From Bacteroidota bacterium (GTDB taxonomy: Bacteria > Bacteroidota > Bacteroidia > Bacteroidales > NBLH01): a DNA stretch of 64,000 bases. The stretch spans positions 17,914 to 81,913 of the forward strand of contig JANYKN010000050.1 of the NCBI GenBank assembly GCA_025361565.1, read 5' to 3'. Positions 1 through 64,000 of this stretch are shown in pieces (the stretch's first letter is position 1; every line of letters begins with the position of its first letter). The position numbers and the translations under genes were made by a program. The notes below the pieces were generated by a model. The model was not told where the DNA came from. It ran no database searches and saw nothing but the letters and a program-made list of their open reading frames with translations.

Positions 1-1369
1 AACGATTTGCTTCAAAATCATGACTGCCCCATTCTTCTTGTGGCCAATAAGACCAATCCAAAACAATATTGTCAATTGGGATATGTCGTTTTCTAAATTC
101 GCCCAGTACATCCAACAATTCTTCTTGTGTTTTATAACGTTCTCGGCTTTGCCAAAACCCCATAGCCCATTTTGGCATAACCTGGGCTTTACCAGTGAGC
201 GTGCGATATTGACTGATTACCTGGTCAATTGATTTGCCCGACATAAAATAATAACGGATTTCATCGCCCATTTCAGAACTGAACGAAATTTGATTTTGCT
301 CTTTTGCAGAAACTGGTGAAAGCGCTTTTAATCCAATATAGGATATTCCACCGTCAGGAATCCATTCCACCTTTATTTTGTGTTTGGATCCTTTTTTCAT
401 TTCTATATTGAATTTGGCCACAGAAGGATTCCATGAAGTTCTCCAGTGATTAAATTTTAAGCTATCATCAATAAATACCTTGGTATAACCAGCATAATAG
501 GCCAAAAAACGGTAGATACCAGATTCCCTGGATTCAATTTCACCTTCCCATGTAATTTTGGCATTTGAAAAGTTGAAACCCTCAGGAAAATTTTTAATAG
601 TTTCAATATTCTCATAATCAAGTATATTTTCATTTCTTTCTATAAAAACATGACCGCTTGTTTTATTGTCAATGTAACTTGCTGTAAGTCCTCCTTTTTC
701 GCCCTTTTTATTATAAAGAATAAACTGATCTATGTTTGAATATGGCCGTGGATCGCCAAAGCGTGACAAGGAATAGTTATCCCATAAAATTCCATAGTTT
801 TTTGTCGAAACAATAAAAGGAACTGAAACCTTGGTATTGTATTGAAACAGTTCCTCGTTTTTTCCTTTGTAATTTATTTCGTTGGCTTGATGTTGGCCGA
901 GACCATACAACGCTTCTTCACCTTGTGAGTCAAAAACCTGTCGCAGTGCATATCCTTTGGTTCCTTCTACCTCAATGGGATCTAGCGTTTTGCCTCCTTC
1001 CTGGATTTCTTGTACCAGAAGTTTTCCATCAACTCCATAAAATTGGATTTTACCAGTAGTTATTGAAATTTTTAATGATCTTCCTTCAGATTTTATGACC
1101 AAAAAATCCCCTTCTTCGATGACCTCGAATTGTGAAATTTCCAGATTTGGCAATACGGAAAGGCTTGTATTGCTTATAAATTTTTTATTTGCAGAAGCGA
1201 TTATTTGAAAAATACCGCCTTTCAATGGTCTGATCTTGATTGCTTGGGCAGAATTATTTTTAGTTTTATAAGGATAAACGATAACGCTTTCGTTATTACT
1301 TTGCCATCCCTTTTGTGCACACGAAAAGCTCGATATGCATATAAATAGAATTATTAGGATTTTTTTCAT
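1..1369 (-). CDS. Glycoside hydrolase family 31 (alpha-xylosidase/alpha-glucosidase type) with a PA14-like insert. Only the N-terminal ~456 aa are present; the C-terminus runs off the window start.
   Basis: The minus-strand frame is open from ATG at 1369-1367 to the window edge. It is absent from the ORF track because no stop lies in the window. My translation starts MKKILIILFICISSFSCAQKGW (signal/lipoprotein-like). A PA14-like segment follows: GGLTASYIDNKTSGHVFIERNENILDYE...SGIYRFLAYYAGYTKVFIDDSLKFNHW...KIKVEWIP. It ends with YRTLTGKAQVMPKWAMGFWQSRERYKTQEELLDVLGEFRKRHIPIDNIVLDWSYWPQEEWGSHDFE, the conserved GH31 stretch entering the catalytic barrel. Confidence 0.85.
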   Translation of the reverse strand, partial: MKKILIILFICISSFSCAQKGWQSNNESVIVYPYKTKNNSAQAIKIRPLKGGIFQIIASANKKFISNTSLSVLPNLEISQFEVIEEGDFLVIKSEGRSLKISITTGKIQFYGVDGKLLVQEIQEGGKTLDPIEVEGTKGYALRQVFDSQGEEALYGLGQHQANEINYKGKNEELFQYNTKVSVPFIVSTKNYGILWDNYSLSRFGDPRPYSNIDQFILYNKKGEKGGLTASYIDNKTSGHVFIERNENILDYENIETIKNFPEGFNFSNAKITWEGEIESRESGIYRFLAYYAGYTKVFIDDSLKFNHWRTSWNPSVAKFNIEMKKGSKHKIKVEWIPDGGISYIGLKALSPVSAKEQNQISFSSEMGDEIRYYFMSGKSIDQVISQYRTLTGKAQVMPKWAMGFWQSRERYKTQEELLDVLGEFRKRHIPIDNIVLDWSYWPQEEWGSHDFEANR

Positions 1370-1512
1370 TAATTTTTGTAACGAATTGTTTTGTATAATT
1401 GACCAATATTTTATCTATCTACAAGAACTTTTAAGGTTTTATAGATCAAATAATAGACTTTAAATAATTCATGTGAACAAATAAAGTGTTATGAATAATC
1501 AAAATCCGCAAT

Positions 1513-3000
1513 TTATTTTTTAGTTATTTTTGCGCTGATTATAGCATTTAGGGCATCTTTATTTCCCATTGAACCATTGGACCTGTTGAATAAGGCTTCC
1601 CCATTTCCGCCATTGTCCCAATATAATGGAACCAAACCATCCGCCATTGCTTTGCCTGTAACATAATGCAAATAATAATTTCGTGAAGCAAGGTGATTTT
1701 CCAAAGCAATACCTGATAGGGATGAACGATAAGTTACTCCATACTCCCCAATTAATACAGGAATTCCGAAATCGATAAATGTGGATTTCATATTTCCAAA
1801 TTGTGTATCTACCCAATCTTCCTTGCCCCATGTGGCTTCGCTCCAAACTGTAACATATGGAACATCTGTTTTAATGCAGAATTCCCAAGGATCATAATAA
1901 TGCACTTCAGCCATCAATCTGTCTGCTGTTGCATCACTAGGCATCACCATATAGTTTATTGCATAATCAATATTTGTAAAATAGCTTTGAACCGCTAAAA
2001 ACCTATAAGTATTTCTACCTCCTGTTGCACGCACAGTATTTACAAAAGTTTGATTAAATGAGTTTTGCACTGCTGCATATTCTGTTGTTGGGTTTCCATA
2101 GGTATTTTCCATACCCACTTCATTGGTGCCGGCAAAAATCAGATGGTCATCAAAATCGCGAAAATAAATTGCAATTTGACGCCATAATGAATCAATTTTA
2201 GCGTTAATTGCTTCCTTGTGAGCATTATCTGTATGATTCATCCAACCACCATCCCAATGGATATTGATAATGGCATACATATCATTGTCGGTTGCATATT
2301 TAACCACTTCTTCAACTCGTTTCTTCCAAGCCCATTTAATTTTGTAAGTAGTTTGATCGTCAAGCATATGCGACCACGAAACAGGAATTCTAATGGCATT
2401 AAATCCGGCAGCTTTAACTGAATCGATCAATTGTTTGCTTGTAATAGGGTTTCCCCATGAAGATTCATTGCCTGAATATACTCCATTGTTAACGGTTATT
2501 GCTTCGAGTGAGTTGCCTAAATTCCAACCTACACCAAGCAATTTGGAGAATTCAACAGCAGTTAATCCTGTTTGCATACCAGTTGGATCCGGAGTAATAT
2601 AATCAGGTTTAAACGGTTCCTGTTCTTCAGGAATAATTACTTTTGCAGCTTGCGATACTGTGATAATAATATCGTTTGCCCCTGTTGCTGAAAGTGTTAA
2701 AGTGTTGCTGCGGATTTCTTCAACATCATTAGCCGAAACAAAAAGCTTTACGCTTACATTGTCCTTCGATTTAGAAATATTGGTGCGACACCAAACGTTG
2801 TTGCCTGAAATAGACCAAGTAGTATTGCTTGTAATTGTAATGTCGGAAGTATCGCCTGCTGCGCTGATATTAAAAGATAGGGGTGTTGCAGTAAGGGTGA
2901 TTTCAGGGTTAATCTCACCATTATCAGGTTTGGATTCCTTACAACCAAACATTATAGTTGCAAAGGTTATAATGGCAATATAATAAAAAATATTTTTCAT
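1513..3000 (-). CDS. BACON-domain lipoprotein fused to a GH5 endo-beta-1,4-glucanase-type catalytic domain
   Basis: Lipoprotein signal MKNIFYYIAIITFATIMFGC. The BACON-like N-domain reads ITLTATPLSFNISAAGDTSDITITSNTTWSISGNNVWC...LTLSATG. GH5 motifs are GWNLGNSLE, IRIPVSW, NIHWDGGW, acid/base FAGTNEV and nucleophile VLIGEYG. Confidence 0.9.
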   Translation of the reverse strand: MKNIFYYIAIITFATIMFGCKESKPDNGEINPEITLTATPLSFNISAAGDTSDITITSNTTWSISGNNVWCRTNISKSKDNVSVKLFVSANDVEEIRSNTLTLSATGANDIIITVSQAAKVIIPEEQEPFKPDYITPDPTGMQTGLTAVEFSKLLGVGWNLGNSLEAITVNNGVYSGNESSWGNPITSKQLIDSVKAAGFNAIRIPVSWSHMLDDQTTYKIKWAWKKRVEEVVKYATDNDMYAIINIHWDGGWMNHTDNAHKEAINAKIDSLWRQIAIYFRDFDDHLIFAGTNEVGMENTYGNPTTEYAAVQNSFNQTFVNTVRATGGRNTYRFLAVQSYFTNIDYAINYMVMPSDATADRLMAEVHYYDPWEFCIKTDVPYVTVWSEATWGKEDWVDTQFGNMKSTFIDFGIPVLIGEYGVTYRSSLSGIALENHLASRNYYLHYVTGKAMADGLVPLYWDNGGNGEALFNRSNGSMGNKDALNAIISAKITKK

Positions 3001-3151
3001 AATTAATTGTAATTGTTGTTATTACGATATTGTGGCAACGAATATTTATTTGATATGATAATTGTTTCTTCCTCTTCTTGCGATATCTACCATATACAAC
3101 CATAGTAAAGCAGACAATGACGATTTTGAATCAATTTAGAAATTTAAAAAT

Positions 3152-3183
3152 AAATTGGTAGTTGACCATGCAACTACCAATTT
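3152..3183 (-). terminator. Perfect 13-bp hairpin (aaattggtagttg / caactaccaattt, 6-nt loop) downstream of the SGBP gene, followed on the minus strand by a T-rich run
   Basis: Read directly from the sequence. It lies 27 nt past the stop at 3210, inside the 209-nt gap before the GH5 gene. Confidence 0.6.
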
Positions 3184-3209
3184 ATCAAATAATTGTCAAC
3201 TTAAATTTA

Positions 3210-5057
3210 TTATGGTTTTATAAAATGATAACACATCCTTTCACTTGATGATGTATAAGGAGTAGTTGTTGGTTTACCAAACCAAATACCCACTAATTCA
3301 GTACCCGAATATTCTAATTTGTACAATTCCCAGAAATTTCCAGGAGTATAGGTATTACACATTACCCAACCGTTGCAAATTTCTAAGTTAGGAGTAATTT
3401 CCGCTGAAAAAAGTACGCGATTATTTTGCATATCAACGGCAAATACACCATCGTGTGTTGTGCCATTGTCTTCGGTATAAACTGAAGAACCATCTGCTGA
3501 CAATACAATACTAATCCCATCAATATTAACAGGAGATGTATATCCAGCCCAGTCAGGAACTACATCAGTATAATCTAAAGTATGTGTGTCACCTCGGCCC
3601 CATGTAAATGGAACAATTTGATCAAATACCCATGATTGGCTTGATCCATTTGTAAGATTTTTCATCATTTCTTTGCCTGGATCAGATGCTGTTCCACCTG
3701 AAGATAAAACAAAGTGGAATACCATGTATTCAGGTTTTGCTGGATCTCGTTTTCCAAACCAAATATCGGTAACCAGTGAACCAGTCAATTTGGTTTTTAC
3801 AATTTTCCACTGATTATCGGCAGTAGTAGTTGCAACTGCCCAGCTTCCCATTTTAAATGAAGGAGTTGCCCCAGTAAATGTAATAATATTGGTACCTTCA
3901 GCTGTTGTGTATGTTCCGTTTTGTTCTACGCCTAAATTGTCTTTCATATAAACAGAACCGATGCTTGAGAAAGTAATTTTACAAGCCTCTACTTCAGCAA
4001 TATTTGCACTAGTATAACCTGGCCAACCGGCGGCTTCGTAATCGGCTACTGAATTCCAATTATTTAATAATCCACCGTTGATATCAGCCCAATTAAATGG
4101 TGATTCTGAACTTAATGCCCATGTTTTTGTATTGCTTATACCCAATAAGTCGCTTGCGGTTCCTGTTCCTAAATCTATTGGAATATTTGGATCACTCTCA
4201 TCAGGCACATAACTGTCAGCCCAATCTTTTGATACATAATTCCAGATATACCACCATGGACCTTCAGAATTTGTTCTCATAACAGCAATGCGTAATTGAT
4301 TTTCTGTTAATGTTAGAATTTTAAGGTCTGTGTTCCAATTGGTTGCATTAGCAATGAAGTTGTCTGCCCTTAATATTGTTGCATCGGTTGAACTTAAAGT
4401 ATGAGTGTTAATGTTCAAAAAATATGTTCCTGATTCTTGTATAACACCTTCGTTCAATTTGTCGGTAGTCATATAGGCCCCATTTTGTAGGCTAAAAGTC
4501 ATGGTGCTGCCCCAACCCATGTTTGCATCTGTGGTTCCTGGAGGCATGGCAGGTTCCCAGTTTGTGGTAAAATTGTTCCATTCAACAGTATTGGCTGGAT
4601 TTTCATACGACAGTGGACCAGGTGCAAATCCATATTTACCGTTATCGAGTACCCATGATTTTGAATTCCCTACTCCACCTGATAAAGCTGTCCAAAGAGG
4701 ATCGTTTACATAGGATAGATTGGTTGTAGTAATACTAATTGTTTGCGGGTCGCTTTCAATATATCCGCCATCGGACTGAACCCCAAAAGTAAATACATAA
4801 TCACCAGGGAAAGCCAATTTTACAGTATCAATAATAAGTGTTGAGCGTCCCATTGGGGTTTTCCAGAGTGGAGTAAATCCTGGGGTTTCGCTAACCATAA
4901 TAATCATGTTTGGATCAGCTGGATTTTGTGTAATGCTGAACTTGAGTTCGCTTTTTAAAATTGGAGCGCCCAGTTCGTGCTTATCAGGCTGGCAAGCATT
5001 AAAGCTCATTACCATGCCTAAAAAAGCAGAAATTAATACTATTATATTTCTTTTCAT
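3210..5057 (-). CDS. SusE/F-like surface glycan-binding lipoprotein (SGBP-B position in the PUL)
   Basis: Lipoprotein signal MKRNIIVLISAFLGMVMSFNAC. It sits immediately downstream of the SusD homolog. An N-terminal Ig-like segment is followed by three internally similar modules. No catalytic motifs were recognised. Confidence 0.7.
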   Translation of the reverse strand: MKRNIIVLISAFLGMVMSFNACQPDKHELGAPILKSELKFSITQNPADPNMIIMVSETPGFTPLWKTPMGRSTLIIDTVKLAFPGDYVFTFGVQSDGGYIESDPQTISITTTNLSYVNDPLWTALSGGVGNSKSWVLDNGKYGFAPGPLSYENPANTVEWNNFTTNWEPAMPPGTTDANMGWGSTMTFSLQNGAYMTTDKLNEGVIQESGTYFLNINTHTLSSTDATILRADNFIANATNWNTDLKILTLTENQLRIAVMRTNSEGPWWYIWNYVSKDWADSYVPDESDPNIPIDLGTGTASDLLGISNTKTWALSSESPFNWADINGGLLNNWNSVADYEAAGWPGYTSANIAEVEACKITFSSIGSVYMKDNLGVEQNGTYTTAEGTNIITFTGATPSFKMGSWAVATTTADNQWKIVKTKLTGSLVTDIWFGKRDPAKPEYMVFHFVLSSGGTASDPGKEMMKNLTNGSSQSWVFDQIVPFTWGRGDTHTLDYTDVVPDWAGYTSPVNIDGISIVLSADGSSVYTEDNGTTHDGVFAVDMQNNRVLFSAEITPNLEICNGWVMCNTYTPGNFWELYKLEYSGTELVGIWFGKPTTTPYTSSSERMCYHFIKP

Positions 5058-5167
5058 AATTTAATTATTTTGTTTTTAATGACTTAGTATATTCATTTGT
5101 AATACGAAACACCAAAATAAGAGATTTCTTTTTGAAATGAATATTTAATCATATTAGTTGAATAAAT

Positions 5168-6748
5168 CTATTGCCAGCCTGCATTTTGTGTCAATGTTCC
5201 ACCAGACCGTGTAATTTGTTGCTGTGGGATCATCTGTAAACCTTTTTTAGCAACTAGATTAGAAGCTGAAATGATTTTATCTGTTGAAACACCACCATTA
5301 AGAACTGTTGTATTGATTTCTATTTTAGAGGAGGCAACATCAATGCCTTGTCTTAGCAAATCCCAGTAACGTATGCCTTCAAATGCGAATTCAAAACGGC
5401 GTTCGTCTAAAATATTTTCTATGGTTGCTGTTTTACTTGTTAAGCCAGCTCTAGCTCTAACAAGGTCAAAATAAGACTGAGCATTTGTGCTTCCTAATTC
5501 AGCAGCCATAAGTAGAACATCGGCATAACGGATAACTACATAATCCTGGTATTGGCTAAGCATAAAGCTAACTCCTCCCGCGGATTCGGCAACATCCGAT
5601 CCACTTGGGTTGGCCAAAGGAATATATTTTTTATTGATATATCCGGTTACTTCGCGTGTATCGGTATTGTCAAATTCCAGGTTCTCGTCAGCGAAAGATA
5701 TGATTGATGCAGATTTTCTTAAATCATCTGTTTCAAAATCATTGTAAAGACCTGGAAGTACTGTACATGCACCCCATCCCTTTCCATATGGACTAAATGT
5801 TTGTGCCCTCATGCCCATCATTACCAACCATGGGTTGCCATCGGTGTTTCCTGTCCAGTTCGAAGTGATGTTGTATTTGATTGAGAATACAGTTTCAGAG
5901 TTATCTTTACCTGCAAAAGTTGTTGCAAGTGTATCTCCATCAATATAAGTTGAAGCAGCAGGCCAAAGATTTTTATATTCCTCTACCAATCCATATTTCG
6001 TGCTGCTGATAACATCTTCAAGACCTTGTAAAGCATCGGCTTTTGTTACCAACCCAACCAGATCCGCTTTTTGATAATATCCGGTATAGAATAAATAAAC
6101 TTTTGCAAGCATTGCTTTAGCAGCATATTTATTAATTCTGCCAGGTTCTACCGTTTCTGTACCATTTTCGGCGGCGTACATTAAATCCTCAGTGATGGCT
6201 TTGTAAATATCATCAGGTTCTGATTGAGGAATATTACCACTCGCAGGCTCAGTAAGTAAAGGTACCCTTTCCCAAATACGAACCATTTCGAAATAACAAT
6301 TTGCACGCAAGAAACGGGCCTGTGCTTCAATATTGTTTCGGTAAGCATCATCACCTTTCCAGTCTATCTGATCCATTTTTTGCAATAGAACATTCATCCT
6401 GTAGATTGCTTTATAATAACCTTCCCAATTGGTATTTAGTATATCAACCTCACCAGGAGAACGTGAAAGGTTAAACTCATCAAGAACCTGGTACTTTAAA
6501 TCATCGTTGTTGCCGGTACCACCAAAGCAATTGTCTGAAAGAACTTCAGATAGAACTGGAAATCCAACTCCGCCAATTTGTTGAACTCCATCATAACATC
6601 CAACTATTGCAAGTTCTGCATCAGCTTTTGTTTTGTAGAAGTTTCCATCGGTAAGCATTGTTAGTGGTTCGCTATCTAGAAACCCTGAACAGCTGTTAAA
6701 TAGCAGGGCGCCAATAGCCAAAGCCAAATATATTTTTATTTGTTTCAT
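5168..6748 (-). CDS. SusD/RagB-family outer-membrane nutrient-binding lipoprotein
   Basis: Lipoprotein signal LLFNSCSGFLD. TPR-like SusD features include AELAIVGCYD, RANCYFEMVRIW and FEFAFEGIRYWDLLR. It sits 11 nt downstream of the SusC homolog. Confidence 0.92.
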   Translation of the reverse strand: MKQIKIYLALAIGALLFNSCSGFLDSEPLTMLTDGNFYKTKADAELAIVGCYDGVQQIGGVGFPVLSEVLSDNCFGGTGNNDDLKYQVLDEFNLSRSPGEVDILNTNWEGYYKAIYRMNVLLQKMDQIDWKGDDAYRNNIEAQARFLRANCYFEMVRIWERVPLLTEPASGNIPQSEPDDIYKAITEDLMYAAENGTETVEPGRINKYAAKAMLAKVYLFYTGYYQKADLVGLVTKADALQGLEDVISSTKYGLVEEYKNLWPAASTYIDGDTLATTFAGKDNSETVFSIKYNITSNWTGNTDGNPWLVMMGMRAQTFSPYGKGWGACTVLPGLYNDFETDDLRKSASIISFADENLEFDNTDTREVTGYINKKYIPLANPSGSDVAESAGGVSFMLSQYQDYVVIRYADVLLMAAELGSTNAQSYFDLVRARAGLTSKTATIENILDERRFEFAFEGIRYWDLLRQGIDVASSKIEINTTVLNGGVSTDKIISASNLVAKKGLQMIPQQQITRSGGTLTQNAGWQ

Positions 6749-6759
6749 TATATCAGAAT

Positions 6760-9700
6760 TTAAAATTTAACACTCACACCTAATAAATAAGTTCTTGGAC
6801 GTGGATAAAAACCAACATCAATACCCGACGAACCATCAGAAGCATTATTTGCATCTTTGTTACCAAATCCAACTTCAGGATCCATACCATCATATTTTGT
6901 GAATGTAATGGCATTTTGTACAGCAACATAAAGTCGGAGTTGCTTGAATAAATTTGCTCCTGCTAACTTTGAAAAATCATATCCAAGAGTAATATTGGTA
7001 ATCCTTAAGAAATCTCCGTCTTTTACAAAAATATCTGAGAATTGATTGTTTACATTAGTTTCAGTAACTCGTGGAACTGTATTTGAAGTTCCTTCTCCAT
7101 GCCAACGATCAAGTATTGCAGTTGTATAGTTGGCTTTTCCATTGGCTTGGTTTCGATAGGATTGTACAATCTGATTACCTGCAACTCCATTGGCCATTAC
7201 TGAAAAATCAAGACCTTTGTAGTTTAAACCCAAATTGAATCCAAAATAATAATTGGGATTTGGATCGCCAAGCATGGTTTTGTCTTTATCATTAATAATT
7301 CCGTCATTGTTTAAGTCTTTATATCGTAAATCTCCAGGTTTTGCATTGGGTTGGATCATTTTATCATTATACAGATAATTTGAAACTTCTGCTTCGTTCT
7401 GGAAAATACCATCTGTTTGCCATCCCCAGAAATATCCAACAGGGTATCCACTTTCGGCACGGTGATAAAATTCGCCTGAATTATCATAAAGCACGTTGGT
7501 TGCACCATGTACAATGCCGTCTTCTGTAGGCACATCAGTTACTTCGTTTTTATTGTAGGCGAAGTTAAATCCTATATTATATTGTAAATCACCAACATTG
7601 TCATTCCAATTAACAACAAGTTCAATACCATTATTTTTAACATTACCTCCATTAAAATAAGGAGCATCGGCACCATCGGTTGCAAAACCGGGCTTAATCA
7701 ATAACCAATCTTTGGTAGTTTTGATATAATAATCAAAGTTCACCCCTAATTTGCTGTTTAAAAATCGTGAGTCGAAACCAAAGTTTAATTGTTCCGAAGT
7801 TTCCCATTTCACATTTTGATTTGGTAAGCGCGAAGGATAAGCCCCATTGGTATTTCCAGAAGGATCATAATCAGCAGTTCCAAAATAATAATAAGAATTG
7901 GATGTTTGAATAGGAGCCAAATATTGATAAGCAGAAATGCTTTGGTTTCCCACTTGTCCCCAACTGGCACGCAATTTAAAGAAATCAACAAAACTTTTTG
8001 CTCCTTCGAGGAATGATTCATTGGTTAAAACCCAGCCTGCCGATACGGAAGGAAAATAACCCCATCGGTTGTTTTTCGCAAATTTTGAGGATCCATCAGC
8101 GCGGAATGTGGCATTTAACATATAAGTTTCCTTAAAGTTATAGCTTACGCGTCCGAAATAAGATAATAGCATTGATTCATCATTTGGGGCACCACCATAT
8201 CCTATGTTTGTTAATACGGTGTTTGTAGCGTTGTTTACATATGCATGGTTTAAATCAGGAAATATGAGATTGGTATTTGATGCTGATACCCAACTTCCTC
8301 TATTTCTATAAGCAGAAGTACCTAACATTGTTGTAATTCCATGATTTCCAAATTTCATATCATAAGTTAGTGTATTGTCCCAAGTTAGGGCAAGTCCTTT
8401 GCTCATGCTCTGATTGGCTTTGTCCCATGAGCTTCTGGCATAATCTGATAATTGATATGCTGGTGAATAAGAGCGACTTTCACTAACATAATAATCTACA
8501 CCAACTCTCGAAAGAAAAGTCAAGCCTTTAATTGGCGTAATTCCAAGATAAACATCACCGAACATTTTTTGGTTGTTGTTCTTATTTTGGTTATTCAACA
8601 TCATAGAAGCGTAAGGATTGCTTTCGCTGGAATTCCATGGTGAATAGGGCTGACCATTGTACATGATGTTTTTTGCATCTTTGGAGTTATCGAGAAAATT
8701 ACCATTGTCGTCGTACATTGGTAAAAACGGGCTTGTACCAAAAGCACCACGCAACGAGTTGTTATACTGGCCACCAACTCCGATTCCATTCTTTTCTATG
8801 AATGAAAATGTAAGATGCTGACCAATTTTGATAATATCTTTATAAAGCTTGTGTTCAGTATTCAATCTGAAACCATACCTTTTATAATTCGAAACTGATG
8901 GTCCACCAACAATACCATTCTGATCGGTATAAGACATGGAAACAGAATAAATGGATTTTTGCGAGCCACCGTTAATTCCCAATGCATAATTTTGGGTAAC
9001 TGCGTTGTCATAAAACATTTCATCAAGCCAATTGGTTCCAGTACCCATTTTGTTAATTGAGTCCTGAGTGAAATAAGGTGTTTTGCCAATATTGATAGCA
9101 GACTCATTCATAATTACACCGTATTCCTGAGCATTTAGAGTGCGTACTTTGCGTTCGCGCGATTGAATTCCAACATAACTATCGAATGTAATGTTCATTT
9201 TGCCTTCCGAACCGTTTTTGGTAGTGATTAAAATTACACCATTAGCAGCCTGCGAACCATAAATGGCAGCTGAAGCGGCATCTTTAAGAATATCAATACT
9301 TTCGATATCTGAGTTATTCAGATAGGAGATATCGCCAGTTTGGACACCATCCACAAGATAAAGTGGGCCTGAATTGCCAATAGTTCCAACACCTCTGATG
9401 TTAACTTTCATCCCTTCGCCGGGTTGACCTGAATTTGAAGTAATTTGAACACCAGCAGTTTGTCCCTGTATACCTTCCAATAAATTTGAAGTACTGGTTT
9501 TCACAAGATTATCACCTTTTACCTGGATAGTTGCTCCAGTTACCAGTTTTTTCTGTTGTACGCCATAACCAACCACTACAACTTCATCAAATTCAGAAAT
9601 TGACTCTGTCAAGGCAATATCAATTTTTGATTGGTTATTTACTGCAATTTCTTTATCAGCGAAACCTGTAAATGTAAATACCAAAACTGCGTCTTGATTT

Positions 9701-9942
9701 GCATTTATGGTATATTCACCATTCAAATTGGTAATTGTTCCATTGTTGGTACCTTTTACTATCACATTTGCACCAGGCAAAGGTGATTGGTCCGATGCAG
9801 AAACAACATTTCCTGTAATTGTAATAGTATTTTGCCCATAGACCGGTATTGCCGGTAGAAACATGGATGCAAAAACTGCGCAAACCAAAAATCGCCTTAA
9901 GGTTTTTTGAAGCAATTTTTGTTTTTTCATTTTTTCATTCAT
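6760..9942 (-). CDS. SusC-family TonB-dependent transporter
   Basis: The order is signal peptide, carboxypeptidase-regulatory-like domain (ITGNVVSASDQSPLPGANVIVKGTNNGTITNLNGEY), DEVVVVGYG TonB-box region, plug, then a large barrel. The C-terminal residue is F. Confidence 0.95.
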   Translation of the reverse strand: MNEKMKKQKLLQKTLRRFLVCAVFASMFLPAIPVYGQNTITITGNVVSASDQSPLPGANVIVKGTNNGTITNLNGEYTINANQDAVLVFTFTGFADKEIAVNNQSKIDIALTESISEFDEVVVVGYGVQQKKLVTGATIQVKGDNLVKTSTSNLLEGIQGQTAGVQITSNSGQPGEGMKVNIRGVGTIGNSGPLYLVDGVQTGDISYLNNSDIESIDILKDAASAAIYGSQAANGVILITTKNGSEGKMNITFDSYVGIQSRERKVRTLNAQEYGVIMNESAINIGKTPYFTQDSINKMGTGTNWLDEMFYDNAVTQNYALGINGGSQKSIYSVSMSYTDQNGIVGGPSVSNYKRYGFRLNTEHKLYKDIIKIGQHLTFSFIEKNGIGVGGQYNNSLRGAFGTSPFLPMYDDNGNFLDNSKDAKNIMYNGQPYSPWNSSESNPYASMMLNNQNKNNNQKMFGDVYLGITPIKGLTFLSRVGVDYYVSESRSYSPAYQLSDYARSSWDKANQSMSKGLALTWDNTLTYDMKFGNHGITTMLGTSAYRNRGSWVSASNTNLIFPDLNHAYVNNATNTVLTNIGYGGAPNDESMLLSYFGRVSYNFKETYMLNATFRADGSSKFAKNNRWGYFPSVSAGWVLTNESFLEGAKSFVDFFKLRASWGQVGNQSISAYQYLAPIQTSNSYYYFGTADYDPSGNTNGAYPSRLPNQNVKWETSEQLNFGFDSRFLNSKLGVNFDYYIKTTKDWLLIKPGFATDGADAPYFNGGNVKNNGIELVVNWNDNVGDLQYNIGFNFAYNKNEVTDVPTEDGIVHGATNVLYDNSGEFYHRAESGYPVGYFWGWQTDGIFQNEAEVSNYLYNDKMIQPNAKPGDLRYKDLNNDGIINDKDKTMLGDPNPNYYFGFNLGLNYKGLDFSVMANGVAGNQIVQSYRNQANGKANYTTAILDRWHGEGTSNTVPRVTETNVNNQFSDIFVKDGDFLRITNITLGYDFSKLAGANLFKQLRLYVAVQNAITFTKYDGMDPEVGFGNKDANNASDGSSGIDVGFYPRPRTYLLGVSVKF

Positions 9943-9982
9943 AAAATTCAGATTTAAGTATTACTAGATTTAAAACATGGAA

Positions 9983-9990
9983 CAAAAGTA
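9983..9990 (-). promoter_or_regulatory. Candidate Bacteroidota -7 promoter element (TActTTTG on the minus strand) for the PUL
   Basis: The plus strand reads CAAAagTA, 40 nt upstream of the susC-like ATG at 9942. Confidence 0.4.
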
Positions 9991-10417
9991 TTACATGTTG
10001 AAACTTCAAGTGTGAATAAATGTTAATAAGGTGGGGTTGGAATGATAATCAATGATACCTTAAAGTAAACAAAATATGTATTGATTGTTAACTATTCTAT
10101 TGAATTCATCTGCTAAATACCCAATAAAACTTGATATTTCATTTGGTTTCTTTTTTTTGCGGATAAATTAACAAATAGATTATTTTCCATTCTAAATGTT
10201 AACACTTTTTAACCATTTCACTTTGTCTGATAAAAAATTAAGAGAAGGTGGACAGGAATTTTCTTTCCTCATTTTCTTGGTAATTTGATTTGCTAAAAGC
10301 AAATTTCAACTGCATGTAAATTGTATGCACATTTTTGGTTAATGAATAAAATAATAATCAAATGATTATCGAAAAAATTTGTATTTTACAGACAATATTC
10401 ATTACTAATAAGAACAA

Positions 10418-11308
10418 GTGAAAATATTACTTATTTTTAATCCCCAGGCTGGTGGCGGAAAAGCTTCTCAAAAGCTTGAAAATGTAAAGAATTTATTTAC
10501 TGCAGCCCAAATTGACATTGAACTAATTTTGACCGAATATAGAGGCCATGCCACTGAAATTGTTTCTAAAAGCGATCTGAGCTTATATGATGGATTAGTT
10601 GCAGCAGGAGGTGATGGTACTTTTTTTGAGGTACTTAACGGTTTTTTCAGGAATGAAGGAAAACATGATATTCCTTTGGGAGTTCTGCCTGTTGGAACTG
10701 GTAATTCATTGGCCCAGGATATTATTGAAAATAATGATAGCCTGGAGGATTTTATCAAGCTTATAAAAAATGGAAATACAAGGGCAATTGATGTTATAAA
10801 AGTCAAAAATAGTAGCCAAGAATTCTATTATGCCAATACTATGGGACTTGGATATGTTTCAGATGTTAATATTACTGCAAACGGTATCAAGTTTTTTGGT
10901 AAAATAGCCTATACTTTAGGAGTTCTTTATCATACCATGAAACTGAGAACTTATCCGGTAAAAATAACTTATGATGACCAGGTTTTAAACCTCAACAATG
11001 TATTTATTTCCTTTTCAAACTCAAGATATACAGGTGGGAATTACTTTTTAGCGCCTGCTGCAAAAATTGATGATGGATTAATTGATTTAATCATTGTAAA
11101 CAAACTAAGCAGAATAAATTTACTCAAAACATTTCCCAAAATTTTTACCGGAAAACATGTTGAAACCAGGTTTGTAGATACCCTAAAAGCTAAAAATATT
11201 AAAATCGAAACCCAATCGAAAAAATTTTTATCACCTGATGGTGAAATTTTTGGCCAAACTCCTGTTGAAATAAGTTGCATGGCAAATGGGATTAGGGTGT
11301 TTTCTTAA
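10418..11308 (+). CDS. Diacylglycerol/lipid kinase family protein (YegS/BmrU-like)
   Basis: Motifs are MKILLIFNPQAGGGKA, AAGGDGTFFEVLNG and LGVLPVGTGNS. GTG is the apparent start. Confidence 0.85.
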   Translation: MKILLIFNPQAGGGKASQKLENVKNLFTAAQIDIELILTEYRGHATEIVSKSDLSLYDGLVAAGGDGTFFEVLNGFFRNEGKHDIPLGVLPVGTGNSLAQDIIENNDSLEDFIKLIKNGNTRAIDVIKVKNSSQEFYYANTMGLGYVSDVNITANGIKFFGKIAYTLGVLYHTMKLRTYPVKITYDDQVLNLNNVFISFSNSRYTGGNYFLAPAAKIDDGLIDLIIVNKLSRINLLKTFPKIFTGKHVETRFVDTLKAKNIKIETQSKKFLSPDGEIFGQTPVEISCMANGIRVFS

Positions 11309-11334
11309 ATGAGTTTTTCAACCAAAAGAATAAG

Positions 11335-11357
11335 AAAGCCATCATCGAGATGGCTTT
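11335..11357. terminator. Hairpin with a 9-bp stem (aaagccatc / gatggcttt) between convergent genes
   Basis: Read directly from the sequence. It lies between the lipid kinase stop (11308) and the potD stop (11364). Confidence 0.5.
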
Positions 11358-11363
11358 ACCTTA

Positions 11364-12596
11364 TTACAGATTGTCACCTTTAACTCGGCTCCACATCTCA
11401 AGTATTTTATCGTTTTTGTCCAGAAAGTCGTGGAGTAGTACGCACCGATTTACTACACTGCTGTCAGGATACTGAATCGGGTTTATATGCAATTTTTCGT
11501 TACCAGGGCCGAAGAAATAGTCCAGGTTAACTGTTCCGGTTAGTGTTGAATCAATTTGTGCTTTCATAATTTCGGGACTTGCTACGGCGCTGCAATATCC
11601 GCTCACGTTCATATTACGCAAAGCAATTTTAGACTGGCATAGATAATTGAGAAAATAACTTGCAGCCTTAACATTCCGAGCATATTTTGGAATAATCCAG
11701 CCGTCGAACCAAATATTACTACCTTCTTTGGGAACTACATAATCAAGCGAAACATTCACCTTGGCTGCTTCTTCGACAGCCCAAACCGCATCGCCACTCC
11801 AGGCATAATTCATCCACATTTCTCCCTTTGTCATCATTTCCTTTCCAAAATCAGCTTCCCAGCCGGCCAGATTAGGTTTTAACAATTTCAACTGCTTCTC
11901 AACCATGGCAATGTCCTGATCTGTGTGATCGTTAGAAATATTATACCTGGTTCGTTTCCCAGATATGATATCCTGGTAAAAGCCATAAATGGCAGCCATA
12001 TTATATACATCCCAGTAATGGTCCTTCATCAATATTTTTCCTTTGTTTTTTGGATTCCACAAGCACGCCCACGATTCAACTTCCTGCCTGGATATCTTTT
12101 GGGTATTGTACAAAATGCCCGAAGTACCCCACATATAAGGAACCATATAATCTACCGCCTTTTTGCCAGGGACGCTAAAGGCATCCATGCGTTCACGAAG
12201 AAATGGAGATATATTTCCCAGAGAGTCTCCTGTTTTTCCGAAATTACGATCGATAGGAAGCAGCATATCTTTTTTTAACATCCTTTCTATCAGGTACTGA
12301 GTGGGACATGCAAGATCGAAATCTTCCTTGCCCATTGCAATTTTGGTATACATTACTTCCGGCATATCAAATACCTGGTATACGATCTTGACATCCTCAC
12401 CAGTCTGCTCTTTGTACCACTTTGGAAATTCTTCCAGCAGACCTTCATCAATATAATCGGCCCAATTATAAATTTTCAAGATTTTTTTTCTTGATTGGTC
12501 ACTCTCTTTGCAAGAATTAAAAAAGGAAATAACAATAGTTACAAGCAATAGAAAGACAGTATTGCTAATGAATTTGGATTTGGTAAGTGGTCTCAT
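11364..12596 (-). CDS. potD: Spermidine/putrescine ABC transporter substrate-binding lipoprotein
   Basis: Lipoprotein signal VISFFNSCKES. The PotD-like segment reads KIYNWADYIDEGLLEEFPKWYKEQTG. It is the last gene of a potABC-like operon. Confidence 0.85.
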   Translation of the reverse strand: MRPLTKSKFISNTVFLLLVTIVISFFNSCKESDQSRKKILKIYNWADYIDEGLLEEFPKWYKEQTGEDVKIVYQVFDMPEVMYTKIAMGKEDFDLACPTQYLIERMLKKDMLLPIDRNFGKTGDSLGNISPFLRERMDAFSVPGKKAVDYMVPYMWGTSGILYNTQKISRQEVESWACLWNPKNKGKILMKDHYWDVYNMAAIYGFYQDIISGKRTRYNISNDHTDQDIAMVEKQLKLLKPNLAGWEADFGKEMMTKGEMWMNYAWSGDAVWAVEEAAKVNVSLDYVVPKEGSNIWFDGWIIPKYARNVKAASYFLNYLCQSKIALRNMNVSGYCSAVASPEIMKAQIDSTLTGTVNLDYFFGPGNEKLHINPIQYPDSSVVNRCVLLHDFLDKNDKILEMWSRVKGDNL

Positions 12597-12620
12597 ATAT
12601 AAAGGAATTAAGGTTTCGTT

Positions 12621-13409
12621 TTACAACTTCTTTTTAACATCTCTTCGGTTAATAATAATCAATAGCACCAGAACTGTGATAAAAATTATGGCGGAAAGCG
12701 GCCTGAGTTCAGGTGTAAGTCCTCCTCTTCGTGCATCGGCATAAATATAGGTCGAAAGTGTTTCAAGACCTTCATTGCCAATAGTAAACAGGGTAACAAC
12801 AAAATCATCAATTGAAAGGGTGAACGCGAGTATAAAACCACTGATCATACCCGGTCTTAGCTCTGGAAGCAATATTTTCCATAATGCATGAAAAGGTGTA
12901 GCACCCAGATCTAGTGCTGCTTCGTAAAGATTGGCGTTCATGCGGCGAAGGCGGGGTAGCACACTCAGCACTACATAAGGTGTGCAAAAGGTGATATGAG
13001 CCAAAATTACTGTTGCATATCCCTGTGTTATTCCAATACTCACAAAAAGTAAAAACAATGATATAGCAGTAATAATATCAGGATTGAGGATGGGTATGGT
13101 ATTTACCAGCTGAATTGCTCTTTGCTGGCGCGGCTTAAGGTTGTAAATTCCTATAGCGGCCATCGTTCCCAGTACAGTTGAGGCAAATGCTGCGCTCAAT
13201 CCAATAATGAGCGTATTCCACAGTGCACTGGTAAGCGAATGATGTATTCCTCCTCGAAAGATAGATGAATAAAGCTTAAATGAAAAACCTGTCCAATTGC
13301 CTAATACCCTGGCTTCTGTAAATGAAAAAATAACAACGATAAGTATTGGTGCATAGAGCATTACCAGTAAAAGTCCCAAGTAAGAAGATGAAAGTATTTT
13401 TTTTATCAT
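12621..13409 (-). CDS. potC: Spermidine/putrescine ABC transporter permease
   Basis: Six-TM permease with EAA loop EAALDLGATPFHALWKILLPELRPG. It overlaps potB by 4 nt. Confidence 0.88.
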   Translation of the reverse strand: MIKKILSSSYLGLLLVMLYAPILIVVIFSFTEARVLGNWTGFSFKLYSSIFRGGIHHSLTSALWNTLIIGLSAAFASTVLGTMAAIGIYNLKPRQQRAIQLVNTIPILNPDIITAISLFLLFVSIGITQGYATVILAHITFCTPYVVLSVLPRLRRMNANLYEAALDLGATPFHALWKILLPELRPGMISGFILAFTLSIDDFVVTLFTIGNEGLETLSTYIYADARRGGLTPELRPLSAIIFITVLVLLIIINRRDVKKKL

Positions 13410-14206
13410 ATCAAATTTCCTTCCTCCGCAGCTTTAGTGCTTCCACCAGTCTGAAGCAGTGATGTTATACCAACAAGCAGAAGCATCACCAATGAAAGGG
13501 CAGCTCCATAATTCCATGTTCCGTTATAAATGTTTTCCTGGAGCGTGGTACCAAACAATTTAATATTGTTTATAGTTAGTAGCTCTGCAATGGCAAAGGT
13601 TGAAATAACAGGCATAAAAACCATCATAACTCCGCTGGCGATACCTGGTTTCGATAATGGGAGTATAGTCCTGAAAAAAACTTGTTTTGGATTTGCCCCA
13701 AGATCCTGTGCTGCTTCAATTAAATTTTGATCCGTTTTCTGCAAAACGTTGTAAATTGGATAAATCATAAAAGGTAGGAAATTATAAACCATCCCAAAAA
13801 TGAGGGCTCCTTGCCCCAATGGCAGCTTTAAAAAATCGAACAATGCTACTGTAGCCAAGGTTCTGATAAGAAAATTGACCCACATGGGTAAAATGAAAAG
13901 TATCACCAGTAATTTTGCCCTGTGCGATTCCATCCTGCTTAACAGGTATGCTGCAGGATATCCCAAAAGAATACATAAAATTGTAGTAATTGCTGCAATA
14001 ATAACAGAATAGATGAAGGTGTTCATTGCTTCTGTCTGCAACCAGAATTTTCGGAAATTTGTGAACGAAAATTCGCCTTCATTATTGGTGAAAGCAAACC
14101 AAACAATTAAAACCATTGGAACCAAAACAAAAAAAGAAAGATAAAGGACATATGGAATTGTCCAATTCCTCCTTCGCCCAAAAAATGATAAAAATTTTCT
14201 TAGCAA
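13406..14206 (-). CDS. potB: Spermidine/putrescine ABC transporter permease
   Basis: EAA loop EAAQDLGANPKQVFFRTILPLSKPG. It has a multi-TM profile. Confidence 0.88.
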   Translation of the reverse strand: MLRKFLSFFGRRRNWTIPYVLYLSFFVLVPMVLIVWFAFTNNEGEFSFTNFRKFWLQTEAMNTFIYSVIIAAITTILCILLGYPAAYLLSRMESHRAKLLVILFILPMWVNFLIRTLATVALFDFLKLPLGQGALIFGMVYNFLPFMIYPIYNVLQKTDQNLIEAAQDLGANPKQVFFRTILPLSKPGIASGVMMVFMPVISTFAIAELLTINNIKLFGTTLQENIYNGTWNYGAALSLVMLLLVGITSLLQTGGSTKAAEEGNLI

Positions 14207-14218
14207 GTTTATATGAAT

Positions 14219-15607
14219 TTAAAGGTTTTCAATTTGAATTGATTTGGGAGAAATACTTATCCCCACAGTGTCGTCATCATCCCATATATCGTTGGTATCT
14301 ATATAGATGTGTTCATTTCCTTCAATAAGTACAGTAAGGTGATAATGATTTCCTTTGTACAAGATGAAACTAACAACACCACTTAACATACCATCCTCTT
14401 CGTTATCATGCAGTACCACATTCCTAAAATCAACCAGGACTTTTACCTTGGCATCGCTAGTGAAATTTTGTGCATCATCGCATTTGAACGTATTCCCAAG
14501 GAATCGGACATGTAACTTATCAACTATACTTCCCTCGAATGTATTGCAATGCCGTTCTTTTTTCATTACCTGAATATCGAATGGTTTCACCCTTAGTCCA
14601 ACCGTTTTACCTGGCTCAAAACAATGATAATCCTGAATTATAAACTCAAAACCCTCGGAGCTAGTAACCATCATCTCATAATGCACGCCTTTGAATATAC
14701 TTGATGTAACCTGGCCGCTAAACTGAGCTGCATCAGACATTTCGAAAATGTAAATATCTTCAGGACGGATCACAACTTCGACAGGTTCATTAGGCCCGAA
14801 GCCCTTATCCACACATTCAAACTGCTGGCCGGCAAATTCTACAAGCTCGTCTTCAATCATTATTCCGTCAAGGATATTACTTTCGCCAATAAAATCGGCT
14901 ACAAACGAGTTTTTCGGTTCATTATATATTTCTGTTGGTGTGCCAATTTGCTGTATAATTCCCTCGCGCATTACCACAATTCTGTCACTTAAAGTAAGAG
15001 CCTCTTCCTGATCGTGTGTAATATAGACAAAACTGATATTCAATTTTTTGTGCATAGCCTTTATTTCCATTTGCATATCCTTTCGCATTTTATGGTCAAG
15101 GGCAGCCAATGGTTCATCGAGGAGCAAAACTTCAGGTTGGTTAACAATAGCGCGGGCAATGGCTACACGCTGTTGCTGACCACCTGAGAGCGAATCCACA
15201 TCACGTCCTTCGTAATCGGACATGATCACCATTTTCAAAACTTGTTTCACCTTTTTTTTGATTTCATCAACAGGGATCTTTTTTAGTTTAAGCCCGAAAG
15301 CTATATTTTCAAAGACGTTAAGGTGAGGAAATAGCGCATATTTTTGAAAAACAGTATTTACTGGTCGAAGATGAGGAGGAGTGATTGTCATATCCTGACC
15401 TATAATGGTTATTTTTCCGTCAGAAGCCTTTAGGAATCCAGCAATTAGTCTCATCAACGTTGTTTTTCCACAACCTGAAGGACCAAGTATGGTTACAAAC
15501 TCTCCTTTACCGATAGAAAGATTAATATCATGAAGAACTGTCTTGTCTCCAAATGTATGGGATAAGTGCTCAACAGTGATGATATTGTTATCATTATTAT
15601 GTTGCAT
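14219..15607 (-). CDS. potA: Spermidine/putrescine ABC transporter ATPase with an extended C-terminal TOBE-like region
   Basis: Walker A is GPSGCGKTT, the signature is [14 protein letters not shown] and Walker B is LLLDEPL. The C-terminal region looks like two TOBE-like beta modules. Confidence 0.9.
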
Positions 15608-15672
15608 GAATCGAGAAAATGAGCTTAATAATTTTATAGTTAGATGATTTCAAAAAGCATTAAAACTGAAAT

Positions 15673-15680
15673 CAAAGATA
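15673..15680 (-). promoter_or_regulatory. Candidate -7 promoter element (TAtcTTTG on the minus strand) for potABCD
   Basis: The plus strand reads CAAAgaTA, 65 nt upstream of the potA ATG. Confidence 0.35.
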
Positions 15681-15861
15681 ATTATTCAGATGAATTTTAA
15701 GTAAGTATATAGTTAATTTTTTTCTAAAATAGGAGGTGAGGAAATTTTCAAAGATCAAATCACAATATTGATGTTTTTACCGTGAATGAAACTGATTTTA
15801 ATTATACTTCAATTTTGATAATTGTGTTGAATTTGCTGATTAAATTAGTCACATTTACAGC

Positions 15862-15897
15862 AAAAAAAACCGAAAATCAAAGACTTTCGGTTTTTTA
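15862..15897 (-). terminator. Rho-independent terminator ending the 15.9-30 kb minus-strand cluster
   Basis: The stem is aaccgaaa / tttcggtt with a 9-nt loop, flanked by an A-run and a T-run. It lies 30 nt past the stop at 15927. Confidence 0.7.
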
Positions 15898-15926
15898 GTT
15901 TAAAGGTTAAAGCAAATTTTATGATA

Positions 15927-18900
15927 TTAAACCTTAATTCCCATAACCAACACGTCATCAATCTGTGCCAAATCGCGTTTCCACTTCATAAAAGCTTGTT
16001 CCAGTATTATTTTTTGTTCGATCATTGATTTGCCTTGAGCGGACATTAAAAGTTCCTTAAATCGCTTCGATTTGAATTTTTCACCGGTTTCTCCACCAAA
16101 CTGATCAACATATCCATCTGAAAATGAGTACAAACTATCTCCATTTTTAAGTTGGAACACATGGTTTGTAAATTCTTTTTCGGCCAAATGGATTCCTATT
16201 GGCTGACGATCGGCTTTTAAATGGATTAATTCATAACGTGCATCTATATCAATGCTCTCGTCTTTAAGGTTTATTTCTTGATTTGGCCTAATGATATATA
16301 GCGGATTGTAAGCGCCTGCATATTGAAGCATCAATGTTTCGCTGTCAATAATTAAAAGTGCTATGTCCATACCATCCTTCTGTTCTCCTTCCTTGCCTTC
16401 CTGATGCAATGATTGTTTTACTTTGCTCCGTAACCGGTTTAGTATCTGTGCTGCACTGTCCATGCTTCTACGAGTTATAATTTCGTTAAGGAACGAACTT
16501 CCCAACATGCTCATAAAAGCACCAGGAACTCCATGTCCGGTGCAATCTGCTGCAACAACTGCCACGTAGTTGTTGATCTTTTTCATCCAGTAAAAATCAC
16601 CACTTACAATATCGCGTGGTTTATAGTATATGAAATGCTCCAGTAAAATATCATCAGCATATTGGGTTGACGGTAGCACTGCTTGCTGTATCCTTTGGGC
16701 ATAGCTGATGCTGTCGAGAATTTCCTTTTTTTGTTTGTAAGCAATATCGCGCTGTTCTTCAATTTTAGTTTTACTGCGTTCAATTTCTTCTGTTCGTTCT
16801 TTCACAATTTCTTCCAAGCGATCTTTCTCTTTTTCAGAAGCACGCATACTCCATATAAAATAGAACCTGATGAGCACAATCAATATCAAAACATAGATTA
16901 ATATAGCCCACCATTGCCTGAATATAGGGGTGAGGACTTTAAAACTAAATTCAGCCTTATCTGCAATTTTTCCAAACTCGTTGCGGGCTTCAACCATAAA
17001 CCGATATTCACCGTCCGGCAGATTGGTATAGTCCTTTTTTGTCAATAAATCCCAACTTGATGTATCTTTATCAAATCCTTTCAGGAAAAAGCGATATTCA
17101 ACTTTTCCCATAGCTGGAAAAACCGGAGCGCTAAACTCAAATTGAAGGGAATTGTTTGAATATCCAATTCTTGTTGTTTTTTCATTCAGATTAATCAATG
17201 AATCTTTTGATATAATTCTTATTTTACTAATCTGTGTCTTAAAATTAGCATCATAATCGTATAAATCTTTATAGTTCGAAATAAGCAAACCATCTTTTCC
17301 ACCAGCCCACAGTTGCGATTTTTTATCGTTTAACCAAGTGGTTTGAACCGAGAATGAAGCTACAGGCAAGAATTGAGTTGGGTTTAGTGCAACCCGGTTG
17401 TCTCCAGTATTTAAGAACGATAGGTTCTTTTGTTCACCATTGGTTACTACATATGAATTTTCTGATATTTCAAATAAATCGTGAATCCATAATTGCTGTG
17501 ATGCAGTATCATTAGGTAAAAGCGAGAAAGGTATTATTTTATTTGAAGCTTTATTTATCGAATAAAGCCCTTTTTCGGAACTCAGGAATATTTCACCTGC
17601 TTTTTTATTTAAATGGAGATAGGTGAAATTAATTTCGGCCTCAATTTCAACTAGTTGTTTGTTTTTGGATTTGTAAATATATATTTTTCCCGGACTAACT
17701 TCCATGTATAAATCTCCTTCTTTGTCTTCGACAAGGTTGAGCACATCACCAGTCATTCCTGGAATGGTTTGGATTGCTTTGATATTATTGTTATCTTTTT
17801 GATAAACAACTACTTTTCGGTTTTGACCAACATAAATTAAATTTGTATGAACCGATGAAGGTGCCATACAAAAAGTGAACCCTGTATTTTCTATAGCCTG
17901 CACATTTAACCCTTTTACTTTGAATATTCCACGCGAAGTTGCTGCAAGAATGTAATCATTGATTTTAAGTAGGGATAAGCAAGCTCCTTCAATTTTATTT
18001 ATTTTATTAATTGATGACGCTTCTAAATAAAAAAGGCCTTGATCTGTTGCAAAATATAGCGAATTTGCAAGTTCTTCAATATCTTGCACTTTACCAAACA
18101 GACCACTTGTTTTATTGTCTATATAGCTTAGTGGCCAGTTTATTTCTGCTTTTGAAATGCCATTATTGGTTGTTATCCAGAGTGATGCGCCTTTATCTAA
18201 AAATAATGAATTAATGCTTTCGTCCTGCAGTTTCGATGACCTATCAATTACCTTCAGTATTTTTCCAGATTCATTGATTAATACTATTCCTCCGGTTAAA
18301 GTACCAATTGCATAGTTTGATTTGCTTGATTTTATACCACAGGATAAGCCGTACTTTTTAATATATTCATTGATAGGGGATTCAAATACAATGATTTCAT
18401 TATTTTTTAGTAAAAAAATGCCTTGATTTTCAGAACCTATCATTATTTCATTTTTGTTACCTGTAGGTATCATAAAAAGTATATTCAGAAAAGGCATTTC
18501 TGTTTTGAGTACTACTTTTTTAAATTTCTTATCATGATAAATGCATAATCCGGATGCATTTGACCGATTATTTTTGGAATCGAAAAGGATAAAGATTTGT
18601 TTGTTTACCCGGAATGCTGAAAGCGCCTGATTATCCAAAGTAATTTTTTCGGTTTTTGTTCCATCATAACAAAACATCGTTTTATCGGAGAAAAAGTAGG
18701 TATAGTTATCTATACATAAAACCTTATAGATGAGTCCTATAGTTGTTTTGTCTTCTGTTGAATCAACCAGCGAAAAAAAATGAGTTAACCCTTTTTTGTC
18801 TTTTTCAAGATATCCAAAATCGTATAGTCCACCTGCAAAAACCTGTCCTTTGGCGTTCATATTCATGGATAGAATGCGCATTCCGCTGGAAGATGGTATT

Positions 18901-19136
18901 TTTGTCCACTTTGTTCCGTCGTATTCCAGAATTCCGGAAAAGTTGGCAAAATACATAATCCCATTTAAATCCTGTACCATTTCAAAGCTTTTTTCATGGG
19001 CATTGTATTCTTCAGGAGTATAATTCCTGATGAATGGAAGGCCGCCAGTTTTATCAAAATTTTGGGATAATGCAGGCATAGCCAATATGGTAAGGAATAT
19101 TAAATAAATTAATCGATATCTTATTTTCCTGCTCAT
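15927..19136 (-). CDS. Sensor protein phosphatase with a periplasmic two-component-regulator-propeller region, a Y_Y_Y domain, one TM helix, a coiled coil and a PP2C/SpoIIE phosphatase domain
   Basis: Signal peptide MSRKIRYRLIYLIFLTILAMPALSQ. It has a propeller-type repeat region. The Y_Y_Y-like segment is VEYRFFLKGFDKDTSSW...LPDGEYRFMVEARN. The TM helix WWAILIYVLILIVLIRFYFIW is at about aa 742-762. PP2C motifs are SGDFYW, DCTGHGVPGA and SDGYVDQFG. Confidence 0.85.
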   Translation of the reverse strand: MSRKIRYRLIYLIFLTILAMPALSQNFDKTGGLPFIRNYTPEEYNAHEKSFEMVQDLNGIMYFANFSGILEYDGTKWTKIPSSSGMRILSMNMNAKGQVFAGGLYDFGYLEKDKKGLTHFFSLVDSTEDKTTIGLIYKVLCIDNYTYFFSDKTMFCYDGTKTEKITLDNQALSAFRVNKQIFILFDSKNNRSNASGLCIYHDKKFKKVVLKTEMPFLNILFMIPTGNKNEIMIGSENQGIFLLKNNEIIVFESPINEYIKKYGLSCGIKSSKSNYAIGTLTGGIVLINESGKILKVIDRSSKLQDESINSLFLDKGASLWITTNNGISKAEINWPLSYIDNKTSGLFGKVQDIEELANSLYFATDQGLFYLEASSINKINKIEGACLSLLKINDYILAATSRGIFKVKGLNVQAIENTGFTFCMAPSSVHTNLIYVGQNRKVVVYQKDNNNIKAIQTIPGMTGDVLNLVEDKEGDLYMEVSPGKIYIYKSKNKQLVEIEAEINFTYLHLNKKAGEIFLSSEKGLYSINKASNKIIPFSLLPNDTASQQLWIHDLFEISENSYVVTNGEQKNLSFLNTGDNRVALNPTQFLPVASFSVQTTWLNDKKSQLWAGGKDGLLISNYKDLYDYDANFKTQISKIRIISKDSLINLNEKTTRIGYSNNSLQFEFSAPVFPAMGKVEYRFFLKGFDKDTSSWDLLTKKDYTNLPDGEYRFMVEARNEFGKIADKAEFSFKVLTPIFRQWWAILIYVLILIVLIRFYFIWSMRASEKEKDRLEEIVKERTEEIERSKTKIEEQRDIAYKQKKEILDSISYAQRIQQAVLPSTQYADDILLEHFIYYKPRDIVSGDFYWMKKINNYVAVVAADCTGHGVPGAFMSMLGSSFLNEIITRRSMDSAAQILNRLRSKVKQSLHQEGKEGEQKDGMDIALLIIDSETLMLQYAGAYNPLYIIRPNQEINLKDESIDIDARYELIHLKADRQPIGIHLAEKEFTNHVFQLKNGDSLYSFSDGYVDQFGGETGEKFKSKRFKELLMSAQGKSMIEQKIILEQAFMKWKRDLAQIDDVLVMGIKV

Positions 19137-19237
19137 TCTTTGTTTTTATCTTTTTTTAAAACTATTCACTACTCAAGAGTTGAAATATTGAGAAACCAAT
19201 TTCCAATTTCTAATTTTAGTCAATCCATGTAGATTCT

Positions 19238-22200
19238 TTATATAATATCATTTTCTATGCCACTCAATGTCAATTCTTTTTGTTCTGATATTTGATTATT
19301 TTTATTTTCCCACAATGCATTTATAATATCCTGAGCAAAAAGCTTATTATTAACCAACAGATTATTAATCAGATATATATTGATTTGCATAAGAGTTGCT
19401 TCTCCATTCACTGAAATATAGGTATTAAATAGCTCTTCAGGTTTAATGAATGGACAAAAAATATCTCCTGCATTTATTTTATTTCCGTTTTTAACTTCAA
19501 CTAATTCCCCTTCAGCCAGGATAATAAATTCATTAAAACGATCTGCAAATGTAACGGAAGCACCTTTTTCCAAAATTACTTCAATTGCCTTTGTTGATAA
19601 TTCAATGATTTGTTCCTCAATTACATGTGTAAATATATTTAGGTTTTTTAGTTTCTTTAATTTATCAAAGATTAAACTCTTACTTCCGTTGTCATAAGCG
19701 TTTATTTCGTTTGCAAAATCTTTTAATCCGGGTGCTTTTGTAAAATTTTTATTCACTTCTTTTTCAAAGAGATCCTTATTCTTTTTAAACAAACAAAAGG
19801 TTGCAAGTTGTCTCATCATTGGGTGTGGATGCACTATATTCCCAATCAGAATAGGAGTTATTTGCTCATCTTCAAATGTTGAAAGTATTTGAATTGCAAT
19901 GGTTTTTATATAAAGACCGGTTACCAGATATTCTGTATTTAGGATATCGATCAATTGCTCAACAGTATTTAATTTTTCTGATGGGAAATAATTCAGGTAT
20001 TTATTGATTAATTCATTATCCTGGTCACTTTCTAAGAGTGGTAATAACAATGGTTTATGAAATTCGGAAAAAATAATATCGGCAATTTCAAGAGCAAATC
20101 CTTTGGCATCTTTGTCATTGCTTTCAAGATTATCTGAGATTAGTTTAATTGCGTGAGGATCATACAAAACCGATAAAAGGGAAAATATTTTTCTCTTTTT
20201 TTCCAATTTTTCAAGTTCAAGGGCAATCAATATATTGTTGGATGTGAGGGATTCGCTTAAATTGATTATAGCAGAAGCAATATATACATGATTTTTTATC
20301 TCATTTTCTATTTTTTCCCAAACAATATTGCTTTCATTCCTGTTTGACATATATTTTAGAACACCTAATGACTTGATAATTTGCTCACTTACTAAGTTAT
20401 TGTGGTGTCTGATATTTCGTTTTAAAAATTCGATTGCTTTTTCGCCTCCAATTTTTTCAGCCAATTCAATAATTTTTATTTGAAATCCAATATCATATTC
20501 TGTTTTCTGGAAATCATGATCCAATTCTGTCAAAATGGCTTCGCCAATGTTGATTATCGCAGCCGAAACTGTATTGTTGAAAACAGGGTTCTGAAATAAA
20601 GTAACCAAATGATAAAATAAGTCGGTTTCTTTCATTCGTCCAGCTGTAATAATGGCTTCGCATTTAACTTCAAAGTTATCGTCGTGAAGAAGCCTAATCA
20701 ATGGCTTTTCAATTTTGTAAATCGAATAATTCGATAAATTCCGTGTAGCTATAATTCGATCAGTAGGATTTTCTGATTTTGAAAGTTCAATAACATCGTT
20801 GAATTTCAATGTTTTGTTCAAATTCAAAATTCGTACAATTTCATCATTTTGAGCTATGATTTTATCAGATTCGTAAGGGAAAATTAATCGGCAAAGCTTT
20901 ATTAGCGAAGGAAGTTGCGTGTGATTACCTTTTGCAATATATTCATTTAATGTAAATAACAAAGGGTGTAAATCAGTGATTCCAAGTGCCTCTCTTTTAT
21001 TCGATAACATCATTTGTAATTCATTTCGGTACTCTTTGTAGATTTCAACTGCACTTTTAGTCCAAAAAATAATGACTATCAATAAAAAAGCAGAGAAATA
21101 AACCAATGAAAATCCAGGAATTTTAGCAAATAGGAAAAGTAAAATACCAGCCGCAATGCTTGCATATGCTTTAGGTCCACTTTCTACTTTATTCTGAAAC
21201 GATATTCGTTCATCCGGAGGTAGTGGTTGAAATAAAACTTGAGTTGCCGGATCGTGAAACGAAGTCCTGACAGCCCTTGTAAATAATCTGCCCAGAGCAA
21301 CAAATGAAAAAAATAAAGAGAAAGCACCATAAATTAGCCCAAATATAGTGGCCATAGTAACACTAAATACCATAACAAGTGGAAAAACAAGTAAACCAAA
21401 TTTCATCCCATATTTTGCCATTAACCTACCCGAAATAAAGGATTTGAGTATAAATTCAACAATGGAACTAATCCCGAAGAATATACCAACAAATGCAGTA
21501 AGAGCCTCTTTGTCTGGATATTCAATCTTTGCCTGGGCCTGAAAAATAAAATCAATAAAAAACTGAACAAAAATGGGGACAAAGGCAATTACGAAGAATA
21601 ATTTATAATACCGGTTTTGTAAAAATGATGTTTTTTTCTGAGCTTGTCCATTAAACGATTTCTTTGTTTTTTTTGTGGGATCTGCCAACTTTTCATTGTA
21701 CTTTTTTACAATCAAAATCATAATAAGAAAACCAATCAACAAGGAAATGCCTGAAATTAGAAGTAAATCTTCAGTGCTGATTAGTTTCAATAAAAAAGGC
21801 ACAGAGAAAAAAGCAATAATACTTGCAACAACCTCGCCACCAGATATAAGGCCAAAAACCCTTTTGCCTTGTCGTAAAGAAAATAAACGACCCGCCATTC
21901 CCCAAAAAGTAACCGCATGAATATATGCAAAAACACGAATCCATGCATATATTATAAAAATGATTATCAACGGTTTAGAACCAATGAAAAAGATTATAAA
22001 AACAATAATCGAAATCAGGAGAAATCCAATTCCTCCTGTTAAACTTTTGGTAAAATCATATTTTTTTTGAAGTGTCGAAAAGATTTGTCCAACCAGCCAT
22101 ACTATTACCCCTGAAGCAATAAATGCAATGGAAAGCATATCGCGTTCAAAAATATTCAGAAATAGGGCAGTACTGCTGGTAACAAAAAATGCCAGTGAAG

Positions 22201-22297
22201 CTCCTGCAAAAAAGGAATAAACAACTGGTAAAAATACCAGCAACCCTTCACCTTTTTGTATGTTTAAAGCATTAAATATGAGGCTTTTTGTTTTCAA
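19238..22297 (-). CDS. Fusion protein with an N-terminal ~12-TM MFS/NTT(TLC)-like transporter, a central HEAT/armadillo-like repeat region and a C-terminal degenerate cyclic-nucleotide-binding-like domain
   Basis: The first ~430 aa are strongly hydrophobic with many TM segments. The middle ~400 aa is a helical repeat region. The C-terminal ~135 aa has a CNB-like beta-roll pattern (FIILAEGELVEVKNG...AGDIFCPF...ISVNGEATLMQI) but lacks the usual FGE...R[ST]A cassette. Confidence 0.7.
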   Translation of the reverse strand: MKTKSLIFNALNIQKGEGLLVFLPVVYSFFAGASLAFFVTSSTALFLNIFERDMLSIAFIASGVIVWLVGQIFSTLQKKYDFTKSLTGGIGFLLISIIVFIIFFIGSKPLIIIFIIYAWIRVFAYIHAVTFWGMAGRLFSLRQGKRVFGLISGGEVVASIIAFFSVPFLLKLISTEDLLLISGISLLIGFLIMILIVKKYNEKLADPTKKTKKSFNGQAQKKTSFLQNRYYKLFFVIAFVPIFVQFFIDFIFQAQAKIEYPDKEALTAFVGIFFGISSIVEFILKSFISGRLMAKYGMKFGLLVFPLVMVFSVTMATIFGLIYGAFSLFFSFVALGRLFTRAVRTSFHDPATQVLFQPLPPDERISFQNKVESGPKAYASIAAGILLFLFAKIPGFSLVYFSAFLLIVIIFWTKSAVEIYKEYRNELQMMLSNKREALGITDLHPLLFTLNEYIAKGNHTQLPSLIKLCRLIFPYESDKIIAQNDEIVRILNLNKTLKFNDVIELSKSENPTDRIIATRNLSNYSIYKIEKPLIRLLHDDNFEVKCEAIITAGRMKETDLFYHLVTLFQNPVFNNTVSAAIINIGEAILTELDHDFQKTEYDIGFQIKIIELAEKIGGEKAIEFLKRNIRHHNNLVSEQIIKSLGVLKYMSNRNESNIVWEKIENEIKNHVYIASAIINLSESLTSNNILIALELEKLEKKRKIFSLLSVLYDPHAIKLISDNLESNDKDAKGFALEIADIIFSEFHKPLLLPLLESDQDNELINKYLNYFPSEKLNTVEQLIDILNTEYLVTGLYIKTIAIQILSTFEDEQITPILIGNIVHPHPMMRQLATFCLFKKNKDLFEKEVNKNFTKAPGLKDFANEINAYDNGSKSLIFDKLKKLKNLNIFTHVIEEQIIELSTKAIEVILEKGASVTFADRFNEFIILAEGELVEVKNGNKINAGDIFCPFIKPEELFNTYISVNGEATLMQINIYLINNLLVNNKLFAQDIINALWENKNNQISEQKELTLSGIENDII

Positions 22298-22309
22298 TTT
22301 TGAATATTA

Positions 22310-22969
22310 TTAATCATCAATTGTTATTGGTTTGGATCGATCTCTAACCATAAATTTATAACCTAGTTTGATATAAGTCATAAAAAGTGGTTCGTGAAAA
22401 ATATCTTTAGTTATCGCAAATTGTATGCTTATACCACTTTTATCTATCATCTCAATGCCAGGACCAATGAACCAATATCCTTTATCAAATGCTTTTTCAA
22501 TTGTCCATTTATCGTAGCTTAAAACTCCTAAATATGTCATTTTTGTTACTTCATACTTTACATATTGGATAAAGTACATATGATTTTCAGATTGTTTGTT
22601 TAAGCCAAAAAAAAATTGTTCCTGAAAATTAATTAATAGTTTATGATTCATCACATCAAAATTAAAGTCGAGTCTTGGCCCTGTCCAGAATCCACCTGAT
22701 TGATCGTATTTTGAGTAATCAAAAAATTTAAATTTCCAAAAGTTTATTCCAACCATAAAATCAACCCTGGCCAGACTTCCGCTAGGAACGTATTTTGCAG
22801 GAGTAAAAATGTGATCATCAGGCCTTAAACGGAACTCCCACGGTGAATTTTCTATATTCATCCTGATTTCCAGGGCCATCTTAGTCCACATATCAACTGG
22901 AACTTGCGCTTGGATTTTTATCCCACAACAAATAAAAACTAATGTTATTATCTTTAAAAGACGTTGCAT
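22310..22969 (-). CDS. Secreted beta-rich hypothetical protein, possibly a small outer-membrane barrel
   Basis: Signal peptide MQRLLKIITLVFICCGIKIQAQ. It has an alternating aromatic/hydrophilic pattern. Its ATG (22969) directly abuts the stop codon (22972-22970) of the upstream gene. Confidence 0.6.
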   Translation of the reverse strand: MQRLLKIITLVFICCGIKIQAQVPVDMWTKMALEIRMNIENSPWEFRLRPDDHIFTPAKYVPSGSLARVDFMVGINFWKFKFFDYSKYDQSGGFWTGPRLDFNFDVMNHKLLINFQEQFFFGLNKQSENHMYFIQYVKYEVTKMTYLGVLSYDKWTIEKAFDKGYWFIGPGIEMIDKSGISIQFAITKDIFHEPLFMTYIKLGYKFMVRDRSKPITIDD

Positions 22970-24196
22970 TTATTTATTATTTTTTGAGATCCGCTCAAAT
23001 ATTTCAAGTAATTCATTTTCAGGAAAAACAGAACGGTTTAATTCATAGGCTTTTGTTTTTACAAAATCAAGAATTTCGATTATTTGATTTTCATTGAATT
23101 CATATCCTTTCAATTGAGCTACTTCTTTAATTACCCGGTTACTAGCCAGTTGAGTGACCAAGATTGTTTTTTGAATACCTAAAATTTTTTCAGGATCAAA
23201 CGGTTGAAAACTTTTGGTATCAACAAAAGGAGTTCCAGTTGAAATTGAATTGACGCCTGTTCCCACAATCGGATCTGTAACTTTTAAGTCAACACCAGTA
23301 TATTTACTTGCTAGTTGTGCTATTTTATGAAGCATTTTTAAATCCGGGGGTGTTAAAAAAAGATCCTTGCCTTCAATTCCAAATCGTTTCATCATTTTAT
23401 TGCATTCATAAACCAAATGAAAACAGAGTAATTCAGTTTGCACCAACCCATTTCGTTCTGCTAATCCAAGCCATGAGCTGGCTGCCAGATTTATTCCCTT
23501 ACGAATAGATTCGAGATTATTGGCCAAAGCAAAACCTAAATCATTATGAAAATGAACTCCATAGAGTTGATCTTTTTCAGAATGAAACTTTAGTTTTTCA
23601 ATGTAGCTTGCAACCTCAGTGGGATAAAGCTTTCCTTGTGTGTCGCCGAGATGAGTTATGGCAATTCCTTGTTCTTTAAGTAAGGCAGCTGCCTCTGCAA
23701 TATATTCGGGTTCAGTTTCAAACGAAGCAGCCAGTTGAACATCAACTGGGATTCCATTTGCATGGTCTACTGCAAATTTGGCAATATCCAACCCTTGCAA
23801 TAATACATCTTTTTGACTTTTGTGTAGCATTAAATTACACATCCGTTCCGATATGGGCAACACGTAAGCTATTCTTGCATATTTTGCATTCTTAACTGAT
23901 GCCAGACTATCCAAAATTTCATTTTTTGAGCTACGGCAATTTACTGCCAGATAACAATTATCAACTTGTTCTGCCAAAATTTTGATTGCTCTTTCTTCTT
24001 CCTTTCCTATTGAAATAAAACCTGCTGCAAATACCAAATGATCCGGGCCATTTAGCCCAAATAAACTTCCATGTTTTTTTGCAATATCAACTCTTTGGTT
24101 ACCACTTAGGATTGTTTTTGCCTGAGCGCCATCCCGGGCAATTTCTTCCCAAAATACAAAACGATTATTTTTTATTGATTCAACTATTCTATCCAT
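22970..24196 (-). CDS. DRE-TIM metallolyase superfamily protein (HMGL-like / isopropylmalate-homocitrate synthase-like), divergent
   Basis: The N-terminal motif is FWEEIARDGAQA (compare DTTLRDGEQ). The metal-binding HxH is VHFHNDLGFALAN, followed by GLAERNGL (compare GERAGNA). There is no signal peptide. Confidence 0.75.
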   Translation of the reverse strand: MDRIVESIKNNRFVFWEEIARDGAQAKTILSGNQRVDIAKKHGSLFGLNGPDHLVFAAGFISIGKEEERAIKILAEQVDNCYLAVNCRSSKNEILDSLASVKNAKYARIAYVLPISERMCNLMLHKSQKDVLLQGLDIAKFAVDHANGIPVDVQLAASFETEPEYIAEAAALLKEQGIAITHLGDTQGKLYPTEVASYIEKLKFHSEKDQLYGVHFHNDLGFALANNLESIRKGINLAASSWLGLAERNGLVQTELLCFHLVYECNKMMKRFGIEGKDLFLTPPDLKMLHKIAQLASKYTGVDLKVTDPIVGTGVNSISTGTPFVDTKSFQPFDPEKILGIQKTILVTQLASNRVIKEVAQLKGYEFNENQIIEILDFVKTKAYELNRSVFPENELLEIFERISKNNK

Positions 24197-24224
24197 TTCA
24201 ACACCATTTCAATTTGTAAATGTA

Positions 24225-26843
24225 TTAGAATTCATATATTAGACTTAGGTAAATATTCCTTCCATTTTGTTTCAAACTTGAGGCTAGCTCTGGAGTTACC
24301 TGATCCAATCCAGGCGAAAAATATTCAGTGTTTAAAATATTAAAAATTGAAAATTGTACCGTTAATCCTGTTTTCTTTGGAGAATAAGACAATGCTCCAT
24401 CCAGGATAAAATAAGGGGCAAATTTATCTTTGTTTGCAGGCACTGTGGTATTTTCGCCCGTTATTCGTTCGCTCACAAAGTTTGTCCGCAGGTTGATGTT
24501 TAAAACTTCTTTAAACAGATAATTAGCTCCAAAATTTATATGATGATTGGCTATATCGCTTATTCTTAATTTTTTATAGGGTTCCAGATTCGCATCCAAT
24601 AACGGATTGCCTTGGCTGTCAGTTGGTTTAATTGTATATGGAATGGTATAAGTATAATTCAGATAACAAGTTAAATCATTCCATTTCAGATTTGATGAAG
24701 CGTTAATTCCATAAACCTCAGCATTGCCTTTAGCTTGATTTTGATTGGTTAATGTACCGTCAGGTTTAGCGGTCTGGACTTCTTGAATGATATTGCTGTA
24801 CTGCGAAAAATAGGCAGCTGCCTCAACTGAAATCAGTTCACCGAAATCTTTGCCAATTCCAAATTCATAATTTTTCACTTTCTCGGGCTGCAATGTTGGG
24901 TTTGCAAGTTCCCTTTTACCTGCAGCGGTTGAATATTTTTCGCGGTTGGTTGCGTCTTTAAAAGCCTCGGCATAAATAGCTTTTAATGTATAGCCTTTTA
25001 ATGTGTATACAAATGCAATCCGCGGGTTAAATGCATTTCCATATCCTTCGTTTTCCCTTACTCTATTGTTGTCATACCTTAAACCAAGCGTTATTTTTAA
25101 ATGTTTGATAAGTGAAATCCCAGTTTGGGCGTAAAAACCAATATCTCTTGAAAAAAAATTATTACCGCCAGGAATTAAAGTTTGAGGAGAGCCGGATTGT
25201 TCCGCATCATTTTTACTCGATGAGGTATAGTCACCTTGAATGTTACTGAATCTCAGCTCAAAACCTGCCACAGCATCAATCCATTTAACGGGAGAAAAAA
25301 GAACCTTCATCTCTTCGCGCATTTGGTTTGACTTTTGGAAAAGATAAAGGCTATCAAAAGTGGGCACTTTTCCGTTGATTAAATTATCCAAATTGAAATT
25401 TCCTGTACTATAGTTTTTTCTATACCTGACAATACAGTTATCTTTATCAAAAAAATGATCTTTATAACTCAACAAATTACTGATATTTAAATTGTTCGAT
25501 ATTTTTTTCTCATATTTTGCATAAACATAAGTATGTATTGGCCTCCAGGATTGGCCTTGGTCATAACCCATAAATTGTGAATCGTTATATTGTGCACCTG
25601 GTCCTTCTGCTTTGTTCCAGTATGAATATCCAATCAAAAAATCGTATATTTTTAATTTACTTTCAATAAGAAAAGCCTGGGTATGATCCGAAAATGAAAC
25701 ATTGTTATAAACTACATTATCATATGCAAGCGCCTGATTAACACCTGCATCCGAAAGAATGATATCATTGTTAATATCTAAATTGTAATATGTTCCGGAG
25801 CTTGGATGGCTAGCTAAAAAATTGGTGACCTTGGTATCATCTGTAATGTCTAGCTTACTGTGATAATTTGTCAATCGATCTGCAGTCATCTCCCGAGGTT
25901 CATAACTGTGGCCAGGATAGCCTGATAAATTCTGTTCATCGGATAAAAAAAATCTTCCTGTCAACGAAAATGAAATGTTATTGTTCTTAGTTCGGGCAGC
26001 TAAACTGATATCTGCAAATTTAGTATTGTACGATCCATAAGAAACCCGTGCGTTAATTCCTGCTAATTTTCCTGGATTTATCATTTCCCATGGTTCCTTG
26101 GTTATGATATTGATTACACCCAAAAATGCATTGGAACCATACATAGTGGATGCCGGTCCATACACAATTTCTATGTTTTTGATGTTGCTTAAAGCATATT
26201 GTCGCGAAAGGTATACATTGCTCGACCACAAATCGTTATCTTCAATTCCATCAATTAAAAACAGCGTTCTGTTTGTATTGATAGAACGGTATCCACGCTG
26301 ATAAATATGCGAATATAAATTTCCGTTCGAACGGGATATATCAAATCCGGGCAAATCATGCAAAATGGCTTCTAAATCGAGATAACCTCTTGTTTTAATA
26401 TCTTTAGCAGTCAATAACATAACTGTTGCCGGCGCCTCTTTTATATTTTCGGATTTTTTAGAAACAGATGTAATTTGTTGTGCGCTATTTCTATCTTTTA
26501 TTGATTGAAGGATTTCGATAAATCGAGGTGGATCTGTAAGATAATCTGGTTGAAATTGCTGATCGATTTGCAGAAGTTTTGAAATTAATTGATTGGCCAA
26601 ACTGTCGTTATCTTGCTCAAGATATGATTTAGCCATAATTCTATAAGCTTGTACTTTTTGTTTATCATCGAATCCGTTAGCTACACATTTTTGAACCAAA
26701 TCAATCGCTTCGTCAAAATTACCTGATCTGTATTTTTCAGATGCATCATCAATTACCGACCAATCGCATTTGCTTTGTGCATAACCTGAAATGCTTATAA
26801 TCAAGCCAATCAAAAGAAATATATGTCTAATAATTTGATTCAT
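24225..26843 (-). CDS. TonB-dependent outer-membrane receptor with a ~110-aa TPR-like N-terminal extension
   Basis: A signal peptide ending YAQ is followed by a helical TPR-like segment (GNFDEAIDLVQKCV...AYRIMAKSYLEQDN...). The plug then starts at EAPATVMLLTAKDIKTRG and is followed by a long barrel. The C-terminal sequence is YLSLIYEF. Confidence 0.85.
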   Translation of the reverse strand: MNQIIRHIFLLIGLIISISGYAQSKCDWSVIDDASEKYRSGNFDEAIDLVQKCVANGFDDKQKVQAYRIMAKSYLEQDNDSLANQLISKLLQIDQQFQPDYLTDPPRFIEILQSIKDRNSAQQITSVSKKSENIKEAPATVMLLTAKDIKTRGYLDLEAILHDLPGFDISRSNGNLYSHIYQRGYRSINTNRTLFLIDGIEDNDLWSSNVYLSRQYALSNIKNIEIVYGPASTMYGSNAFLGVINIITKEPWEMINPGKLAGINARVSYGSYNTKFADISLAARTKNNNISFSLTGRFFLSDEQNLSGYPGHSYEPREMTADRLTNYHSKLDITDDTKVTNFLASHPSSGTYYNLDINNDIILSDAGVNQALAYDNVVYNNVSFSDHTQAFLIESKLKIYDFLIGYSYWNKAEGPGAQYNDSQFMGYDQGQSWRPIHTYVYAKYEKKISNNLNISNLLSYKDHFFDKDNCIVRYRKNYSTGNFNLDNLINGKVPTFDSLYLFQKSNQMREEMKVLFSPVKWIDAVAGFELRFSNIQGDYTSSSKNDAEQSGSPQTLIPGGNNFFSRDIGFYAQTGISLIKHLKITLGLRYDNNRVRENEGYGNAFNPRIAFVYTLKGYTLKAIYAEAFKDATNREKYSTAAGKRELANPTLQPEKVKNYEFGIGKDFGELISVEAAAYFSQYSNIIQEVQTAKPDGTLTNQNQAKGNAEVYGINASSNLKWNDLTCYLNYTYTIPYTIKPTDSQGNPLLDANLEPYKKLRISDIANHHINFGANYLFKEVLNINLRTNFVSERITGENTTVPANKDKFAPYFILDGALSYSPKKTGLTVQFSIFNILNTEYFSPGLDQVTPELASSLKQNGRNIYLSLIYEF

Positions 26844-26865
26844 GGTTCAGTCGTTTATTTCATTT

Positions 26866-29800
26866 TTAATCAACAGGTATTTTTTTGGTGTATACTATGT
26901 CTTTTCCAACATAGTTCAACCAGTTTTTATAGCTCATATTTTCTGAAATGTTATCACGAATGATTGATTTCAAATCAGTAATATTGATTTTAGAAATTAG
27001 GATACTTTTATCAGCGCTTCCTGAAAGTACCAATGAGTTATCTTTATTCAGCACAAGGCAATATACCCAATTTGAATGCCCTCCAATAATGGCTGGTTCT
27101 GCTTCTAAATTATCATAATCCCATATTTTTACATTACCATCATAGCTGCACGTAAGCATCCGGTTTTTTTGATTGTCAAAATGAATATCAGTTACTCCTG
27201 AGGCATGTGTGTATACCGATTTTATTGAATTGCCGTTTTTTATTTCAATTTTGCCCGATGCAAAACCAATAATTAAATCATTTTTTTTGTTCCAGCAAAG
27301 CGACAATATTTTTCCTTCTTTACTTTGATAAGTATCTTCAAGTGTGTGGGTGTTTGAATTAAAAATCCTTACAACTCCTTGTTCCGAAGCTACTGCAAAT
27401 TTGCTTTCATCAGAATTTGCAGCCCCGGCTATAAATTTTTCACTGGCATTAAATACAACTTGCGCTCCGGTTTGAAAATCTTTGAAATTCCAGGATCTGA
27501 TAAAACCATCGCTGCTGATGGATATTAATTGAGATGAATTCTTTAGTGCAAGCAGTTTATTTACTGAATAAGTATGTCCGGCTAAAATCATCAGGTTGTT
27601 ATTTTCGATATTCCAAACCATTATTGCCCCCTGATTAGTTCCTGCAACAACAAATTTATCATCAGGGCTGAAAGTGACTGAACGGAAATTATATTTCTTG
27701 TCAGACTTCGGGGTTTTCATATTCACAGGGTGTTGTGGATCTGAAAAGCTGAATTTCTTAACAGTTCCATCATCGCTGCACGATGCAAAATATTTTCCAC
27801 TCTCCGATACTGCAATATCTCGAACTGCATCGGTATTTTGTCCACGGATAATAACTGAAGAATTGCTAACTCCCGAAAGTGCTGCATATATATCCGGATC
27901 ATACATGTTTCCCTGATATTTAACATTAAAATACCATGCTTGATAGGCCATAATTAAAGGCAACTCTGCCTGCTCTTCAGAGAGGTTTTTCGATTTCAGG
28001 TTATCCTGATAAACTTTAATAGCCTGAACTGCCAATGATTTTGCAATTGCCAGTTTTCTTAATGTATCTGTGCGAGCTTCTGAAAATTCTGCCCTAACTT
28101 TCTGTTTTTCAGCTTTGTCTTTTTGAAAAAGAGCGCTGTCTCGTAATTTTTCAGCTTCTATTTGTAGAAATTTTGCTTTGTCCCTCGATTTTTCAGCTTC
28201 ACCTTTCGATACTAAAGCAAGACCCTTTTGGATAACCGCTTCTTTTTTCTGCTCCAGTGCGTAAAGTTTTTGTTCTTCCGCCATTCTCCGCTCTTCATCA
28301 GCTATCATTTGTTGCTGTTCTGCAATTTTTTTATGCGAGATTGCTTCTTTTTTCTGGTCTTCCGCTGTTTTGCTTTCTTCAACGGCTATTTTTTCACTGT
28401 CAAGGGCTTTCTTTTCACTTGTTTCAGCTTTTATTTTTAAGTTTAAAGCAACTACTAAAAACGAAATAGAAATGAGCGAAGCCACTCCCATAAAAATTGC
28501 AATATATTTTGCGCGTTTTAAATTTCGCTTTTGTCTCTCTTCTTTTGCTGCAATAGCTTTTTCGTGTTCTTTCCTGCTATATTCAAGATAAGTCATTGTC
28601 CGTTCAAATGCCGGATCGTACCTTATTGCCCAGGTTTCATTTGGATTATTGTCTTGTTTCCATTTTAAGGCTAGTTGTAAATCAGGATTTACAAGCAAAC
28701 CAGTTTTTCCTTCCTGATAAAGTTCTGCTGATTTGGAAAGTCGTAAGTAGAGCTGTGCTGATTCTGTTTCTTCGCTAACCCATGAAACTAATCTTTTCCA
28801 AACACGCATTATGCTTTCGTGCGAAATATCAATCACAGTTGTTGGCTTTATTCGGGTAGGTAATAAGGGCATTAAGAAACTATTGCCCTCAGCTCTGAAT
28901 TCTTCAATAACTGCAACAACATCTTCTTCATGAGCTCCTGTAATTTTACATATTTCGTCCAAACGTGCCGGTCTACGTGTGCCTCTATTGTCCTCTCCTA
29001 AGTGAGTAAGGGATTTAAAGAGTTTTTCGGTAACTTTTTTTAATTCAAGGTTTTGAAGCGAGCCATAAATTTGTTCAGCATGAACCGATAGGGCATCTGT
29101 AATGGTACCAATTGCCAAGTAATGTTCTACATCTACAGCCTGATCTGCTTCTGCATTGATCATCCAATAATCCCATGTACGCATTAATGCATGTTGCAAT
29201 ACAGGCAATCCAACATCATATGTTTGGATATGATGTCGTAGTAGGGCGCTCAATTCTTCCGATATTTTTGCTCCGGCAAGTATCGCCGGGCCTTTAACAG
29301 CTTCTTCTTTTTCCTCCAGCGTCATTTTAGGAATCAGATAATGCCCCTCGTTAATCATTTGAGGTAGTGCTTCAAATTCTGTGCAATCGCTTAAAAAATC
29401 AGAACGCATTGATAATACGATATATACAGGATGTGTTCTCTGTTTTGATAAACCGATTAAGAAATTTACAAATTGTTCAGATTCCTCTTTTGAATTCGAT
29501 TGATACTCATCGTCGCGATATCTAAAAACTTCTTCGAATTGATCTACATAGACCAACAAGTTGTTATGAAAATTAATTTTTTTGAAATGTTCGGTTAAGT
29601 TTACTGCATCAGTTTGAATTATTTTTTCGAGATCTTTATATGAACCTGTCAGATTATTTTCGATACCATATTCGCAAAAAGTATCAATTAGGGCATCTGC
29701 CATATTTCCAATAGGTTGATTTCCTGGTCTAAAAACAATAGATGACCAGTTTTTTGATATTTTTTTCAATTCAGGTATTAAACCAGCTTTGACCAAGGAT

Positions 29801-29994
29801 GATTTTCCGCTTCCTGACGCCCCAGTAATTACTATAAAATGTGACTTTGTAAGGACTTTTATTAATTCGTAAGTTTGTTGCTCCCTTCCAAAGAAAAGAC
29901 TGCCTTCGCCAGTATCAAAACTTCTGATACCGGGGTAAGGATTTTTTATATATTCTTTAGCAGTAGTTTGAATCATAGCTGATTCTATTTTCAA
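26866..29994 (-). CDS. STAND-type P-loop NTPase (nSTAND/WD40-NTPase-like) with a winged-helix region, a single TM helix, a long charged helix and a 7-blade WD40 propeller
   Basis: The family-typical N-terminus is NPYPGIRSFDTGEGSLFFGRE. Walker A is GASGSGKSS and Walker B is LLVYVDQFEE. The TM helix YIAIFMGVASLISISFLVVALNL is at about aa 497-518. A K/E/A-rich helix spans about aa 520-665. Seven WD40-like blades are present, for example ASCSDDGTVKKFSF, GHTYSVN...SISSDGFIRSWNF and TCSYDGNVKIWDY. Confidence 0.85.
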   Translation of the reverse strand: MKIESAMIQTTAKEYIKNPYPGIRSFDTGEGSLFFGREQQTYELIKVLTKSHFIVITGASGSGKSSLVKAGLIPELKKISKNWSSIVFRPGNQPIGNMADALIDTFCEYGIENNLTGSYKDLEKIIQTDAVNLTEHFKKINFHNNLLVYVDQFEEVFRYRDDEYQSNSKEESEQFVNFLIGLSKQRTHPVYIVLSMRSDFLSDCTEFEALPQMINEGHYLIPKMTLEEKEEAVKGPAILAGAKISEELSALLRHHIQTYDVGLPVLQHALMRTWDYWMINAEADQAVDVEHYLAIGTITDALSVHAEQIYGSLQNLELKKVTEKLFKSLTHLGEDNRGTRRPARLDEICKITGAHEEDVVAVIEEFRAEGNSFLMPLLPTRIKPTTVIDISHESIMRVWKRLVSWVSEETESAQLYLRLSKSAELYQEGKTGLLVNPDLQLALKWKQDNNPNETWAIRYDPAFERTMTYLEYSRKEHEKAIAAKEERQKRNLKRAKYIAIFMGVASLISISFLVVALNLKIKAETSEKKALDSEKIAVEESKTAEDQKKEAISHKKIAEQQQMIADEERRMAEEQKLYALEQKKEAVIQKGLALVSKGEAEKSRDKAKFLQIEAEKLRDSALFQKDKAEKQKVRAEFSEARTDTLRKLAIAKSLAVQAIKVYQDNLKSKNLSEEQAELPLIMAYQAWYFNVKYQGNMYDPDIYAALSGVSNSSVIIRGQNTDAVRDIAVSESGKYFASCSDDGTVKKFSFSDPQHPVNMKTPKSDKKYNFRSVTFSPDDKFVVAGTNQGAIMVWNIENNNLMILAGHTYSVNKLLALKNSSQLISISSDGFIRSWNFKDFQTGAQVVFNASEKFIAGAANSDESKFAVASEQGVVRIFNSNTHTLEDTYQSKEGKILSLCWNKKNDLIIGFASGKIEIKNGNSIKSVYTHASGVTDIHFDNQKNRMLTCSYDGNVKIWDYDNLEAEPAIIGGHSNWVYCLVLNKDNSLVLSGSADKSILISKINITDLKSIIRDNISENMSYKNWLNYVGKDIVYTKKIPVD

Positions 29995-30439
29995 TTAAGA
30001 AATTATAAATTTGCGATTTGATAGATTTCAAGTACCATTATATATTTTGAGATACTAATTCAAAACCATTAAAATTCTAACACTTGAAAATTATACAGAA
30101 ACAATTGACTAAGAATTTTAGGCAGAATTATTAATTATAATATACTTTGTGTTAAGAATTCTTTATTCAAAAAGGATACCAAAAATTTTCATAGACCAAG
30201 AATAGATTGATCAGTTGCGCAGGAGAATAAATGTCTTTATTGATTAATCCTGATTTTAATTTAAATCAAACATTTACTTCTAAAAAGGATTTAAGTTTTT
30301 AATAAGAATGCCCTTAATTTTTAGATATAAAAAAATTGAAAAACAGAAATAGAGATTGCATAATTTTTAATATAAAGCATCAACTTGATTACAAAAAAGA
30401 TACTTTTAGTGAAATGTAAAGAAATAATCTTTAAAATAA

Positions 30440-30447
30440 TACTTTTG
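30440..30447 (+). promoter_or_regulatory. Candidate -7 promoter element TActTTTG, only 4 nt upstream of the ATG at 30452
   Basis: Read directly from the sequence. The spacing implies a leaderless or near-leaderless mRNA. Confidence 0.35.
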
Positions 30448-30451
30448 AAAC

Positions 30452-30844
30452 ATGAATGAACTTAATATTACAACCCCAGCCTTATTGTTTTCGGCAGTTT
30501 CGTTAATTCTTTTGGCTTATACGAACCGGTTTTTAGGATATGCTCAAATAATCCGGAATTTATACACAGAATATAAACAGGATAAAGACGCTATCTTGAT
30601 TGATCAAATTAAAAATCTTCGCAAACGCCTCTATCTTATTAGGGCTATGCAAACTTTTGGTGTTTTTAGCCTGTTCTTGAGCATGGCATCCATGCTATTT
30701 ATATATCTGGGGTTCAATTTGGCTGCTGCTTTTGCTTTTGGCGGAAGCTTGGTTTGCATGATAGGATCCCTTGCTATTTCATTATGGGAAATTCAAATTT
30801 CGGTACTTGCATTAGAATTGCATTTAAAAAACATGGAAGATTAA
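30452..30844 (+). CDS. Small integral membrane protein (DUF2721-like)
   Basis: It is 130 aa with three hydrophobic helices. The N-terminus TPALLFSAVSLILLAYTNRF resembles DUF2721 proteins, recalled from memory. Confidence 0.6.
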   Translation: MNELNITTPALLFSAVSLILLAYTNRFLGYAQIIRNLYTEYKQDKDAILIDQIKNLRKRLYLIRAMQTFGVFSLFLSMASMLFIYLGFNLAAAFAFGGSLVCMIGSLAISLWEIQISVLALELHLKNMED

Positions 30845-30930
30845 AAGCAGTACCTACTTTTGATTCTATAATCAAAACCTGATTATTACTAAGAGGAATA
30901 TATATTGCTTTTGCCTTTATTTGTAGTTTA

Positions 30931-31419
30931 TTATAAATCTTTAATCATCCAAACATCACAACCACAGTGGCCTGTATTACCCATAGGCCTATCAAGTTTA
31001 TAGAAACCATATTTCTGATACAAGCTTATAGCAGCTTGCATATTAGGGAACGTTTCCAAATAGCATTTTTTGTAGAAGTTGTCACATGCAAACTCCAGAC
31101 ATTTCTCAAGCATAAGTTTTCCAATTCCCAAGCCTCTTGCATTGGAATAGATATATAACTTTTGAAGTTCGCAGATTTCACTATTGCTGCTTTCTAAAGG
31201 TTTAATGCCACATCCTCCAATTAGTCTTCCATTTTGTTCAGCCACATAATAAACCTGACCAGGTTTTTGATAAGCTTCATAAATGTGATCGGTGTCGTAA
31301 TCATAATAAGCTGTACCTGGTTTATTGCCTCCAAATTCGATTAATACGGTACGGATTATATTTGCAATTTGTTCATTATCTGATGATAATACTGGTCTGA
31401 TAAAAAAATTTGTTCCCAT
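30931..31419 (-). CDS. GNAT-family N-acetyltransferase
   Basis: The acetyl-CoA binding motif is LYIYSNARGLGIGKLMLEKC. It is 162 aa. Confidence 0.85.
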   Translation of the reverse strand: MGTNFFIRPVLSSDNEQIANIIRTVLIEFGGNKPGTAYYDYDTDHIYEAYQKPGQVYYVAEQNGRLIGGCGIKPLESSNSEICELQKLYIYSNARGLGIGKLMLEKCLEFACDNFYKKCYLETFPNMQAAISLYQKYGFYKLDRPMGNTGHCGCDVWMIKDL

Positions 31420-31468
31420 ATGTCAATCAATTAAATGTCATAATATGAGTTTAAACTTAATATTGTAT

Positions 31469-31476
31469 CAAATTTA
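31469..31476 (-). promoter_or_regulatory. Candidate -7 element (TAaaTTTG on the minus strand) for the GNAT gene
   Basis: The plus strand reads CAAAttTA, 49 nt upstream of the ATG at 31419. Confidence 0.3.
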
Positions 31477-31482
31477 TAAAAT

Positions 31483-31512
31483 AAAAAAAGCGGCACTTTG
31501 GCCGCTCTTTTT
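31483..31512 (-). terminator. Rho-independent terminator of the TPR lipoprotein gene
   Basis: The GC-rich stem is agcggc / gccgct with a 6-nt loop. It is flanked by A7 upstream and a T-run downstream, so it could act bidirectionally. Confidence 0.7.
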
Positions 31513-31528
31513 ATTCTCAATCTATTAT

Positions 31529-33286
31529 TTATTCAACGATAGTTTTGAAAGTTTCATTTTCCCAATATTTGATGAATTCAACATCACCTTTTGCATAAGC
31601 TTTAACAGCTGCATTTTTACCGGCAGCAGTTTTTAGATTTGCAAATACGGCATCATCTTTAGATTGTTTTGAAGCAACAATAGCTTTTAAATAATAAAAC
31701 CATCCGCTTTCTTTTTCACCCATAGCAGCAAGTGTAGATTCAGATTCAGCATTTTGTTTGTTTAATGTCTGAGCTAAAGCTTTGTTGAAAGTGTTTTCAG
31801 CACCAAAATTTTGGATAGCTTCAGGATATTGTCCTTTGATGATGTTTATAACACCTTGTCCGTATCCTAAGTATGGTGACTGGCAACCAGCAGCTTTTGC
31901 ATCAGCAAAATATTTTTCTGCTTGGTCCATATTTCCTTGAGCAAATGCGGTAGTACCTAAGTTACAAAGAACTGTACCATTTCCTGCTTGTATTTGATTG
32001 GCTTGCTCAAAAGAAGCTTTTGCACCATCCAAATTACCACCATTTCCTTGAACAACACCTAGATTATTTAGAGCTGTAAAGTTGTTAGGTTCAATAACAA
32101 GGGCACGTCTGTATAGTTTTTCTTTCAAAGAAGCATCTTTAGTCAAAGTTGCAGTATAAAGTACTTCAGGCAATTTTAATGTGTTAATACCGCTATCAGC
32201 AGCCAATTGAAGCATTTGATCATTAGTTTTTACTTTTGATTCGTATTTGGCACTAATTACAGATCTTCTTAATTTAGGCAATACGTCTGATTTTAAGCCT
32301 GTGTATGCTTCAGCTATGTTTTTGATTTCCCTTTCGCGAACGATTGGATCAGAATACATAGAAAGAACCCTTAAAATCAATTCTTTATCTTGTACATTTG
32401 AACCTTCAACTTCTTTTTTGAAACCATCCCAGTCTTCAGCAGGAGTAGTTGCTTTTACAACAAATGTTGGATCTTTTGTAACTGTTGCTTTTGCTTTTTT
32501 CAAAGATTTACTAACGAAATCCTGAGCTGATTTACCACGGCCATCAACCAATTTTTGGTTTAATTCTTCTGGTCCGTCTGGTGAAGCATAACTTGATATT
32601 TCAACGTTTACCAATGCTTTTTCAGCATCATCGGTGGTTTTTGTCAATAAATCAAGCAATTTTGTAACTTCTTCTTTTTTTAATTCAGTAGATCTGATAT
32701 CAGATTTCTGCATTAAATAAAGAATTACTGCGGATTCAAGATCCATAGATTTTGCGTCAATAGTAACCGGAATTTCAATAAATTTTGGACCATCAATTTC
32801 AGTACCGTATTTAACTAATCTTGGAGTAACATTTATTCCTTTAGCAACTTCGACATTGATGATGTCTGCATTTTCATCTCCTCTTGAACCTTTCATCCTT
32901 AGTTCAAGTGTTGAAATTCTCATCTCATCAGTATAAGGAATTACATCGCTATAATTAAAACTTCCACCATCTTTATAAGAGATAACTGGATTGTTGTCTT
33001 CAACCTTCTCACCTTGTAAAGTTTGAGTTTTTAGTGCGTATTCTCCGGTTGCGTATTTTAATACTGGGGTAACCACCAAAATTGCCTTTTTATCAAAATA
33101 CTTTGGAGGGATAACTCCTGCGATAGCCACAGGAACTTTTTCACCATGCATTTCAAGCGGATTTGGGGTAACATTATTTTTAAGCTCCTTTGCTTTGTCC
33201 GCCATTTTATCAAGTCCGCCACAACTGCTAAGAAGTAATACAGCTGTAACAATTGATACCAGGTAATTGAATGTAAGTTTCTTCAT
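31529..33286 (-). CDS. TPR-repeat lipoprotein of unknown function
   Basis: I prefer the internal start at 33286 (MKKLTFNYLVSIVTAVLLLSSCGG, lipobox) over the ORF-track start at 33436. The C-terminal half has TPR-like repeats such as ALVIEPNNFTALNNLGVVQGNGGNLDGAKASFEQA. Confidence 0.75.
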   Translation of the reverse strand: MKKLTFNYLVSIVTAVLLLSSCGGLDKMADKAKELKNNVTPNPLEMHGEKVPVAIAGVIPPKYFDKKAILVVTPVLKYATGEYALKTQTLQGEKVEDNNPVISYKDGGSFNYSDVIPYTDEMRISTLELRMKGSRGDENADIINVEVAKGINVTPRLVKYGTEIDGPKFIEIPVTIDAKSMDLESAVILYLMQKSDIRSTELKKEEVTKLLDLLTKTTDDAEKALVNVEISSYASPDGPEELNQKLVDGRGKSAQDFVSKSLKKAKATVTKDPTFVVKATTPAEDWDGFKKEVEGSNVQDKELILRVLSMYSDPIVREREIKNIAEAYTGLKSDVLPKLRRSVISAKYESKVKTNDQMLQLAADSGINTLKLPEVLYTATLTKDASLKEKLYRRALVIEPNNFTALNNLGVVQGNGGNLDGAKASFEQANQIQAGNGTVLCNLGTTAFAQGNMDQAEKYFADAKAAGCQSPYLGYGQGVINIIKGQYPEAIQNFGAENTFNKALAQTLNKQNAESESTLAAMGEKESGWFYYLKAIVASKQSKDDAVFANLKTAAGKNAAVKAYAKGDVEFIKYWENETFKTIVE

Positions 33287-33342
33287 AATTGATAAATAAA
33301 TTGTTTGACTAAATGATTTTCGGTTAATATATTTAATTACTG

Positions 33343-33350
33343 CAAATCTA
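33343..33350 (-). promoter_or_regulatory. Candidate -7 element (TAgaTTTG on the minus strand) for the TPR lipoprotein gene
   Basis: The plus strand reads CAAAtcTA, 56 nt upstream of the ATG at 33286. It lies inside the longer ORF, which supports the internal start. Confidence 0.35.
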
Positions 33351-33443
33351 TACAATGTTTTTAATAAATGAAACCCAAACAGACTTTTTTTTGTAAAATT
33401 TTGCAGCATTTTGCCATAATACCAAGATAATTCCATCTGCGTA

Positions 33444-34079
33444 TCAGAGGTTTTTCATATTCAGGCCATATGGGTATTCGTAATTGAAAATAGTGTCCGT
33501 AAGTGCTTCAAAATCATTTTGGCTTTTTACAAAATCAATGCCATTTGTATTTATGATAAGGAATTTGAGTCCTTGTTCATGTTTGAAATAGTCGAAATAA
33601 TTTTTATTTATTTTATTAAGATATTCAATGTCAATTGATTGTTCATAATCTCTTCCTCTTGATTTTATATTTTTAAGTGCATTTTCAGGATTTAAGTAAA
33701 GGTACACATATAAATCCGGTTTTGGTAATGAATGGTGAATAATATCAAATAGATTTCTAAACAAATGAAATTCATCATCGGCCAGAGTTGATTTTGCAAA
33801 TATTAGTGATTTTGTAAAATAATAATCCGAAATCAGGAAACTTTTGAATAAATCTCCTGTACTTAATTCTTCTTTCAACTGCTGATATCGCTCAGCCAAA
33901 AAAGATAGTTCCAAAGGAAAAGAATATTTTTCGGGATCTTTATAAAACTTTGGCAGAAAAGGGTTGTCTGCAAATTGTTCAAGGATTAACTTTGCATTGT
34001 ATTTCTCTGAAATTTTTTTAGATAAACTTGTTTTTCCTGCACCAATCAAGCCTTCAATTACAATAAACTTATGCTTCAT
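33444..34079 (-). CDS. Deoxynucleoside kinase (dCK/dGK family)
   Basis: P-loop IVIEGLIGAGKTSL. Family-like motifs are ERYQQL and RGRDYEQ. It is 211 aa. Confidence 0.85.
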   Translation of the reverse strand: MKHKFIVIEGLIGAGKTSLSKKISEKYNAKLILEQFADNPFLPKFYKDPEKYSFPLELSFLAERYQQLKEELSTGDLFKSFLISDYYFTKSLIFAKSTLADDEFHLFRNLFDIIHHSLPKPDLYVYLYLNPENALKNIKSRGRDYEQSIDIEYLNKINKNYFDYFKHEQGLKFLIINTNGIDFVKSQNDFEALTDTIFNYEYPYGLNMKNL

Positions 34080-34087
34080 ATGATTTA

Positions 34088-34122
34088 TATAAAACCTGGC
34101 AAACCTTTTTAGTTGTCAGGTT
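34088..34122 (-). terminator. Hairpin terminator after the prolyl oligopeptidase gene
   Basis: The 10-bp stem is aacctggcaa / ttgtcaggtt with one G-U pair. It is followed on the minus strand by a T-rich stretch. Confidence 0.5.
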
Positions 34123-34149
34123 CTTTAGTGTTTTTCTTAAGTTTTTAAA

Positions 34150-36276
34150 TTAATATAGAGGAACAATGCCCATATTAAAAAACGCAAATCCCCATTTATC
34201 AGCTTCTTCTTCAATTACTTTTGCAGTAGGCTTTCCTGAACCATGTCCTGCCTTAGTTTCTATTCTTATAATGATTGGGCTTTGACCTTTTTGTTTTTCC
34301 TGTAAGCTTGCTGCAAATTTAAATGAGTGCGCAGGAACCACCCTGTCATCATGGTCGCCTGTGGTAACCATAGTTGCAGGATATTGCGCTTCTTTTACAT
34401 TATGTACAGGCGAATATTTTAATAAATAATCAAACATTTCTTTCGATTCACCGGCATTTCCATAATCTGACGACCATCCTGCGCCAATTGTAAACTTATG
34501 GTAACGAAGCATATCAAGCACTCCCACGGCCGGGAATGCTACGGTAGCAAATTCGGGCCTTTGGGTTATGGTAGCGCCTATTAAAAGACCTCCGTTTGAG
34601 CCACCTGCAATAGCCAAATATTCAGTTGATGTATAATTATTTGTTTTCAAATATTCTCCGGCTGCAATAAAATCATCAAACACATTTTGCTTTTGCATTT
34701 TGGTGCCTGCCTGATGCCATTTTTCGCCATATTCACCACCACCTCTTAAGTTTGGCTGTGCATAAATACCTCCATTTTCAAGCCAAATTATTCTTGAGGT
34801 ACTAAATGCAGGTGTTAAACTGATATTAAAACCTCCATATGCGTAAAGAAAAGTTGGATTTTTCCCATCCATTTTCAGACCTTTCTTATAAACAATAAAC
34901 ATGGGAACTTTTGTACCATCTTTACTGGTATAGAAAACCTGTTCGGTTACATAATCCTCAGGTTTAAAATCGATTGCCGGTTTCCAGTAGATGTCTGATT
35001 TGCCACTGACAATATCATATTTAAATATGGTATTGGGATAAGTAAATGATGTAAATGAATAAAATAATTCCTTTTCTGCTTTTTCAGCACCAAATCCGGT
35101 TGCAGAGCCAATGGTGGGCAGTTCAACTTCCCTAATCAGTTTTCCATTGTAATCGTATTGAAGAATCTTTGATTTTACATCAACCATATAAGATGCAAAT
35201 ATACTGCCTCCTGCCGTTGAAACCGATAATGCATCTTTGGTTTCGGGAATTAGTGTTTTCCAGTTTTCAGGAAGTGGATTGGAAAAATCGACCTCAACCA
35301 ATCGTTTATTTGGTGCATTCAGATTGGTTTCGATCAATAATCTTGAACCATCATTATCAATCAGAACATGTTCATTCTCAAATCCTTTTGTTAATTGGAC
35401 AATTGGATTTTTATCATTCGATATATCTTTAACAAAAAGCTCATTTCCACTTGTACCTTCTGCTGCCATAATAACAAGAAACCTCTGATCTTCTGTTAAA
35501 TAACCAGAAACAGATCTGTATGGCTGTTTCTCTCCGCCAAAAATCAGTATATCTTTTTTTTGTGGCGTGCCTAGTTTGTGAAAAAACAGTTTATGAAATT
35601 CATTTTCCCCTGATAAATCACTGCCTTCTTTAGGTTTATCATAACTGCTGTAATAAAATCCCTCGTTGCCTTTCCACGAAACGCCACTAAATTTAACGTC
35701 AATTAACGTATCTTCTATGATCTGAAGTGTTTCGGTACTTTTTACAATGATTTTATTCCAATCCGATCCACTTTCCGAAATCAGATAAGCCATCAATGAA
35801 CCATCTTTTGTAAATCCTTCGCCGGCCATTGAAATGGTTCCATCTTCCGAAAATTTGTTTGGATCAATAAATACTTCCGATTCCTTGGAATTTAATTCCT
35901 TTTTTCGATATAAAACAAATTGATTTTGTAAGCCATTGTTCTTTAAGAAATAATAATAATTACCATGTTTCGATGGGGCTAAAACTTTTTCGTAATTCCA
36001 AAGTTTTTCAAGCCTGCTTTTTATTTTATCTCTAAATGGTATTTGTTTTAAATAACCAAAAGCTACTTCATTCTGAGCTTCGACCCATTTTGCTGTTTCC
36101 ACCGATTGATCATCTTCGAGCCAACGATAGGGATCTTTTACTTCGGTGCCAAAATAAGTATCAACTGTGTCTACTTTTTTTGATTGTGGATAATTCACAG
36201 AAATCATCTGTTTTTCTGATTGTTTATTACATGCTAAAATTGCAACAAATGCAGATAGGAATAAAATCTTTTTCAT
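34150..36276 (-). CDS. Prolyl oligopeptidase (peptidase S9A), lipoprotein/secreted form
   Basis: I prefer the internal start at 36276 (MKKILFLSAFVAILAC). It has an N-terminal beta-propeller followed by a catalytic domain with AGGSNGGLL (Ser), GDHDDRV (Asp) and AGHG (His). Confidence 0.9.
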   Translation of the reverse strand: MKKILFLSAFVAILACNKQSEKQMISVNYPQSKKVDTVDTYFGTEVKDPYRWLEDDQSVETAKWVEAQNEVAFGYLKQIPFRDKIKSRLEKLWNYEKVLAPSKHGNYYYFLKNNGLQNQFVLYRKKELNSKESEVFIDPNKFSEDGTISMAGEGFTKDGSLMAYLISESGSDWNKIIVKSTETLQIIEDTLIDVKFSGVSWKGNEGFYYSSYDKPKEGSDLSGENEFHKLFFHKLGTPQKKDILIFGGEKQPYRSVSGYLTEDQRFLVIMAAEGTSGNELFVKDISNDKNPIVQLTKGFENEHVLIDNDGSRLLIETNLNAPNKRLVEVDFSNPLPENWKTLIPETKDALSVSTAGGSIFASYMVDVKSKILQYDYNGKLIREVELPTIGSATGFGAEKAEKELFYSFTSFTYPNTIFKYDIVSGKSDIYWKPAIDFKPEDYVTEQVFYTSKDGTKVPMFIVYKKGLKMDGKNPTFLYAYGGFNISLTPAFSTSRIIWLENGGIYAQPNLRGGGEYGEKWHQAGTKMQKQNVFDDFIAAGEYLKTNNYTSTEYLAIAGGSNGGLLIGATITQRPEFATVAFPAVGVLDMLRYHKFTIGAGWSSDYGNAGESKEMFDYLLKYSPVHNVKEAQYPATMVTTGDHDDRVVPAHSFKFAASLQEKQKGQSPIIIRIETKAGHGSGKPTAKVIEEEADKWGFAFFNMGIVPLY

Positions 36277-36297
36277 ATTAATTTGGGGTTTGAAGAA

Positions 36298-36305
36298 CAA
36301 ATGTA
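36298..36305 (-). promoter_or_regulatory. Candidate -7 element (TAcaTTTG on the minus strand) for the prolyl oligopeptidase gene
   Basis: The plus strand reads CAAAtgTA, 21 nt upstream of the ATG at 36276. It lies inside the longer ORF-track model. Confidence 0.35.
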
Positions 36306-36520
36306 AATAAAACAACTTTGCCAGAAAAAATAAACTGAATTACATGACATAATTCATAAAAACAGATAATCAGTATAATATTAGTTTGTTGGAATTTCCT
36401 GTGTTTATTTTAACAAAGTAATGATTATTCCATTGATGTAGGTAAATTAATTTTCCAATAATGAATAAAAAATGTTGGTTATATTTTAATCTGTGTTGTA
36501 ATTTTTAATTATTTTTTTAT

Positions 36521-36528
36521 TAAATTTG
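36521..36528 (+). promoter_or_regulatory. Candidate -7 element TAaaTTTG
   Basis: It lies 29 nt upstream of the ATG at 36558. Confidence 0.35.
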
Positions 36529-36557
36529 GAATAGTATAAACTAAAAATACGAAGAAT

Positions 36558-36992
36558 ATGGAACTTGAAGCTTATTACAAAATGGTTGACAATTGTATAT
36601 CCAAACTTGGTGTAAATCCAAATGATTGCAGAGGAGAAAAACCAGGGCAATGGGATTTAAAGAAGGGTTCTGCAAGTGTATGGATTGATGTTTTTAAAAA
36701 TGAGAACAGCTTTTCCGGCTATTTTCAATGTGTGGCTCCAGTAGTGCAGGTGCCTGCAACTTTAACCAAAGAGTTTTACGAAGAAGTATTAGAAAAAAAC
36801 CATACACTATATGCCACAGCAATGACTAAGTTCAAAGATTGGATTTACATGAAAACAATCCGCGAATTGGATGGCATTGACGAAGATGAAATGACAGCTT
36901 TGATTAACAGGGTAGGAAATTATGCAGATGATTTGGATGATTACTTTAAAAATAAATATTTTGGCGGTTCTAATCCTCCAAAACAAGGATAA
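36558..36992 (+). CDS. Hypothetical cytoplasmic protein; a YbjN/T3SS-chaperone-like fold is suspected
   Basis: It is a 144-aa ORF with its own promoter motif and a downstream hairpin. The function call is a weak recollection only. Confidence 0.5.
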   Translation: MELEAYYKMVDNCISKLGVNPNDCRGEKPGQWDLKKGSASVWIDVFKNENSFSGYFQCVAPVVQVPATLTKEFYEEVLEKNHTLYATAMTKFKDWIYMKTIRELDGIDEDEMTALINRVGNYADDLDDYFKNKYFGGSNPPKQG

Positions 36993-37040
36993 AAGTTTAG
37001 CCATTGCTTTGGTTAAATGATTCACTAGATTATAAATATG

Positions 37041-37090
37041 GTTTATCCGCTTTTTGATATAAATTTCAATGGCGGGTAAACTTTTTTAAT
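37041..37090 (+). terminator. Possible terminator hairpin (gtttatccgc / gcgggtaaac, long loop) followed by T6
   Basis: Read directly from the sequence. The loop is about 20 nt, so this is only moderately convincing. Confidence 0.35.
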
Positions 37091-37103
37091 GAGATTTACC
37101 AAG

Positions 37104-37137
37104 AAAAAACCTCAAAAATGAAATCTATTTTTGAGGT
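37104..37137 (-). terminator. Rho-independent terminator of pnp
   Basis: The 11-bp stem is acctcaaaaat / atttttgaggt with a 7-nt loop. A T6 run follows on the minus strand. Confidence 0.7.
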
Positions 37138-37160
37138 CTAGAATGATATCGGGTATTTTA

Positions 37161-39284
37161 TTATTCCTTACTTTCTGGCTTTGGCAACAATGCTTTTCTG
37201 GAGAGTTTCAGTTTCCCTGATTTTTTATCAACTTCAATCAGTTTAACTTCAATCATTTGTCCCTCTTTTAGAACTTCTTCAACGGTGTTGAGCCTTTTCC
37301 AATCAATCTCAGAAATATGTAGCAAACCATCTTTTCCTGGTAAAATTTCAACAAACGCTCCGAATGCAACGATTGATTTCACTTTACCTGTATAAATGTT
37401 TCCAACCTCAGGGATTTCAACAATTCCGCGGATTTTCATCTTGGCCATTTCAATATTCTCTTTGTTGGCTGCCGAAATCAGAACAATTCCCTGATCATCT
37501 TTTTCTTCAATGGCAATAATGGTTTGTGTAACCAATTGAATTTCCTGGATAATTTTACCACCCGGGCCAATAATAGCGCCAATCATGTCTTTTGGAATAA
37601 ATATTTTCTCAATCCTTGGAACATGTGGTTTGTAATCTTCGCGAGGCTCGCTAATGGTTTCAAGCATTTTGGATAAAATATGCGCCCTTCCAACTTTAGC
37701 TTGGTTCAATGCTTTATCCAGAATTTCATAAGACATACCATCAACCTTGATATCCATTTGACAAGCAGTAATACCGTTTTCGGTACCAGTTACTTTAAAG
37801 TCCATATCGCCAAGGTGATCTTCGTCGCCCAAAATATCTGATAAAACAACGTATCTTTCTTGATTATCAAGAATTAAACCCATTGCAATACCTGAAACCG
37901 GGCGTTTCATTTTTACGCCGGCATCCATTAAAGCAAGTGTTCCTGCACAAACGGTAGCCATTGATGATGAACCATTCGATTCCAATATGGTTGAAACAAC
38001 ACGTATGGTATATGAACTGTCTTCACCAGAAGGCAACATTCTTTTTAAAGCACGGTGTGCTAAATTTCCATGTCCAATTTCTCTGCGGCTAATTCCTCTT
38101 TCAGCTCTAGCATCACCGGTTGAAAAAGGTGGAAAATTGTAGTGCAACAAAAATTTATCCCTTCCTTGTTCCATTACCTCGTCGATTATTTTTTCATCGA
38201 GTTTGGTACCAAGTGTCACTGTTGTAAGTGATTGGGTTTCACCCCTTGTAAATATCGAAGATCCATGGGTTGCGGGTAAATAATCAATTTCGCTCCAAAT
38301 TGGCCTTATTTCATCCGATTTTCTTCCGTCTACACGGATTCCTTCGTCAAGCAATAAGGTACGAACTGCTTCTTTTTCAATATCATGAAAATACATGTTG
38401 ATAAAAAAGGAAAGTTCAGATTGTTGTTCTTCAGATAAAGTGGCATTAAATTGCTCTTTAATATCTGCAAAAGCATCACTTCTATCGTGTTTTGGTTTTG
38501 CGCTTTTTGCAATATCATAAATCTTTTGATAGGCAAAAGCCCTCATTGTATCATATAATTCTTGCTTGAATTCTTCTTTTGGGTAATCCCTTTTTGCTCT
38601 TCCAATTTCAACGGCAAGATCAATTTGTGCCTGGCACTGGATTTTAATCGCTTCATGTGCAAATTTAATTGCTTCAAGCATTTCTGTTTCAGAAACCTCG
38701 CTCATTTCGCCTTCAACCATCATAATATCTTTGATAGTTGCACCAACCATAATTTCAATATCGGCTCTTTCGTTTTCTGAGGCAGTAGGGTTGATAATTA
38801 ATTTACCATCTACTCTTGAAACCCTAACTTCAGAAATAGGCCCTTCAAATGGAATATCTGAAATGGTTAAAGCTGCTGATGCTGCCAAACCGGCAAGTGC
38901 ATCAGGCATTATTTCTTTTTCTGCTGAAATTAGGTTAACAGTAACAAAAGTTTCTGCATGGTAATCTTTAGGGAAAAGTGGTCTTAAGGCCCTGTCAACT
39001 AAACGTGAAACTAATATCTGATTGTCTCCAGGTCTTCCTTCTCTTCTCAAAAATCCACCAGGGAATCTTCCAACTGCAGAAAAACCTTCTTTATATTCAA
39101 CTGATAATGGCATAAAGTCAAGATCTGCCTTGAACTCTTTTGCTGACATAACTGTAGCAAGCAACATTGTTTTGCCCATGGTAACAACTACGGAACCATC
39201 GGCTTGTTTTGCTAATTTTCCTGTCTCTATAGTGATAATACGTCCATCACCGAGATCAATATCTTTTTTAAATAATTTATACAT
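37161..39284 (-). CDS. pnp: Polyribonucleotide nucleotidyltransferase (PNPase)
   Basis: It has two RNase PH domains, a KH domain ([15 protein letters not shown]) and an S1 domain ([27 protein letters not shown]). It is 707 aa. Confidence 0.97.
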
Positions 39285-39372
39285 ATATTAATTTGATAAG
39301 AAATTCTATTTGTTTAAGGATTTTTTAATCCTTTAAAATAAGGAGAGATTCCTTTTGGGGAGGTAATTTGAT

Positions 39373-39398
39373 AAAAAAAAGGCAATAAGAATTGCCTT
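39373..39398 (-). terminator. rpsO terminator/attenuator hairpin upstream of pnp
   Basis: The stem is aaggcaat / attgcctt with a 4-nt loop, flanked by A8 and T8 runs. It starts 5 nt past the rpsO stop. Confidence 0.7.
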
Positions 39399-39402
39399 TT
39401 TT

Positions 39403-39672
39403 TTATCTTCTTAAATTTAAAGTTTTGATAATTTCCCTATATCTTAGAATATCAATCCTCTTTAAATAATCCAGTAGTCTTCTTCTTTTACCAACCAATT
39501 TTAATAATGACCTTTGTGTGCCAAAATCATGTTTGTTTGATTTCAAGTGCTCGGTTAAATGGTTGATACGATAAGAAAAAAGGGCTATTTGAGCTTCAGA
39601 TGAACCAGTATCCTGCTCTGTTTTTCCATAAGTTTTAAAAAACTCTTTCTTCTTTTCTAGTGTTAAATACAT
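39403..39672 (-). CDS. rpsO: 30S ribosomal protein S15
   Basis: I prefer the internal start at 39672. It gives the 89-aa protein [71 protein letters not shown]. The classic rpsO-pnp synteny is present. Confidence 0.95.
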
Positions 39673-39714
39673 ATCAATACTTTTTATTGTTTTATCGTGA
39701 TTTATAATAGCTCG

Positions 39715-39722
39715 CAAAAGTA
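39715..39722 (-). promoter_or_regulatory. Candidate -7 element (TActTTTG on the minus strand) for rpsO
   Basis: The plus strand reads CAAAagTA, 42 nt upstream of the ATG at 39672. It lies inside the longer ORF-track model. Confidence 0.4.
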
Positions 39723-40006
39723 GATAAAACTTTTTAAATAGCAATTTTTAATTGTAAATTTATTTGTAAATGAGATAAAATCCTTTAGATATCAACAGGC
39801 AATTGTTGATAACCGAAAATATTTAATCTTAATCTCCGATTTATTTAGCTTATATACTGATATATATAGGGCTTGATTGAAACTAAAGAATAATTTTGAT
39901 AAATGAATTATCATAATTATTAATTATTTTTTTGTTAATCATTGTGACTAAATGTTAGGTGCGTTCATAAATAAGGAATATAAATTTTTTTAAACCAGTA
40001 AAAGAT

Positions 40007-40564
40007 TTAATAACTTTCTTTATATGCTTTAATCCATTCGGGCTTTTCCATTAGGTAAAGCAACTTAAAAGCATTTTCGCCATAGATGTAATCGTTTAAT
40101 TTAAAAAGGCCAAATTTTTCCAGCATTTTCATTTGTGAATCCGTAGGTAAAAATGGGATTGAATCATTTGATGACCAGCCTAGTATATCAGGATCTTTAG
40201 TAAAATAGGGATATTCTTTATAACGGAGTCTCCATAAGTCGCCAAGGATATTTGGATTATCAATTTGATATTGTTTAAAGAAATTAATTGCTTTGGGATT
40301 GGCTAATGATTGTTGTTTTCCCAAAGCCTGAGCAATAAAACTTTCTTGTGTGATTTGCTTTATAATTCGTTTACCATTATCTCCGGGTTTTACCAGGGCA
40401 AAATTCACCATTCCACCCATAGCGTTTGGAGTAAGGTTAAAACCAAAAAAATATTCAATATCACCGGGATCATCACCAAAAGTATAAACCGTATCTTTCT
40501 GAGCAATAACTGAATACGAATACAGAAAAATAAAAATTAAGATAATTCTTTGGATTGTTTTCAT
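40007..40564 (-). CDS. Secreted hypothetical protein
   Basis: Signal peptide MKTIQRIILIFIFLYSYSVIAQ. No domain was recognised. Confidence 0.6.
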   Translation of the reverse strand: MKTIQRIILIFIFLYSYSVIAQKDTVYTFGDDPGDIEYFFGFNLTPNAMGGMVNFALVKPGDNGKRIIKQITQESFIAQALGKQQSLANPKAINFFKQYQIDNPNILGDLWRLRYKEYPYFTKDPDILGWSSNDSIPFLPTDSQMKMLEKFGLFKLNDYIYGENAFKLLYLMEKPEWIKAYKESY

Positions 40565-40682
40565 TTTTAATTTGCTTAAACTTTAAATACAATATAAAAC
40601 GAATTATAACGATGAAAATTGCTAAAACAAAAAAAAGGGAATAAATCATTATTTTTAATGTTTAATACTCGTAAATTGCAAA

Positions 40683-40690
40683 TAATTTTG
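40683..40690 (+). promoter_or_regulatory. Candidate -7 element TAatTTTG for the malic enzyme gene
   Basis: It lies 26 nt upstream of the ATG at 40717. Confidence 0.4.
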
Positions 40691-40716
40691 TTTAACGAAA
40701 CCAAAATATTTCACCT

Positions 40717-42999
40717 ATGGCTAAAATTAAAAAAGAAGATGCTTTAAGGTATCACTCCGAAGGAAGACCTGGTAAAATTCAGGTTGTTCCAACTAAACCC
40801 TATAGCACACAAAGAGATTTGGCACTGGCATATTCTCCCGGTGTTGCAGAACCTTGTCTCGAAATCGAGAAAAATCCTAAAGATGCTTATAAATATACGG
40901 CAAAAGGGAATCTGGTTGCAGTTATATCAAATGGCACTGCAGTATTGGGCCTTGGTAATTTGGGTGCATTAGCAGGAAAACCTGTAATGGAAGGCAAAGG
41001 CCTATTGTTTAAAATCTTTGCAGATATTGATGTTTTTGATATTGAGGTTAATACAACAGATATTGATAAGTTTGTTGAAACAGTTAAAGAAATTTCGCCA
41101 ACCTTCGGTGGAATTAACCTTGAGGATATTAAAGCTCCTGAATGCTTTGAAATCGAAAGACGTTTGAAAGAAGAACTTGATATTCCTGTTATGCACGACG
41201 ATCAGCATGGAACTGCGATTATTTCAGCTGCCGGAATGGTAAACGCCCTTGAACTTGTAAATAAAAATATTCACGACGTTAAAGTTGTAGTTAGTGGGGC
41301 AGGCGCATCTGCTATGGCATGTACAAGATTGCTGATATCTTTAGGTGTTAACCGCGAAAATGTTGTAATGGTAGATACTAAAGGTGTTCTTGTTGCATCA
41401 CGGACTGATATGAATAAATACAAATTGGATTTTTTAACCAAAAGAGATATTCATACACTTGAAGAAGCGATGGTTGGCGCTGATATTTTTTTAGGGTTAT
41501 CTGCTAAAGACACAGTTACTAAGGATATGGTAAAAAGCATGGCTGCAAATCCAATTGTATTTGCTATGGCTAATCCAGATCCAGAAATTAGCTACGAAGA
41601 TGCCATGGAATCAAGGAATGATTTGATAATGGCAACCGGTCGCTCTGACTATCCAAACCAGGTCAATAATGTTCTGGGATTTCCATATATTTTCAGGGGC
41701 GCATTGGACGTAAGAGCAACTACAATAAATGAAGAAATGAAAAAAGCAGCGGTATTTGCTATTGCATCGCTCGCTAAAATGAATGTTCCAGAGGATGTTA
41801 ACCGTGCCTATAACCAGAAAAATTTAAAATTTGGAAGAGAATATATTATTCCAAAACCACTTGATCCAAGATTAATTACCGTTGTAGCTCCTGCAGTTGC
41901 AAAGGCAGCAATGGATTCGGGTGTTGCAACTGAGCCAATTAAAGATTGGGATGCATATCGTGAACAATTGGCAAATAGACTTGGTAAAGGTAATGAATTG
42001 ATGAGGGAACTTACCGAAAAAGCGCGCAAAAACCCAAAATCAGTAATATTTGCAGAAGCAACTAATTTCAATGTACTGAAGGCTGCTCAAGTAGTTAATA
42101 ATGAAGGTATTGCAAAACCTATTTTATTGGGAAACGTTGAAGTAATAAAAAGCCTGATAGCTGACAATCAGCTTGATTTAGACGAGGTGATAATCATAGA
42201 TCCACGTTCTGATAAAGAGCAAGCCAGAAGAACAAAGTTTGCTTTAACACTCTGGGAAAAAAGGAAAAGAAAAGGTTTAACATACGAAGAAACCAAAGAA
42301 TTGATGTTTAATCGTGATTATTTTGGAATTATGATGGTTGAATGTGGCGACGCAGAAGCTTTTGTTTCGGGTACAACGGTTAAATATTCTCAAATTTTAA
42401 AACCTGCTCTTGAAATAATTGGCACCAACCCTAATTTTAAACGGGTTGCAGGAATGCATATTATTATGTCTAAACAGGGACCTGTATTTTTTTCGGATAC
42501 AACGGTGAATCGAATGCCTGATTCACAAACATTGGTTGAGACAACAATTTTAACTGCCTCTTATGCAAGAAAGTATGGAGTAGAGCCGGTTATAGCAATG
42601 GTTTCATATTCGAACTTTGGTTCGGTAAAAGGAGGAAGTCCTGAAACAGTTAGAAAAGCGGTTGAAATATTACATGCTGAACATCCAGAAATACTTGTTG
42701 ATGGTGAAATGCAGGCTAATTTTGCATTTAATACAGAAAATAGGGAGAAGCATTTCCCATTTACAAAAATTTCAAACAAAAAAGTAAATACTGCTATTTT
42801 TCCAAATTTGAGCAGTGGAAATGCTGCATATAAAATTATGCAAGAAATTAGTGATGGTGACGTTATTGGCCCAATTTTAATGGGAATGAACAAGCCGATT
42901 CAGGTATTGCAAATTGAAAGTTCTGTTCGTGAAATTGTTCACATGGCTACTATTGCTGTAATTGACGCAATTGGGTTAGAAAAAGAACTTGCCAAATAA
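40717..42999 (+). CDS. maeB: NADP-dependent malic enzyme with a C-terminal phosphotransacetylase-like domain
   Basis: It is 760 aa. The N-terminal malic enzyme part reads LALAYSPGVAEPC, NGTAVLGLGNLG, FGGINLEDI and VVSGAGASA. The remaining C-terminal part, roughly 330 aa, is PTA-like. Confidence 0.93.
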   Translation: MAKIKKEDALRYHSEGRPGKIQVVPTKPYSTQRDLALAYSPGVAEPCLEIEKNPKDAYKYTAKGNLVAVISNGTAVLGLGNLGALAGKPVMEGKGLLFKIFADIDVFDIEVNTTDIDKFVETVKEISPTFGGINLEDIKAPECFEIERRLKEELDIPVMHDDQHGTAIISAAGMVNALELVNKNIHDVKVVVSGAGASAMACTRLLISLGVNRENVVMVDTKGVLVASRTDMNKYKLDFLTKRDIHTLEEAMVGADIFLGLSAKDTVTKDMVKSMAANPIVFAMANPDPEISYEDAMESRNDLIMATGRSDYPNQVNNVLGFPYIFRGALDVRATTINEEMKKAAVFAIASLAKMNVPEDVNRAYNQKNLKFGREYIIPKPLDPRLITVVAPAVAKAAMDSGVATEPIKDWDAYREQLANRLGKGNELMRELTEKARKNPKSVIFAEATNFNVLKAAQVVNNEGIAKPILLGNVEVIKSLIADNQLDLDEVIIIDPRSDKEQARRTKFALTLWEKRKRKGLTYEETKELMFNRDYFGIMMVECGDAEAFVSGTTVKYSQILKPALEIIGTNPNFKRVAGMHIIMSKQGPVFFSDTTVNRMPDSQTLVETTILTASYARKYGVEPVIAMVSYSNFGSVKGGSPETVRKAVEILHAEHPEILVDGEMQANFAFNTENREKHFPFTKISNKKVNTAIFPNLSSGNAAYKIMQEISDGDVIGPILMGMNKPIQVLQIESSVREIVHMATIAVIDAIGLEKELAK

Positions 43000-43030
43000 T
43001 TTGTAACGAATTGAAAATAAGATCCTAAGA

Positions 43031-43681
43031 CTATTCTTTAGGACCATATGCTAAGTCCCCGGCATCACCAAGGCCGGGGACAATATATGCCTTAGCAGTT
43101 AATTCATCATCAACGGCTCCAACCCATAAAGTATAATCTTTATCAGGGATATTTTTTTTAACAAATTCAATTCCTTCCTTGCTTGCAATGATACTTACAA
43201 TATGAGTATGCAATGGTTTTCCTTTTTCCAAAAGACTTTTATAGCCTAAAACCATTGATGAACCTGATGCCAACATGGGGTCGGAAATAATTACTGTTTT
43301 ATTTTCGATAGAAGGAGACGATAAATAGCCAAATTGAATATCAAAACTGCCATCTTTATGATACTTTCGAAATGCAGAAATAAATGCATTTTGTGCCCCA
43401 TCAAAATAGTTTAAAAGTCCATTGTGTAATGGTAAGCCAGCCCTCAGTATTGATGTTAAAACAAGATTATTGAATGGTAGTAGCATTTCACATTCTCCAA
43501 GAGGAGTTTTCACCATTTTTTTTTCGTAAATGAGGGTTTTACTTATTTCATAAGCAAATATTTCGCCGATTCGTTCCAGATTTTTTCTGAATCTCAGGCT
43601 ATCTGTTTGTATATTGATATCACGAAGTTCCGAGATAAACCTATTTAATATTGAATTGCTTATTGCAGTTAAATTGATCAT
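43031..43681 (-). CDS. upp: Uracil phosphoribosyltransferase
   Basis: The PRPP-binding motif is VIISDPMLASGSS. The C-terminal motif is YIVPGLGDAGD. Confidence 0.93.
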   Translation of the reverse strand: MINLTAISNSILNRFISELRDINIQTDSLRFRKNLERIGEIFAYEISKTLIYEKKMVKTPLGECEMLLPFNNLVLTSILRAGLPLHNGLLNYFDGAQNAFISAFRKYHKDGSFDIQFGYLSSPSIENKTVIISDPMLASGSSMVLGYKSLLEKGKPLHTHIVSIIASKEGIEFVKKNIPDKDYTLWVGAVDDELTAKAYIVPGLGDAGDLAYGPKE

Positions 43682-43765
43682 TTTTATAGAATTATTCAGG
43701 TTAGACTAATGAAAGATAATTATTGTTTTTAATGATAAAGACAAGATATTATCCTCAGATTGCTG

Positions 43766-43773
43766 CAAAAATA
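43766..43773 (-). promoter_or_regulatory. Candidate -7 element (TAttTTTG on the minus strand) for upp
   Basis: The plus strand reads CAAAaaTA, 84 nt upstream of the ATG at 43681. Confidence 0.3.
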
Positions 43774-43793
43774 ATAGAATATCTTCTTTCTTG

Positions 43794-44708
43794 CTAATTT
43801 TTCAAAAGTTTGATAGGAAAGGGTAACTTATTTGCCCTTATACTTGAATAATTGAAAGGATTAGCTCCAAAACCTCTGTAAAATCTAGCAATGCTATCAA
43901 TATTTGAACCCTCGAAATCAAGAATAATGTTTCGGTTTGAAAAATCTTTTATAAATTCATCAACCAGCAAAAACATAGCGCCCTGCTCTTTACCTTCCAT
44001 ATTAGAAACAGATAGGATAAAGCATGCTTTATTATTGGCATAAACAAAAAAACCAACGGCACAAAGTGTATTTTTCTCATTGTAAGCACCGTATAAATGG
44101 CCAGATTGATAATGAAGCGCAGAATCAATTAATTGCTGCAGTATAGTGGTGTGCATGTCTTTCATGCCTGGAATTTTGTTTGAACTTTTTATAAGGTCAA
44201 AAACTACATTTGGTGATAAACCCTTTGTAATTGAAATTTTATTATGAATAGCTTTGCGAATATTCCGGATATTATTTTTTTTATATTTCCTGAAAATGTT
44301 TTCGTAGCTATCAATTAAATCAAGCTCATAGGTGGTGTTTTTTTTCACGGAATATCCATTTAGTTCTTCTACACGGTTGTATTTGTTTAAGTTGATTTCT
44401 ATGAACCTGAATTTTTTAGGAATTGCTTCTAAGAATGAGTGGATAAGAACATTATCGATTTTATTTGATGAAAATATTCCAAGCTGCTGTGTGAAAAATG
44501 GTTGATAAAGGTAGCTTACACTATATTTATTATTTTGGGTGAGTGGCATAACTGTTTCATAATCACCATAAATCAGTGCATCCCAATTGGGTGATACAAT
44601 ATCAAGATACCAGGAATAGGCGTAAACGATGCCATTGATGGACTTGGAGATACAATTGTCCCATCTATCAATATCGATTTCTGCCTGCTTTATATATTTA
44701 ATTTCCAT
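43794..44708 (-). CDS. FemAB-like / GNAT-fold acyltransferase-like protein; function uncertain
   Basis: I prefer the start at 44708 (MEIKYIKQAEIDIDRWDNC...). This start overlaps the upstream gene's end by 11 nt. The C-terminal half resembles the FemAB/BioF2-like acetyltransferase fold, recalled from memory. Confidence 0.55.
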   Translation of the reverse strand: MEIKYIKQAEIDIDRWDNCISKSINGIVYAYSWYLDIVSPNWDALIYGDYETVMPLTQNNKYSVSYLYQPFFTQQLGIFSSNKIDNVLIHSFLEAIPKKFRFIEINLNKYNRVEELNGYSVKKNTTYELDLIDSYENIFRKYKKNNIRNIRKAIHNKISITKGLSPNVVFDLIKSSNKIPGMKDMHTTILQQLIDSALHYQSGHLYGAYNEKNTLCAVGFFVYANNKACFILSVSNMEGKEQGAMFLLVDEFIKDFSNRNIILDFEGSNIDSIARFYRGFGANPFNYSSIRANKLPFPIKLLKN

Positions 44709-46035
44709 GATTTGCCTCTTCCAACATTTGTTCAAATATTTTACGCCAACTTATTTCACCTTTTCTTAAGCTTAATGATTCATTATGCCATAAACTTACA
44801 AATAATCCATTTACTTTTTTGACGGAAGTTATTATTTTTTTAATATTTTTCAAAGCAATTTCGGGCTTTATTTTTAAATAATGTATATAACAAGCATCCA
44901 TAACTGCGAAAGGGACAACTTGCAGCCCGGTTTCACAATTTTTAATCAAGTTAAAAAACTTGAAAGGGGAACATACACTTGCTCTAAAACCAGGCATGGA
45001 TGCAAATCCCATTGAGAAATCTTTATTAATATTTATTTCGTTCAGATTTTCGTATGTTGTAGGTAATTGAAGTTTTAAAAAATGTTGTCTGCTATTTGTT
45101 ATTGACTTATCAATTATTTTTTCAAGCATTTTTTTTTCACTATTCAATATTTGTAAGGATTTATTTGATCGATAAGATGGATGCAAACCTATTTCATAAC
45201 TCACAGATATTCTTTTTATTAACTTTATAAAAGCAGGATTATTTTGTAAAAGATTTTTATCATAATTTCCATATTTCGAAAAGAGAATAAAATAGATTGG
45301 ATCGATCTGATATTTTTTATGAATTTCGTCTAAATAGTCATAATTATCGTAAGGATCTTTTTTGATATTCCTTAATATTTGTATTTTCTCAAAAAGAGGT
45401 TTTATCTTCAATGTTAGTAAAAGTTTTGATAGAGAGAGAGATGTTCTCAGCAATCCTTTATTCAAATCGGCATAAGCATTATCAATATCAATAGTTGAAA
45501 GGTATTTGAATTGACGGTTTTTAAAACACAATTCAGGAAATTCTTTCAATAAATTGATTTTAAATAGATTAATCCAAATATTGATTAGAGGTTCTTCAAG
45601 AAAACCTTCTTTAAATGCAAGGCTTAGGTTTGCAGGAAACCGTCCATGACTGTCGGTCTGATAAGGTAAATACTCTTCGTATCTACTAATTAAATAAAAA
45701 CTTGCCGCAAAAATATCAAAAGGGAAAAATGATGGTTTTCCTGACTTGAAAAATGCTTTTTGATTTTCAAAAATAAAAACATCTATGTTTGTTTCTCGAA
45801 TTTCTTCACTTTGTAAAATACCATGAGACTGAATATATGGTAATTGCGGATAGTAATTATCCGAAGAATAGGAAAACTTGTAATTCGTTGATTTATTAAA
45901 GAAGCGCTTGTCATTGCACAATTCATAATCCAATCCAAGTTCCTGATTTAGAATGAAATCAAAAATATATTTCAATCTATTGGTAATCAGTGGCGTGTAA
46001 ATTATCAGTGATTTATTTATTTTTTCACCTATCAT
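44698..46035 (-). CDS. Hypothetical protein; a polysaccharide-deacetylase-like fold is suspected
   Basis: It is 445 aa. Segments such as STIDIDNAY, GLHPSYRS and SRQHFLKL are reminiscent of NodB/deacetylase-like proteins. The function call is weak. Confidence 0.5.
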   Translation of the reverse strand: MIGEKINKSLIIYTPLITNRLKYIFDFILNQELGLDYELCNDKRFFNKSTNYKFSYSSDNYYPQLPYIQSHGILQSEEIRETNIDVFIFENQKAFFKSGKPSFFPFDIFAASFYLISRYEEYLPYQTDSHGRFPANLSLAFKEGFLEEPLINIWINLFKINLLKEFPELCFKNRQFKYLSTIDIDNAYADLNKGLLRTSLSLSKLLLTLKIKPLFEKIQILRNIKKDPYDNYDYLDEIHKKYQIDPIYFILFSKYGNYDKNLLQNNPAFIKLIKRISVSYEIGLHPSYRSNKSLQILNSEKKMLEKIIDKSITNSRQHFLKLQLPTTYENLNEININKDFSMGFASMPGFRASVCSPFKFFNLIKNCETGLQVVPFAVMDACYIHYLKIKPEIALKNIKKIITSVKKVNGLFVSLWHNESLSLRKGEISWRKIFEQMLEEANHGN

Positions 46036-46044
46036 TTATTTTGA

Positions 46045-46734
46045 TTAAATAAGGCTTTCATCTGCGAAACTAAAATAGCTATTGTTTGCTATTATTACGT
46101 GATCTAAAACGTTTATTTCTAGAAATTTACCTGCTTCAACAAGCTTTTTTGTTATCTCAATATCATTTGTGCTTGGTTGCTTGTTTCCTGAAGGATGATT
46201 ATGGCAAACAATGATGCCTGATGCAAGTTTATCAATGGCCATTTTAAGAATTATGCGATTATCTATAACTGTACCTGAAACGCCGCCCTGACTGATTTTT
46301 TGTTTATCGATTATTTTATTGGAACGGTTTAAAAATGCAATCCAAAACTCTTCGTAAGGTAAATCGCCAATCAATGACACAAATAGTTCGAAAATATCTT
46401 TGCTTGAACCTATTTGCTTCTTTTCAAGTATTTCTGATATTTTTCTTCGTTTTCCAAGTTCCATTGCCGATACAATTGAGATGGCTTTGGCTTCACCAAT
46501 TCCTTTGTATTGTTGCAAATCGTTAATTGTTAATCGGCCAAGTTCATTTAAGTTGTTCGAAACGCCTGCCAAAATTCGTTTCGACAATTCAACTGCTGTT
46601 TCATTCCTGCTCCCCGAACCTATTAAAATTGCAATTAACTCAGCATCCGATAAACTCTGAATTCCTTTGGCCAAAAGCTTTTCTCTTGGTCTATCTTCTA
46701 ATGCCCAATCGGTTATTCTCAGGTTTTTTTCCAT
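46045..46734 (-). CDS. radC: RadC-like JAB/MPN-domain protein (UPF0758)
   Basis: The N-terminus is RPREKLLAKGIQSLSDAELIAILIGSGS. An HhH motif and the JAMM motif IVCHNHPSGNKQPSTNDIEIT are present. Confidence 0.9.
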   Translation of the reverse strand: MEKNLRITDWALEDRPREKLLAKGIQSLSDAELIAILIGSGSRNETAVELSKRILAGVSNNLNELGRLTINDLQQYKGIGEAKAISIVSAMELGKRRKISEILEKKQIGSSKDIFELFVSLIGDLPYEEFWIAFLNRSNKIIDKQKISQGGVSGTVIDNRIILKMAIDKLASGIIVCHNHPSGNKQPSTNDIEITKKLVEAGKFLEINVLDHVIIANNSYFSFADESLI

Positions 46735-46828
46735 CTATTTGTATTTTAAACGAATGTAGTTTTTTTTTTGGAATAAGCAAATTCATTGCTTTTTCCGTTA
46801 AAATTTGATATTTATTCAACTAATATCT

Positions 46829-46836
46829 TAATTTTG
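46829..46836 (+). promoter_or_regulatory. Candidate -7 element TAatTTTG
   Basis: It lies 23 nt upstream of the ATG at 46860. Confidence 0.4.
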
Positions 46837-46859
46837 AAATCCATTTTTTAAATTAACAT

Positions 46860-47492
46860 ATGCTTGAACAATCAGTAGAAAACGCATGGAATAATATTTG
46901 GAAACAAACAAATTCTCCATCTGGGTTGGTGAATACTTTCTGGGCTGAAATTGTAAAAGCATACAGTTCAAAAGAAAGATATTATCATAACTTGCAGCAT
47001 ATAAGCCAAATGCTCAATTCCAGTCTGAACTATAAAAATAAAATTGAAGATATCCAGGTTGTTCAGCTTGCCATATTCTATCATGATGTGATTTATTCTG
47101 CTAAAAGAAAGGACAATGAGGAGCGGAGCGCAAAATTGGCGTCGAAACATTTGAAAAAGCTAGGCTATCCGCAAAATAAGATCGAAAAGTGTTGCACATA
47201 TATCTTAGCAACTAAAAGCCATCAATTTTCTTTAACTGATTCAGATCTTGCCTATTTTCTTGATTTTGATCTTCAAAAATTAGGTGCAAATTGGTTAGAA
47301 TATGAAGAATATACCAAACAGATTAGGCTTGAATATCGTATTTATCCTGATTTGGTTTATAAACCGGGTAGGAAAAAAGTACTTGAACACTTTTTGAAAC
47401 TTGGGAAAATCTACAAATCACCCGAATTCTTCAGTTTATATGAAAAGCAAGCTAGAACTAATTTATTGAAAGAACTGGAATTTATTAGGTAA
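46860..47492 (+). CDS. Predicted HD-superfamily metal-dependent phosphohydrolase
   Basis: Motifs are ERYYHNLQHISQM and AIFYHDVIY (H...HD pattern). It is 210 aa. Confidence 0.7.
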   Translation: MLEQSVENAWNNIWKQTNSPSGLVNTFWAEIVKAYSSKERYYHNLQHISQMLNSSLNYKNKIEDIQVVQLAIFYHDVIYSAKRKDNEERSAKLASKHLKKLGYPQNKIEKCCTYILATKSHQFSLTDSDLAYFLDFDLQKLGANWLEYEEYTKQIRLEYRIYPDLVYKPGRKKVLEHFLKLGKIYKSPEFFSLYEKQARTNLLKELEFIR

Positions 47493-47572
47493 TCATTTGA
47501 ATAACAATGCAATAAATATATTTTCTTACGAAATATCATTATTATAATTCATTTTCTATTTCGAAATTTCGA

Positions 47573-47580
47573 TATCTTTG
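47573..47580 (+). promoter_or_regulatory. Candidate -7 element TAtcTTTG for lplA
   Basis: It lies 16 nt upstream of the GTG at 47597. Confidence 0.35.
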
Positions 47581-47596
47581 GCAAAAAGAAAATTAA

Positions 47597-48586
47597 GTGA
47601 ATAAGTTTTTGTGCATTAATAATATATCAGAAGATCCATACTTCAATTTAGCCCTTGAGGAATACTTGCTTAAGAATTATAGTGATGATATTTTTATGCT
47701 CTGGCAAAATGAACCAAGCATTGTGGTTGGGAAACACCAAAATACCCTTGCCGAAATAAACCATCAATTTATTCTGGATAACCATATTAAAGTTGCACGA
47801 AGACTTTCGGGTGGCGGAACTGTTTACCAAGATGATGGTAATTTGAACTTCACTTATATAATGAATGGAAAAGAGGGCAAATTGGTCAATTTTATCAAAT
47901 ATACCAATGATATTCTTGAAGTATTGAATAATCTCGGAGTTCCGGCTGAACGAAACCAACGGAATGATTTGACGATTGAAGGAAAAAAAGTTTCAGGAAA
48001 TGCGGAGCATATTTTTAAAAATAGAATTATTCATCATGGAACTTTGTTGTTTAATTCAGATCTGAACAAATTGGACATAGCAATAAAAGTTGAAAAAGGT
48101 AAATATGAAGATAAATCTGTTCAATCGGTTAGGAGCAGAGTGACCAATATATCACCTTATCTCACAAAAAATATTAATGTTGATCAATTCAAGAATATAA
48201 TATTTGACTTTGTTTTGAATAATTATTCAAATGCCGAATTACATGACTTAAAACTGGATGAATATCAATTTGTAACTAAACTAAAAGTTGAAAAATACGA
48301 AACTTGGGATTGGATTTATGGTTATTCACCAAAATTTAAAGTTAAAAGAGCACATAATTTTCCTAAAGGCAACCTGAATATAGAATTGTTGATAAAAAAG
48401 GGACTGATTGATGAGGTTAATTTGAAAGGTAAACTTTTCAATAAAGAAGAAAGAAGCCGATTTAGTGAAATATTGCTAGGATTGAGGTATGAAAAGGAAG
48501 AAATTAATCAGGCTTTTTTAAAAGTACAACTCAACCTGTCAAATAATCAATTTTTGAATGATGAAATTATCAATTTATTTTTTTAA
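47597..48586 (+). CDS. lplA: Lipoate-protein ligase A
   Basis: Motifs are DPYFNLALEEYLL, PSIVVGKHQN, ARRLSGGGTVYQDDGNLNF and GKKVSGNA. GTG is the apparent start. Confidence 0.9.
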   Translation: MNKFLCINNISEDPYFNLALEEYLLKNYSDDIFMLWQNEPSIVVGKHQNTLAEINHQFILDNHIKVARRLSGGGTVYQDDGNLNFTYIMNGKEGKLVNFIKYTNDILEVLNNLGVPAERNQRNDLTIEGKKVSGNAEHIFKNRIIHHGTLLFNSDLNKLDIAIKVEKGKYEDKSVQSVRSRVTNISPYLTKNINVDQFKNIIFDFVLNNYSNAELHDLKLDEYQFVTKLKVEKYETWDWIYGYSPKFKVKRAHNFPKGNLNIELLIKKGLIDEVNLKGKLFNKEERSRFSEILLGLRYEKEEINQAFLKVQLNLSNNQFLNDEIINLFF

Positions 48587-48592
48587 ACAAGT

Positions 48593-49273
48593 ATGCAAAA
48601 ATATATATTAATTGTTGCTGGTGGCAAGGGAAACAGGTTTAAAAGCGATATACCAAAACAATTTATTAAATTGTTGGATTTTCCAATATTGATGCATACC
48701 ATCAACGCCTTTTATAATTATGACAATTCAATAGAAATCATTGTTGTTTTGCCCGAAGAACAGATAGAGTATTGGAAAAATCTTTGCCAAACTTATCATT
48801 TTGGCATTAATCATACATTAGTTAAGGGGGGTGAATTTAGGTTCCATTCTGTTAAAAATGGTTTGGCAATGGTTAAACCAGGAGGATTGGTAGGGATTCA
48901 TGATGGAGTGAGGCCCTTGATTGATAAGGATACGATTAGGAAATGCTTTGAAATGGCCAAAAAAGAAGGTAATGCAATTCCTGTAATAGATTTAGTTGAT
49001 TCAGTTCGGGAAATTAACCCAGATGGTTCCAGTTTAATGGTTGACCGATCCAAATATCGGTTAATCCAAACACCACAGGTTTTTAAAACGGAATTGATTT
49101 TAAAAGCTTTTGAACAAGCATTTACTCCTTCATTTACCGATGATGCAAGTGTTTTGGAATCAATTTACCCAAATTCAATAAAACTAGTGTATGGAAACCG
49201 GCAAAACTTAAAGATTACTACAGCCGAAGATCTAATATATGCTGAAGCAATTTTGAAATGCAGGAATGTGTAA
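48593..49273 (+). CDS. ispD: 2-C-methyl-D-erythritol 4-phosphate cytidylyltransferase
   Basis: Motifs are VAGGKGNRFKSDIPKQF, HDGVRPL and QTPQVF. Confidence 0.92.
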   Translation: MQKYILIVAGGKGNRFKSDIPKQFIKLLDFPILMHTINAFYNYDNSIEIIVVLPEEQIEYWKNLCQTYHFGINHTLVKGGEFRFHSVKNGLAMVKPGGLVGIHDGVRPLIDKDTIRKCFEMAKKEGNAIPVIDLVDSVREINPDGSSLMVDRSKYRLIQTPQVFKTELILKAFEQAFTPSFTDDASVLESIYPNSIKLVYGNRQNLKITTAEDLIYAEAILKCRNV

Positions 49274-49663
49274 TTTAAAATATCGTTAATACAGAATATC
49301 CAATTCAACTAAATATTGAAAATCAAGTTATTGCATATACTTGAAAATATAAACCCATATCTTTTCAATCCTTAATAATTTCTATAATTTTAACATTCAC
49401 CATTCTTTTAGGTTCTCTCATCAAATCACATTGTTCATCGAATTTGTTTATTTAAAAGTTACATTAACAATGTAATTACTGATATAATCTTGATTATTTG
49501 CGTATTGAAGATAATATTATTCTTTGGAATATATATAAACCACACCTATTAATTTTGGAATTAAAGTAAAAACTCTATTTATAAAAGCTAAATTAATTCA
49601 TAAATTTGTTCTAATAATCTAAATTAAAATGTTAAATTTCAATTATTTAAAAAATTGACAGCT

Positions 49664-50377
49664 ATGAAAAAAATTAAAAATTTATCCCTATTTGTGCTTA
49701 TTGTCGTCTTGAATTCATCATGCTATATGGTGAAAAAATCAGAAAACTATTATGGAATAGAAACAGCATCAAGCAAAAAAATTGTTTATGTAATAGATAT
49801 TTCAGGAAGTATGGAAGGAAAAGCCGAAACCGATTTAAAAGGTAACGTAATTAACACTGCTGGCTCAAAGGTTGGAAATGTCGTAGGAAATAAAATTGGG
49901 GGCAGAGTTGGTGGTTTAATTGGTAAAGAAACTAATAACCAATTGACCAAGCTTGGCAAGGCTAAAAAAGAGTTGATGCCTTCAATCAGGGGATTGAGTG
50001 AAGACACTTATTTTACAATAATTGTTTTTGAAAACAACATTAAACAATTGAACAAACAATTAATGCAGGCAAATTCGACCAATAAAAACTTAGCTGTTGC
50101 TTATCTCGAAAAGCTCGAATCAGGAGGAGGAACAAATATGTCTGATGCTCTTGAAGAAAGTTTTGCGATTCCTGAGGTAGAGACAATTTTTGTTCTGTCA
50201 GATGGTGAACCAAATGAAGGAAAAATACCTAATACGCAAGGCATTTTGGACGCACTAACAAAATGGAATAGTGCTAAAAAAGTAAAAATAAACACAATAG
50301 GACTTGGTGAAGATTGCGACAAAGATTTTATGAAAAAGATGGCAACTGAAAATTCAGGTCAATTTATCGATAAATAA
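49664..50377 (+). CDS. VWA-domain lipoprotein with a glycine-rich insert
   Basis: I prefer the ATG at 49664 (MKKIKNLSLFVLIVVLNSSC, lipobox) over the TTG at 49655. The MIDAS motif is VIDISGSM, followed later by GGTNMSDAL and VLSDGEPN. Confidence 0.8.
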   Translation: MKKIKNLSLFVLIVVLNSSCYMVKKSENYYGIETASSKKIVYVIDISGSMEGKAETDLKGNVINTAGSKVGNVVGNKIGGRVGGLIGKETNNQLTKLGKAKKELMPSIRGLSEDTYFTIIVFENNIKQLNKQLMQANSTNKNLAVAYLEKLESGGGTNMSDALEESFAIPEVETIFVLSDGEPNEGKIPNTQGILDALTKWNSAKKVKINTIGLGEDCDKDFMKKMATENSGQFIDK

Positions 50378-50400
50378 GTCAAGATTTAATAAAACCAAAA

Positions 50401-50519
50401 ATCAAATAACAAATCTCAAATAAATTCCAAGTTCCAATATTTAAATTTTCAAAATGGTTTGAACATTTGATATTTTTATATTTGGGATTTATTTGATTTT
50501 TATTTTTTTGTTATTTGAT
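50401..50519. repeat. Long imperfect AT-rich inverted repeat between convergent genes
   Basis: The left arm atcaaataacaaatctcaaataaattccaa (50401-50430) pairs with the right arm ttgggatttatttga...tttgttatttgat (50482-50519). Inner palindromic pieces, such as ttcaaa/tttgaa, extend the pairing. Confidence 0.65.
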
Positions 50520-50560
50520 ATTTAAACTGGATTGAGTTTTCAATGAATTAGTAATGCTTC

Positions 50561-51643
50561 TTATTGCATCTTATAAACCACTGCATTCACATTCATCCCT
50601 GCACCTACCGATGCAAAAACAAAGTGATCTCCTTGGATAAGTTTATGGTTTTCAAGCTTTCCCTTCATCAACAAATCATACAAAATGGGCAATGTAGCCA
50701 CAGAATTATTTCCCAAATTGGAAATTGTCATTGGCATAATATGCTCGGGGATAGATTTCTCGCCAAACAATCTAAATAGGCGGGCAAGCATGGCATCATC
50801 CATTTTTGCATTGGCTTGATGGATCAATACTTTTTTAATATTGCCCAACAACAAACCAGCTTTGTCAATCGTGTCTTTAACCAATTGTGGTACAGTTGTT
50901 AACGCGTATTCATACAGTTTCCTACCATTCATTTTCAAATAAAGCTCGCTCTTTGGTATATTGGGATTGAATGATTTGTCCATATAAAGTAACCATGCAT
51001 GATCTATCGCATCTGTTCTGGTTTTGTGTGTCAATATACCAACTGGAACCGAACTTTCAATGCCTTCGACAATAATGGCTCCTGCACCGTCAGAATAAAT
51101 TAGACTATCCCTGTCGTGTGGATCTGAAATTCGGGATAAAGTTTCTGCACCAATAACCAGTATTTTTTTGGCATCTCCCGATTTAATATAATAATCGGCT
51201 TGTATTAATGCCTGCAACCAACCTGGACACCCAAAAGGTAAATCATACGCCACCGTGTAAGGATTTTTGATGCCCAACTTTTGTTTTATCCTTGAAGATA
51301 GTGCGGGAAGCATATCTACTTTCATATTGTCCTTTTTTACATCACCGAAATTGTGCGCAACTATTATATAATCAAAACTTTCCCTGTCGGTATTCGAAGA
51401 TTTAATAGCTTCTTCTGCTGCAAAGTAACCAATATCTGAAGTTACATATTCATCTTCTATATATCTGCGTTCTTCAATTTCTGTAATTTGTTTGAATTTC
51501 TGAATAATTTCTTCGTTTGCTTGTAAAATTCTTTCACCAGTAGCATCGTAAAACTCACTCTTCAAAAAATCTTCGTTTTTTAAAATCTTTGTAGGAATAT
51601 AACTTCCTGAACCAGTAATAATTGTATAAATATTTTTACCCAT
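50561..51643 (-). CDS. 3-oxoacyl-ACP synthase III (FabH-like KAS III) paralog
   Basis: The active-site Cys is in PFGCPGWL, the His in LIHQANAKM and the Asn in SNLGNNSVATLP. I prefer the start MGKNIYTIITGSGSYIP at 51643. Confidence 0.85.
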   Translation of the reverse strand: MGKNIYTIITGSGSYIPTKILKNEDFLKSEFYDATGERILQANEEIIQKFKQITEIEERRYIEDEYVTSDIGYFAAEEAIKSSNTDRESFDYIIVAHNFGDVKKDNMKVDMLPALSSRIKQKLGIKNPYTVAYDLPFGCPGWLQALIQADYYIKSGDAKKILVIGAETLSRISDPHDRDSLIYSDGAGAIIVEGIESSVPVGILTHKTRTDAIDHAWLLYMDKSFNPNIPKSELYLKMNGRKLYEYALTTVPQLVKDTIDKAGLLLGNIKKVLIHQANAKMDDAMLARLFRLFGEKSIPEHIMPMTISNLGNNSVATLPILYDLLMKGKLENHKLIQGDHFVFASVGAGMNVNAVVYKMQ

Positions 51644-51726
51644 AATCAATATAATTTTAATAGAAGCACATTTTTTTTGCGCAAAATGCGGTAAAAGTAC
51701 AACTTCTTAGCATTTAACCGCGACAT

Positions 51727-51767
51727 TGAAAAATAAAATCTTCAGGAATAAATCATTCCTGAAGATT
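51727..51767 (-). terminator. Rho-independent terminator of pgk
   Basis: The perfect 13-bp stem is aatcttcaggaat / attcctgaagatt with a 5-nt loop. A T-rich run follows on the minus strand. Confidence 0.75.
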
Positions 51768-51812
51768 GGGCAAAATATTTTCAATAATTGAGTTTTGTAT
51801 AAAATAGGCTTA

Positions 51813-53018
51813 CTATTTCCTAATTGCTTTAATACCAGGGAGATTTTTGCCTTCAATATACTCAAGCATAGCTCCTCCACCGGTTGAAACATAACTAACT
51901 TTATCGGCTAAGTTATTTTTGTTGATGGCCGATACAGAATCACCACCACCAACTAGTGTAAATGCTCCATTTGCAGTGGCCAAGGCAAGCGCTTTTGCAA
52001 CGCTGGTTGTTCCTGCAGCAAATTTCTCCATTTCAAAAACACCCATTGGACCATTCCAAAGTACTGTTTTTGAATTTTTAATTACCTCATTAAAAGTTTT
52101 AATCGTCTCGGTTCCAATATCCAACCCCATCCATCCATCTGGAGTTTCATCAATTTTTGAAAGTTTGGTATTGGCAGCTGCGTCAAACTTGTCGGCATTA
52201 ACAGCATCAGTTGGCAAATAAACCTTTACACCTTTGGCTTTGGCCTTATTTAAAATCTCAAGTGCCAAATCAAGTTTATCTTCTTCGCAAAGTGAATTTC
52301 CAATTTTACCACCAAGCGCTTTAATAAAAGTATAAGTCATTCCACCACCAATAATCAGGTTATCAACACGGTCAAGCAAATTTTCGATAACAAGGATTTT
52401 ATCAGAAACTTTTGCTCCACCCATGATAGCTGTAAAAGGTTTTTTTGACTGCAAAAGAACATTATCCATTGCATTGAGTTCATCGTTTATTAAGTAGCCG
52501 AACATTTTAGCATTATCAGCAAAGAACTCTGCAATAATCGCTGTTGAAGCATGTGCCCTATGTGCCGTTCCAAAAGCATCATTTACATACACATCGCAAC
52601 CATCCGCCAGCTTTTGGGCAAAGGCTTTCATACCTTCCTTGTCTTTATCTTCAGCAGCATAAAAACGCAAGTTTTCAAGTAATAGAACTTCGCCCATTTT
52701 CAGTGACTTTTTCATTTCGATTGCTTTGTCGCTTATGCAATCATCAGCAAATTTTACTTCTTTTCCACCTAAATTTTTTGATAGATTAGAAATAACATGT
52801 TTTAATGAATATTTCTCTTCGGGAGCACTTTTTGGCCTACCAAGATGCGACATCAAAATGGCTGCACCACCTTGATCCAATATTTTATTAATTGTTTTTA
52901 ATGCCCCTTTTATACGAGTATCATCAGTTACCTCAAAGTTTGCGTTCAATGGCACATTAAAGTCGACTCGAACAATTACTTTTTTGCCTGAAAAGTTAAA
53001 ATTATCGATTAATTGCAT
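51813..53018 (-). CDS. pgk: Phosphoglycerate kinase
   Basis: Motifs are [34 protein letters not shown] and STGGGA. Confidence 0.97.
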
Positions 53019-53356
53019 GGTTCAATGTTTAAAGTTTATAATTTGATTTTGGATTGTAAAATTAACAAATAATTGTGAAACAACCACCCTAAATTTCAAT
53101 TAAAGGCTATTAAGCTAACAATTAGAACTTAAAGTTTTTAATGTATGGGGTTCCTGAATTTTAAATTTATCCTTATATCTACAAAAAGTATATTATTCTA
53201 CTTTGCCTAAAACAAAAGGAATTACATATGTTTGTAATCAGCATATTGAATATCGCATTAAAACCCAATATTGTGGATATTTCCAGGACTTATTCACATC
53301 ATTTAGGGTATTCCAAATTTTACTTTACTTTAAGTATTGATTAGTTTTGATTTTTA

Positions 53357-53364
53357 TATTTTTG
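53357..53364 (+). promoter_or_regulatory. Candidate -7 element TAttTTTG for the holB operon
   Basis: It lies 20 nt upstream of the ATG at 53384. The same tatatttttgc string occurs upstream of the SprE-like gene. Confidence 0.4.
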
Positions 53365-53383
53365 CAGATAAATTTATATCAAT

Positions 53384-54526
53384 ATGCAATTCAATAAAAT
53401 AATTGGACAAAAAAAGATAATTGATAGTTTTATCCAAACTGTGCAAACCAATAGGATTAGCCATGCCCAATTATTGAATGGATCTGAAGGAGTTGGTAAA
53501 TTAAAACTTGCCATTGCTTATGCTCAATATATTTCATGTACACACAGAACAGAAATTGATTCTTGCGGAAATTGCCCTTCGTGTAAAAAATATGAAAAAT
53601 TAATTCATCCCGATTTACATTTTGTGTACCCGGTAGTGAGAACAAAAAAATTTGATAAACCTGTAAGCGATAACTATATAGCTGAGTGGCGTAACTTTAT
53701 ATTAAATAATGACAAGCTACAACTAGATATTTGGTTGGAATTGATGGGTAATGAAAATTCTCAGGCAGGAATCTTTGCGCAGGAAAGCAACGAAATTATC
53801 CGAAAACTAAGCTTAAAAACGTTTGAATCAGAATATAAAATTATGATCATTTGGCTTCCTGAAAAGATGAATCCTTCATCAGCCAATAAATTATTAAAAA
53901 TGATTGAAGAACCTCCATTGAAGACATTGTTTTTGTTGGTTTCTGACTTTCCAGATCAAATTATTAACACCATTAGGTCAAGAGCTCAATTTATCAAAAT
54001 TCCTAAGATTGACAATGAAAGCATGGCTAATGCATTGATCGAGAGGCATCAGCTTGAAGAAAGTCAAGCCAAAAGAATTGCAAAACTCTCAAGTGGAAAT
54101 TATTACAAAGCACTTGAAACTATAAAGGCTAGCGAAATTGAACAATATAATTTCAGAATGTATACAGATATTATGAGATTATGCTATGCAGCTAAAATAA
54201 TTGAGATAAATAAATGGGTAGATGAGATTTGTAATCTGGGTCGCGAGCGTCAGAAAACTTTTATCATATACGCATTGCGCCTGTTTAGAGAGAATTTTAT
54301 TTTAAATTCGATGAAAGGTAAAAATACGGATTTAAACAGTCTTACGATAGAAGAACAAGATTTTTCATCAAAATTTTTTACCTTTATCCACGAAAATAAT
54401 ATAACAGATATCTCAAACGAGTTTAATCTGGCATTTAAGCATATTGAAAGAAATGGGACGGATAAGATCATTTTTCTTGATCTTTCATTGAAGTTGGTAA
54501 AATTGCTGCGGATAAAAGCAGCATAA
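53384..54526 (+). CDS. holB: DNA polymerase III delta-prime subunit
   Basis: The N-terminal motif is SHAQLLNGSEGVGK. A Cys cluster (CGNCPSCKK) and the SRAQ sensor motif (TIRSRAQ) are present. Confidence 0.85.
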   Translation: MQFNKIIGQKKIIDSFIQTVQTNRISHAQLLNGSEGVGKLKLAIAYAQYISCTHRTEIDSCGNCPSCKKYEKLIHPDLHFVYPVVRTKKFDKPVSDNYIAEWRNFILNNDKLQLDIWLELMGNENSQAGIFAQESNEIIRKLSLKTFESEYKIMIIWLPEKMNPSSANKLLKMIEEPPLKTLFLLVSDFPDQIINTIRSRAQFIKIPKIDNESMANALIERHQLEESQAKRIAKLSSGNYYKALETIKASEIEQYNFRMYTDIMRLCYAAKIIEINKWVDEICNLGRERQKTFIIYALRLFRENFILNSMKGKNTDLNSLTIEEQDFSSKFFTFIHENNITDISNEFNLAFKHIERNGTDKIIFLDLSLKLVKLLRIKAA

Positions 54527-54575
54527 AAAGGCTATTAATGAATAGCTAAATAAGTTAATTGTAATTATAATTTTC

Positions 54576-55724
54576 ATGACAAACGATATAGATTATACCA
54601 GGGGTTGTAACACGCTGGAAGAAGGAAGCTCAAATTGTTCAACCCGTATGTGCAGCAAATTAAAAGTTTACGATTGGTTAAATGCATTTCCAGAAAGTGG
54701 ATTGCCTTTTGATATTGTTGAGATAAGGTTTAAAAATACCCGCAAAGAATTTTTTAAAAATGTAAATGGAATCAAATTAAAAATCGGAGATGTAGTTGCA
54801 GTTGAAGCTTCTCCTGGCCATGATATTGGGACTGTTTCCTTGTCTGGATCTTTGGTACTCCAGCAATTACGGAAGTATAAAGTTTCCATCGATACTGAAT
54901 TTAAAAAAATATATAGAAAGGCAAAACCTGCAGACATTGAAAAATGGAAAAGTTCTGCAGCTTTGGAGCCAAACACTATGCTTAGGGCAAGGCAAATTGC
55001 TGAAAACTTGAAGCTTGATATGAAAATTGGAGATGTTGAATATCAAGGTGATGGCACAAAGGCAATATTTTATTATATAGCGGATGAACGTGTCGATTTT
55101 AGAGAATTGATAAAAAAGTTTGCTGAGCTTTTTAAAATCAGAATTGAAATGAAACAAATCGGTGCAAGGCAGGAAGCCGGACGAATTGGCGGAATTGGTT
55201 CTTGTGGGCGTGAACTTTGCTGTTCTACATGGATTACCAACTTTGTTTCGGTAACTACTGTATCGGCAAAGCATCAGGAACTTTCATTAAATCCCCAAAA
55301 ATTGGCAGGGCAATGTGGCAAATTAAAATGCTGCCTGAATTACGAATTTGACTCATATGTTGATGCTCAAAGAGATTTTCCAGATACCACATTTGCTCTT
55401 GAAACTAAAACGGGCAAAGCTTATCATCAAAAAACTGATATTTACAAAAGGGTTATGTGGTATTCTTTCAGTGAAAACTCCGCAATTAACCTTACTGCAA
55501 TTGGCATAGATAGAGTGCATTCCATCATTGAGTTAAACAAAAAAGGAATAGTTGTTGACAATTTGAATGAAGTAGTTGAAGTGAAAGATAAAGACATTTT
55601 GGGATTTTCAGATATTGATCAAACTTCAAAAATTTTGAATAAGCCTGCAAATACTCAAAAAAGAAGAAAAAAGCCTCAACGAAAAGTTGAAATAAATGTC
55701 AATAAACCCAAAATTGAAAAATAA
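54576..55724 (+). CDS. PSP1-domain protein (YaaT/RicT-like)
   Basis: The PSP1 core reads IFYYIADERVDFRELIKKFAELFKIRIEMKQIGARQEA and GSCGRELCCSTWITNF. The holB-yaaT-type synteny is present. Confidence 0.85.
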   Translation: MTNDIDYTRGCNTLEEGSSNCSTRMCSKLKVYDWLNAFPESGLPFDIVEIRFKNTRKEFFKNVNGIKLKIGDVVAVEASPGHDIGTVSLSGSLVLQQLRKYKVSIDTEFKKIYRKAKPADIEKWKSSAALEPNTMLRARQIAENLKLDMKIGDVEYQGDGTKAIFYYIADERVDFRELIKKFAELFKIRIEMKQIGARQEAGRIGGIGSCGRELCCSTWITNFVSVTTVSAKHQELSLNPQKLAGQCGKLKCCLNYEFDSYVDAQRDFPDTTFALETKTGKAYHQKTDIYKRVMWYSFSENSAINLTAIGIDRVHSIIELNKKGIVVDNLNEVVEVKDKDILGFSDIDQTSKILNKPANTQKRRKKPQRKVEINVNKPKIEK

Positions 55725-55729
55725 TTTTG
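55722..55729 (+). promoter_or_regulatory. Candidate -7 element TAatTTTG overlapping the PSP1 stop codon
   Basis: It lies 31 nt upstream of the ATG at 55761. Confidence 0.3.
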
Positions 55730-55760
55730 CACACTTTTAAAATCTCATTTATTTATTATT

Positions 55761-56237
55761 ATGGGTAAAAAATTCATTTTGCTATGTACTTTTTCAGCTA
55801 TTTTTCTTTTCATCTTTTCATGTTCAAATCAGACAGTTTATTCATCTGAGGTTGAAATTCCTGACGGGATTTGGAAAAGCAAGGAAGCCGCAGTATTTAG
55901 TCCAGAATTAACAGATACAATCCAAAACTATAATATTTCATTATCCGTAACAAATTCAGACCTTTACAGATACAGCAATTTATGGTTATTTGTTAAAACC
56001 AAATCGCCGGATGGTTTTTATCATAAAGACACACTTGAAATTTATCTTTCAGAAGAAAATGGAAAATGGCTTGGAAAAAACAAGGATGATCAATGGAGAT
56101 ATCAATTTTATTTTAAAAAACAAATCCGTTTTCCAAAAATTGGCAAGTATACTTTTGAAATTCAACAAGGTATGCGTGATTTAGAATTGCCTGGAATTAA
56201 TAAACTTTCTTTTGAATTATTAAAAAGTGATAAATAA
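55761..56237 (+). CDS. gldH: Gliding-motility lipoprotein GldH-like
   Basis: It is a 158-aa lipoprotein (LFIFSCSNQ). The size and the segment NYNISLSVTNSDLYRYSNLWLFVKT match my recollection of GldH proteins. This was not verified by search. Confidence 0.6.
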   Translation: MGKKFILLCTFSAIFLFIFSCSNQTVYSSEVEIPDGIWKSKEAAVFSPELTDTIQNYNISLSVTNSDLYRYSNLWLFVKTKSPDGFYHKDTLEIYLSEENGKWLGKNKDDQWRYQFYFKKQIRFPKIGKYTFEIQQGMRDLELPGINKLSFELLKSDK

Positions 56238-56304
56238 CTTCAAATTCCATTCGATTATCACAATTCAATCAAACTTTTATTATAAAATAATTAACTATTA
56301 GATT

Positions 56305-57045
56305 GTGGCTAAAAATAAATTAAAAAGTTTTGAGCAACTTAAAAGCTTCGAAAATGTTATTCAACCTGTTTATGCCGAAATTCTAAACAATGATTTCCAC
56401 CTGAAAGGTAAATGGGCCGAAAGTTTTTTTAAAAACACAAATCCAATTGTACTTGAGCTAGGTTGTGGCAAAGGTGAATACACAACAGGGCTAGCAGAGC
56501 TTAATCCAGACATAAATTATATTGGAATTGATATAAAAGGGGCCAGAATTTGGAGAGGTGCAACTACGGTAATTGAAAAAGGATTAAAAAATGTAGCATT
56601 TATTAGGTCTGCAATAGATCCTATTCAATCTTTTTTTAGTGAAAATGAAATTAGTGAAATTTGGTTAACTTTTTCTGACCCACAACCCAATAAACCTAAA
56701 AAAAGGCTCAGTTCATCACTGTTTTTAAACAGGTACTTAAGCTTTTTAAAACCAGGCGCAATTATTCACCTCAAAACCGATAGCCTGATATTGTTTGATT
56801 ATACTTATTGCTTGGTAAAAGAGAATAATTTCTCAATAATATTAAAAAGCAATAATGTTTATTCCGATGATTATTTACCTGATGCTATAAAAAACATTCA
56901 AACTTTTTACGAAAAGAAGTTTATTTCGGTTGGAAAAAAAATTAATTATCTGGAATTTATTGTTAATCACCATTCTACAGTCATTGAACCATTAGAATTC
57001 GGTAAATGTAAAGTTACAACTGAGTTGCAATCCGTAAATTTGTAA
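56305..57045 (+). CDS. trmB: tRNA (guanine-N7)-methyltransferase
   Basis: The SAM-binding motif is LELGCGKGEYT. The FSDPQPNKPKKRL motif is present. GTG is the apparent start, and an in-frame stop lies 2 codons upstream. Confidence 0.9.
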   Translation: MAKNKLKSFEQLKSFENVIQPVYAEILNNDFHLKGKWAESFFKNTNPIVLELGCGKGEYTTGLAELNPDINYIGIDIKGARIWRGATTVIEKGLKNVAFIRSAIDPIQSFFSENEISEIWLTFSDPQPNKPKKRLSSSLFLNRYLSFLKPGAIIHLKTDSLILFDYTYCLVKENNFSIILKSNNVYSDDYLPDAIKNIQTFYEKKFISVGKKINYLEFIVNHHSTVIEPLEFGKCKVTTELQSVNL

Positions 57046-57116
57046 ATTTAAAGTTTTGTATTCTAAAATCATTTAATTTAGGATTAAGCATCTTTAACTT
57101 CGGTAATCAAAAAAAT

Positions 57117-58223
57117 ATGCGGCTCATTAATTTAGTAAAAAAATATTTTAGGAACATCTTATTGTTTATAAATATAGTAAGTGCTACCTTGCTTCTTTTA
57201 TCTTATTTATCAGTTTATATCAGTCCTGTAAAATTTTCGGGATTTGCTTTTTTAGGTTTAATTTATGCATTTTTATTCTTTGTAAATATCATATTTCTCA
57301 TCCTATGGATTTTTTTAAAATCAAAGTTTTTTCTCATTTCTACTTTCAGTATCATATTAGGATGGAATTTTTTAACAAATTTTATTCAATTGAATTTTAA
57401 TCATAAAGAATTCAATACTGAGCAACAAACGATTCATATTTTATCCTATAATGTAAGGGTATTTGACCTTTGGAATTGGTCATCAGAAAAAAACAGCGCC
57501 ATTCAAACTTTTGATTTTATTAGAAAAAGTAAAGCAAAAATTGTTTGCTTACAAGAGTTTTATTCAAGTAAAATAAAAGGAAAAAATGCCGAGGATAGCT
57601 TATTAAATAATTCAATTCTAAAATATGCACATATATCTTACACGGTCAAAAATAATAAAACATATAATCACGGAATTGCCACTTTCTCAACATATCCAAT
57701 AATAGCAAAAGGAAACCTAGAACTTAATAAGGGTGATAATTTTTGCATCTTTTCCGATATACAAGTCGGAAAAGATACAATTCGGGTATATAACCTCCAT
57801 CTTGAATCTATTCATCTTGGTTATGATGATTATCATTTGATTGAAACCATTAATTCCAGCGATACTATAAATGTAAAAGGCATTAAAAGCATTCTTTATA
57901 AACTAAAAAGAGGATACAAAATTAGGGCAATGCAATCAGCACTGGTAGTTTCACATTTTGATAAGTGTCCCTATCCAATCATTTTATGCGGAGATTTTAA
58001 TGATACCCCGGTATCTTATGTCTATGAGCAAATGACAAAAAAACTGCTTGATTCATTTTGTGAATCGGGCAATGGGATTGGAAGTACATATATTAACAAA
58101 TATTCGACTTTTAGGATTGATTACATATTGCATTCGCCTGATTTCAAGGCATTTAACTTTGAAACGCCACATATCGAATTCTCCGATCATTATCCTGTCG
58201 AATGCATTATTCAAATCAATTAA
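57117..58223 (+). CDS. Membrane-anchored endonuclease/exonuclease/phosphatase (EEP) family protein
   Basis: It has three N-terminal TM helices. EEP motifs are ILSYNVR, VCLQEF, LCGDFN and SDHYPV. Confidence 0.8.
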   Translation: MRLINLVKKYFRNILLFINIVSATLLLLSYLSVYISPVKFSGFAFLGLIYAFLFFVNIIFLILWIFLKSKFFLISTFSIILGWNFLTNFIQLNFNHKEFNTEQQTIHILSYNVRVFDLWNWSSEKNSAIQTFDFIRKSKAKIVCLQEFYSSKIKGKNAEDSLLNNSILKYAHISYTVKNNKTYNHGIATFSTYPIIAKGNLELNKGDNFCIFSDIQVGKDTIRVYNLHLESIHLGYDDYHLIETINSSDTINVKGIKSILYKLKRGYKIRAMQSALVVSHFDKCPYPIILCGDFNDTPVSYVYEQMTKKLLDSFCESGNGIGSTYINKYSTFRIDYILHSPDFKAFNFETPHIEFSDHYPVECIIQIN

Positions 58224-58243
58224 AATTTATTCTGATCTTTTAT

Positions 58244-59224
58244 TTATTGCGAATTATTAAATGGAAGATTTGACAAATCAACATTTCCTCCCGAAATAAT
58301 TATCCCTACTTTTTTACCTTTGAAAAATGATCTGTTTTCAAATATGGCAGCCAATGGCACAGCCGATGAAGGTTCAACAACGATTTTCATCCTTTCCCAA
58401 ATCATCCGCATAGCACTAATAATTGACATTTCCGAAGCTGTAAAAATTTTATCTACGCTTGAAAGTATAATTTTAAAAGTGAGATCGCCCAACGAAGATA
58501 ATAATCCATCAGCAATTGTTTTTGGAGAAACAGAAGGAACGAATATCCTGCTATTGAATGATTTATATGCATCATTTGCCATTTCGGGTTCCGCACCAAA
58601 AACCTGAATTTTAGGGTTTAAATATTTAGACGCAATAGCTGTCCCACTAAGTAATCCTCCTCCACCAACAGGAGCAATAATAATATCCAAATCATCCATC
58701 TCATCACAAAATTCTAATGCAACAGTACCTTGTCCTGCAATAACCATTGGATTGTTATAAGGATGAACAAAATTTGCTCCTGTTTTTTCGATTATCTGAT
58801 TTAATGTATTTTCACGGTCCTCAAGGGTTGGCTCGCAATAGGTAATTTCTGCACCATATGATTTTACTGCTTCTTTTTTAACCAAAGGAGCATTGTTGGG
58901 CATCACCACATATGCTTTTGCATTTACCTTAGAGGCGGCAAGAGCTAGAGCAGCTGCATGATTCCCTGAAGAATGAGTTGCAAAACCTTTTTGCTGTTCT
59001 TTTACATTCAAGCTCTGAACTGCATTACTCGCTCCTCTATATTTAAATGCACCTACTTTTTGAAAATTTTCACATTTAAAATACAATTCTGCATCCAGTA
59101 ACTTATTCAAATTAGCTGAACTAATTATTGGAGTGCGATTTATAAGTAGCTTGATACGTTCATATGCATCCATGATATCTTCAAATCCTGGAATATTTTC
59201 TTGTGCTTTAATTAATTTATTCAT
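58244..59224 (-). CDS. PLP-dependent threonine/serine dehydratase (serine racemase-like, fold type II)
   Basis: The PLP-lysine motif is KCENFQKVGAFKYRGA. Other motifs are SSGNHAAALA and VGGGGLLSG. Confidence 0.85.
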   Translation of the reverse strand: MNKLIKAQENIPGFEDIMDAYERIKLLINRTPIISSANLNKLLDAELYFKCENFQKVGAFKYRGASNAVQSLNVKEQQKGFATHSSGNHAAALALAASKVNAKAYVVMPNNAPLVKKEAVKSYGAEITYCEPTLEDRENTLNQIIEKTGANFVHPYNNPMVIAGQGTVALEFCDEMDDLDIIIAPVGGGGLLSGTAIASKYLNPKIQVFGAEPEMANDAYKSFNSRIFVPSVSPKTIADGLLSSLGDLTFKIILSSVDKIFTASEMSIISAMRMIWERMKIVVEPSSAVPLAAIFENRSFFKGKKVGIIISGGNVDLSNLPFNNSQ

Positions 59225-59387
59225 CCTTCTATTTTATATTTTATGATATTGTTCAGACTTAATTATTACTTTGAATTTCAACAAATTAACTTTATGTTTA
59301 AATAACTCAGAAAAAAGTTTTCTGTCTTTGTTTTGGAAATATTGCATTTTTATGAAAATCGAATTAGATAGACTTAATTCAAAAAAT

Positions 59388-60803
59388 TTACTTGCCATTC
59401 CGTTTAATTATTGTCAAAATAGTGAATATCAGTATTTTAAAATCCAGATATAAAGACATATTTTTAATATAAATAATATCATATTTTAAGCGTTGTAACA
59501 TTTGATCAAGATTTTCAGCATATCCAAATTTTACCTGGCCCAACGAAGTAATACCAGGTTTGGTTTTTAAAAGCATCATAAATTCGGGTGCTTTTTCAAC
59601 GATTTGATCAATATAGAATTTTCGTTCTGGTCTGGGGCCTATAATTGCCATATCACCTTTCAAAACATTAAAGAATTGAGGAATTTCGTCAAGCCTTGAC
59701 TGACGCATAAATTGTCCAAATTTAGTTATCCGGTTATCTTGTGCAGATGATAACGCTGGACCATTTTCTTCCGCATCCTTTTTCATTGACCTGAATTTAT
59801 AAATCGTAAATTCCCTTCCGTGCAAACCTATTCGAATTTGTTTGTAAATAATCGGCCCAGAAGATGAAAGCCACACACCCAATGCCGCAAACAAATATAA
59901 TGGTGAACAAACGACAATAAATAAGACGGAACAAACTTTATCAAATAAATATTTAAAATTCTTAGTCCAAATCGGCATCAATTCTGAAGAAATATGTAAA
60001 AGTGGAGTACCCTCAATAAATGACAATTCAGTTTTCCCTATTAAAATCTCAAAAAGATCTGGTATTATTTTTATGTCAGCCGGACAGCGCTGCAATTGCG
60101 ATATAATTTTTTCAATTTCAGCATGCTCATTCGTTTCAATTGCGATGATTACTTCCTCAATCTGGCATTCTTCAATAATTTTCTCAATCTGGCTTATATG
60201 TCCTAAATTCTCACAAATTGCTTCAAGTTGAGGATTTACTTTTGAATAAACACTTGCAAAACCTACAATCCGATAACCTGCTGACTTATTTTTACCTGAA
60301 TAGGATTCAATAATTTCAACTGCTTTTCCATTGCTTCCAATTACCAGAGTGTTAAACCCGATTTTCCCATTTCTTATTTTTCTAATAGTATTGGTAGTTA
60401 ATATATTACGAGGTAAATAGGTAAGACAGAAATGAAGGCAAAGTAAAACTATAAATGAATAATAATAATCGGTATAATTCGAAACTACATCATCGAGTAA
60501 TAGTGCGAAAAATAAAAAAACGACTCCAAAAATAGAAAACGTCAAAGTATAACTGAATTCTTGAAGCCTGGATTTTCTATAAATTTTATGGTAATATCCA
60601 CTAAAAAAATATAGTATTATCCAGAAAAAACTAATTGCTATTGTATTGATTAGAAATTGAGCACTTATATTGAGTTTTACTTCAAATCCGTAGTATGAGG
60701 ACTCAATGAATCTTTTCCTGAATAGATTAAAAAAAATCCAAGCAACTGCAGCACTTAGAAAATCAATTAGTATATATTTTAAAGTATGCTTCTTTTTATT
60801 CAT
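59388..60803 (-). CDS. Polyprenyl-phosphate glycosyl-1-phosphate transferase (WbaP/WcaJ-like bacterial sugar transferase)
   Basis: It has N-terminal TM helices and a central Rossmann-like region. The C-terminal sugar transferase domain has GPRPE, KPGITSLGQV and DIIYIKNMSL. The start is taken at MNKKKH. Confidence 0.85.
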   Translation of the reverse strand: MNKKKHTLKYILIDFLSAAVAWIFFNLFRKRFIESSYYGFEVKLNISAQFLINTIAISFFWIILYFFSGYYHKIYRKSRLQEFSYTLTFSIFGVVFLFFALLLDDVVSNYTDYYYSFIVLLCLHFCLTYLPRNILTTNTIRKIRNGKIGFNTLVIGSNGKAVEIIESYSGKNKSAGYRIVGFASVYSKVNPQLEAICENLGHISQIEKIIEECQIEEVIIAIETNEHAEIEKIISQLQRCPADIKIIPDLFEILIGKTELSFIEGTPLLHISSELMPIWTKNFKYLFDKVCSVLFIVVCSPLYLFAALGVWLSSSGPIIYKQIRIGLHGREFTIYKFRSMKKDAEENGPALSSAQDNRITKFGQFMRQSRLDEIPQFFNVLKGDMAIIGPRPERKFYIDQIVEKAPEFMMLLKTKPGITSLGQVKFGYAENLDQMLQRLKYDIIYIKNMSLYLDFKILIFTILTIIKRNGK

Positions 60804-61279
60804 TATAACCATGTCCGATTCTTCATAATGTTAAAGTAGGAAATAAATATTACTTTACTATATGATTTTCTTTAAATCATTATCTGCCAGAAATATGTTT
60901 TTTATCCAGATTGAGTTTAATAAGATAATTTAAGGGTATTAATTTTTAATTATTTGAAAAAAAATAAAAGCCCAATCAAACAGATATACTAAACGAACTT
61001 TTAGACGTTATTAATATCTATTTTATTCTTTTTAAAACTATTATTTTCTTAAAATTGAAATCTACATAAAAAGCCAATTTTTAACATGAATTACATAAAT
61101 TACAAAAATAACAAATCAATTTTCCATAATCGTAGAAAATAAAGTATAAATAAGATGAAAATTCAGACTTTTATTGTATTTGGATCTTGTGGAAATATTA
61201 TACGGAATTTATTCAGTAAAACTATTGTAAGAAAATCGATAGATTTATATTTATCGGCTAAGTTTACATCTTGTTTTTA

Positions 61280-61287
61280 TATTTTTG
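61280..61287 (+). promoter_or_regulatory. Candidate -7 element TAttTTTG for the SprE/PorW-like gene
   Basis: It lies 25 nt upstream of the TTG at 61313. Confidence 0.4.
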
Positions 61288-61312
61288 CTTAAACTTTAAT
61301 TAATCAATCATT

Positions 61313-63970
61313 TTGAAAATTCATAATAAAGATAAGTTCGAAAAAGCAGGCATTTCAATATTCTATAGGCTAGCCTTGTTCTTGCTACTAATATTACCAT
61401 TTGGGTGTAGTACTAAAAAAAATACAGGCATGAGTAGGGCATATCACAACCTTACTGCAAAATATAATGTATATTTTAATGGAAATGAAAGCTTAAAAGC
61501 AGGAATGCGCCAAATTAAGAAAACCTATAAAGAAGATTACACAAAAATACTTCCGGTTTTCAGATACGAAGATATCAGTGTTTCAACAATGATAGGAGGT
61601 GATATGGATTTGGCCATTAAAAAATGTGCCAAAACAATTAAAACTCATTCAATTACAGCAAAGCCCAAATTTGATAAAAAGGAAATAAGCAAAGAAAACA
61701 AAGATTTTTTGTTGAAACAAGAATACTGTAAATGGATAGATGACGCATATTTGTTAATGGGGAAAGCCCATTTTTATAAAAGAGAGTTCGAAACTGCACT
61801 TCAAACCTTTTTGTTAATAACCAATAAATTTAAAAAAGAAGAAACCAATGATGAGGCAATGTTATGGATTGCAAAAACTTATGCCGAAACTGGAGAATAT
61901 AAAAATGCTGAAAATACCATACTTGAACTCAAAAAGACTAAACGATATGACAAGAAGTTTATGCTGGAGATGGATTTAATCCTCGCCTCCATTTACATGA
62001 AACAAAAAGATTATGACAATGCCGCAATAAAGCTGAACTCGGCAATTACAAACGAAAAAAAGAAAAAAGAAAAAGCGAGACAAACTTTTATTTTAGCTCA
62101 ACTTTATAAATTCGATGACAAATACATATTGGCTACCGATAATTTTAAGAAAGTAGTTAAAATGAACCCTGATTATGATATGACCTTCGCTGCCAACATT
62201 AATCTTGCTGAAATCTTCGAAAAAAGTGGAGCTTCATCCGGTGACTTAAAAAAGCAATTAATGAAGATGGCTAAAGATGAAAAAAATACGGATTATCTTG
62301 ATCAACTATATTATGCTTTAGGTAAAATTGAACTGAATGAAAAAAATAATGAAAAAGCGATTGAATATTTTCAACTTTCAGCAGGTTCTGCTTCTTCAAA
62401 TAAAACACAAAAAGTAAAAACTTTTCTTGCTTTAGCCGATTTCTATTATCAACACAATAATCATAAACTAGCTGAAAACTATTACGACAGTACTGCCAGT
62501 TCGATTGAAAAGTCTTTTTCGGATTATGAAAAAGTGAATAAGCAAATTCTAAGTTTGAGAGATTTAACGCACAATTTAAATATCATAGAAAAAGAGGACA
62601 GTGTTCAGTTTTTAGCCCGAATGCCCGAAAACGATAGAAATAAAATTATCGATAATATCATTCAGAAAATAGTTGCTGAAGAACAAAGGCAGAATGAAAT
62701 TAAAAAAAATGCAGAATTAGATCCCAATTTAATAGATAACAATGACTATTCAAGAAATACGAACCCAATGGAAGGCGGAAAATTTTATTTTTACAATCCT
62801 TCAACTGTAAGTATAGGACAAACAGAGTTTAAGAAAAAATGGGGCGATAGAAAACTTGAAGATAACTGGCGCAGAAGTGATAAACAAACGATTGAAGACA
62901 TTCAGGATGTGACTGAAAGTGTTGATTCTACTAGTACCAAAACAAAGACAGATAAAGCAAAAGTTTCCAATATAAAATCCCGCGAATTTTACCTTCAGGA
63001 TATTCCCTTGACCAAGGAAGAGATGCTAGAATCAAACAAAAAAATAGAAAAAGCAATGTTTGTTTCGGGAGAAATTTATTATAAGCAACTAAACGATATA
63101 CCAAATGCTACTGCACAATTTGAAAAATTATTAGTTAAATTTCCTCAAACATCCTTCAGATTAGAAACTATGCAAAACCTTTATGTCATATATAATAAGG
63201 ATATGAATTTTGCTTTCTCTGAAAAATACAAACAATTAATTATTATTGAATTCCCTGAAAGCACCTATGCTAAATTACTTAAAGATCCAGGCTATGCTGA
63301 TATGTTAAAATCAAAACAAATTGAAATTGAAAAATTATATCAATCTGCTTTTAGCAGTTACAAAAACAAAGAATATTTGCAAACTATTGGCTTATGTGAA
63401 AATGCAGATAAAAACTTTCCTGACAATGAATTGCAGCCAAATTTTATTTACCTCAAAGCAATGTCTTTTGGCGAAAATGGAGATAAATCCAAATTGAAAG
63501 AAAATCTTGAATTGTTGGTTTCAAAATTCCCTCAATCAGAACCTGCCAAAACAGCTGTTGCAACCCTAGAAGTAATGAATAGTAAAAAATTTGAAGAAGA
63601 AATTTATACCTTTCAAAAAGATTCTTTACACTATTATGTATTGGTATTTCCAAAAAACCAAATTGATACCAATAAGCTTAAATTTAAATATATAGCCCTA
63701 AATGCAGAAAAATATACTCAGTCCGATTTAAATGTTAGTATACAAAATTTGGATTCTGGCCGAGATATGATAATAGTTCAGTCATTTAAAAATTCAAAAG
63801 AAGCTATTATTTATTATCAGTCTGTTATTGTGAATAATGTATTACAAGATATTCAGAAATTTTCTCCGCTACACTTTGTCATTTCTATAGGAAATTATCA
63901 GAACTACATCAAAAATAAGCAAGATCTTAAATACATGAAATTTTTTGACAAATATTATTTAACCAATTAA
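61313..63970 (+). CDS. sprE: TPR-repeat lipoprotein resembling the T9SS/gliding protein SprE (PorW)
   Basis: It is an ~885-aa lipoprotein (LLILPFGCSTKKNT). The N-terminal segment SRAYHNLTAKYNVYFNG matches my memory of SprE/PorW. TPR-like repeats run throughout. TTG is the apparent start, since no in-frame ATG precedes the lipobox. Confidence 0.65.
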   Translation: MKIHNKDKFEKAGISIFYRLALFLLLILPFGCSTKKNTGMSRAYHNLTAKYNVYFNGNESLKAGMRQIKKTYKEDYTKILPVFRYEDISVSTMIGGDMDLAIKKCAKTIKTHSITAKPKFDKKEISKENKDFLLKQEYCKWIDDAYLLMGKAHFYKREFETALQTFLLITNKFKKEETNDEAMLWIAKTYAETGEYKNAENTILELKKTKRYDKKFMLEMDLILASIYMKQKDYDNAAIKLNSAITNEKKKKEKARQTFILAQLYKFDDKYILATDNFKKVVKMNPDYDMTFAANINLAEIFEKSGASSGDLKKQLMKMAKDEKNTDYLDQLYYALGKIELNEKNNEKAIEYFQLSAGSASSNKTQKVKTFLALADFYYQHNNHKLAENYYDSTASSIEKSFSDYEKVNKQILSLRDLTHNLNIIEKEDSVQFLARMPENDRNKIIDNIIQKIVAEEQRQNEIKKNAELDPNLIDNNDYSRNTNPMEGGKFYFYNPSTVSIGQTEFKKKWGDRKLEDNWRRSDKQTIEDIQDVTESVDSTSTKTKTDKAKVSNIKSREFYLQDIPLTKEEMLESNKKIEKAMFVSGEIYYKQLNDIPNATAQFEKLLVKFPQTSFRLETMQNLYVIYNKDMNFAFSEKYKQLIIIEFPESTYAKLLKDPGYADMLKSKQIEIEKLYQSAFSSYKNKEYLQTIGLCENADKNFPDNELQPNFIYLKAMSFGENGDKSKLKENLELLVSKFPQSEPAKTAVATLEVMNSKKFEEEIYTFQKDSLHYYVLVFPKNQIDTNKLKFKYIALNAEKYTQSDLNVSIQNLDSGRDMIIVQSFKNSKEAIIYYQSVIVNNVLQDIQKFSPLHFVISIGNYQNYIKNKQDLKYMKFFDKYYLTN

Positions 63971-64000
63971 TTTAATCCAATTTATCTAATACCCATTTTT

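Follow-up and report, generated by a model that had tools for sequence, protein, structure and literature searches.

Several described systems resemble parts of the locus analysed here. In the FecA-FecR-FecI system, a receptor with an extra periplasmic N-terminal domain ahead of its TonB box stands beside a single-pass inner-membrane protein that could pass receptor occupancy on to the cytoplasm. STAND conflict systems (Aravind group; Avs-type) include NTPases of the PF20703 clade, with a C-terminal WD40 sensor and TIR-paired relatives, and partner-switching phosphatases (RsbU, SpoIIE and SiaA of the Pseudomonas SiaABCD system) join a membrane-anchored sensor to a PP2C domain. PULs with a hybrid two-component sensor combine a TonB-dependent receptor with a periplasmic Reg_prop/Y_Y_Y sensor. 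Synthases of the LeuA-NifV type have a TIM barrel with an R-D and H-x-H site and an accessory domain, and the histidine of the H-x-x-G-x-H motif in accessory subdomain I helps to activate acetyl-CoA. Within this subdomain I motif, the location of His379 has been described (PMC9860122). In addition, NTT-HEAT(-cNBD) fusions are broadly distributed and uncharacterised, with a cNBD in part of the family (Major, Embley & Williams 2017, PMC5381601).

These likenesses come together in a 64,000-nucleotide stretch of DNA from a Bacteroidota bacterium (GCA_025361565.1; hereafter the window), where the evidence supports six genes, A to F, as one conserved, self-contained, operon-like module. No described system of this six-gene composition was found in Pfam, NCBIfam, PADLOC or the literature searched, in agreement with an earlier sequence-only reading of the window, which had known of none. 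We propose, with a probability of roughly 0.4 for the explanation as a whole, that the module builds a trans-envelope signalling and transport device with a loop of small-molecule release and recapture.

All six ORFs lie on the minus strand, together covering 15927-29994, and the intergenic gaps from A to F are 22, 28, 0, 12 and 101 nt, exactly as previously noted. The intrinsic terminator proposed 3' of F (15862-15897, minus strand) also holds: it is a 15-bp hairpin followed by a U-run, with a dG of -15.6 kcal/mol and a z-score of -4.8, and an equally good fold arose in none of 200 shuffles. Likewise, no TAnnTTTG motif is present on the minus strand in the 101-nt gap between E and F or upstream of 29994. 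The intergenic region 5' of A (29995-30451, minus strand; 457 nt) contains a sigma70-like TTGAAA-N18-TATAAT at 30031-30002, a type of site that is not enriched there, and TATCTTTG is found upstream of A in three orthologous loci (L007, L008 and L009). The regions upstream of A in the different loci were not found to share a promoter, a Fur box or any other regulatory motif. The neighbours of the module in the window are GNAT, DUF2721, TPR and ABC transporter genes; more broadly, its flanks are housekeeping or PUL genes. The adjoining ABC transporter does not accompany the module in other loci. A true PUL occupies 1513-9942 of the window, away from the module, with its SusC/SusD pair at 5168-9942. 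Profile annotation by Pfam, in some cases with NCBIfam, bore out the earlier domain calls for A (nSTAND1 and WD40), B (Plug and barrel), C (HMGL-like), E (MFS_1 and HEAT_2) and F (Y_Y_Y and SpoIIE/PP2C), and D matched no model in either database.

The sequence-only reading had made its module depend on recurrence of the gene order in other genomes, and the order and strand of A-B-C-D-E-F are indeed kept in every related Bacteroidota/Chlorobiota locus on a long enough contig. The sample comprises about 13 complete and eight contig-truncated loci (about 20 species-level genomes), across which the identity of C ranges from 46 to 82% and the genes flanking the module differ. Such recurrence across genomes puts the arrangement far beyond chance. 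Median gaps from A to F in the other loci are 20, 28, 4, 44 and 20 nt, and in most of them E either overlaps F or is separated from it by 3-46 nt.

Gene A (26866-29994, minus strand) encodes a membrane-anchored STAND NTPase with a fixed-length Ala-heptad stalk bearing a seven-bladed WD40 head. The 1042-aa ORF reported earlier does exist, starting from a TTG, and the true start is likely the ATG at 29976, which gives 1036 aa and is also the start of the public gene call. The cytoplasmic nSTAND1 domain (residues 19-429; 28708-29940, minus strand) matches PF20703 with an E-value of 1.7e-87 and 295 bits against a cutoff of 27.1. Its Walker A (GxSGxGKSS) and Walker B (DQFEE) motifs are invariant, with G58, K64, S65 and D151-Q152-F153-E154 invariant or nearly so. 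The single transmembrane helix (residues 498-516; 28447-28503, minus strand; hydropathy peak 2.54) sits in the same place in 16/16 orthologues, and a helix of this kind occurs in 72 of 75 A-like relatives. It is followed by a periplasmic heptad coiled-coil stalk (residues 517 to ~667; 27994-28446, minus strand), in which Ala is at least 90% conserved at every seventh residue between 517 and 629 (15 of 17 positions) and the period-3.5 peak is 22 times the median. The segment between the transmembrane helix and the WD40 domain (residues 517-700) is 184 aa long in 13/16 orthologues, and stalk length is quantised by partner class (182-185, 175-176 or 158-159 aa) at only about 23% identity. AF2 models A with a mean pLDDT of 83 and a continuous 122-residue helix (540-661 in the 1036-aa numbering) leading to the propeller; modelled as a monomer, the stalk has a low pLDDT (40-50) and a break at 518-539. 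The periplasmic WD40 propeller (residues ~714-1002; 26989-27855, minus strand) is modelled with 28 strands at a pLDDT of about 90 and is the least conserved part of the protein (39%, against 56% for the NTPase).

Gene B (24225-26843, minus strand) encodes an 872-aa TonB-dependent receptor with an N-terminal extension. It has a plug (PF07715, E 6.6e-17), a receptor barrel (PF00593, E 4e-35) and, before the plug, a TonB-box-like strand, V[TS]SVSKK (here VTSVSKK), conserved in all orthologues read. It scores below every NCBIfam subfamily cutoff, and its best family-level similarity is to heme and siderophore receptors. The extension forms a two-cysteine domain (residues 23-125; 26469-26777, minus strand) with the pattern C..C-x-NGF..DPxxF, and its earlier description as TPR-like is moderately supported by profile comparison (hhalign 76%, E 2e-5). 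Small OMP_b-brl_2 barrels encoded 3' of A-like genes have a homologous N-terminal domain (hhalign 99.6%, E 1.3e-24), and an HMM built from the B domain matched 46 ORFs, of which 45 directly follow an A-like gene. Such a partner accompanies 27 of 34 A-like genes of standard length but none of 30 of other lengths. From gene adjacency and geometry, we propose this domain as the docking site for A. The sequence-only reading took A for one of two periplasmic propeller sensors; A is better read as a periplasm-spanning stalk that would dock on the N-terminal domain of B than as a free sensor.

Gene C (22970-24196, minus strand) encodes a divergent DRE-TIM (HMGL-like) metallo-enzyme made of a barrel and an accessory domain, with an HMGL-like Pfam match (E 3e-25), no regulatory domain and a size like that of homocitrate synthase. 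R21-D22 and H215-x-H217, the metal and 2-oxoacid site, are invariant in 17 family members, and the protein aligns to IPMS, HCS and MAM structures at an E-value of about 1e-35. However, the H-x-x-G-x-H motif of those enzymes is replaced in the C family by an invariant N..STGTPF with a 4-residue deletion: against 3rmj, 6ktq and 6e1j, HESGIHQDG / HKAGVHVAG align to 'sisTG----tpf', and both His residues are gone. Scores are also far below curated cutoffs (at best 112 bits against 517 for NF002085, and 104 against 463 for the homocitrate synthase model). An assignment as homocitrate or alkylmalate synthase, as floated earlier, is thus not established, because the catalytic-His motif is absent. Judged by its sequence, C is a metal-dependent DRE-TIM enzyme distinct from the canonical alkylmalate synthases. 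In actinomycetes, its homologues lie beside genes for large and small subunits of the aconitase type, a context that points to an alkylmalate-type product there. Gene D (22310-22969, minus strand), whose start abuts the stop of C, encodes a 219-aa protein with a signal peptide and an invariant RPDDHIFxPxKY motif. Its earlier placement among beta-rich outer-membrane proteins agrees with an AF2 model of a 12-strand barrel (pLDDT 88) that resembles FapF, KdgM and OmpG by Foldseek (TM-score 0.5-0.6); as modelled, D is a small 12-strand outer-membrane channel.

Gene E (19238-22297, minus strand) encodes an NTT-like (TLC/MFS) transporter with about 10-12 transmembrane segments, followed by HEAT repeats, the layout of the NTT-HEAT family, and a C-terminal domain; its best PDB match is ADP,ATP carrier protein 1 (9j3n, E 4e-9). 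Among 15 orthologues, HEAT_2 is detected in all, MFS_1 in 12 and TLC in one. The cyclic-nucleotide-binding domain assigned to E from its sequence could not be confirmed, since cNMP_binding (PF00027) is found by Pfam in 0/15 orthologues at E<=0.1 and hhalign gives the C-terminal domain a 2% probability against E. coli CRP, although the strand order looks similar. Gene F (15927-19136, minus strand) encodes a periplasmic propeller/Y_Y_Y sensor with a signal/anchor segment, a transmembrane segment at residues 743-761 and a cytoplasmic PP2C domain at 856-1068. Its best NCBIfam match is SiaA (E 8e-54, below cutoff).

Comparison of variant loci separates a core from its additions. In 25 of 80 metagenome loci, which show three architectures, an A-like gene has an E-like gene within 10 kb, and C and D are absent from some loci where A and E recur with other enzymes alongside. 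A and E form a wider scaffold, and C and D are subtype-specific cargo outside the conserved core. L011 and L027 carry an inserted O-methyltransferase gene, L045 has C fused to a methyltransferase beside a P-loop (kinase-like) protein, the position of C is occupied by formyltransferase-like or GNAT enzymes in L051 and L058, and the Chloroflexia version includes PhyH. Missing from this monoderm version are precisely the parts that belong to the outer membrane. Next to A in L006, L016, L023 and the Chloroflexia loci are genes for a STAS protein and an RsbW-like kinase, and in orthologous loci the output of F is swapped for a histidine kinase followed by an RR-PP2C.

How might these parts work together? 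In the explanation that we prefer, the stalk of A would span the periplasm and its WD40 head would dock on the N-terminal domain of B, so that receptor occupancy could be reported to the cytoplasmic NTPase of A, functionally like FecA-FecR but from unrelated parts. The NTPase would then control E, probably via the HEAT domain of E, and F may feed a STAS/anti-sigma-kinase partner switch. Meanwhile, C would make or convert a small metabolite of the hydroxy- or keto-acid type, which could leave via E and D and be recaptured or sensed via B and F, in a loop of production, release and recapture, perhaps of a signal-like or a metallophore-like kind. The collinear synteny with its short median gaps fits this explanation, as do the homology of the B and small-barrel N-terminal domains, the position of nearly all genes with this domain directly after an A-like gene, the restriction of such pairs to A-like genes of standard length, and the absence of the outer-membrane parts from the monoderm version. 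A stalk that acts as a ruler is suggested by its quantised length, Ala heptads and modelled helix, a joint A and E scaffold by the metagenome loci, a biosynthetic flavour by the methyltransferases, PhyH and the enzymes that replace C, and partner switching by the STAS and RsbW-like genes beside A and the swapped output of F. Conversely, the docking of WD40 on B rests on adjacency and geometry, the monomeric stalk model is broken and of low pLDDT, a single enzyme gives little ground for proposing a biosynthetic route, and the His motif on which the solved relatives of C depend for acetyl-CoA activation is missing from C. In addition, no STAS or kinase gene was found in the window, and the regions upstream of A share no regulatory motif.

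The main alternative, which we consider unlikely, is uptake and conversion: B, perhaps with D, would import a scarce external compound, E would carry it inward, C or another enzyme would convert it, and A and F would regulate the process. Every characterised TonB-dependent receptor and NTT-type carrier works as an importer (family knowledge; PMC5381601), the enzyme slot, filled variously by DRE-TIM, formyltransferase-like or GNAT proteins, resembles substrate-specific processing cassettes, and C could act as a lyase or aldolase because it lacks the synthase-type His motif. Nevertheless, import by itself would not call for two outer-membrane routes, B and D, catabolic clusters do not usually contain O-methyltransferases or a methyltransferase fusion, and one enzyme does not make a pathway; neither a periplasmic binding protein nor a further catabolic gene is conserved with the module among the syntenic loci.

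An envelope-guard immune system, in which the STAND protein watches an outer-membrane barrel exploited by invaders, such as a receptor for phages or bacteriocins, and when this is disturbed triggers the NTT-HEAT carrier, the PP2C and the enzyme as effectors, seems improbable. Several observations do point that way: the definition of nSTAND1 comes from conflict systems (PMC8195603), phages and colicins classically use TonB-dependent receptors (family knowledge), no part of A evolves faster than its WD40 head, and a TIR_2+DUF4062 gene lies directly upstream of the A-like gene in 48 of 80 loci. However, that gene occurs only in other subtypes; in the subtype of the window, A-F contain neither TIR nor another recognised effector domain, and PADLOC returned only weak P-loop noise for the six proteins and their TIR-linked relatives. 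Moreover, strict, vertical-looking conservation of six genes that include a metabolic enzyme, with methyltransferases in variants, is untypical of defence islands, and the flanks of the module are housekeeping or PUL genes.

There is similarly little likelihood that the module is a strict carboxylate metallophore system, in which a citrate- or homocitrate-like chelator made by C would leave the cell through E and its metal complex would be brought back by B. The superfamily of C (LeuA/NifV), the aconitase-type neighbours of its actinomycete homologues and the similarity of B to heme and siderophore receptors, though below cutoffs, would suit it. Of the two functions floated in the sequence-only reading, making, exporting and re-importing a compound does fit better than catabolism, because of the methyltransferases and the P-loop kinase-like protein in variants and the two outer-membrane routes, but no link between the module and metals emerged. 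The analysis turned up neither a metal-responsive motif nor such a regulator, Pfam finds no NRPS or NIS domain in A-F, E is NTT-like and thus unlike the known types of siderophore exporter, the catalytic His of homocitrate synthase is missing from C, the module has no conserved inner-membrane system for re-import, and a carboxylate chelator does not fit sister subtypes with formyltransferase-like or GNAT enzymes in place of C. Finally, that six unrelated genes merely run in the same direction, for which one might cite the lack of a promoter motif and the 101-nt gap before F, is refuted, as far as synteny goes, by the same order in about 20 species-level genomes, where identity falls as low as 46% and the flanks are not conserved, and by the close spacing or overlap of E and F in most other loci.

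In summary, the trans-envelope device with a release-and-recapture loop is the explanation that we prefer. Its generalisation is tentative, and the odds are somewhat against it: a new class of trans-envelope machine in Bacteroidota and relatives, in which A would cross the periplasm on its fixed-length Ala-heptad coiled coil and use its WD40 head to hold a dedicated TPR-like domain on an outer-membrane barrel, the window representing a subtype with an autocrine small-molecule loop. If true, events at the cell surface would be coupled to cytoplasmic NTP-driven switching and an NTT-HEAT carrier, the barrel held by A would be a TonB-dependent receptor in the window and a small OMP in sister systems, and the autocrine loop of the window subtype would be built on a new DRE-TIM enzyme.

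Each of the described systems differs from the module in a definable way. Compared with PULs, B has no SusD partner, no CAZymes nearby and no CarboxypepD_reg N-terminus, and its SusC signature (E 0.0035) is below cutoff. Compared with the LeuA-NifV synthases, C has lost the H-x-x-G-x-H motif through its 4-residue deletion, scores far below every equivalog cutoff and lies in a context without leucine or lysine pathway genes. F resembles RsbU and SiaA in its membrane-anchored sensor with PP2C domain, and STAS and RsbW-like kinase genes flank orthologous modules, but its sensor is a Bacteroidetes-type double propeller with Y_Y_Y, the STAS and kinase partners are not in the window, and no diguanylate cyclase accompanies it. 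In contrast to FecA-type signalling, the extension of B is a TPR-like two-cysteine domain with no STN (PF07660) match, no ECF sigma factor lies among the GNAT, DUF2721, TPR and ABC transporter neighbours, the partner is a STAND NTPase of about 1040 aa with a stalk and WD40 head instead of an anti-sigma factor, and the docking domain is also found on small non-TonB barrels. Unlike the STAND conflict systems, A has no N-terminal effector and no PADLOC match, its sensor is parted from the NTPase by the membrane and a periplasm-length stalk, and its gene is set among those for a receptor, transporter, enzyme and phosphatase. As in the NTT-HEAT(-cNBD) family, the NTT-like membrane domain of E is followed by HEAT repeats, but a cNBD is not detectable, and the link to a STAND protein and a TonB receptor, which was not reported for that family (PMC5381601), is new here.

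The sequence-only reading had proposed a six-gene module here, and comparison across genomes argues in its favour. All six ORFs lie on the minus strand of the window: the nSTAND1 NTPase-transmembrane-stalk-WD40 protein A (26866-29994), the TonB-dependent receptor B (24225-26843), the DRE-TIM enzyme C (22970-24196), the small outer-membrane barrel D (22310-22969), the NTT-HEAT transporter E (19238-22297) and the propeller/Y_Y_Y-PP2C protein F (15927-19136), and the ORF listing reproduces the gaps of 22, 28, 0, 12 and 101 nt originally read between them. A C profile scan of one genome per species returned 39 loci, which were then searched by tblastn for the six proteins and for those flanking them. 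In all Bacteroidota and Chlorobiota loci where C is 46-72% identical, the order A-B-C-D-E-F and its orientation are kept as far as the contig reaches. Complete sets are found in L003, L004, L007-L012, L019 and L023 (L numbers denote loci with relatives of C or A in other genomes and metagenome contigs), the module continues to the contig end in L013, D is absent from Dyadobacter (L016), and additional copies occur on long metagenome contigs (L045, L047, L048). The flanking genes are not conserved across loci, and A to F form a self-contained module. Median intergenic gaps in the other loci are 20, 28, 4, 44 and 20 nt, with frequent overlap of E and F, and the 101-nt gap 5' of F is a local feature of the window.

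The terminator previously placed 3' of F holds up, since AAAAAACCGAAAGUC...GAUUUUCGGUUUUUUUU forms a 15-bp hairpin of -15.6 kcal/mol (z -4.8) and 0 of 200 shuffles are as stable. As first read, the motif TAnnTTTG is absent from the minus strand of the E-F gap; it is absent also from the 457 nt 5' of A on that strand. The first ATG of A lies at 29976, giving a protein of 1036 aa, and a public gene call on the same contig uses that start. Just 5' of the A start, a sigma70-like TTGAAA-N18-TATAAT (11/12 match) stands at 30031-30002 (minus strand), in an AT-rich region that is not enriched for such sites. No promoter motif had been recognised upstream of A, in agreement with a comparison of 16 loci, which have no TAnnTTTG, sigma70-like site, 8-mer or Fur-box-like repeat in common. 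The GC content of the module resembles that of the remainder of the window, with no compositional anomaly, and outside the module the window is ordinary Bacteroidota chromosome, including a GH5/SusD/SusC locus, PNPase and an equally ordinary MaeB-type malic enzyme fused to a phosphate acetyltransferase-like domain (40717-42999, plus strand). A divergent 130-aa DUF2721 membrane protein 5' of A (30452-30844, plus strand) is common to locus L003 only. Directly downstream of the module, an ABC importer (11364-15607, minus strand) consists of a solute-binding protein, two BPD_transp_1 permeases and an ATPase with TOBE_2; as it is not next to the module in other genomes, it is probably unrelated.

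Protein A combines an nSTAND1 NTPase (PF20703, E 1.7e-87) with WD40 repeats and has a single transmembrane segment (residues 498-516). Among 16 orthologues, the stalk between this segment and the WD40 repeats is rich in E, K, Q, R, A and L and is 184 aa long in 13 (range 177-185), and conservation along the protein is lowest in the WD40 region. In 34 homologues, alanine recurs every seven residues between 517 and 629 with at least 90% conservation (15 of 17 positions), and the period-3.5 signal of the stalk is 22 times the median. The AlphaFold model has a confident NTPase and 7-bladed propeller, a helix through the transmembrane segment (457-517) and a continuous 122-residue helix (540-661), and the low pLDDT of its stalk is as expected for a coiled coil modelled as a monomer. 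About 150 helical residues measure some 20 nm, comparable to the width of the periplasm, and the stalk is probably long enough to match it. Moreover, stalk length is quantised by partner class: 182-185 aa in the window type versus 175-176 aa in A-B-E-F loci without C, and 158-159 aa in 16 proteins of the type partnered by small barrels, despite only about 23% identity to the window A.

Protein B contains Plug and TonB-dependent barrel domains, and searches of NCBIfam and PDB for its substrate class show only generic plug likeness to CirA, PhuR and BtuB, below every curated subfamily cutoff. An ordinary polysaccharide utilisation locus on the minus strand (1513-9942) provides an internal contrast to this receptor: its SusC-type receptor has a CarboxypepD_reg N-terminus (6760-9942) and is accompanied by SusD (5168-6748), a 615-aa protein without a Pfam match (3210-5057) and a GH5 cellulase-family enzyme (1513-3000). 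Two invariant Cys and the motifs NGF and DPxxF mark the first 100 mature residues of B; the TPR extension assigned there earlier survives in the looser form of a TPR-like domain (76%, E 2e-5 against consensus TPR). This N-terminal, putative docking domain is homologous to that of small OMP_b-brl_2 barrels found beside other A-like genes (hhalign 99.6%, E 1.3e-24). Its HMM has 46 matches among about 1200 ORFs of all loci, and 45 of these ORFs start -55 to +193 nt from the end of a same-strand A-like gene, the remaining one being a tandem second copy. Where downstream sequence is available, a docking-domain partner follows 27 of 34 A-like genes of 980-1120 aa and 0 of 30 of other lengths. One periplasmic domain borne by two unrelated barrel types, always beside A, is best explained if the docking domain physically couples an outer-membrane barrel to A.

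A scan of metagenome contigs with residues 1-520 of A identified at least 551 relatives, and 80 loci were analysed. A transmembrane segment follows the NTPase in 72 of 75 A-like proteins longer than 700 aa, and three architectures recur around their genes. In the first (48/80 loci, within L056-L129, e.g. L063:5675-7123), the gene directly 5' of an A-like transmembrane STAND gene with a variable C-terminus encodes some 500 aa with TIR_2 and DUF4062 domains, and the two may form a conflict or signalling pair that has so far gone unrecognised. The second comprises an E-like gene, an optional PP2C, an optional TIR protein, A, a 360-aa OMP_b-brl_2 barrel with the docking domain, a 410-aa protein and, often, an Ig/fn3 surface protein of about 2000 aa; it occurs at L059, L060, L063, L069-L073, L077, L079, L084, L094 and L129, with a stalk of 158-159 aa in most. 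The third consists of A, B, an optional enzyme, E and F: a formyltransferase-like protein lies between B and E in L051, GNAT follows E in L058, and L052 and L103 have no enzyme. In 25/80 loci, an E-like gene is found no more than 10 kb from the A-like gene; A and E are thus the conserved scaffold, and C and D are cargo specific to the window subtype.

The membrane domain of E matches an ADP,ATP carrier structure (9j3n, E 4e-9) and HEAT repeats are present in 15/15 orthologues, as the first assignment of an NTT-like-HEAT protein had it; the CNB domain proposed alongside is not confirmed, being undetected by Pfam in the 15 orthologues and unsupported by profile comparison with CRP. E has the NTT-HEAT(-cNBD) architecture, widespread and uncharacterised according to Major, Embley and Williams (PMC5381601). 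Protein F has an N-terminal signal or anchor, a periplasmic region with Y_Y_Y, a transmembrane segment (743-761) and a PP2C domain, the anatomy of the sensor phosphatase it had been taken for, and its best NCBIfam match is SiaA; tblastn finds no STAS or kinase partner for it within the window. Protein D has no family match, and its model, based on 21 homologues, is a 12-strand barrel (pLDDT 88) with FapF, KdgM and OmpG as the nearest folds (TM-score 0.5-0.6). Residues 47-60 of D contain R-P-D-D-H-I-F-x-P-x-K-Y, invariant in 21/21 homologues and located in a lower-confidence loop/strand region of the barrel model, which may be a plug or ligand site. Protein X6, encoded 5' of C in variant loci, is not kin to D, as it is P-loop kinase-like and not a barrel.

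Enzyme C is HMGL-like by Pfam, and its profile aligns over residues 9-388 to structures of isopropylmalate, homocitrate and methylthioalkylmalate synthases (E ~1e-35), with invariant metal/substrate residues R21, D22, H215 and H217. However, the accessory-subdomain motif H-[EK]-[SA]-G-[IV]-H-x-[DA]-G of all three solved relatives aligns, with a four-residue deletion, to an invariant S-T-G-T-P-F in the C family, so that both His are gone. As C also scores far under the cutoff of every NCBIfam synthase model, it represents a distinct DRE-TIM clade. The alkylmalate/homocitrate-type synthase of the sequence-only reading is thus not upheld, and C is not demonstrable from its sequence as an isopropylmalate or homocitrate synthase, though sources label its homologues so. 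Isopropylmalate synthase catalysis needs this accessory subdomain, which holds His379 in the M. tuberculosis enzyme (PMC9860122).

Distant C homologues with 41-44% identity in Nocardia, Pseudonocardia and Stellaceae (L021, L022, L024, L025, L026) adjoin aconitase-type large and small subunits, joined in several of these loci by an AMP-binding enzyme, a Rieske oxygenase and a DUF3179 protein. The aconitase-type subunits point to an alkylmalate-like product there, and the gene set suggests an uncharacterised cluster for 2-oxoacid elongation or for a specialised metabolite. In Planctomycetota (L030, L034, L036, L037, L039), the gene 3' of the C-family member encodes a Sua5/YciO/YrdC-domain protein of 217-245 aa. 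A 283-338-aa P-loop protein with Walker A GLTGxGK[ST]T and a weak AAA_18 match is encoded directly 5' of C at L041:9114-9968, L043:9048-9899 and L045:6084-7100, its carriers being Chloroflexia, an unassigned JGI contig and a variant with a methyltransferase fusion; it may be a kinase for the substrate or product of C.

The module itself also varies. L011 and L027 have an additional O-methyltransferase (PF00891, E 2e-47) between D and E. In L045 and L046, C and a class I methyltransferase are a single fusion protein and F ends in a histidine kinase; in L045, the 338-aa P-loop protein precedes the fusion and D is missing. The Dyadobacter F is a histidine kinase; a second kinase and a response-regulator-PP2C come after it, and STAS and RsbW-like kinase genes lie 5' of A; such a pair also flanks A in L006 and L023. 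In Chloroflexia, C is accompanied by STAS, an RsbW-like kinase, an 818-aa MFS protein, a solute-binding protein, PhyH, the P-loop protein and a dCache-HAMP-PP2C, and the receptor, barrel and STAND protein are all absent.

From the anatomy and conservation of A to F, we infer computationally a relay, docking and a partner switch. A homo-oligomeric stalk would set the WD40 head of A beneath the outer membrane, where it would hold the N-terminal domain of B. On ligand binding by B, or on movement of its plug by TonB, a signal would pass to the NTPase of A, which would act on E, likely by contact with its cytoplasmic HEAT repeats. Independently, F would sense a periplasmic ligand and dephosphorylate a STAS protein. 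The window subtype may be a loop in which a compound is made, released and recaptured (probability about 0.4). This reading is favoured because tailoring enzymes join the cluster in variants, because there are two separate ways through the outer membrane, passive at barrel D and energised at receptor B, and because the monoderm version loses exactly the outer-membrane parts; in addition, the D gene abuts or overlaps that of C. Import and conversion of a compound, close to the uptake and catabolism first suggested, is the main rival, and we consider it rather unlikely. The TIR-linked relatives of A could indicate an immune guard of the envelope, but the window module has no effector and PADLOC finds no system in the six proteins or in those relatives, which makes this improbable. 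A strict carboxylate metallophore, also proposed from sequence, is just as hard to credit, with no metal link and a poor fit with the enzyme swaps. Chance adjacency of the six genes, set beside an order kept across Bacteroidota and Chlorobiota, is excluded.

The individual domain families are all known. Searching the literature for the module, nSTAND1 and the NTT structure turned up no described system of such composition, in line with the initial impression, and the literature searched holds no description of the six-gene module, a membrane-spanning STAND protein with a ruler-like stalk, a dedicated docking domain on outer-membrane barrels, or a linkage of A to NTT-HEAT carriers. If the proposed trans-envelope relay is real, it would place three uncharacterised families in a functional setting for the first time: the widespread NTT-HEAT fusion proteins, a large group of about 1040 aa labelled 'WD40 repeat / hypothetical', and a distinct DRE-TIM clade now mis-annotated as 2-isopropylmalate synthase. 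The length-quantised stalk and strictly co-located docking domain are experimentally testable predictions. STAND NTPases are the protein class behind NLR-type immunity, and the known routes from outer membrane to cytoplasm in diderms are TonB/FecR-type signalling, Rcs and the sigma-E cascade; to these the module would add a new information route based on a STAND NTPase.

Follow-up and report, generated by a model that had tools for sequence, protein, structure and literature searches.

Gene Cluster and Reading Frame

The 64-kb window, the whole stretch of Bacteroidota DNA that was analyzed, contains a gene for a STAND NTPase followed on the same strand by a gene for an outer-membrane (OM) TonB-dependent receptor (TBDR) and by a cluster of further genes (Table 1). 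The gaps between cluster genes are 22 nt (from the STAND stop codon to the receptor start), 28, 0, 12 and 101 nt. The part downstream of the receptor spans 15927..24196 (-) and shows the same order in loci L002-L004, while the STAND-TBDR gene order was also found in L001-L011 and other loci.

The STAND reading frame comprises 1042 aa when counted from TTG. The ATG at 29976 (M7, giving 1036 aa) is the likelier start, because gene calls elsewhere and the promoter-like site at 30031-30002 agree with it; P0001 matches at 100% identity and 1036 aa. The score of the promoter-like site refers to a sigma-70-type consensus, from which Bacteroidota promoters differ. The anatomy outlined in the original prediction was recovered feature by feature within this frame.

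Table 1. Position of the STAND gene, its parts and its neighbors in the window.
Feature	Amino acids	Position (nt)	Strand	Basis or remark
Promoter-like site TTGAAA-18-TATAAT		30002..30031	-	11/12; closely 5' of ATG 29976; consensus match only
Whole ORF: nSTAND1 NTPase, TM helix, Ala-heptad coil, WD40 propeller	1-1042	26866..29994	-	Pfam, P0001
Cytoplasmic nSTAND1 STAND NTPase module	19-429	28708..29940	-	Pfam; 50-sequence alignment; AF2; Foldseek
Basic juxtamembrane stretch RQKRNLKRAK	487-496	28507..28536	-	positive-inside signal, cytoplasmic side
Single TM helix (predicted), YIAIFMGVASLISISFLVVALNLK	497-520	28435..28506	-	hydropathy, conservation, AF2
Ala-heptad coil	523-649	28048..28428	-	alignment, shuffle test
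Seven-bladed WD40 beta-propeller, predicted periplasmic	~712-1005	26980..27861	-	Pfam, AF2, Foldseek
OM TonB-dependent receptor (872 aa)		24225..26843	-	Pfam Plug + TonB_dep_Rec_b-barrel, AF2, Foldseek, synteny
Unannotated periplasmic N-terminal domain (NTD) of receptor (~95 aa)	24-120	26484..26774	-	AF2; synteny
HMGL-like enzyme		22970-24196	-	co-directional cluster
Exported 219-aa protein		22310-22969	-	co-directional cluster
MFS-HEAT membrane protein		19238-22297	-	co-directional cluster
Y_Y_Y periplasmic sensor fused to SpoIIE/PP2C phosphatase		15927-19136	-	co-directional cluster

NTPase Module and WD40 Propeller

The N-terminal part matched the nSTAND1 family (PF20703) in Pfam with E=1.7e-87; the score was 295 bits where the curated cutoff is 27.1, and the alignment took in 374 of the 379 positions in the profile. 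Walker A (GASGSGKSS, aa 58-66, nt 29797-29823) and the DQFEE core (aa 151-155) of Walker B (VYVDQFEE, aa 148-155) were invariant in 50/50 aligned homologs. The same 50-sequence alignment showed an invariant N-terminal NPYPGIRSF motif and, in the winged-helix region, a DISHES motif with invariant D..HES, including its His. The module was modeled by AF2 with pLDDT of 80-90, and a Foldseek search with the AF2 model returned Apaf-1 as the best full-length structural match to the whole protein. Only 18 aa (12 from M7) lie ahead of the NTPase domain and therefore no N-terminal effector or DNA-binding domain is present, nor was one found by Pfam; the predicted picture of a typical STAND module lacking both was thus correct. 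By its profile match, Walker motifs, winged-helix His and C-terminal repeat sensor, the protein is an nSTAND1 protein in both sequence and fold.

At the other end, the seven WD40 blades that had been read from the sequence were confirmed in the AF2 model as 28 strands between aa ~714 and 1002 with pLDDT >90. Pfam matched the region to WD40 and propeller families, and Foldseek returned canonical 7-blade WD40 structures, bacterial and designed, with a TM-score of up to 0.89. Two short helices precede the propeller and two C-terminal helices follow it.

Transmembrane Helix and Predicted Topology

The sole Kyte-Doolittle peak of the protein is aa 497-520, a segment of 24 residues with zero charged residues and a 19-residue mean of 2.54, directly after RQKRNLKRAK, as had been anticipated. 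There are 7 Lys/Arg in the 15 residues upstream of the helix vs 4 downstream, and across the family the upstream flank carries a net charge of about +4.3/+5 and the downstream flank one of +0.5/+1. In the AF2 model, one continuous helix runs through the segment. The protein thus shows the pattern of a bitopic membrane protein, a single hydrophobic helix of 19 or more residues with a positive-inside bias.

All close homologs (120/120) retained the helix, as did 140/141 representative clusters and ~72/74 genomic loci, the latter from at least six phyla (Bacteroidota, Acidobacteriota, Cyanobacteria, Planctomycetota, Verrucomicrobiota, Chloroflexota, Proteobacteria). Since its position, flank charge and sequence (AIILGxASxISILFLIISLNLxFKAEA) are all kept in homologs down to ~30% identity, it is no chance event. 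A trans-membrane STAND protein had been expected to be unusual; the homolog survey shows instead that the hydrophobic helix is a hallmark of this family.

The positive upstream flank and the near-neutral downstream flank predict an N-in/C-out orientation. A periplasmic C-terminus is further suggested by the adjoining OM partner gene with its conserved NTD (see below) and by a paralogous member from Pyrinomonadaceae (L081), the one relative in which the helix is followed by TPR and two PG_binding_1 domains; peptidoglycan-binding domains act outside the cytoplasm. Taken together, hydropathy, conservation, charge bias and gene context strongly argue for an N-in/C-out protein with its WD40 domain outside the cytoplasm, in support of the placement originally proposed for the sensor.

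Alternatively, the hydrophobic segment could be a buried oligomerization helix or a monotopic anchor, leaving the whole protein including the WD40 domain in the cytoplasm, where characterized STAND sensors all reside; WD40 and TPR arrays, typical of those cytoplasmic sensors, also sit after the helix in relatives. This is very improbable given the length, hydropathy and lack of charge of the segment, the conserved basic cluster on one flank only, the PG_binding_1 domains of L081, and the conserved signal-peptide-bearing OM partner together with exported or lipoprotein neighbors.

Alanine-Heptad Coil

The predicted K/E/A-rich helix of ~145 aa was located at aa 520-665, where 146 residues include K26, E21, A22 and Q12. 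Its periodicity had been given as 14 residues, but the true repeat is 7 and the 14-mer corresponds to two heptads: one position of an unbroken heptad series, aa 523+7k (k=0..18; Thr at 642), is taken by Ala in 19/21 heptads. None of 100,000 shuffled sequences reached 19 Ala heptads (0/100,000; shuffle maximum, 10). In the coil alignment, in which A1 numbering equals ORF numbering minus 6, the Ala of this series shows little or no variation, and Gln, Ala or Leu is conserved three residues on. The register carries on into the TM helix, whose small residues (G/A/S) are in phase with the periplasmic Ala heptad.

If straight, the coil from aa 523 to 649 would measure ~19 nm. The number of residues after the hydrophobic helix had a median of 526 aa with an IQR of 521-530.5 (n=249; 30-100% identity), and this fixed length fits a ruler rather than a floppy linker. 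The earlier suggestion that the charged helix could span the periplasm as TolA domain II does is consistent with such a ruler-like length. The AF2 monomer had pLDDT of 42-53 and an inserted break at aa ~524-577, so that both the straightness and the oligomeric state of the coil are predictions. The ~147-aa helix as a rod between an anchor and an OM-directed domain could be described as TonB/TolA-like, a likeness of architecture that does not imply membership in either family.

Outer-Membrane Partner and Gene Neighborhood

The gene neighborhood, absent from the original prediction, is the most informative part of the analysis. The receptor consists of a signal peptide, the NTD, a TonB-box-like strand (QQITSVSKK), a plug and a 22-strand barrel, and was modeled by AF2 with pLDDT 89 and pTM 0.83. 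Foldseek matched it to Cir, PfeA, BtuB and FpvA, including Cir-microcin, FpvA-pyocin and FhuA-T5 complexes. In Pfam, only its plug and barrel models were matched and the NTD had no match. AF2 predicted the NTD as an all-helical, five-helix, TPR-like fold (helices at aa 28-120, pLDDT ~90) on the periplasmic side of the plug. It is marked by a Cys26/Cys53 pair, an invariant Gly41 and a DPxxF motif, and follows a signal peptide with an invariant cleavage-site Gln. The two Cys are conserved in 45/50 and 43/50 aligned sequences, which suggests a periplasmic disulfide.

A homologous NTD is also carried in sister loci by small OMP_b-brl_2 barrels of 340-390 aa with no plug. In 54/74 loci, the gene that directly follows STAND encodes an NTD-bearing barrel (17 TBDR, 35 small OMP_b-brl_2). 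When the list of loci without NTD was set against ORF lengths, the barrel was found in 54/62 WD40-type loci vs 0/12 with TPR or another sensor, leaving 8 WD40-type loci without an adjoining one. Exported or lipoprotein neighbor genes are conserved across loci as well. From this synteny, the NTD is proposed as the docking partner of the WD40 propeller.

The same features would also suit an ATP-powered analogue of TonB or TolA, or a passive tether, coupling the inner membrane to the OM barrel for transport or spacing and with no signaling role. As in TolA (domain II) and TonB, a single inner-membrane anchor is joined to a periplasm-length Ala/Lys/Glu-rich helix of fixed length and an OM-directed C-terminal binding domain; the adjoining TBDR retains its TonB-box-like strand, and TolB, the periplasmic partner of TolA in the Tol-Pal system, is likewise a beta-propeller. 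Nevertheless, this reading is unlikely. Most sister loci pair the STAND protein with the plugless barrel, for which energizing is not needed, and STAND NTPases are slow oligomerization switches and not motors (Leipe et al. 2004, as cited in later work). No ExbB/D or TolQ/R genes were found in the cluster, no TonB_C or TolA_C domain was detected by Pfam, and there is no detectable sequence homology. In addition, the anchor is central rather than N-terminal, with a 490-aa cytoplasmic NTPase domain in place of the few cytoplasmic residues of TonB and TolA.

Proposed Trans-Envelope Model

The preferred reading, to which we assign a probability of roughly 0.6, is a bitopic N-in/C-out inner-membrane STAND receptor that spans the envelope with its propeller docked on the NTD of the OM barrel. 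The nSTAND1 NTPase would lie in the cytoplasm, with one continuous helix leading from its end through the membrane into an alanine-zipper coil of ~19 heptads. This coil, probably a parallel homo-oligomer of ~19-22 nm, would be long enough to cross the periplasm and to hold the WD40 propeller at its tip, beneath the outer membrane. There, the propeller would dock on the Cys-pair helical NTD of the OM barrel encoded directly downstream, which at this locus is the TBDR. We infer that signaling runs inward: the trigger at the propeller/OM contact could be ligand or cargo reaching the receptor, a lost contact or damage to the envelope, and the change would travel via the coil and TM helix, toggling the nucleotide state and oligomerization of the NTPase. 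The output would pass onto cytoplasmic or inner-membrane partners, namely the co-conserved MFS-HEAT and, in sister lineages, a separate TIR/DUF4062 NADase-type protein.

Against this model, the STAND NTPases characterized to date sense cytoplasmic ligands. A broader view, offered tentatively, is that NTD, WD40, alanine-zipper ruler and TM helix form an NLR-like, envelope-wide bridge of fixed length that turns OM events into NTPase assembly. Its inputs might be phages or bacteriocins that hijack the receptor, the binding of cargo or a failing envelope, and its outputs TIR/DUF4062 NADase activity or control of MFS-HEAT. STAND/NLR proteins are the model for how animals, plants, fungi and bacteria recognize patterns in the cytoplasm, and thousands of bacterial members with a predicted periplasmic sensor would extend the NLR principle beyond the cytoplasm. 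If true, this would be the first STAND/NLR with an extracytoplasmic sensing role, and diderm bacteria would have a new class of trans-envelope signaling alongside Tol-Pal, TonB and FecAR. The analysis also newly defines the unannotated ~95-aa periplasmic Cys-pair domain on OM barrels and ties MFS-HEAT and TIR/DUF4062 proteins to the same operon.

Of the loci with enough flanking sequence, 32/42 encode MFS-HEAT on the strand of the STAND gene. In 45/75 loci, a gene for a cytoplasmic TIR_2+DUF4062 protein ends 8 nt ahead of the STAND gene and is translationally coupled to it. DUF4062 has been described as an effector that serves STAND systems as a TIR-like NADase (bioRxiv 10.64898/2026.09.04.749371; 10.64898/2026.05.01.722283). 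The envelope-spanning model could take the specific form of surveillance immunity, in which the propeller watches the envelope or an OM protein that may serve as a phage or bacteriocin receptor, and attack leads to STAND oligomerization and abortive infection through the TIR/DUF4062 NADase of sister loci or possibly through MFS-HEAT as a membrane effector. Anti-phage function is established for both STAND NTPases and TIR/DUF4062 domains, TBDRs are classic phage and colicin receptors, as the microcin, pyocin and T5 complexes among the structural matches recall, and a 2025 preprint names 'transmembrane STAND ATPases' among sensors of defense modules. Such a role is nevertheless rather unlikely. 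The 64-kb window contains no TIR/DUF4062 homolog, and no fused or adjacent defense effector (nuclease, TIR, SIR2, protease, DUF4062) was found at the locus. PADLOC gave only marginal, P-loop-level matches at aa 34-78 (mad3, E=9.6e-5; mad8, E=2.3e-3), which do not place the protein in a defense model. Moreover, the genes form a stable syntenic chromosomal cluster of Bacteroidales with transport, metabolic and regulatory functions rather than a variable defense island, and length and sensor sequence are well conserved, not diversifying.

Family Distribution and Comparison with Known Systems

NTPase, TM helix, coil and sensor in this order are the norm in a very large subfamily of nSTAND1. A search with just the NTPase retrieved 43,441 clusters (50% identity) when the threshold was E<=1e-3, and 6,688 when it was E<=1e-30. 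The architecture is carried by at least 591 species genomes, and it occurs in the cultured genera Mucilaginibacter and Sediminibacterium and in MAGs assigned to Fulvivirga. This abundance, the conservation and the presence in cultured genera make the hypothesis directly testable. The original idea was to be dropped if the architecture proved common and already characterized: common it is, but the literature search for a membrane-spanning STAND class returned only the passing phrase of the 2025 preprint and no characterization. The paper naming nSTAND1 makes no mention of a TM segment (Kaur et al. 2021, PMC8195603).

Apaf-1 and the bacterial STAND-NLR NTPases (Avs, bNACHT, MalT) share the P-loop STAND NTPase and winged-helix His, followed by a C-terminal WD40 sensor, and the pairing of STAND with TIR/DUF4062 effectors in sister loci recalls Avs and TEP1. 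In contrast to Apaf-1, Avs, bNACHT and MalT, the present protein has a TM helix and a 19-heptad coil between NTPase and sensor, its sensor is predicted outside the cytoplasm, no N-terminal effector is fused, and the gene is coupled to an OM barrel.

The FecA-FecR-FecI system likewise combines a TBDR bearing an extra periplasmic domain before the TonB box with an adjacently encoded, single-pass N-in/C-out inner-membrane protein, the periplasmic part of which could sense the receptor. Here, however, the NTD is a helical, TPR-like Cys-pair domain and not an STN fold, which sets the receptor apart from the FecA type; the inner-membrane partner is a STAND NTPase and not an anti-sigma factor, no sigma, anti-sigma or ECF sigma factor gene was found in the cluster, and the barrel of many STAND relatives is not a TBDR.

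PknB-type PASTA kinases and ToxR/CadC also join a cytoplasmic catalytic or output domain through one TM helix to an extracytoplasmic sensor, although the parts used here are a STAND NTPase, a long coil predicted to be rigid and a WD40 sensor. KAP family P-loop NTPases are STAND-related integral membrane proteins as well, but their TM helices interrupt the P-loop domain itself (Aravind et al. 2004, cited in PMC8195603). In the present protein, the NTPase is left intact and the single helix comes only after the whole module.

Domain architecture and fold

Pfam assigned residues 19–429 of the studied protein to nSTAND1 (PF20703, E = 1.7e-87) and covered residues ~716–1030 with WD40 and propeller families. 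Residue numbers count from the TTG at 29994 unless stated; the ATG at 29976 (M7, 1036 aa) is probably the true start, and the 50-sequence alignment and the AF2 model begin there, their residue numbers being 6 lower. The Walker A (GASGSGKSS, residues 58–66), Walker B (DQFEE, residues 151–155), N-terminal NPYPGIRSF and winged-helix-region D..HES motifs are invariant among the 50 aligned homologs. Since no more than 12–18 residues precede the NTPase, the protein carries neither a fused effector nor a DNA-binding output, as originally predicted.

The AF2 model built from this alignment had a mean pLDDT of 84. In it the NTPase is confidently modelled, a single helix leaves the end of the NTPase module and passes unbroken through the hydrophobic segment, other long helices are present, and the propeller has 28 strands in seven blades with pLDDT above 90. 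With Foldseek, Apaf-1 was the best full-length fold match, and the propeller matched canonical seven-blade WD40 domains. Pfam, hydropathy and AF2 together bear out the anatomy first read from the sequence: NTPase, transmembrane (TM) helix, charged helix and WD40 region. With the NTPase as query, a sequence search of the PDB returned UvrA P-loop matches only, so nSTAND1 has no solved structure detectable by sequence; NCBIfam gave generic P-loop matches only. By every sequence and fold feature tested, the protein is a genuine member of nSTAND1. Defining features of the TonB/TolA, FecR and KAP families were also tested and are absent, so it belongs to none of them.

Features of the studied cluster and of related loci (L018, L034, L081); coordinates without a locus handle refer to the window
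Feature	Position	Strand	Size	Remarks
STAND ORF	26866-29994	-	1042 aa	
TonB-dependent receptor (TBDR)	24225-26843	-	872 aa	starts 22 nt downstream of STAND; Plug and barrel domains (Pfam)
TBDR signal peptide	26775-26843	-		
N-terminal domain (NTD) of TBDR	26484-26774	-	~95 aa	between signal peptide and TonB-box-like QQITSVSKK
219-aa protein	22310-22969	-	219 aa	clear signal peptide, MQRLLKIITLVFICCGIKIQAQ
MFS-HEAT	19238-22297	-	1019 aa	at least 9 hydrophobic helices in first 411 aa; ~600-aa HEAT-repeat region
Y_Y_Y-SpoIIE	15927-19136	-	1069 aa	last gene of cluster
ABC importer	11364-15607	-		
NTD of small barrel	L018:13081-13400			
TIR_2+DUF4062 gene	L018:8482-9933	+		NIR NADase-like; upstream of TM-STAND
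TIR_2+DUF4062 gene	L034:8439-9938	+		upstream of TM-STAND
nSTAND1 protein	L081:9926-13621	+		Pyrinomonadaceae; TPR, two PG_binding_1, GH19-like segment after TM helix

Conservation of the transmembrane helix and location of the sensor

The whole protein has one hydropathy peak, at residues 497–520 (19-residue Kyte–Doolittle mean 2.54), with RQKRNLKRAK directly N-terminal to it. A helix was found at the same position in 120/120 best homologs (40–100% identity, ~1030 aa), mostly from Bacteroidales metagenome-assembled genomes. In these, the 15 residues upstream contain 6–8 Lys/Arg (typical net charge ~+5), the downstream side is typically ~+1 (range −2 to +4), and the helix sequence is itself conserved, one face carrying small residues (G/A/S). 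In an NTPase-only search of 1.84 billion cluster representatives, 43,441 clusters matched at E ≤ 1e-3; the number was 25,557 at a limit of 1e-10 and 6,688 at 1e-30. Among the best 150 representatives, a TM-grade peak lies 440–560 residues past the NPYPG motif in 140 of the 141 scorable proteins, and flank charges average +4.3 on the upstream side and +0.5 on the downstream side. The best-scoring representative (P0121, 1138 aa) has its NTPase at residues 627–1082, preceded by an N-terminal extension of ~620 aa that contains further hydrophobic peaks, an architecture unlike the rest.

Scanning one genome per species gave at least 591 loci, and 84 loci were examined (80 from the scan and four fetched separately), including Acidobacteriota, Cyanobacteria, Planctomycetota, Verrucomicrobiota, Chloroflexota and Proteobacteria. 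A scorable ORF was present in 74, and 72 of these have the helix; one exception falls at the threshold and the other is a truncated ORF. The TM helix is thus a family hallmark, and it is highly improbable that the hydrophobic segment does not span the membrane.

A trans-membrane STAND had been considered unusual, which is wrong as to abundance, given these cluster and locus counts, but holds for what has been characterised. Papers naming nSTAND1 and its conflict systems (including PMC8195603) do not mention a TM segment. A diversity-generating retroelement study predicted periplasmic NACHT/C-type-lectin targets in one genome, and 'transmembrane STAND ATPases' appear among the protease-fused sensors listed in a 2025 preprint. 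Literature searches on nSTAND1, DUF4062, periplasmic WD40 and STANDs that are transmembrane or membrane-anchored yielded that one passing phrase and no study of the architecture, nor was a description found of the operon, of the alanine-heptad ruler or of the barrel partner with its NTD.

The region after the helix varies among relatives, being one WD40 propeller, 14 WD40 repeats or TPR arrays. The L081 protein carries peptidoglycan-binding domains there, the single such case among ~350 collected sequences, and appears to be a STAND NTPase reading peptidoglycan. Such domains are not known to function inside the cytoplasm, so this one example provides independent evidence that the C-terminal side is periplasmic. 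The predicted periplasmic location of the WD40 sensor is very likely from the conserved helix, its charge bias, the L081 domains and the outer-membrane partner described below. For the N-in/C-out topology taken by itself, confidence is high.

The alanine-heptad coil

After the helix, Ala is invariant or nearly so at every seventh residue of the alignment (523, 530 ... 649; Thr/Ala at 642), giving 19 unbroken heptads without a stutter. Gln/Ala/Leu is conserved three residues past each Ala, hydrophobic residues often flank it, and the small-residue register extends back into the TM helix. In the window protein, 19 of the 21 positions of one register are Ala, which none of 100,000 shuffles equalled (maximum 10). 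The charged, repetitive helix of the original prediction exists, but with a period of 7 and not 14, the supposed 14-mer being two heptads.

The distance from the helix end to the C-terminus is nearly fixed (median 526, IQR 521–530.5) in 249 proteins of the ~1030-aa class down to ~30% identity. Most of the 328 scored proteins fill 14–19 of ~21 heptads with Ala (median 16), and the A-x6-A pattern occurs even in distant relatives with other sensors. Since the seam is conserved and the length fixed, the sequence points to a rigid coiled coil, probably homo-oligomeric; a flexible linker does not fit these two properties. A straight helix of this size would measure ~19–22 nm, about as much as the periplasm is wide, and, like TolA, the protein may act as a periplasm-spanning rod. 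AF2 in monomer mode is unreliable in the coil, where pLDDT falls to 42–53 and an artificial break interrupts the most conserved heptads; the predicted kink was accordingly not accepted as a hairpin.

The outer-membrane partner

The AF2 model of the neighbouring TBDR (pLDDT 89, pTM 0.83) matched Cir, PfeA, BtuB and FpvA with Foldseek. Its extra NTD had no match in Pfam and was modelled as five helices with pLDDT ~90. The STAND–TBDR gene pair recurs in relatives at 42–67% identity with differing upstream genes. In more distant loci, the downstream gene encodes a 340–390-aa OMP_b-brl_2 barrel instead, whose N-terminal ~100 residues are homologous to the NTD (tblastn matches 26828–26490 in the window). 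An alignment of 50 downstream proteins showed an invariant Gln at the end of the signal peptide, a conserved pair of Cys (45/50 and 43/50), an invariant Gly and a DPxxF motif. The signal peptides of these exported partners end in ...AQ, and the Gln at the predicted cleavage site agrees with the 'Q-rule' for substrates of signal peptidase I in Bacteroidetes. Across ~50 loci, the NTD is common to 850–917-aa TBDRs and the small barrels, always adjoining a TM-STAND gene, and it looks like a new domain family.

An NTD-bearing barrel lies directly downstream of STAND in 54 of the 74 loci with enough flank (17 TBDR-type, 35 small barrels). By sensor, it accompanies 54/62 WD40-type loci vs 0/12 with other sensors, a split tallied by hand from NTD-absent loci and STAND ORF lengths. 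The NTD stays constant while the barrel changes, and it tracks the WD40 sensor, as a dedicated periplasmic docking partner would; the propeller may dock on the NTD. The protein may thereby work like FecA–FecR, with a bitopic protein of the inner membrane reading the receptor's N-terminal domain. A TonB/TolA-like coupler driven by ATP, or a passive tether, between the membranes is improbable, as the small partner barrels are plug-less and STANDs are switch-like.

Gene neighbourhood and proposed mechanism

The cluster runs STAND, TBDR, HMGL-like enzyme, exported 219-aa protein, MFS-HEAT and Y_Y_Y-SpoIIE, with intergenic gaps of 22, 28, 0, 12 and 101 nt. A ~1000-aa MFS-HEAT membrane protein recurs in 32/42 loci; the Fulvivirga ortholog has an extra, weak cNMP-binding match, whose E of 6e-4 does not reach the Pfam cutoff. 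Another recurrent neighbour (45/75 loci) is a ~490-aa cytoplasmic TIR_2+DUF4062 protein, whose gene stops 8 nt short of the STAND start and which has 30% identity between a Fulvivirga and an Acidobacteriota locus. DUF4062 is a TIR-like NADase effector in Avs, other defence systems and human TEP1 (bioRxiv 10.64898/2026.09.04.749371; 10.64898/2026.05.01.722283).

The best-supported model, with a probability of about 0.6, is an N-in/C-out receptor that reads the barrel NTD and signals to the NTPase. An alanine-zipper ruler would hold the propeller beneath the outer membrane, where it would read the NTD of its cognate barrel, and the continuous helix would carry the signal to the NTPase switch. 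The NTPase might then act on MFS-HEAT and, where other lineages encode one, also on a TIR/DUF4062 protein. A version of this receptor that serves immunity through abortive infection is favoured by the TIR/DUF4062 neighbours and by the use of TBDRs as phage receptors, but is rather unlikely: synteny is stable and housekeeping-like, the sensor is conserved, a PADLOC search of STAND gave marginal matches only, and the effector is missing from the window, with no TIR/DUF4062 homolog anywhere in the 64 kb.

The 219-aa protein has 45–46% identity to counterparts between the HMGL-like and MFS-HEAT genes of three related loci (L002–L004), and matched no family in Pfam or PHROGs. It was rejected as a degenerate TIR/DUF4062 partner, as similarity is absent and a signal peptide present. 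Y_Y_Y-SpoIIE comprises a signal/TM segment, a Y_Y_Y/propeller-type sensor of ~715 aa in the periplasm, a single TM helix and, in the cytoplasm, a SpoIIE/PP2C phosphatase. SpoIIE-type phosphatases also recur as neighbours, with SpoIIE-domain genes near STAND in other clades (7/42 loci), as does the lipoprotein u403. A sigma-70 scan of the cluster gave fewer promoter-like sites than shuffled controls, one of them upstream of the ATG at 29976, and an intergenic scan of the cluster found no terminator. Directly downstream, on the same strand, lies a complete ABC importer with a TOBE_2-containing ATPase, two BPD_transp_1 permeases and an SBP_bac_8 binding protein.
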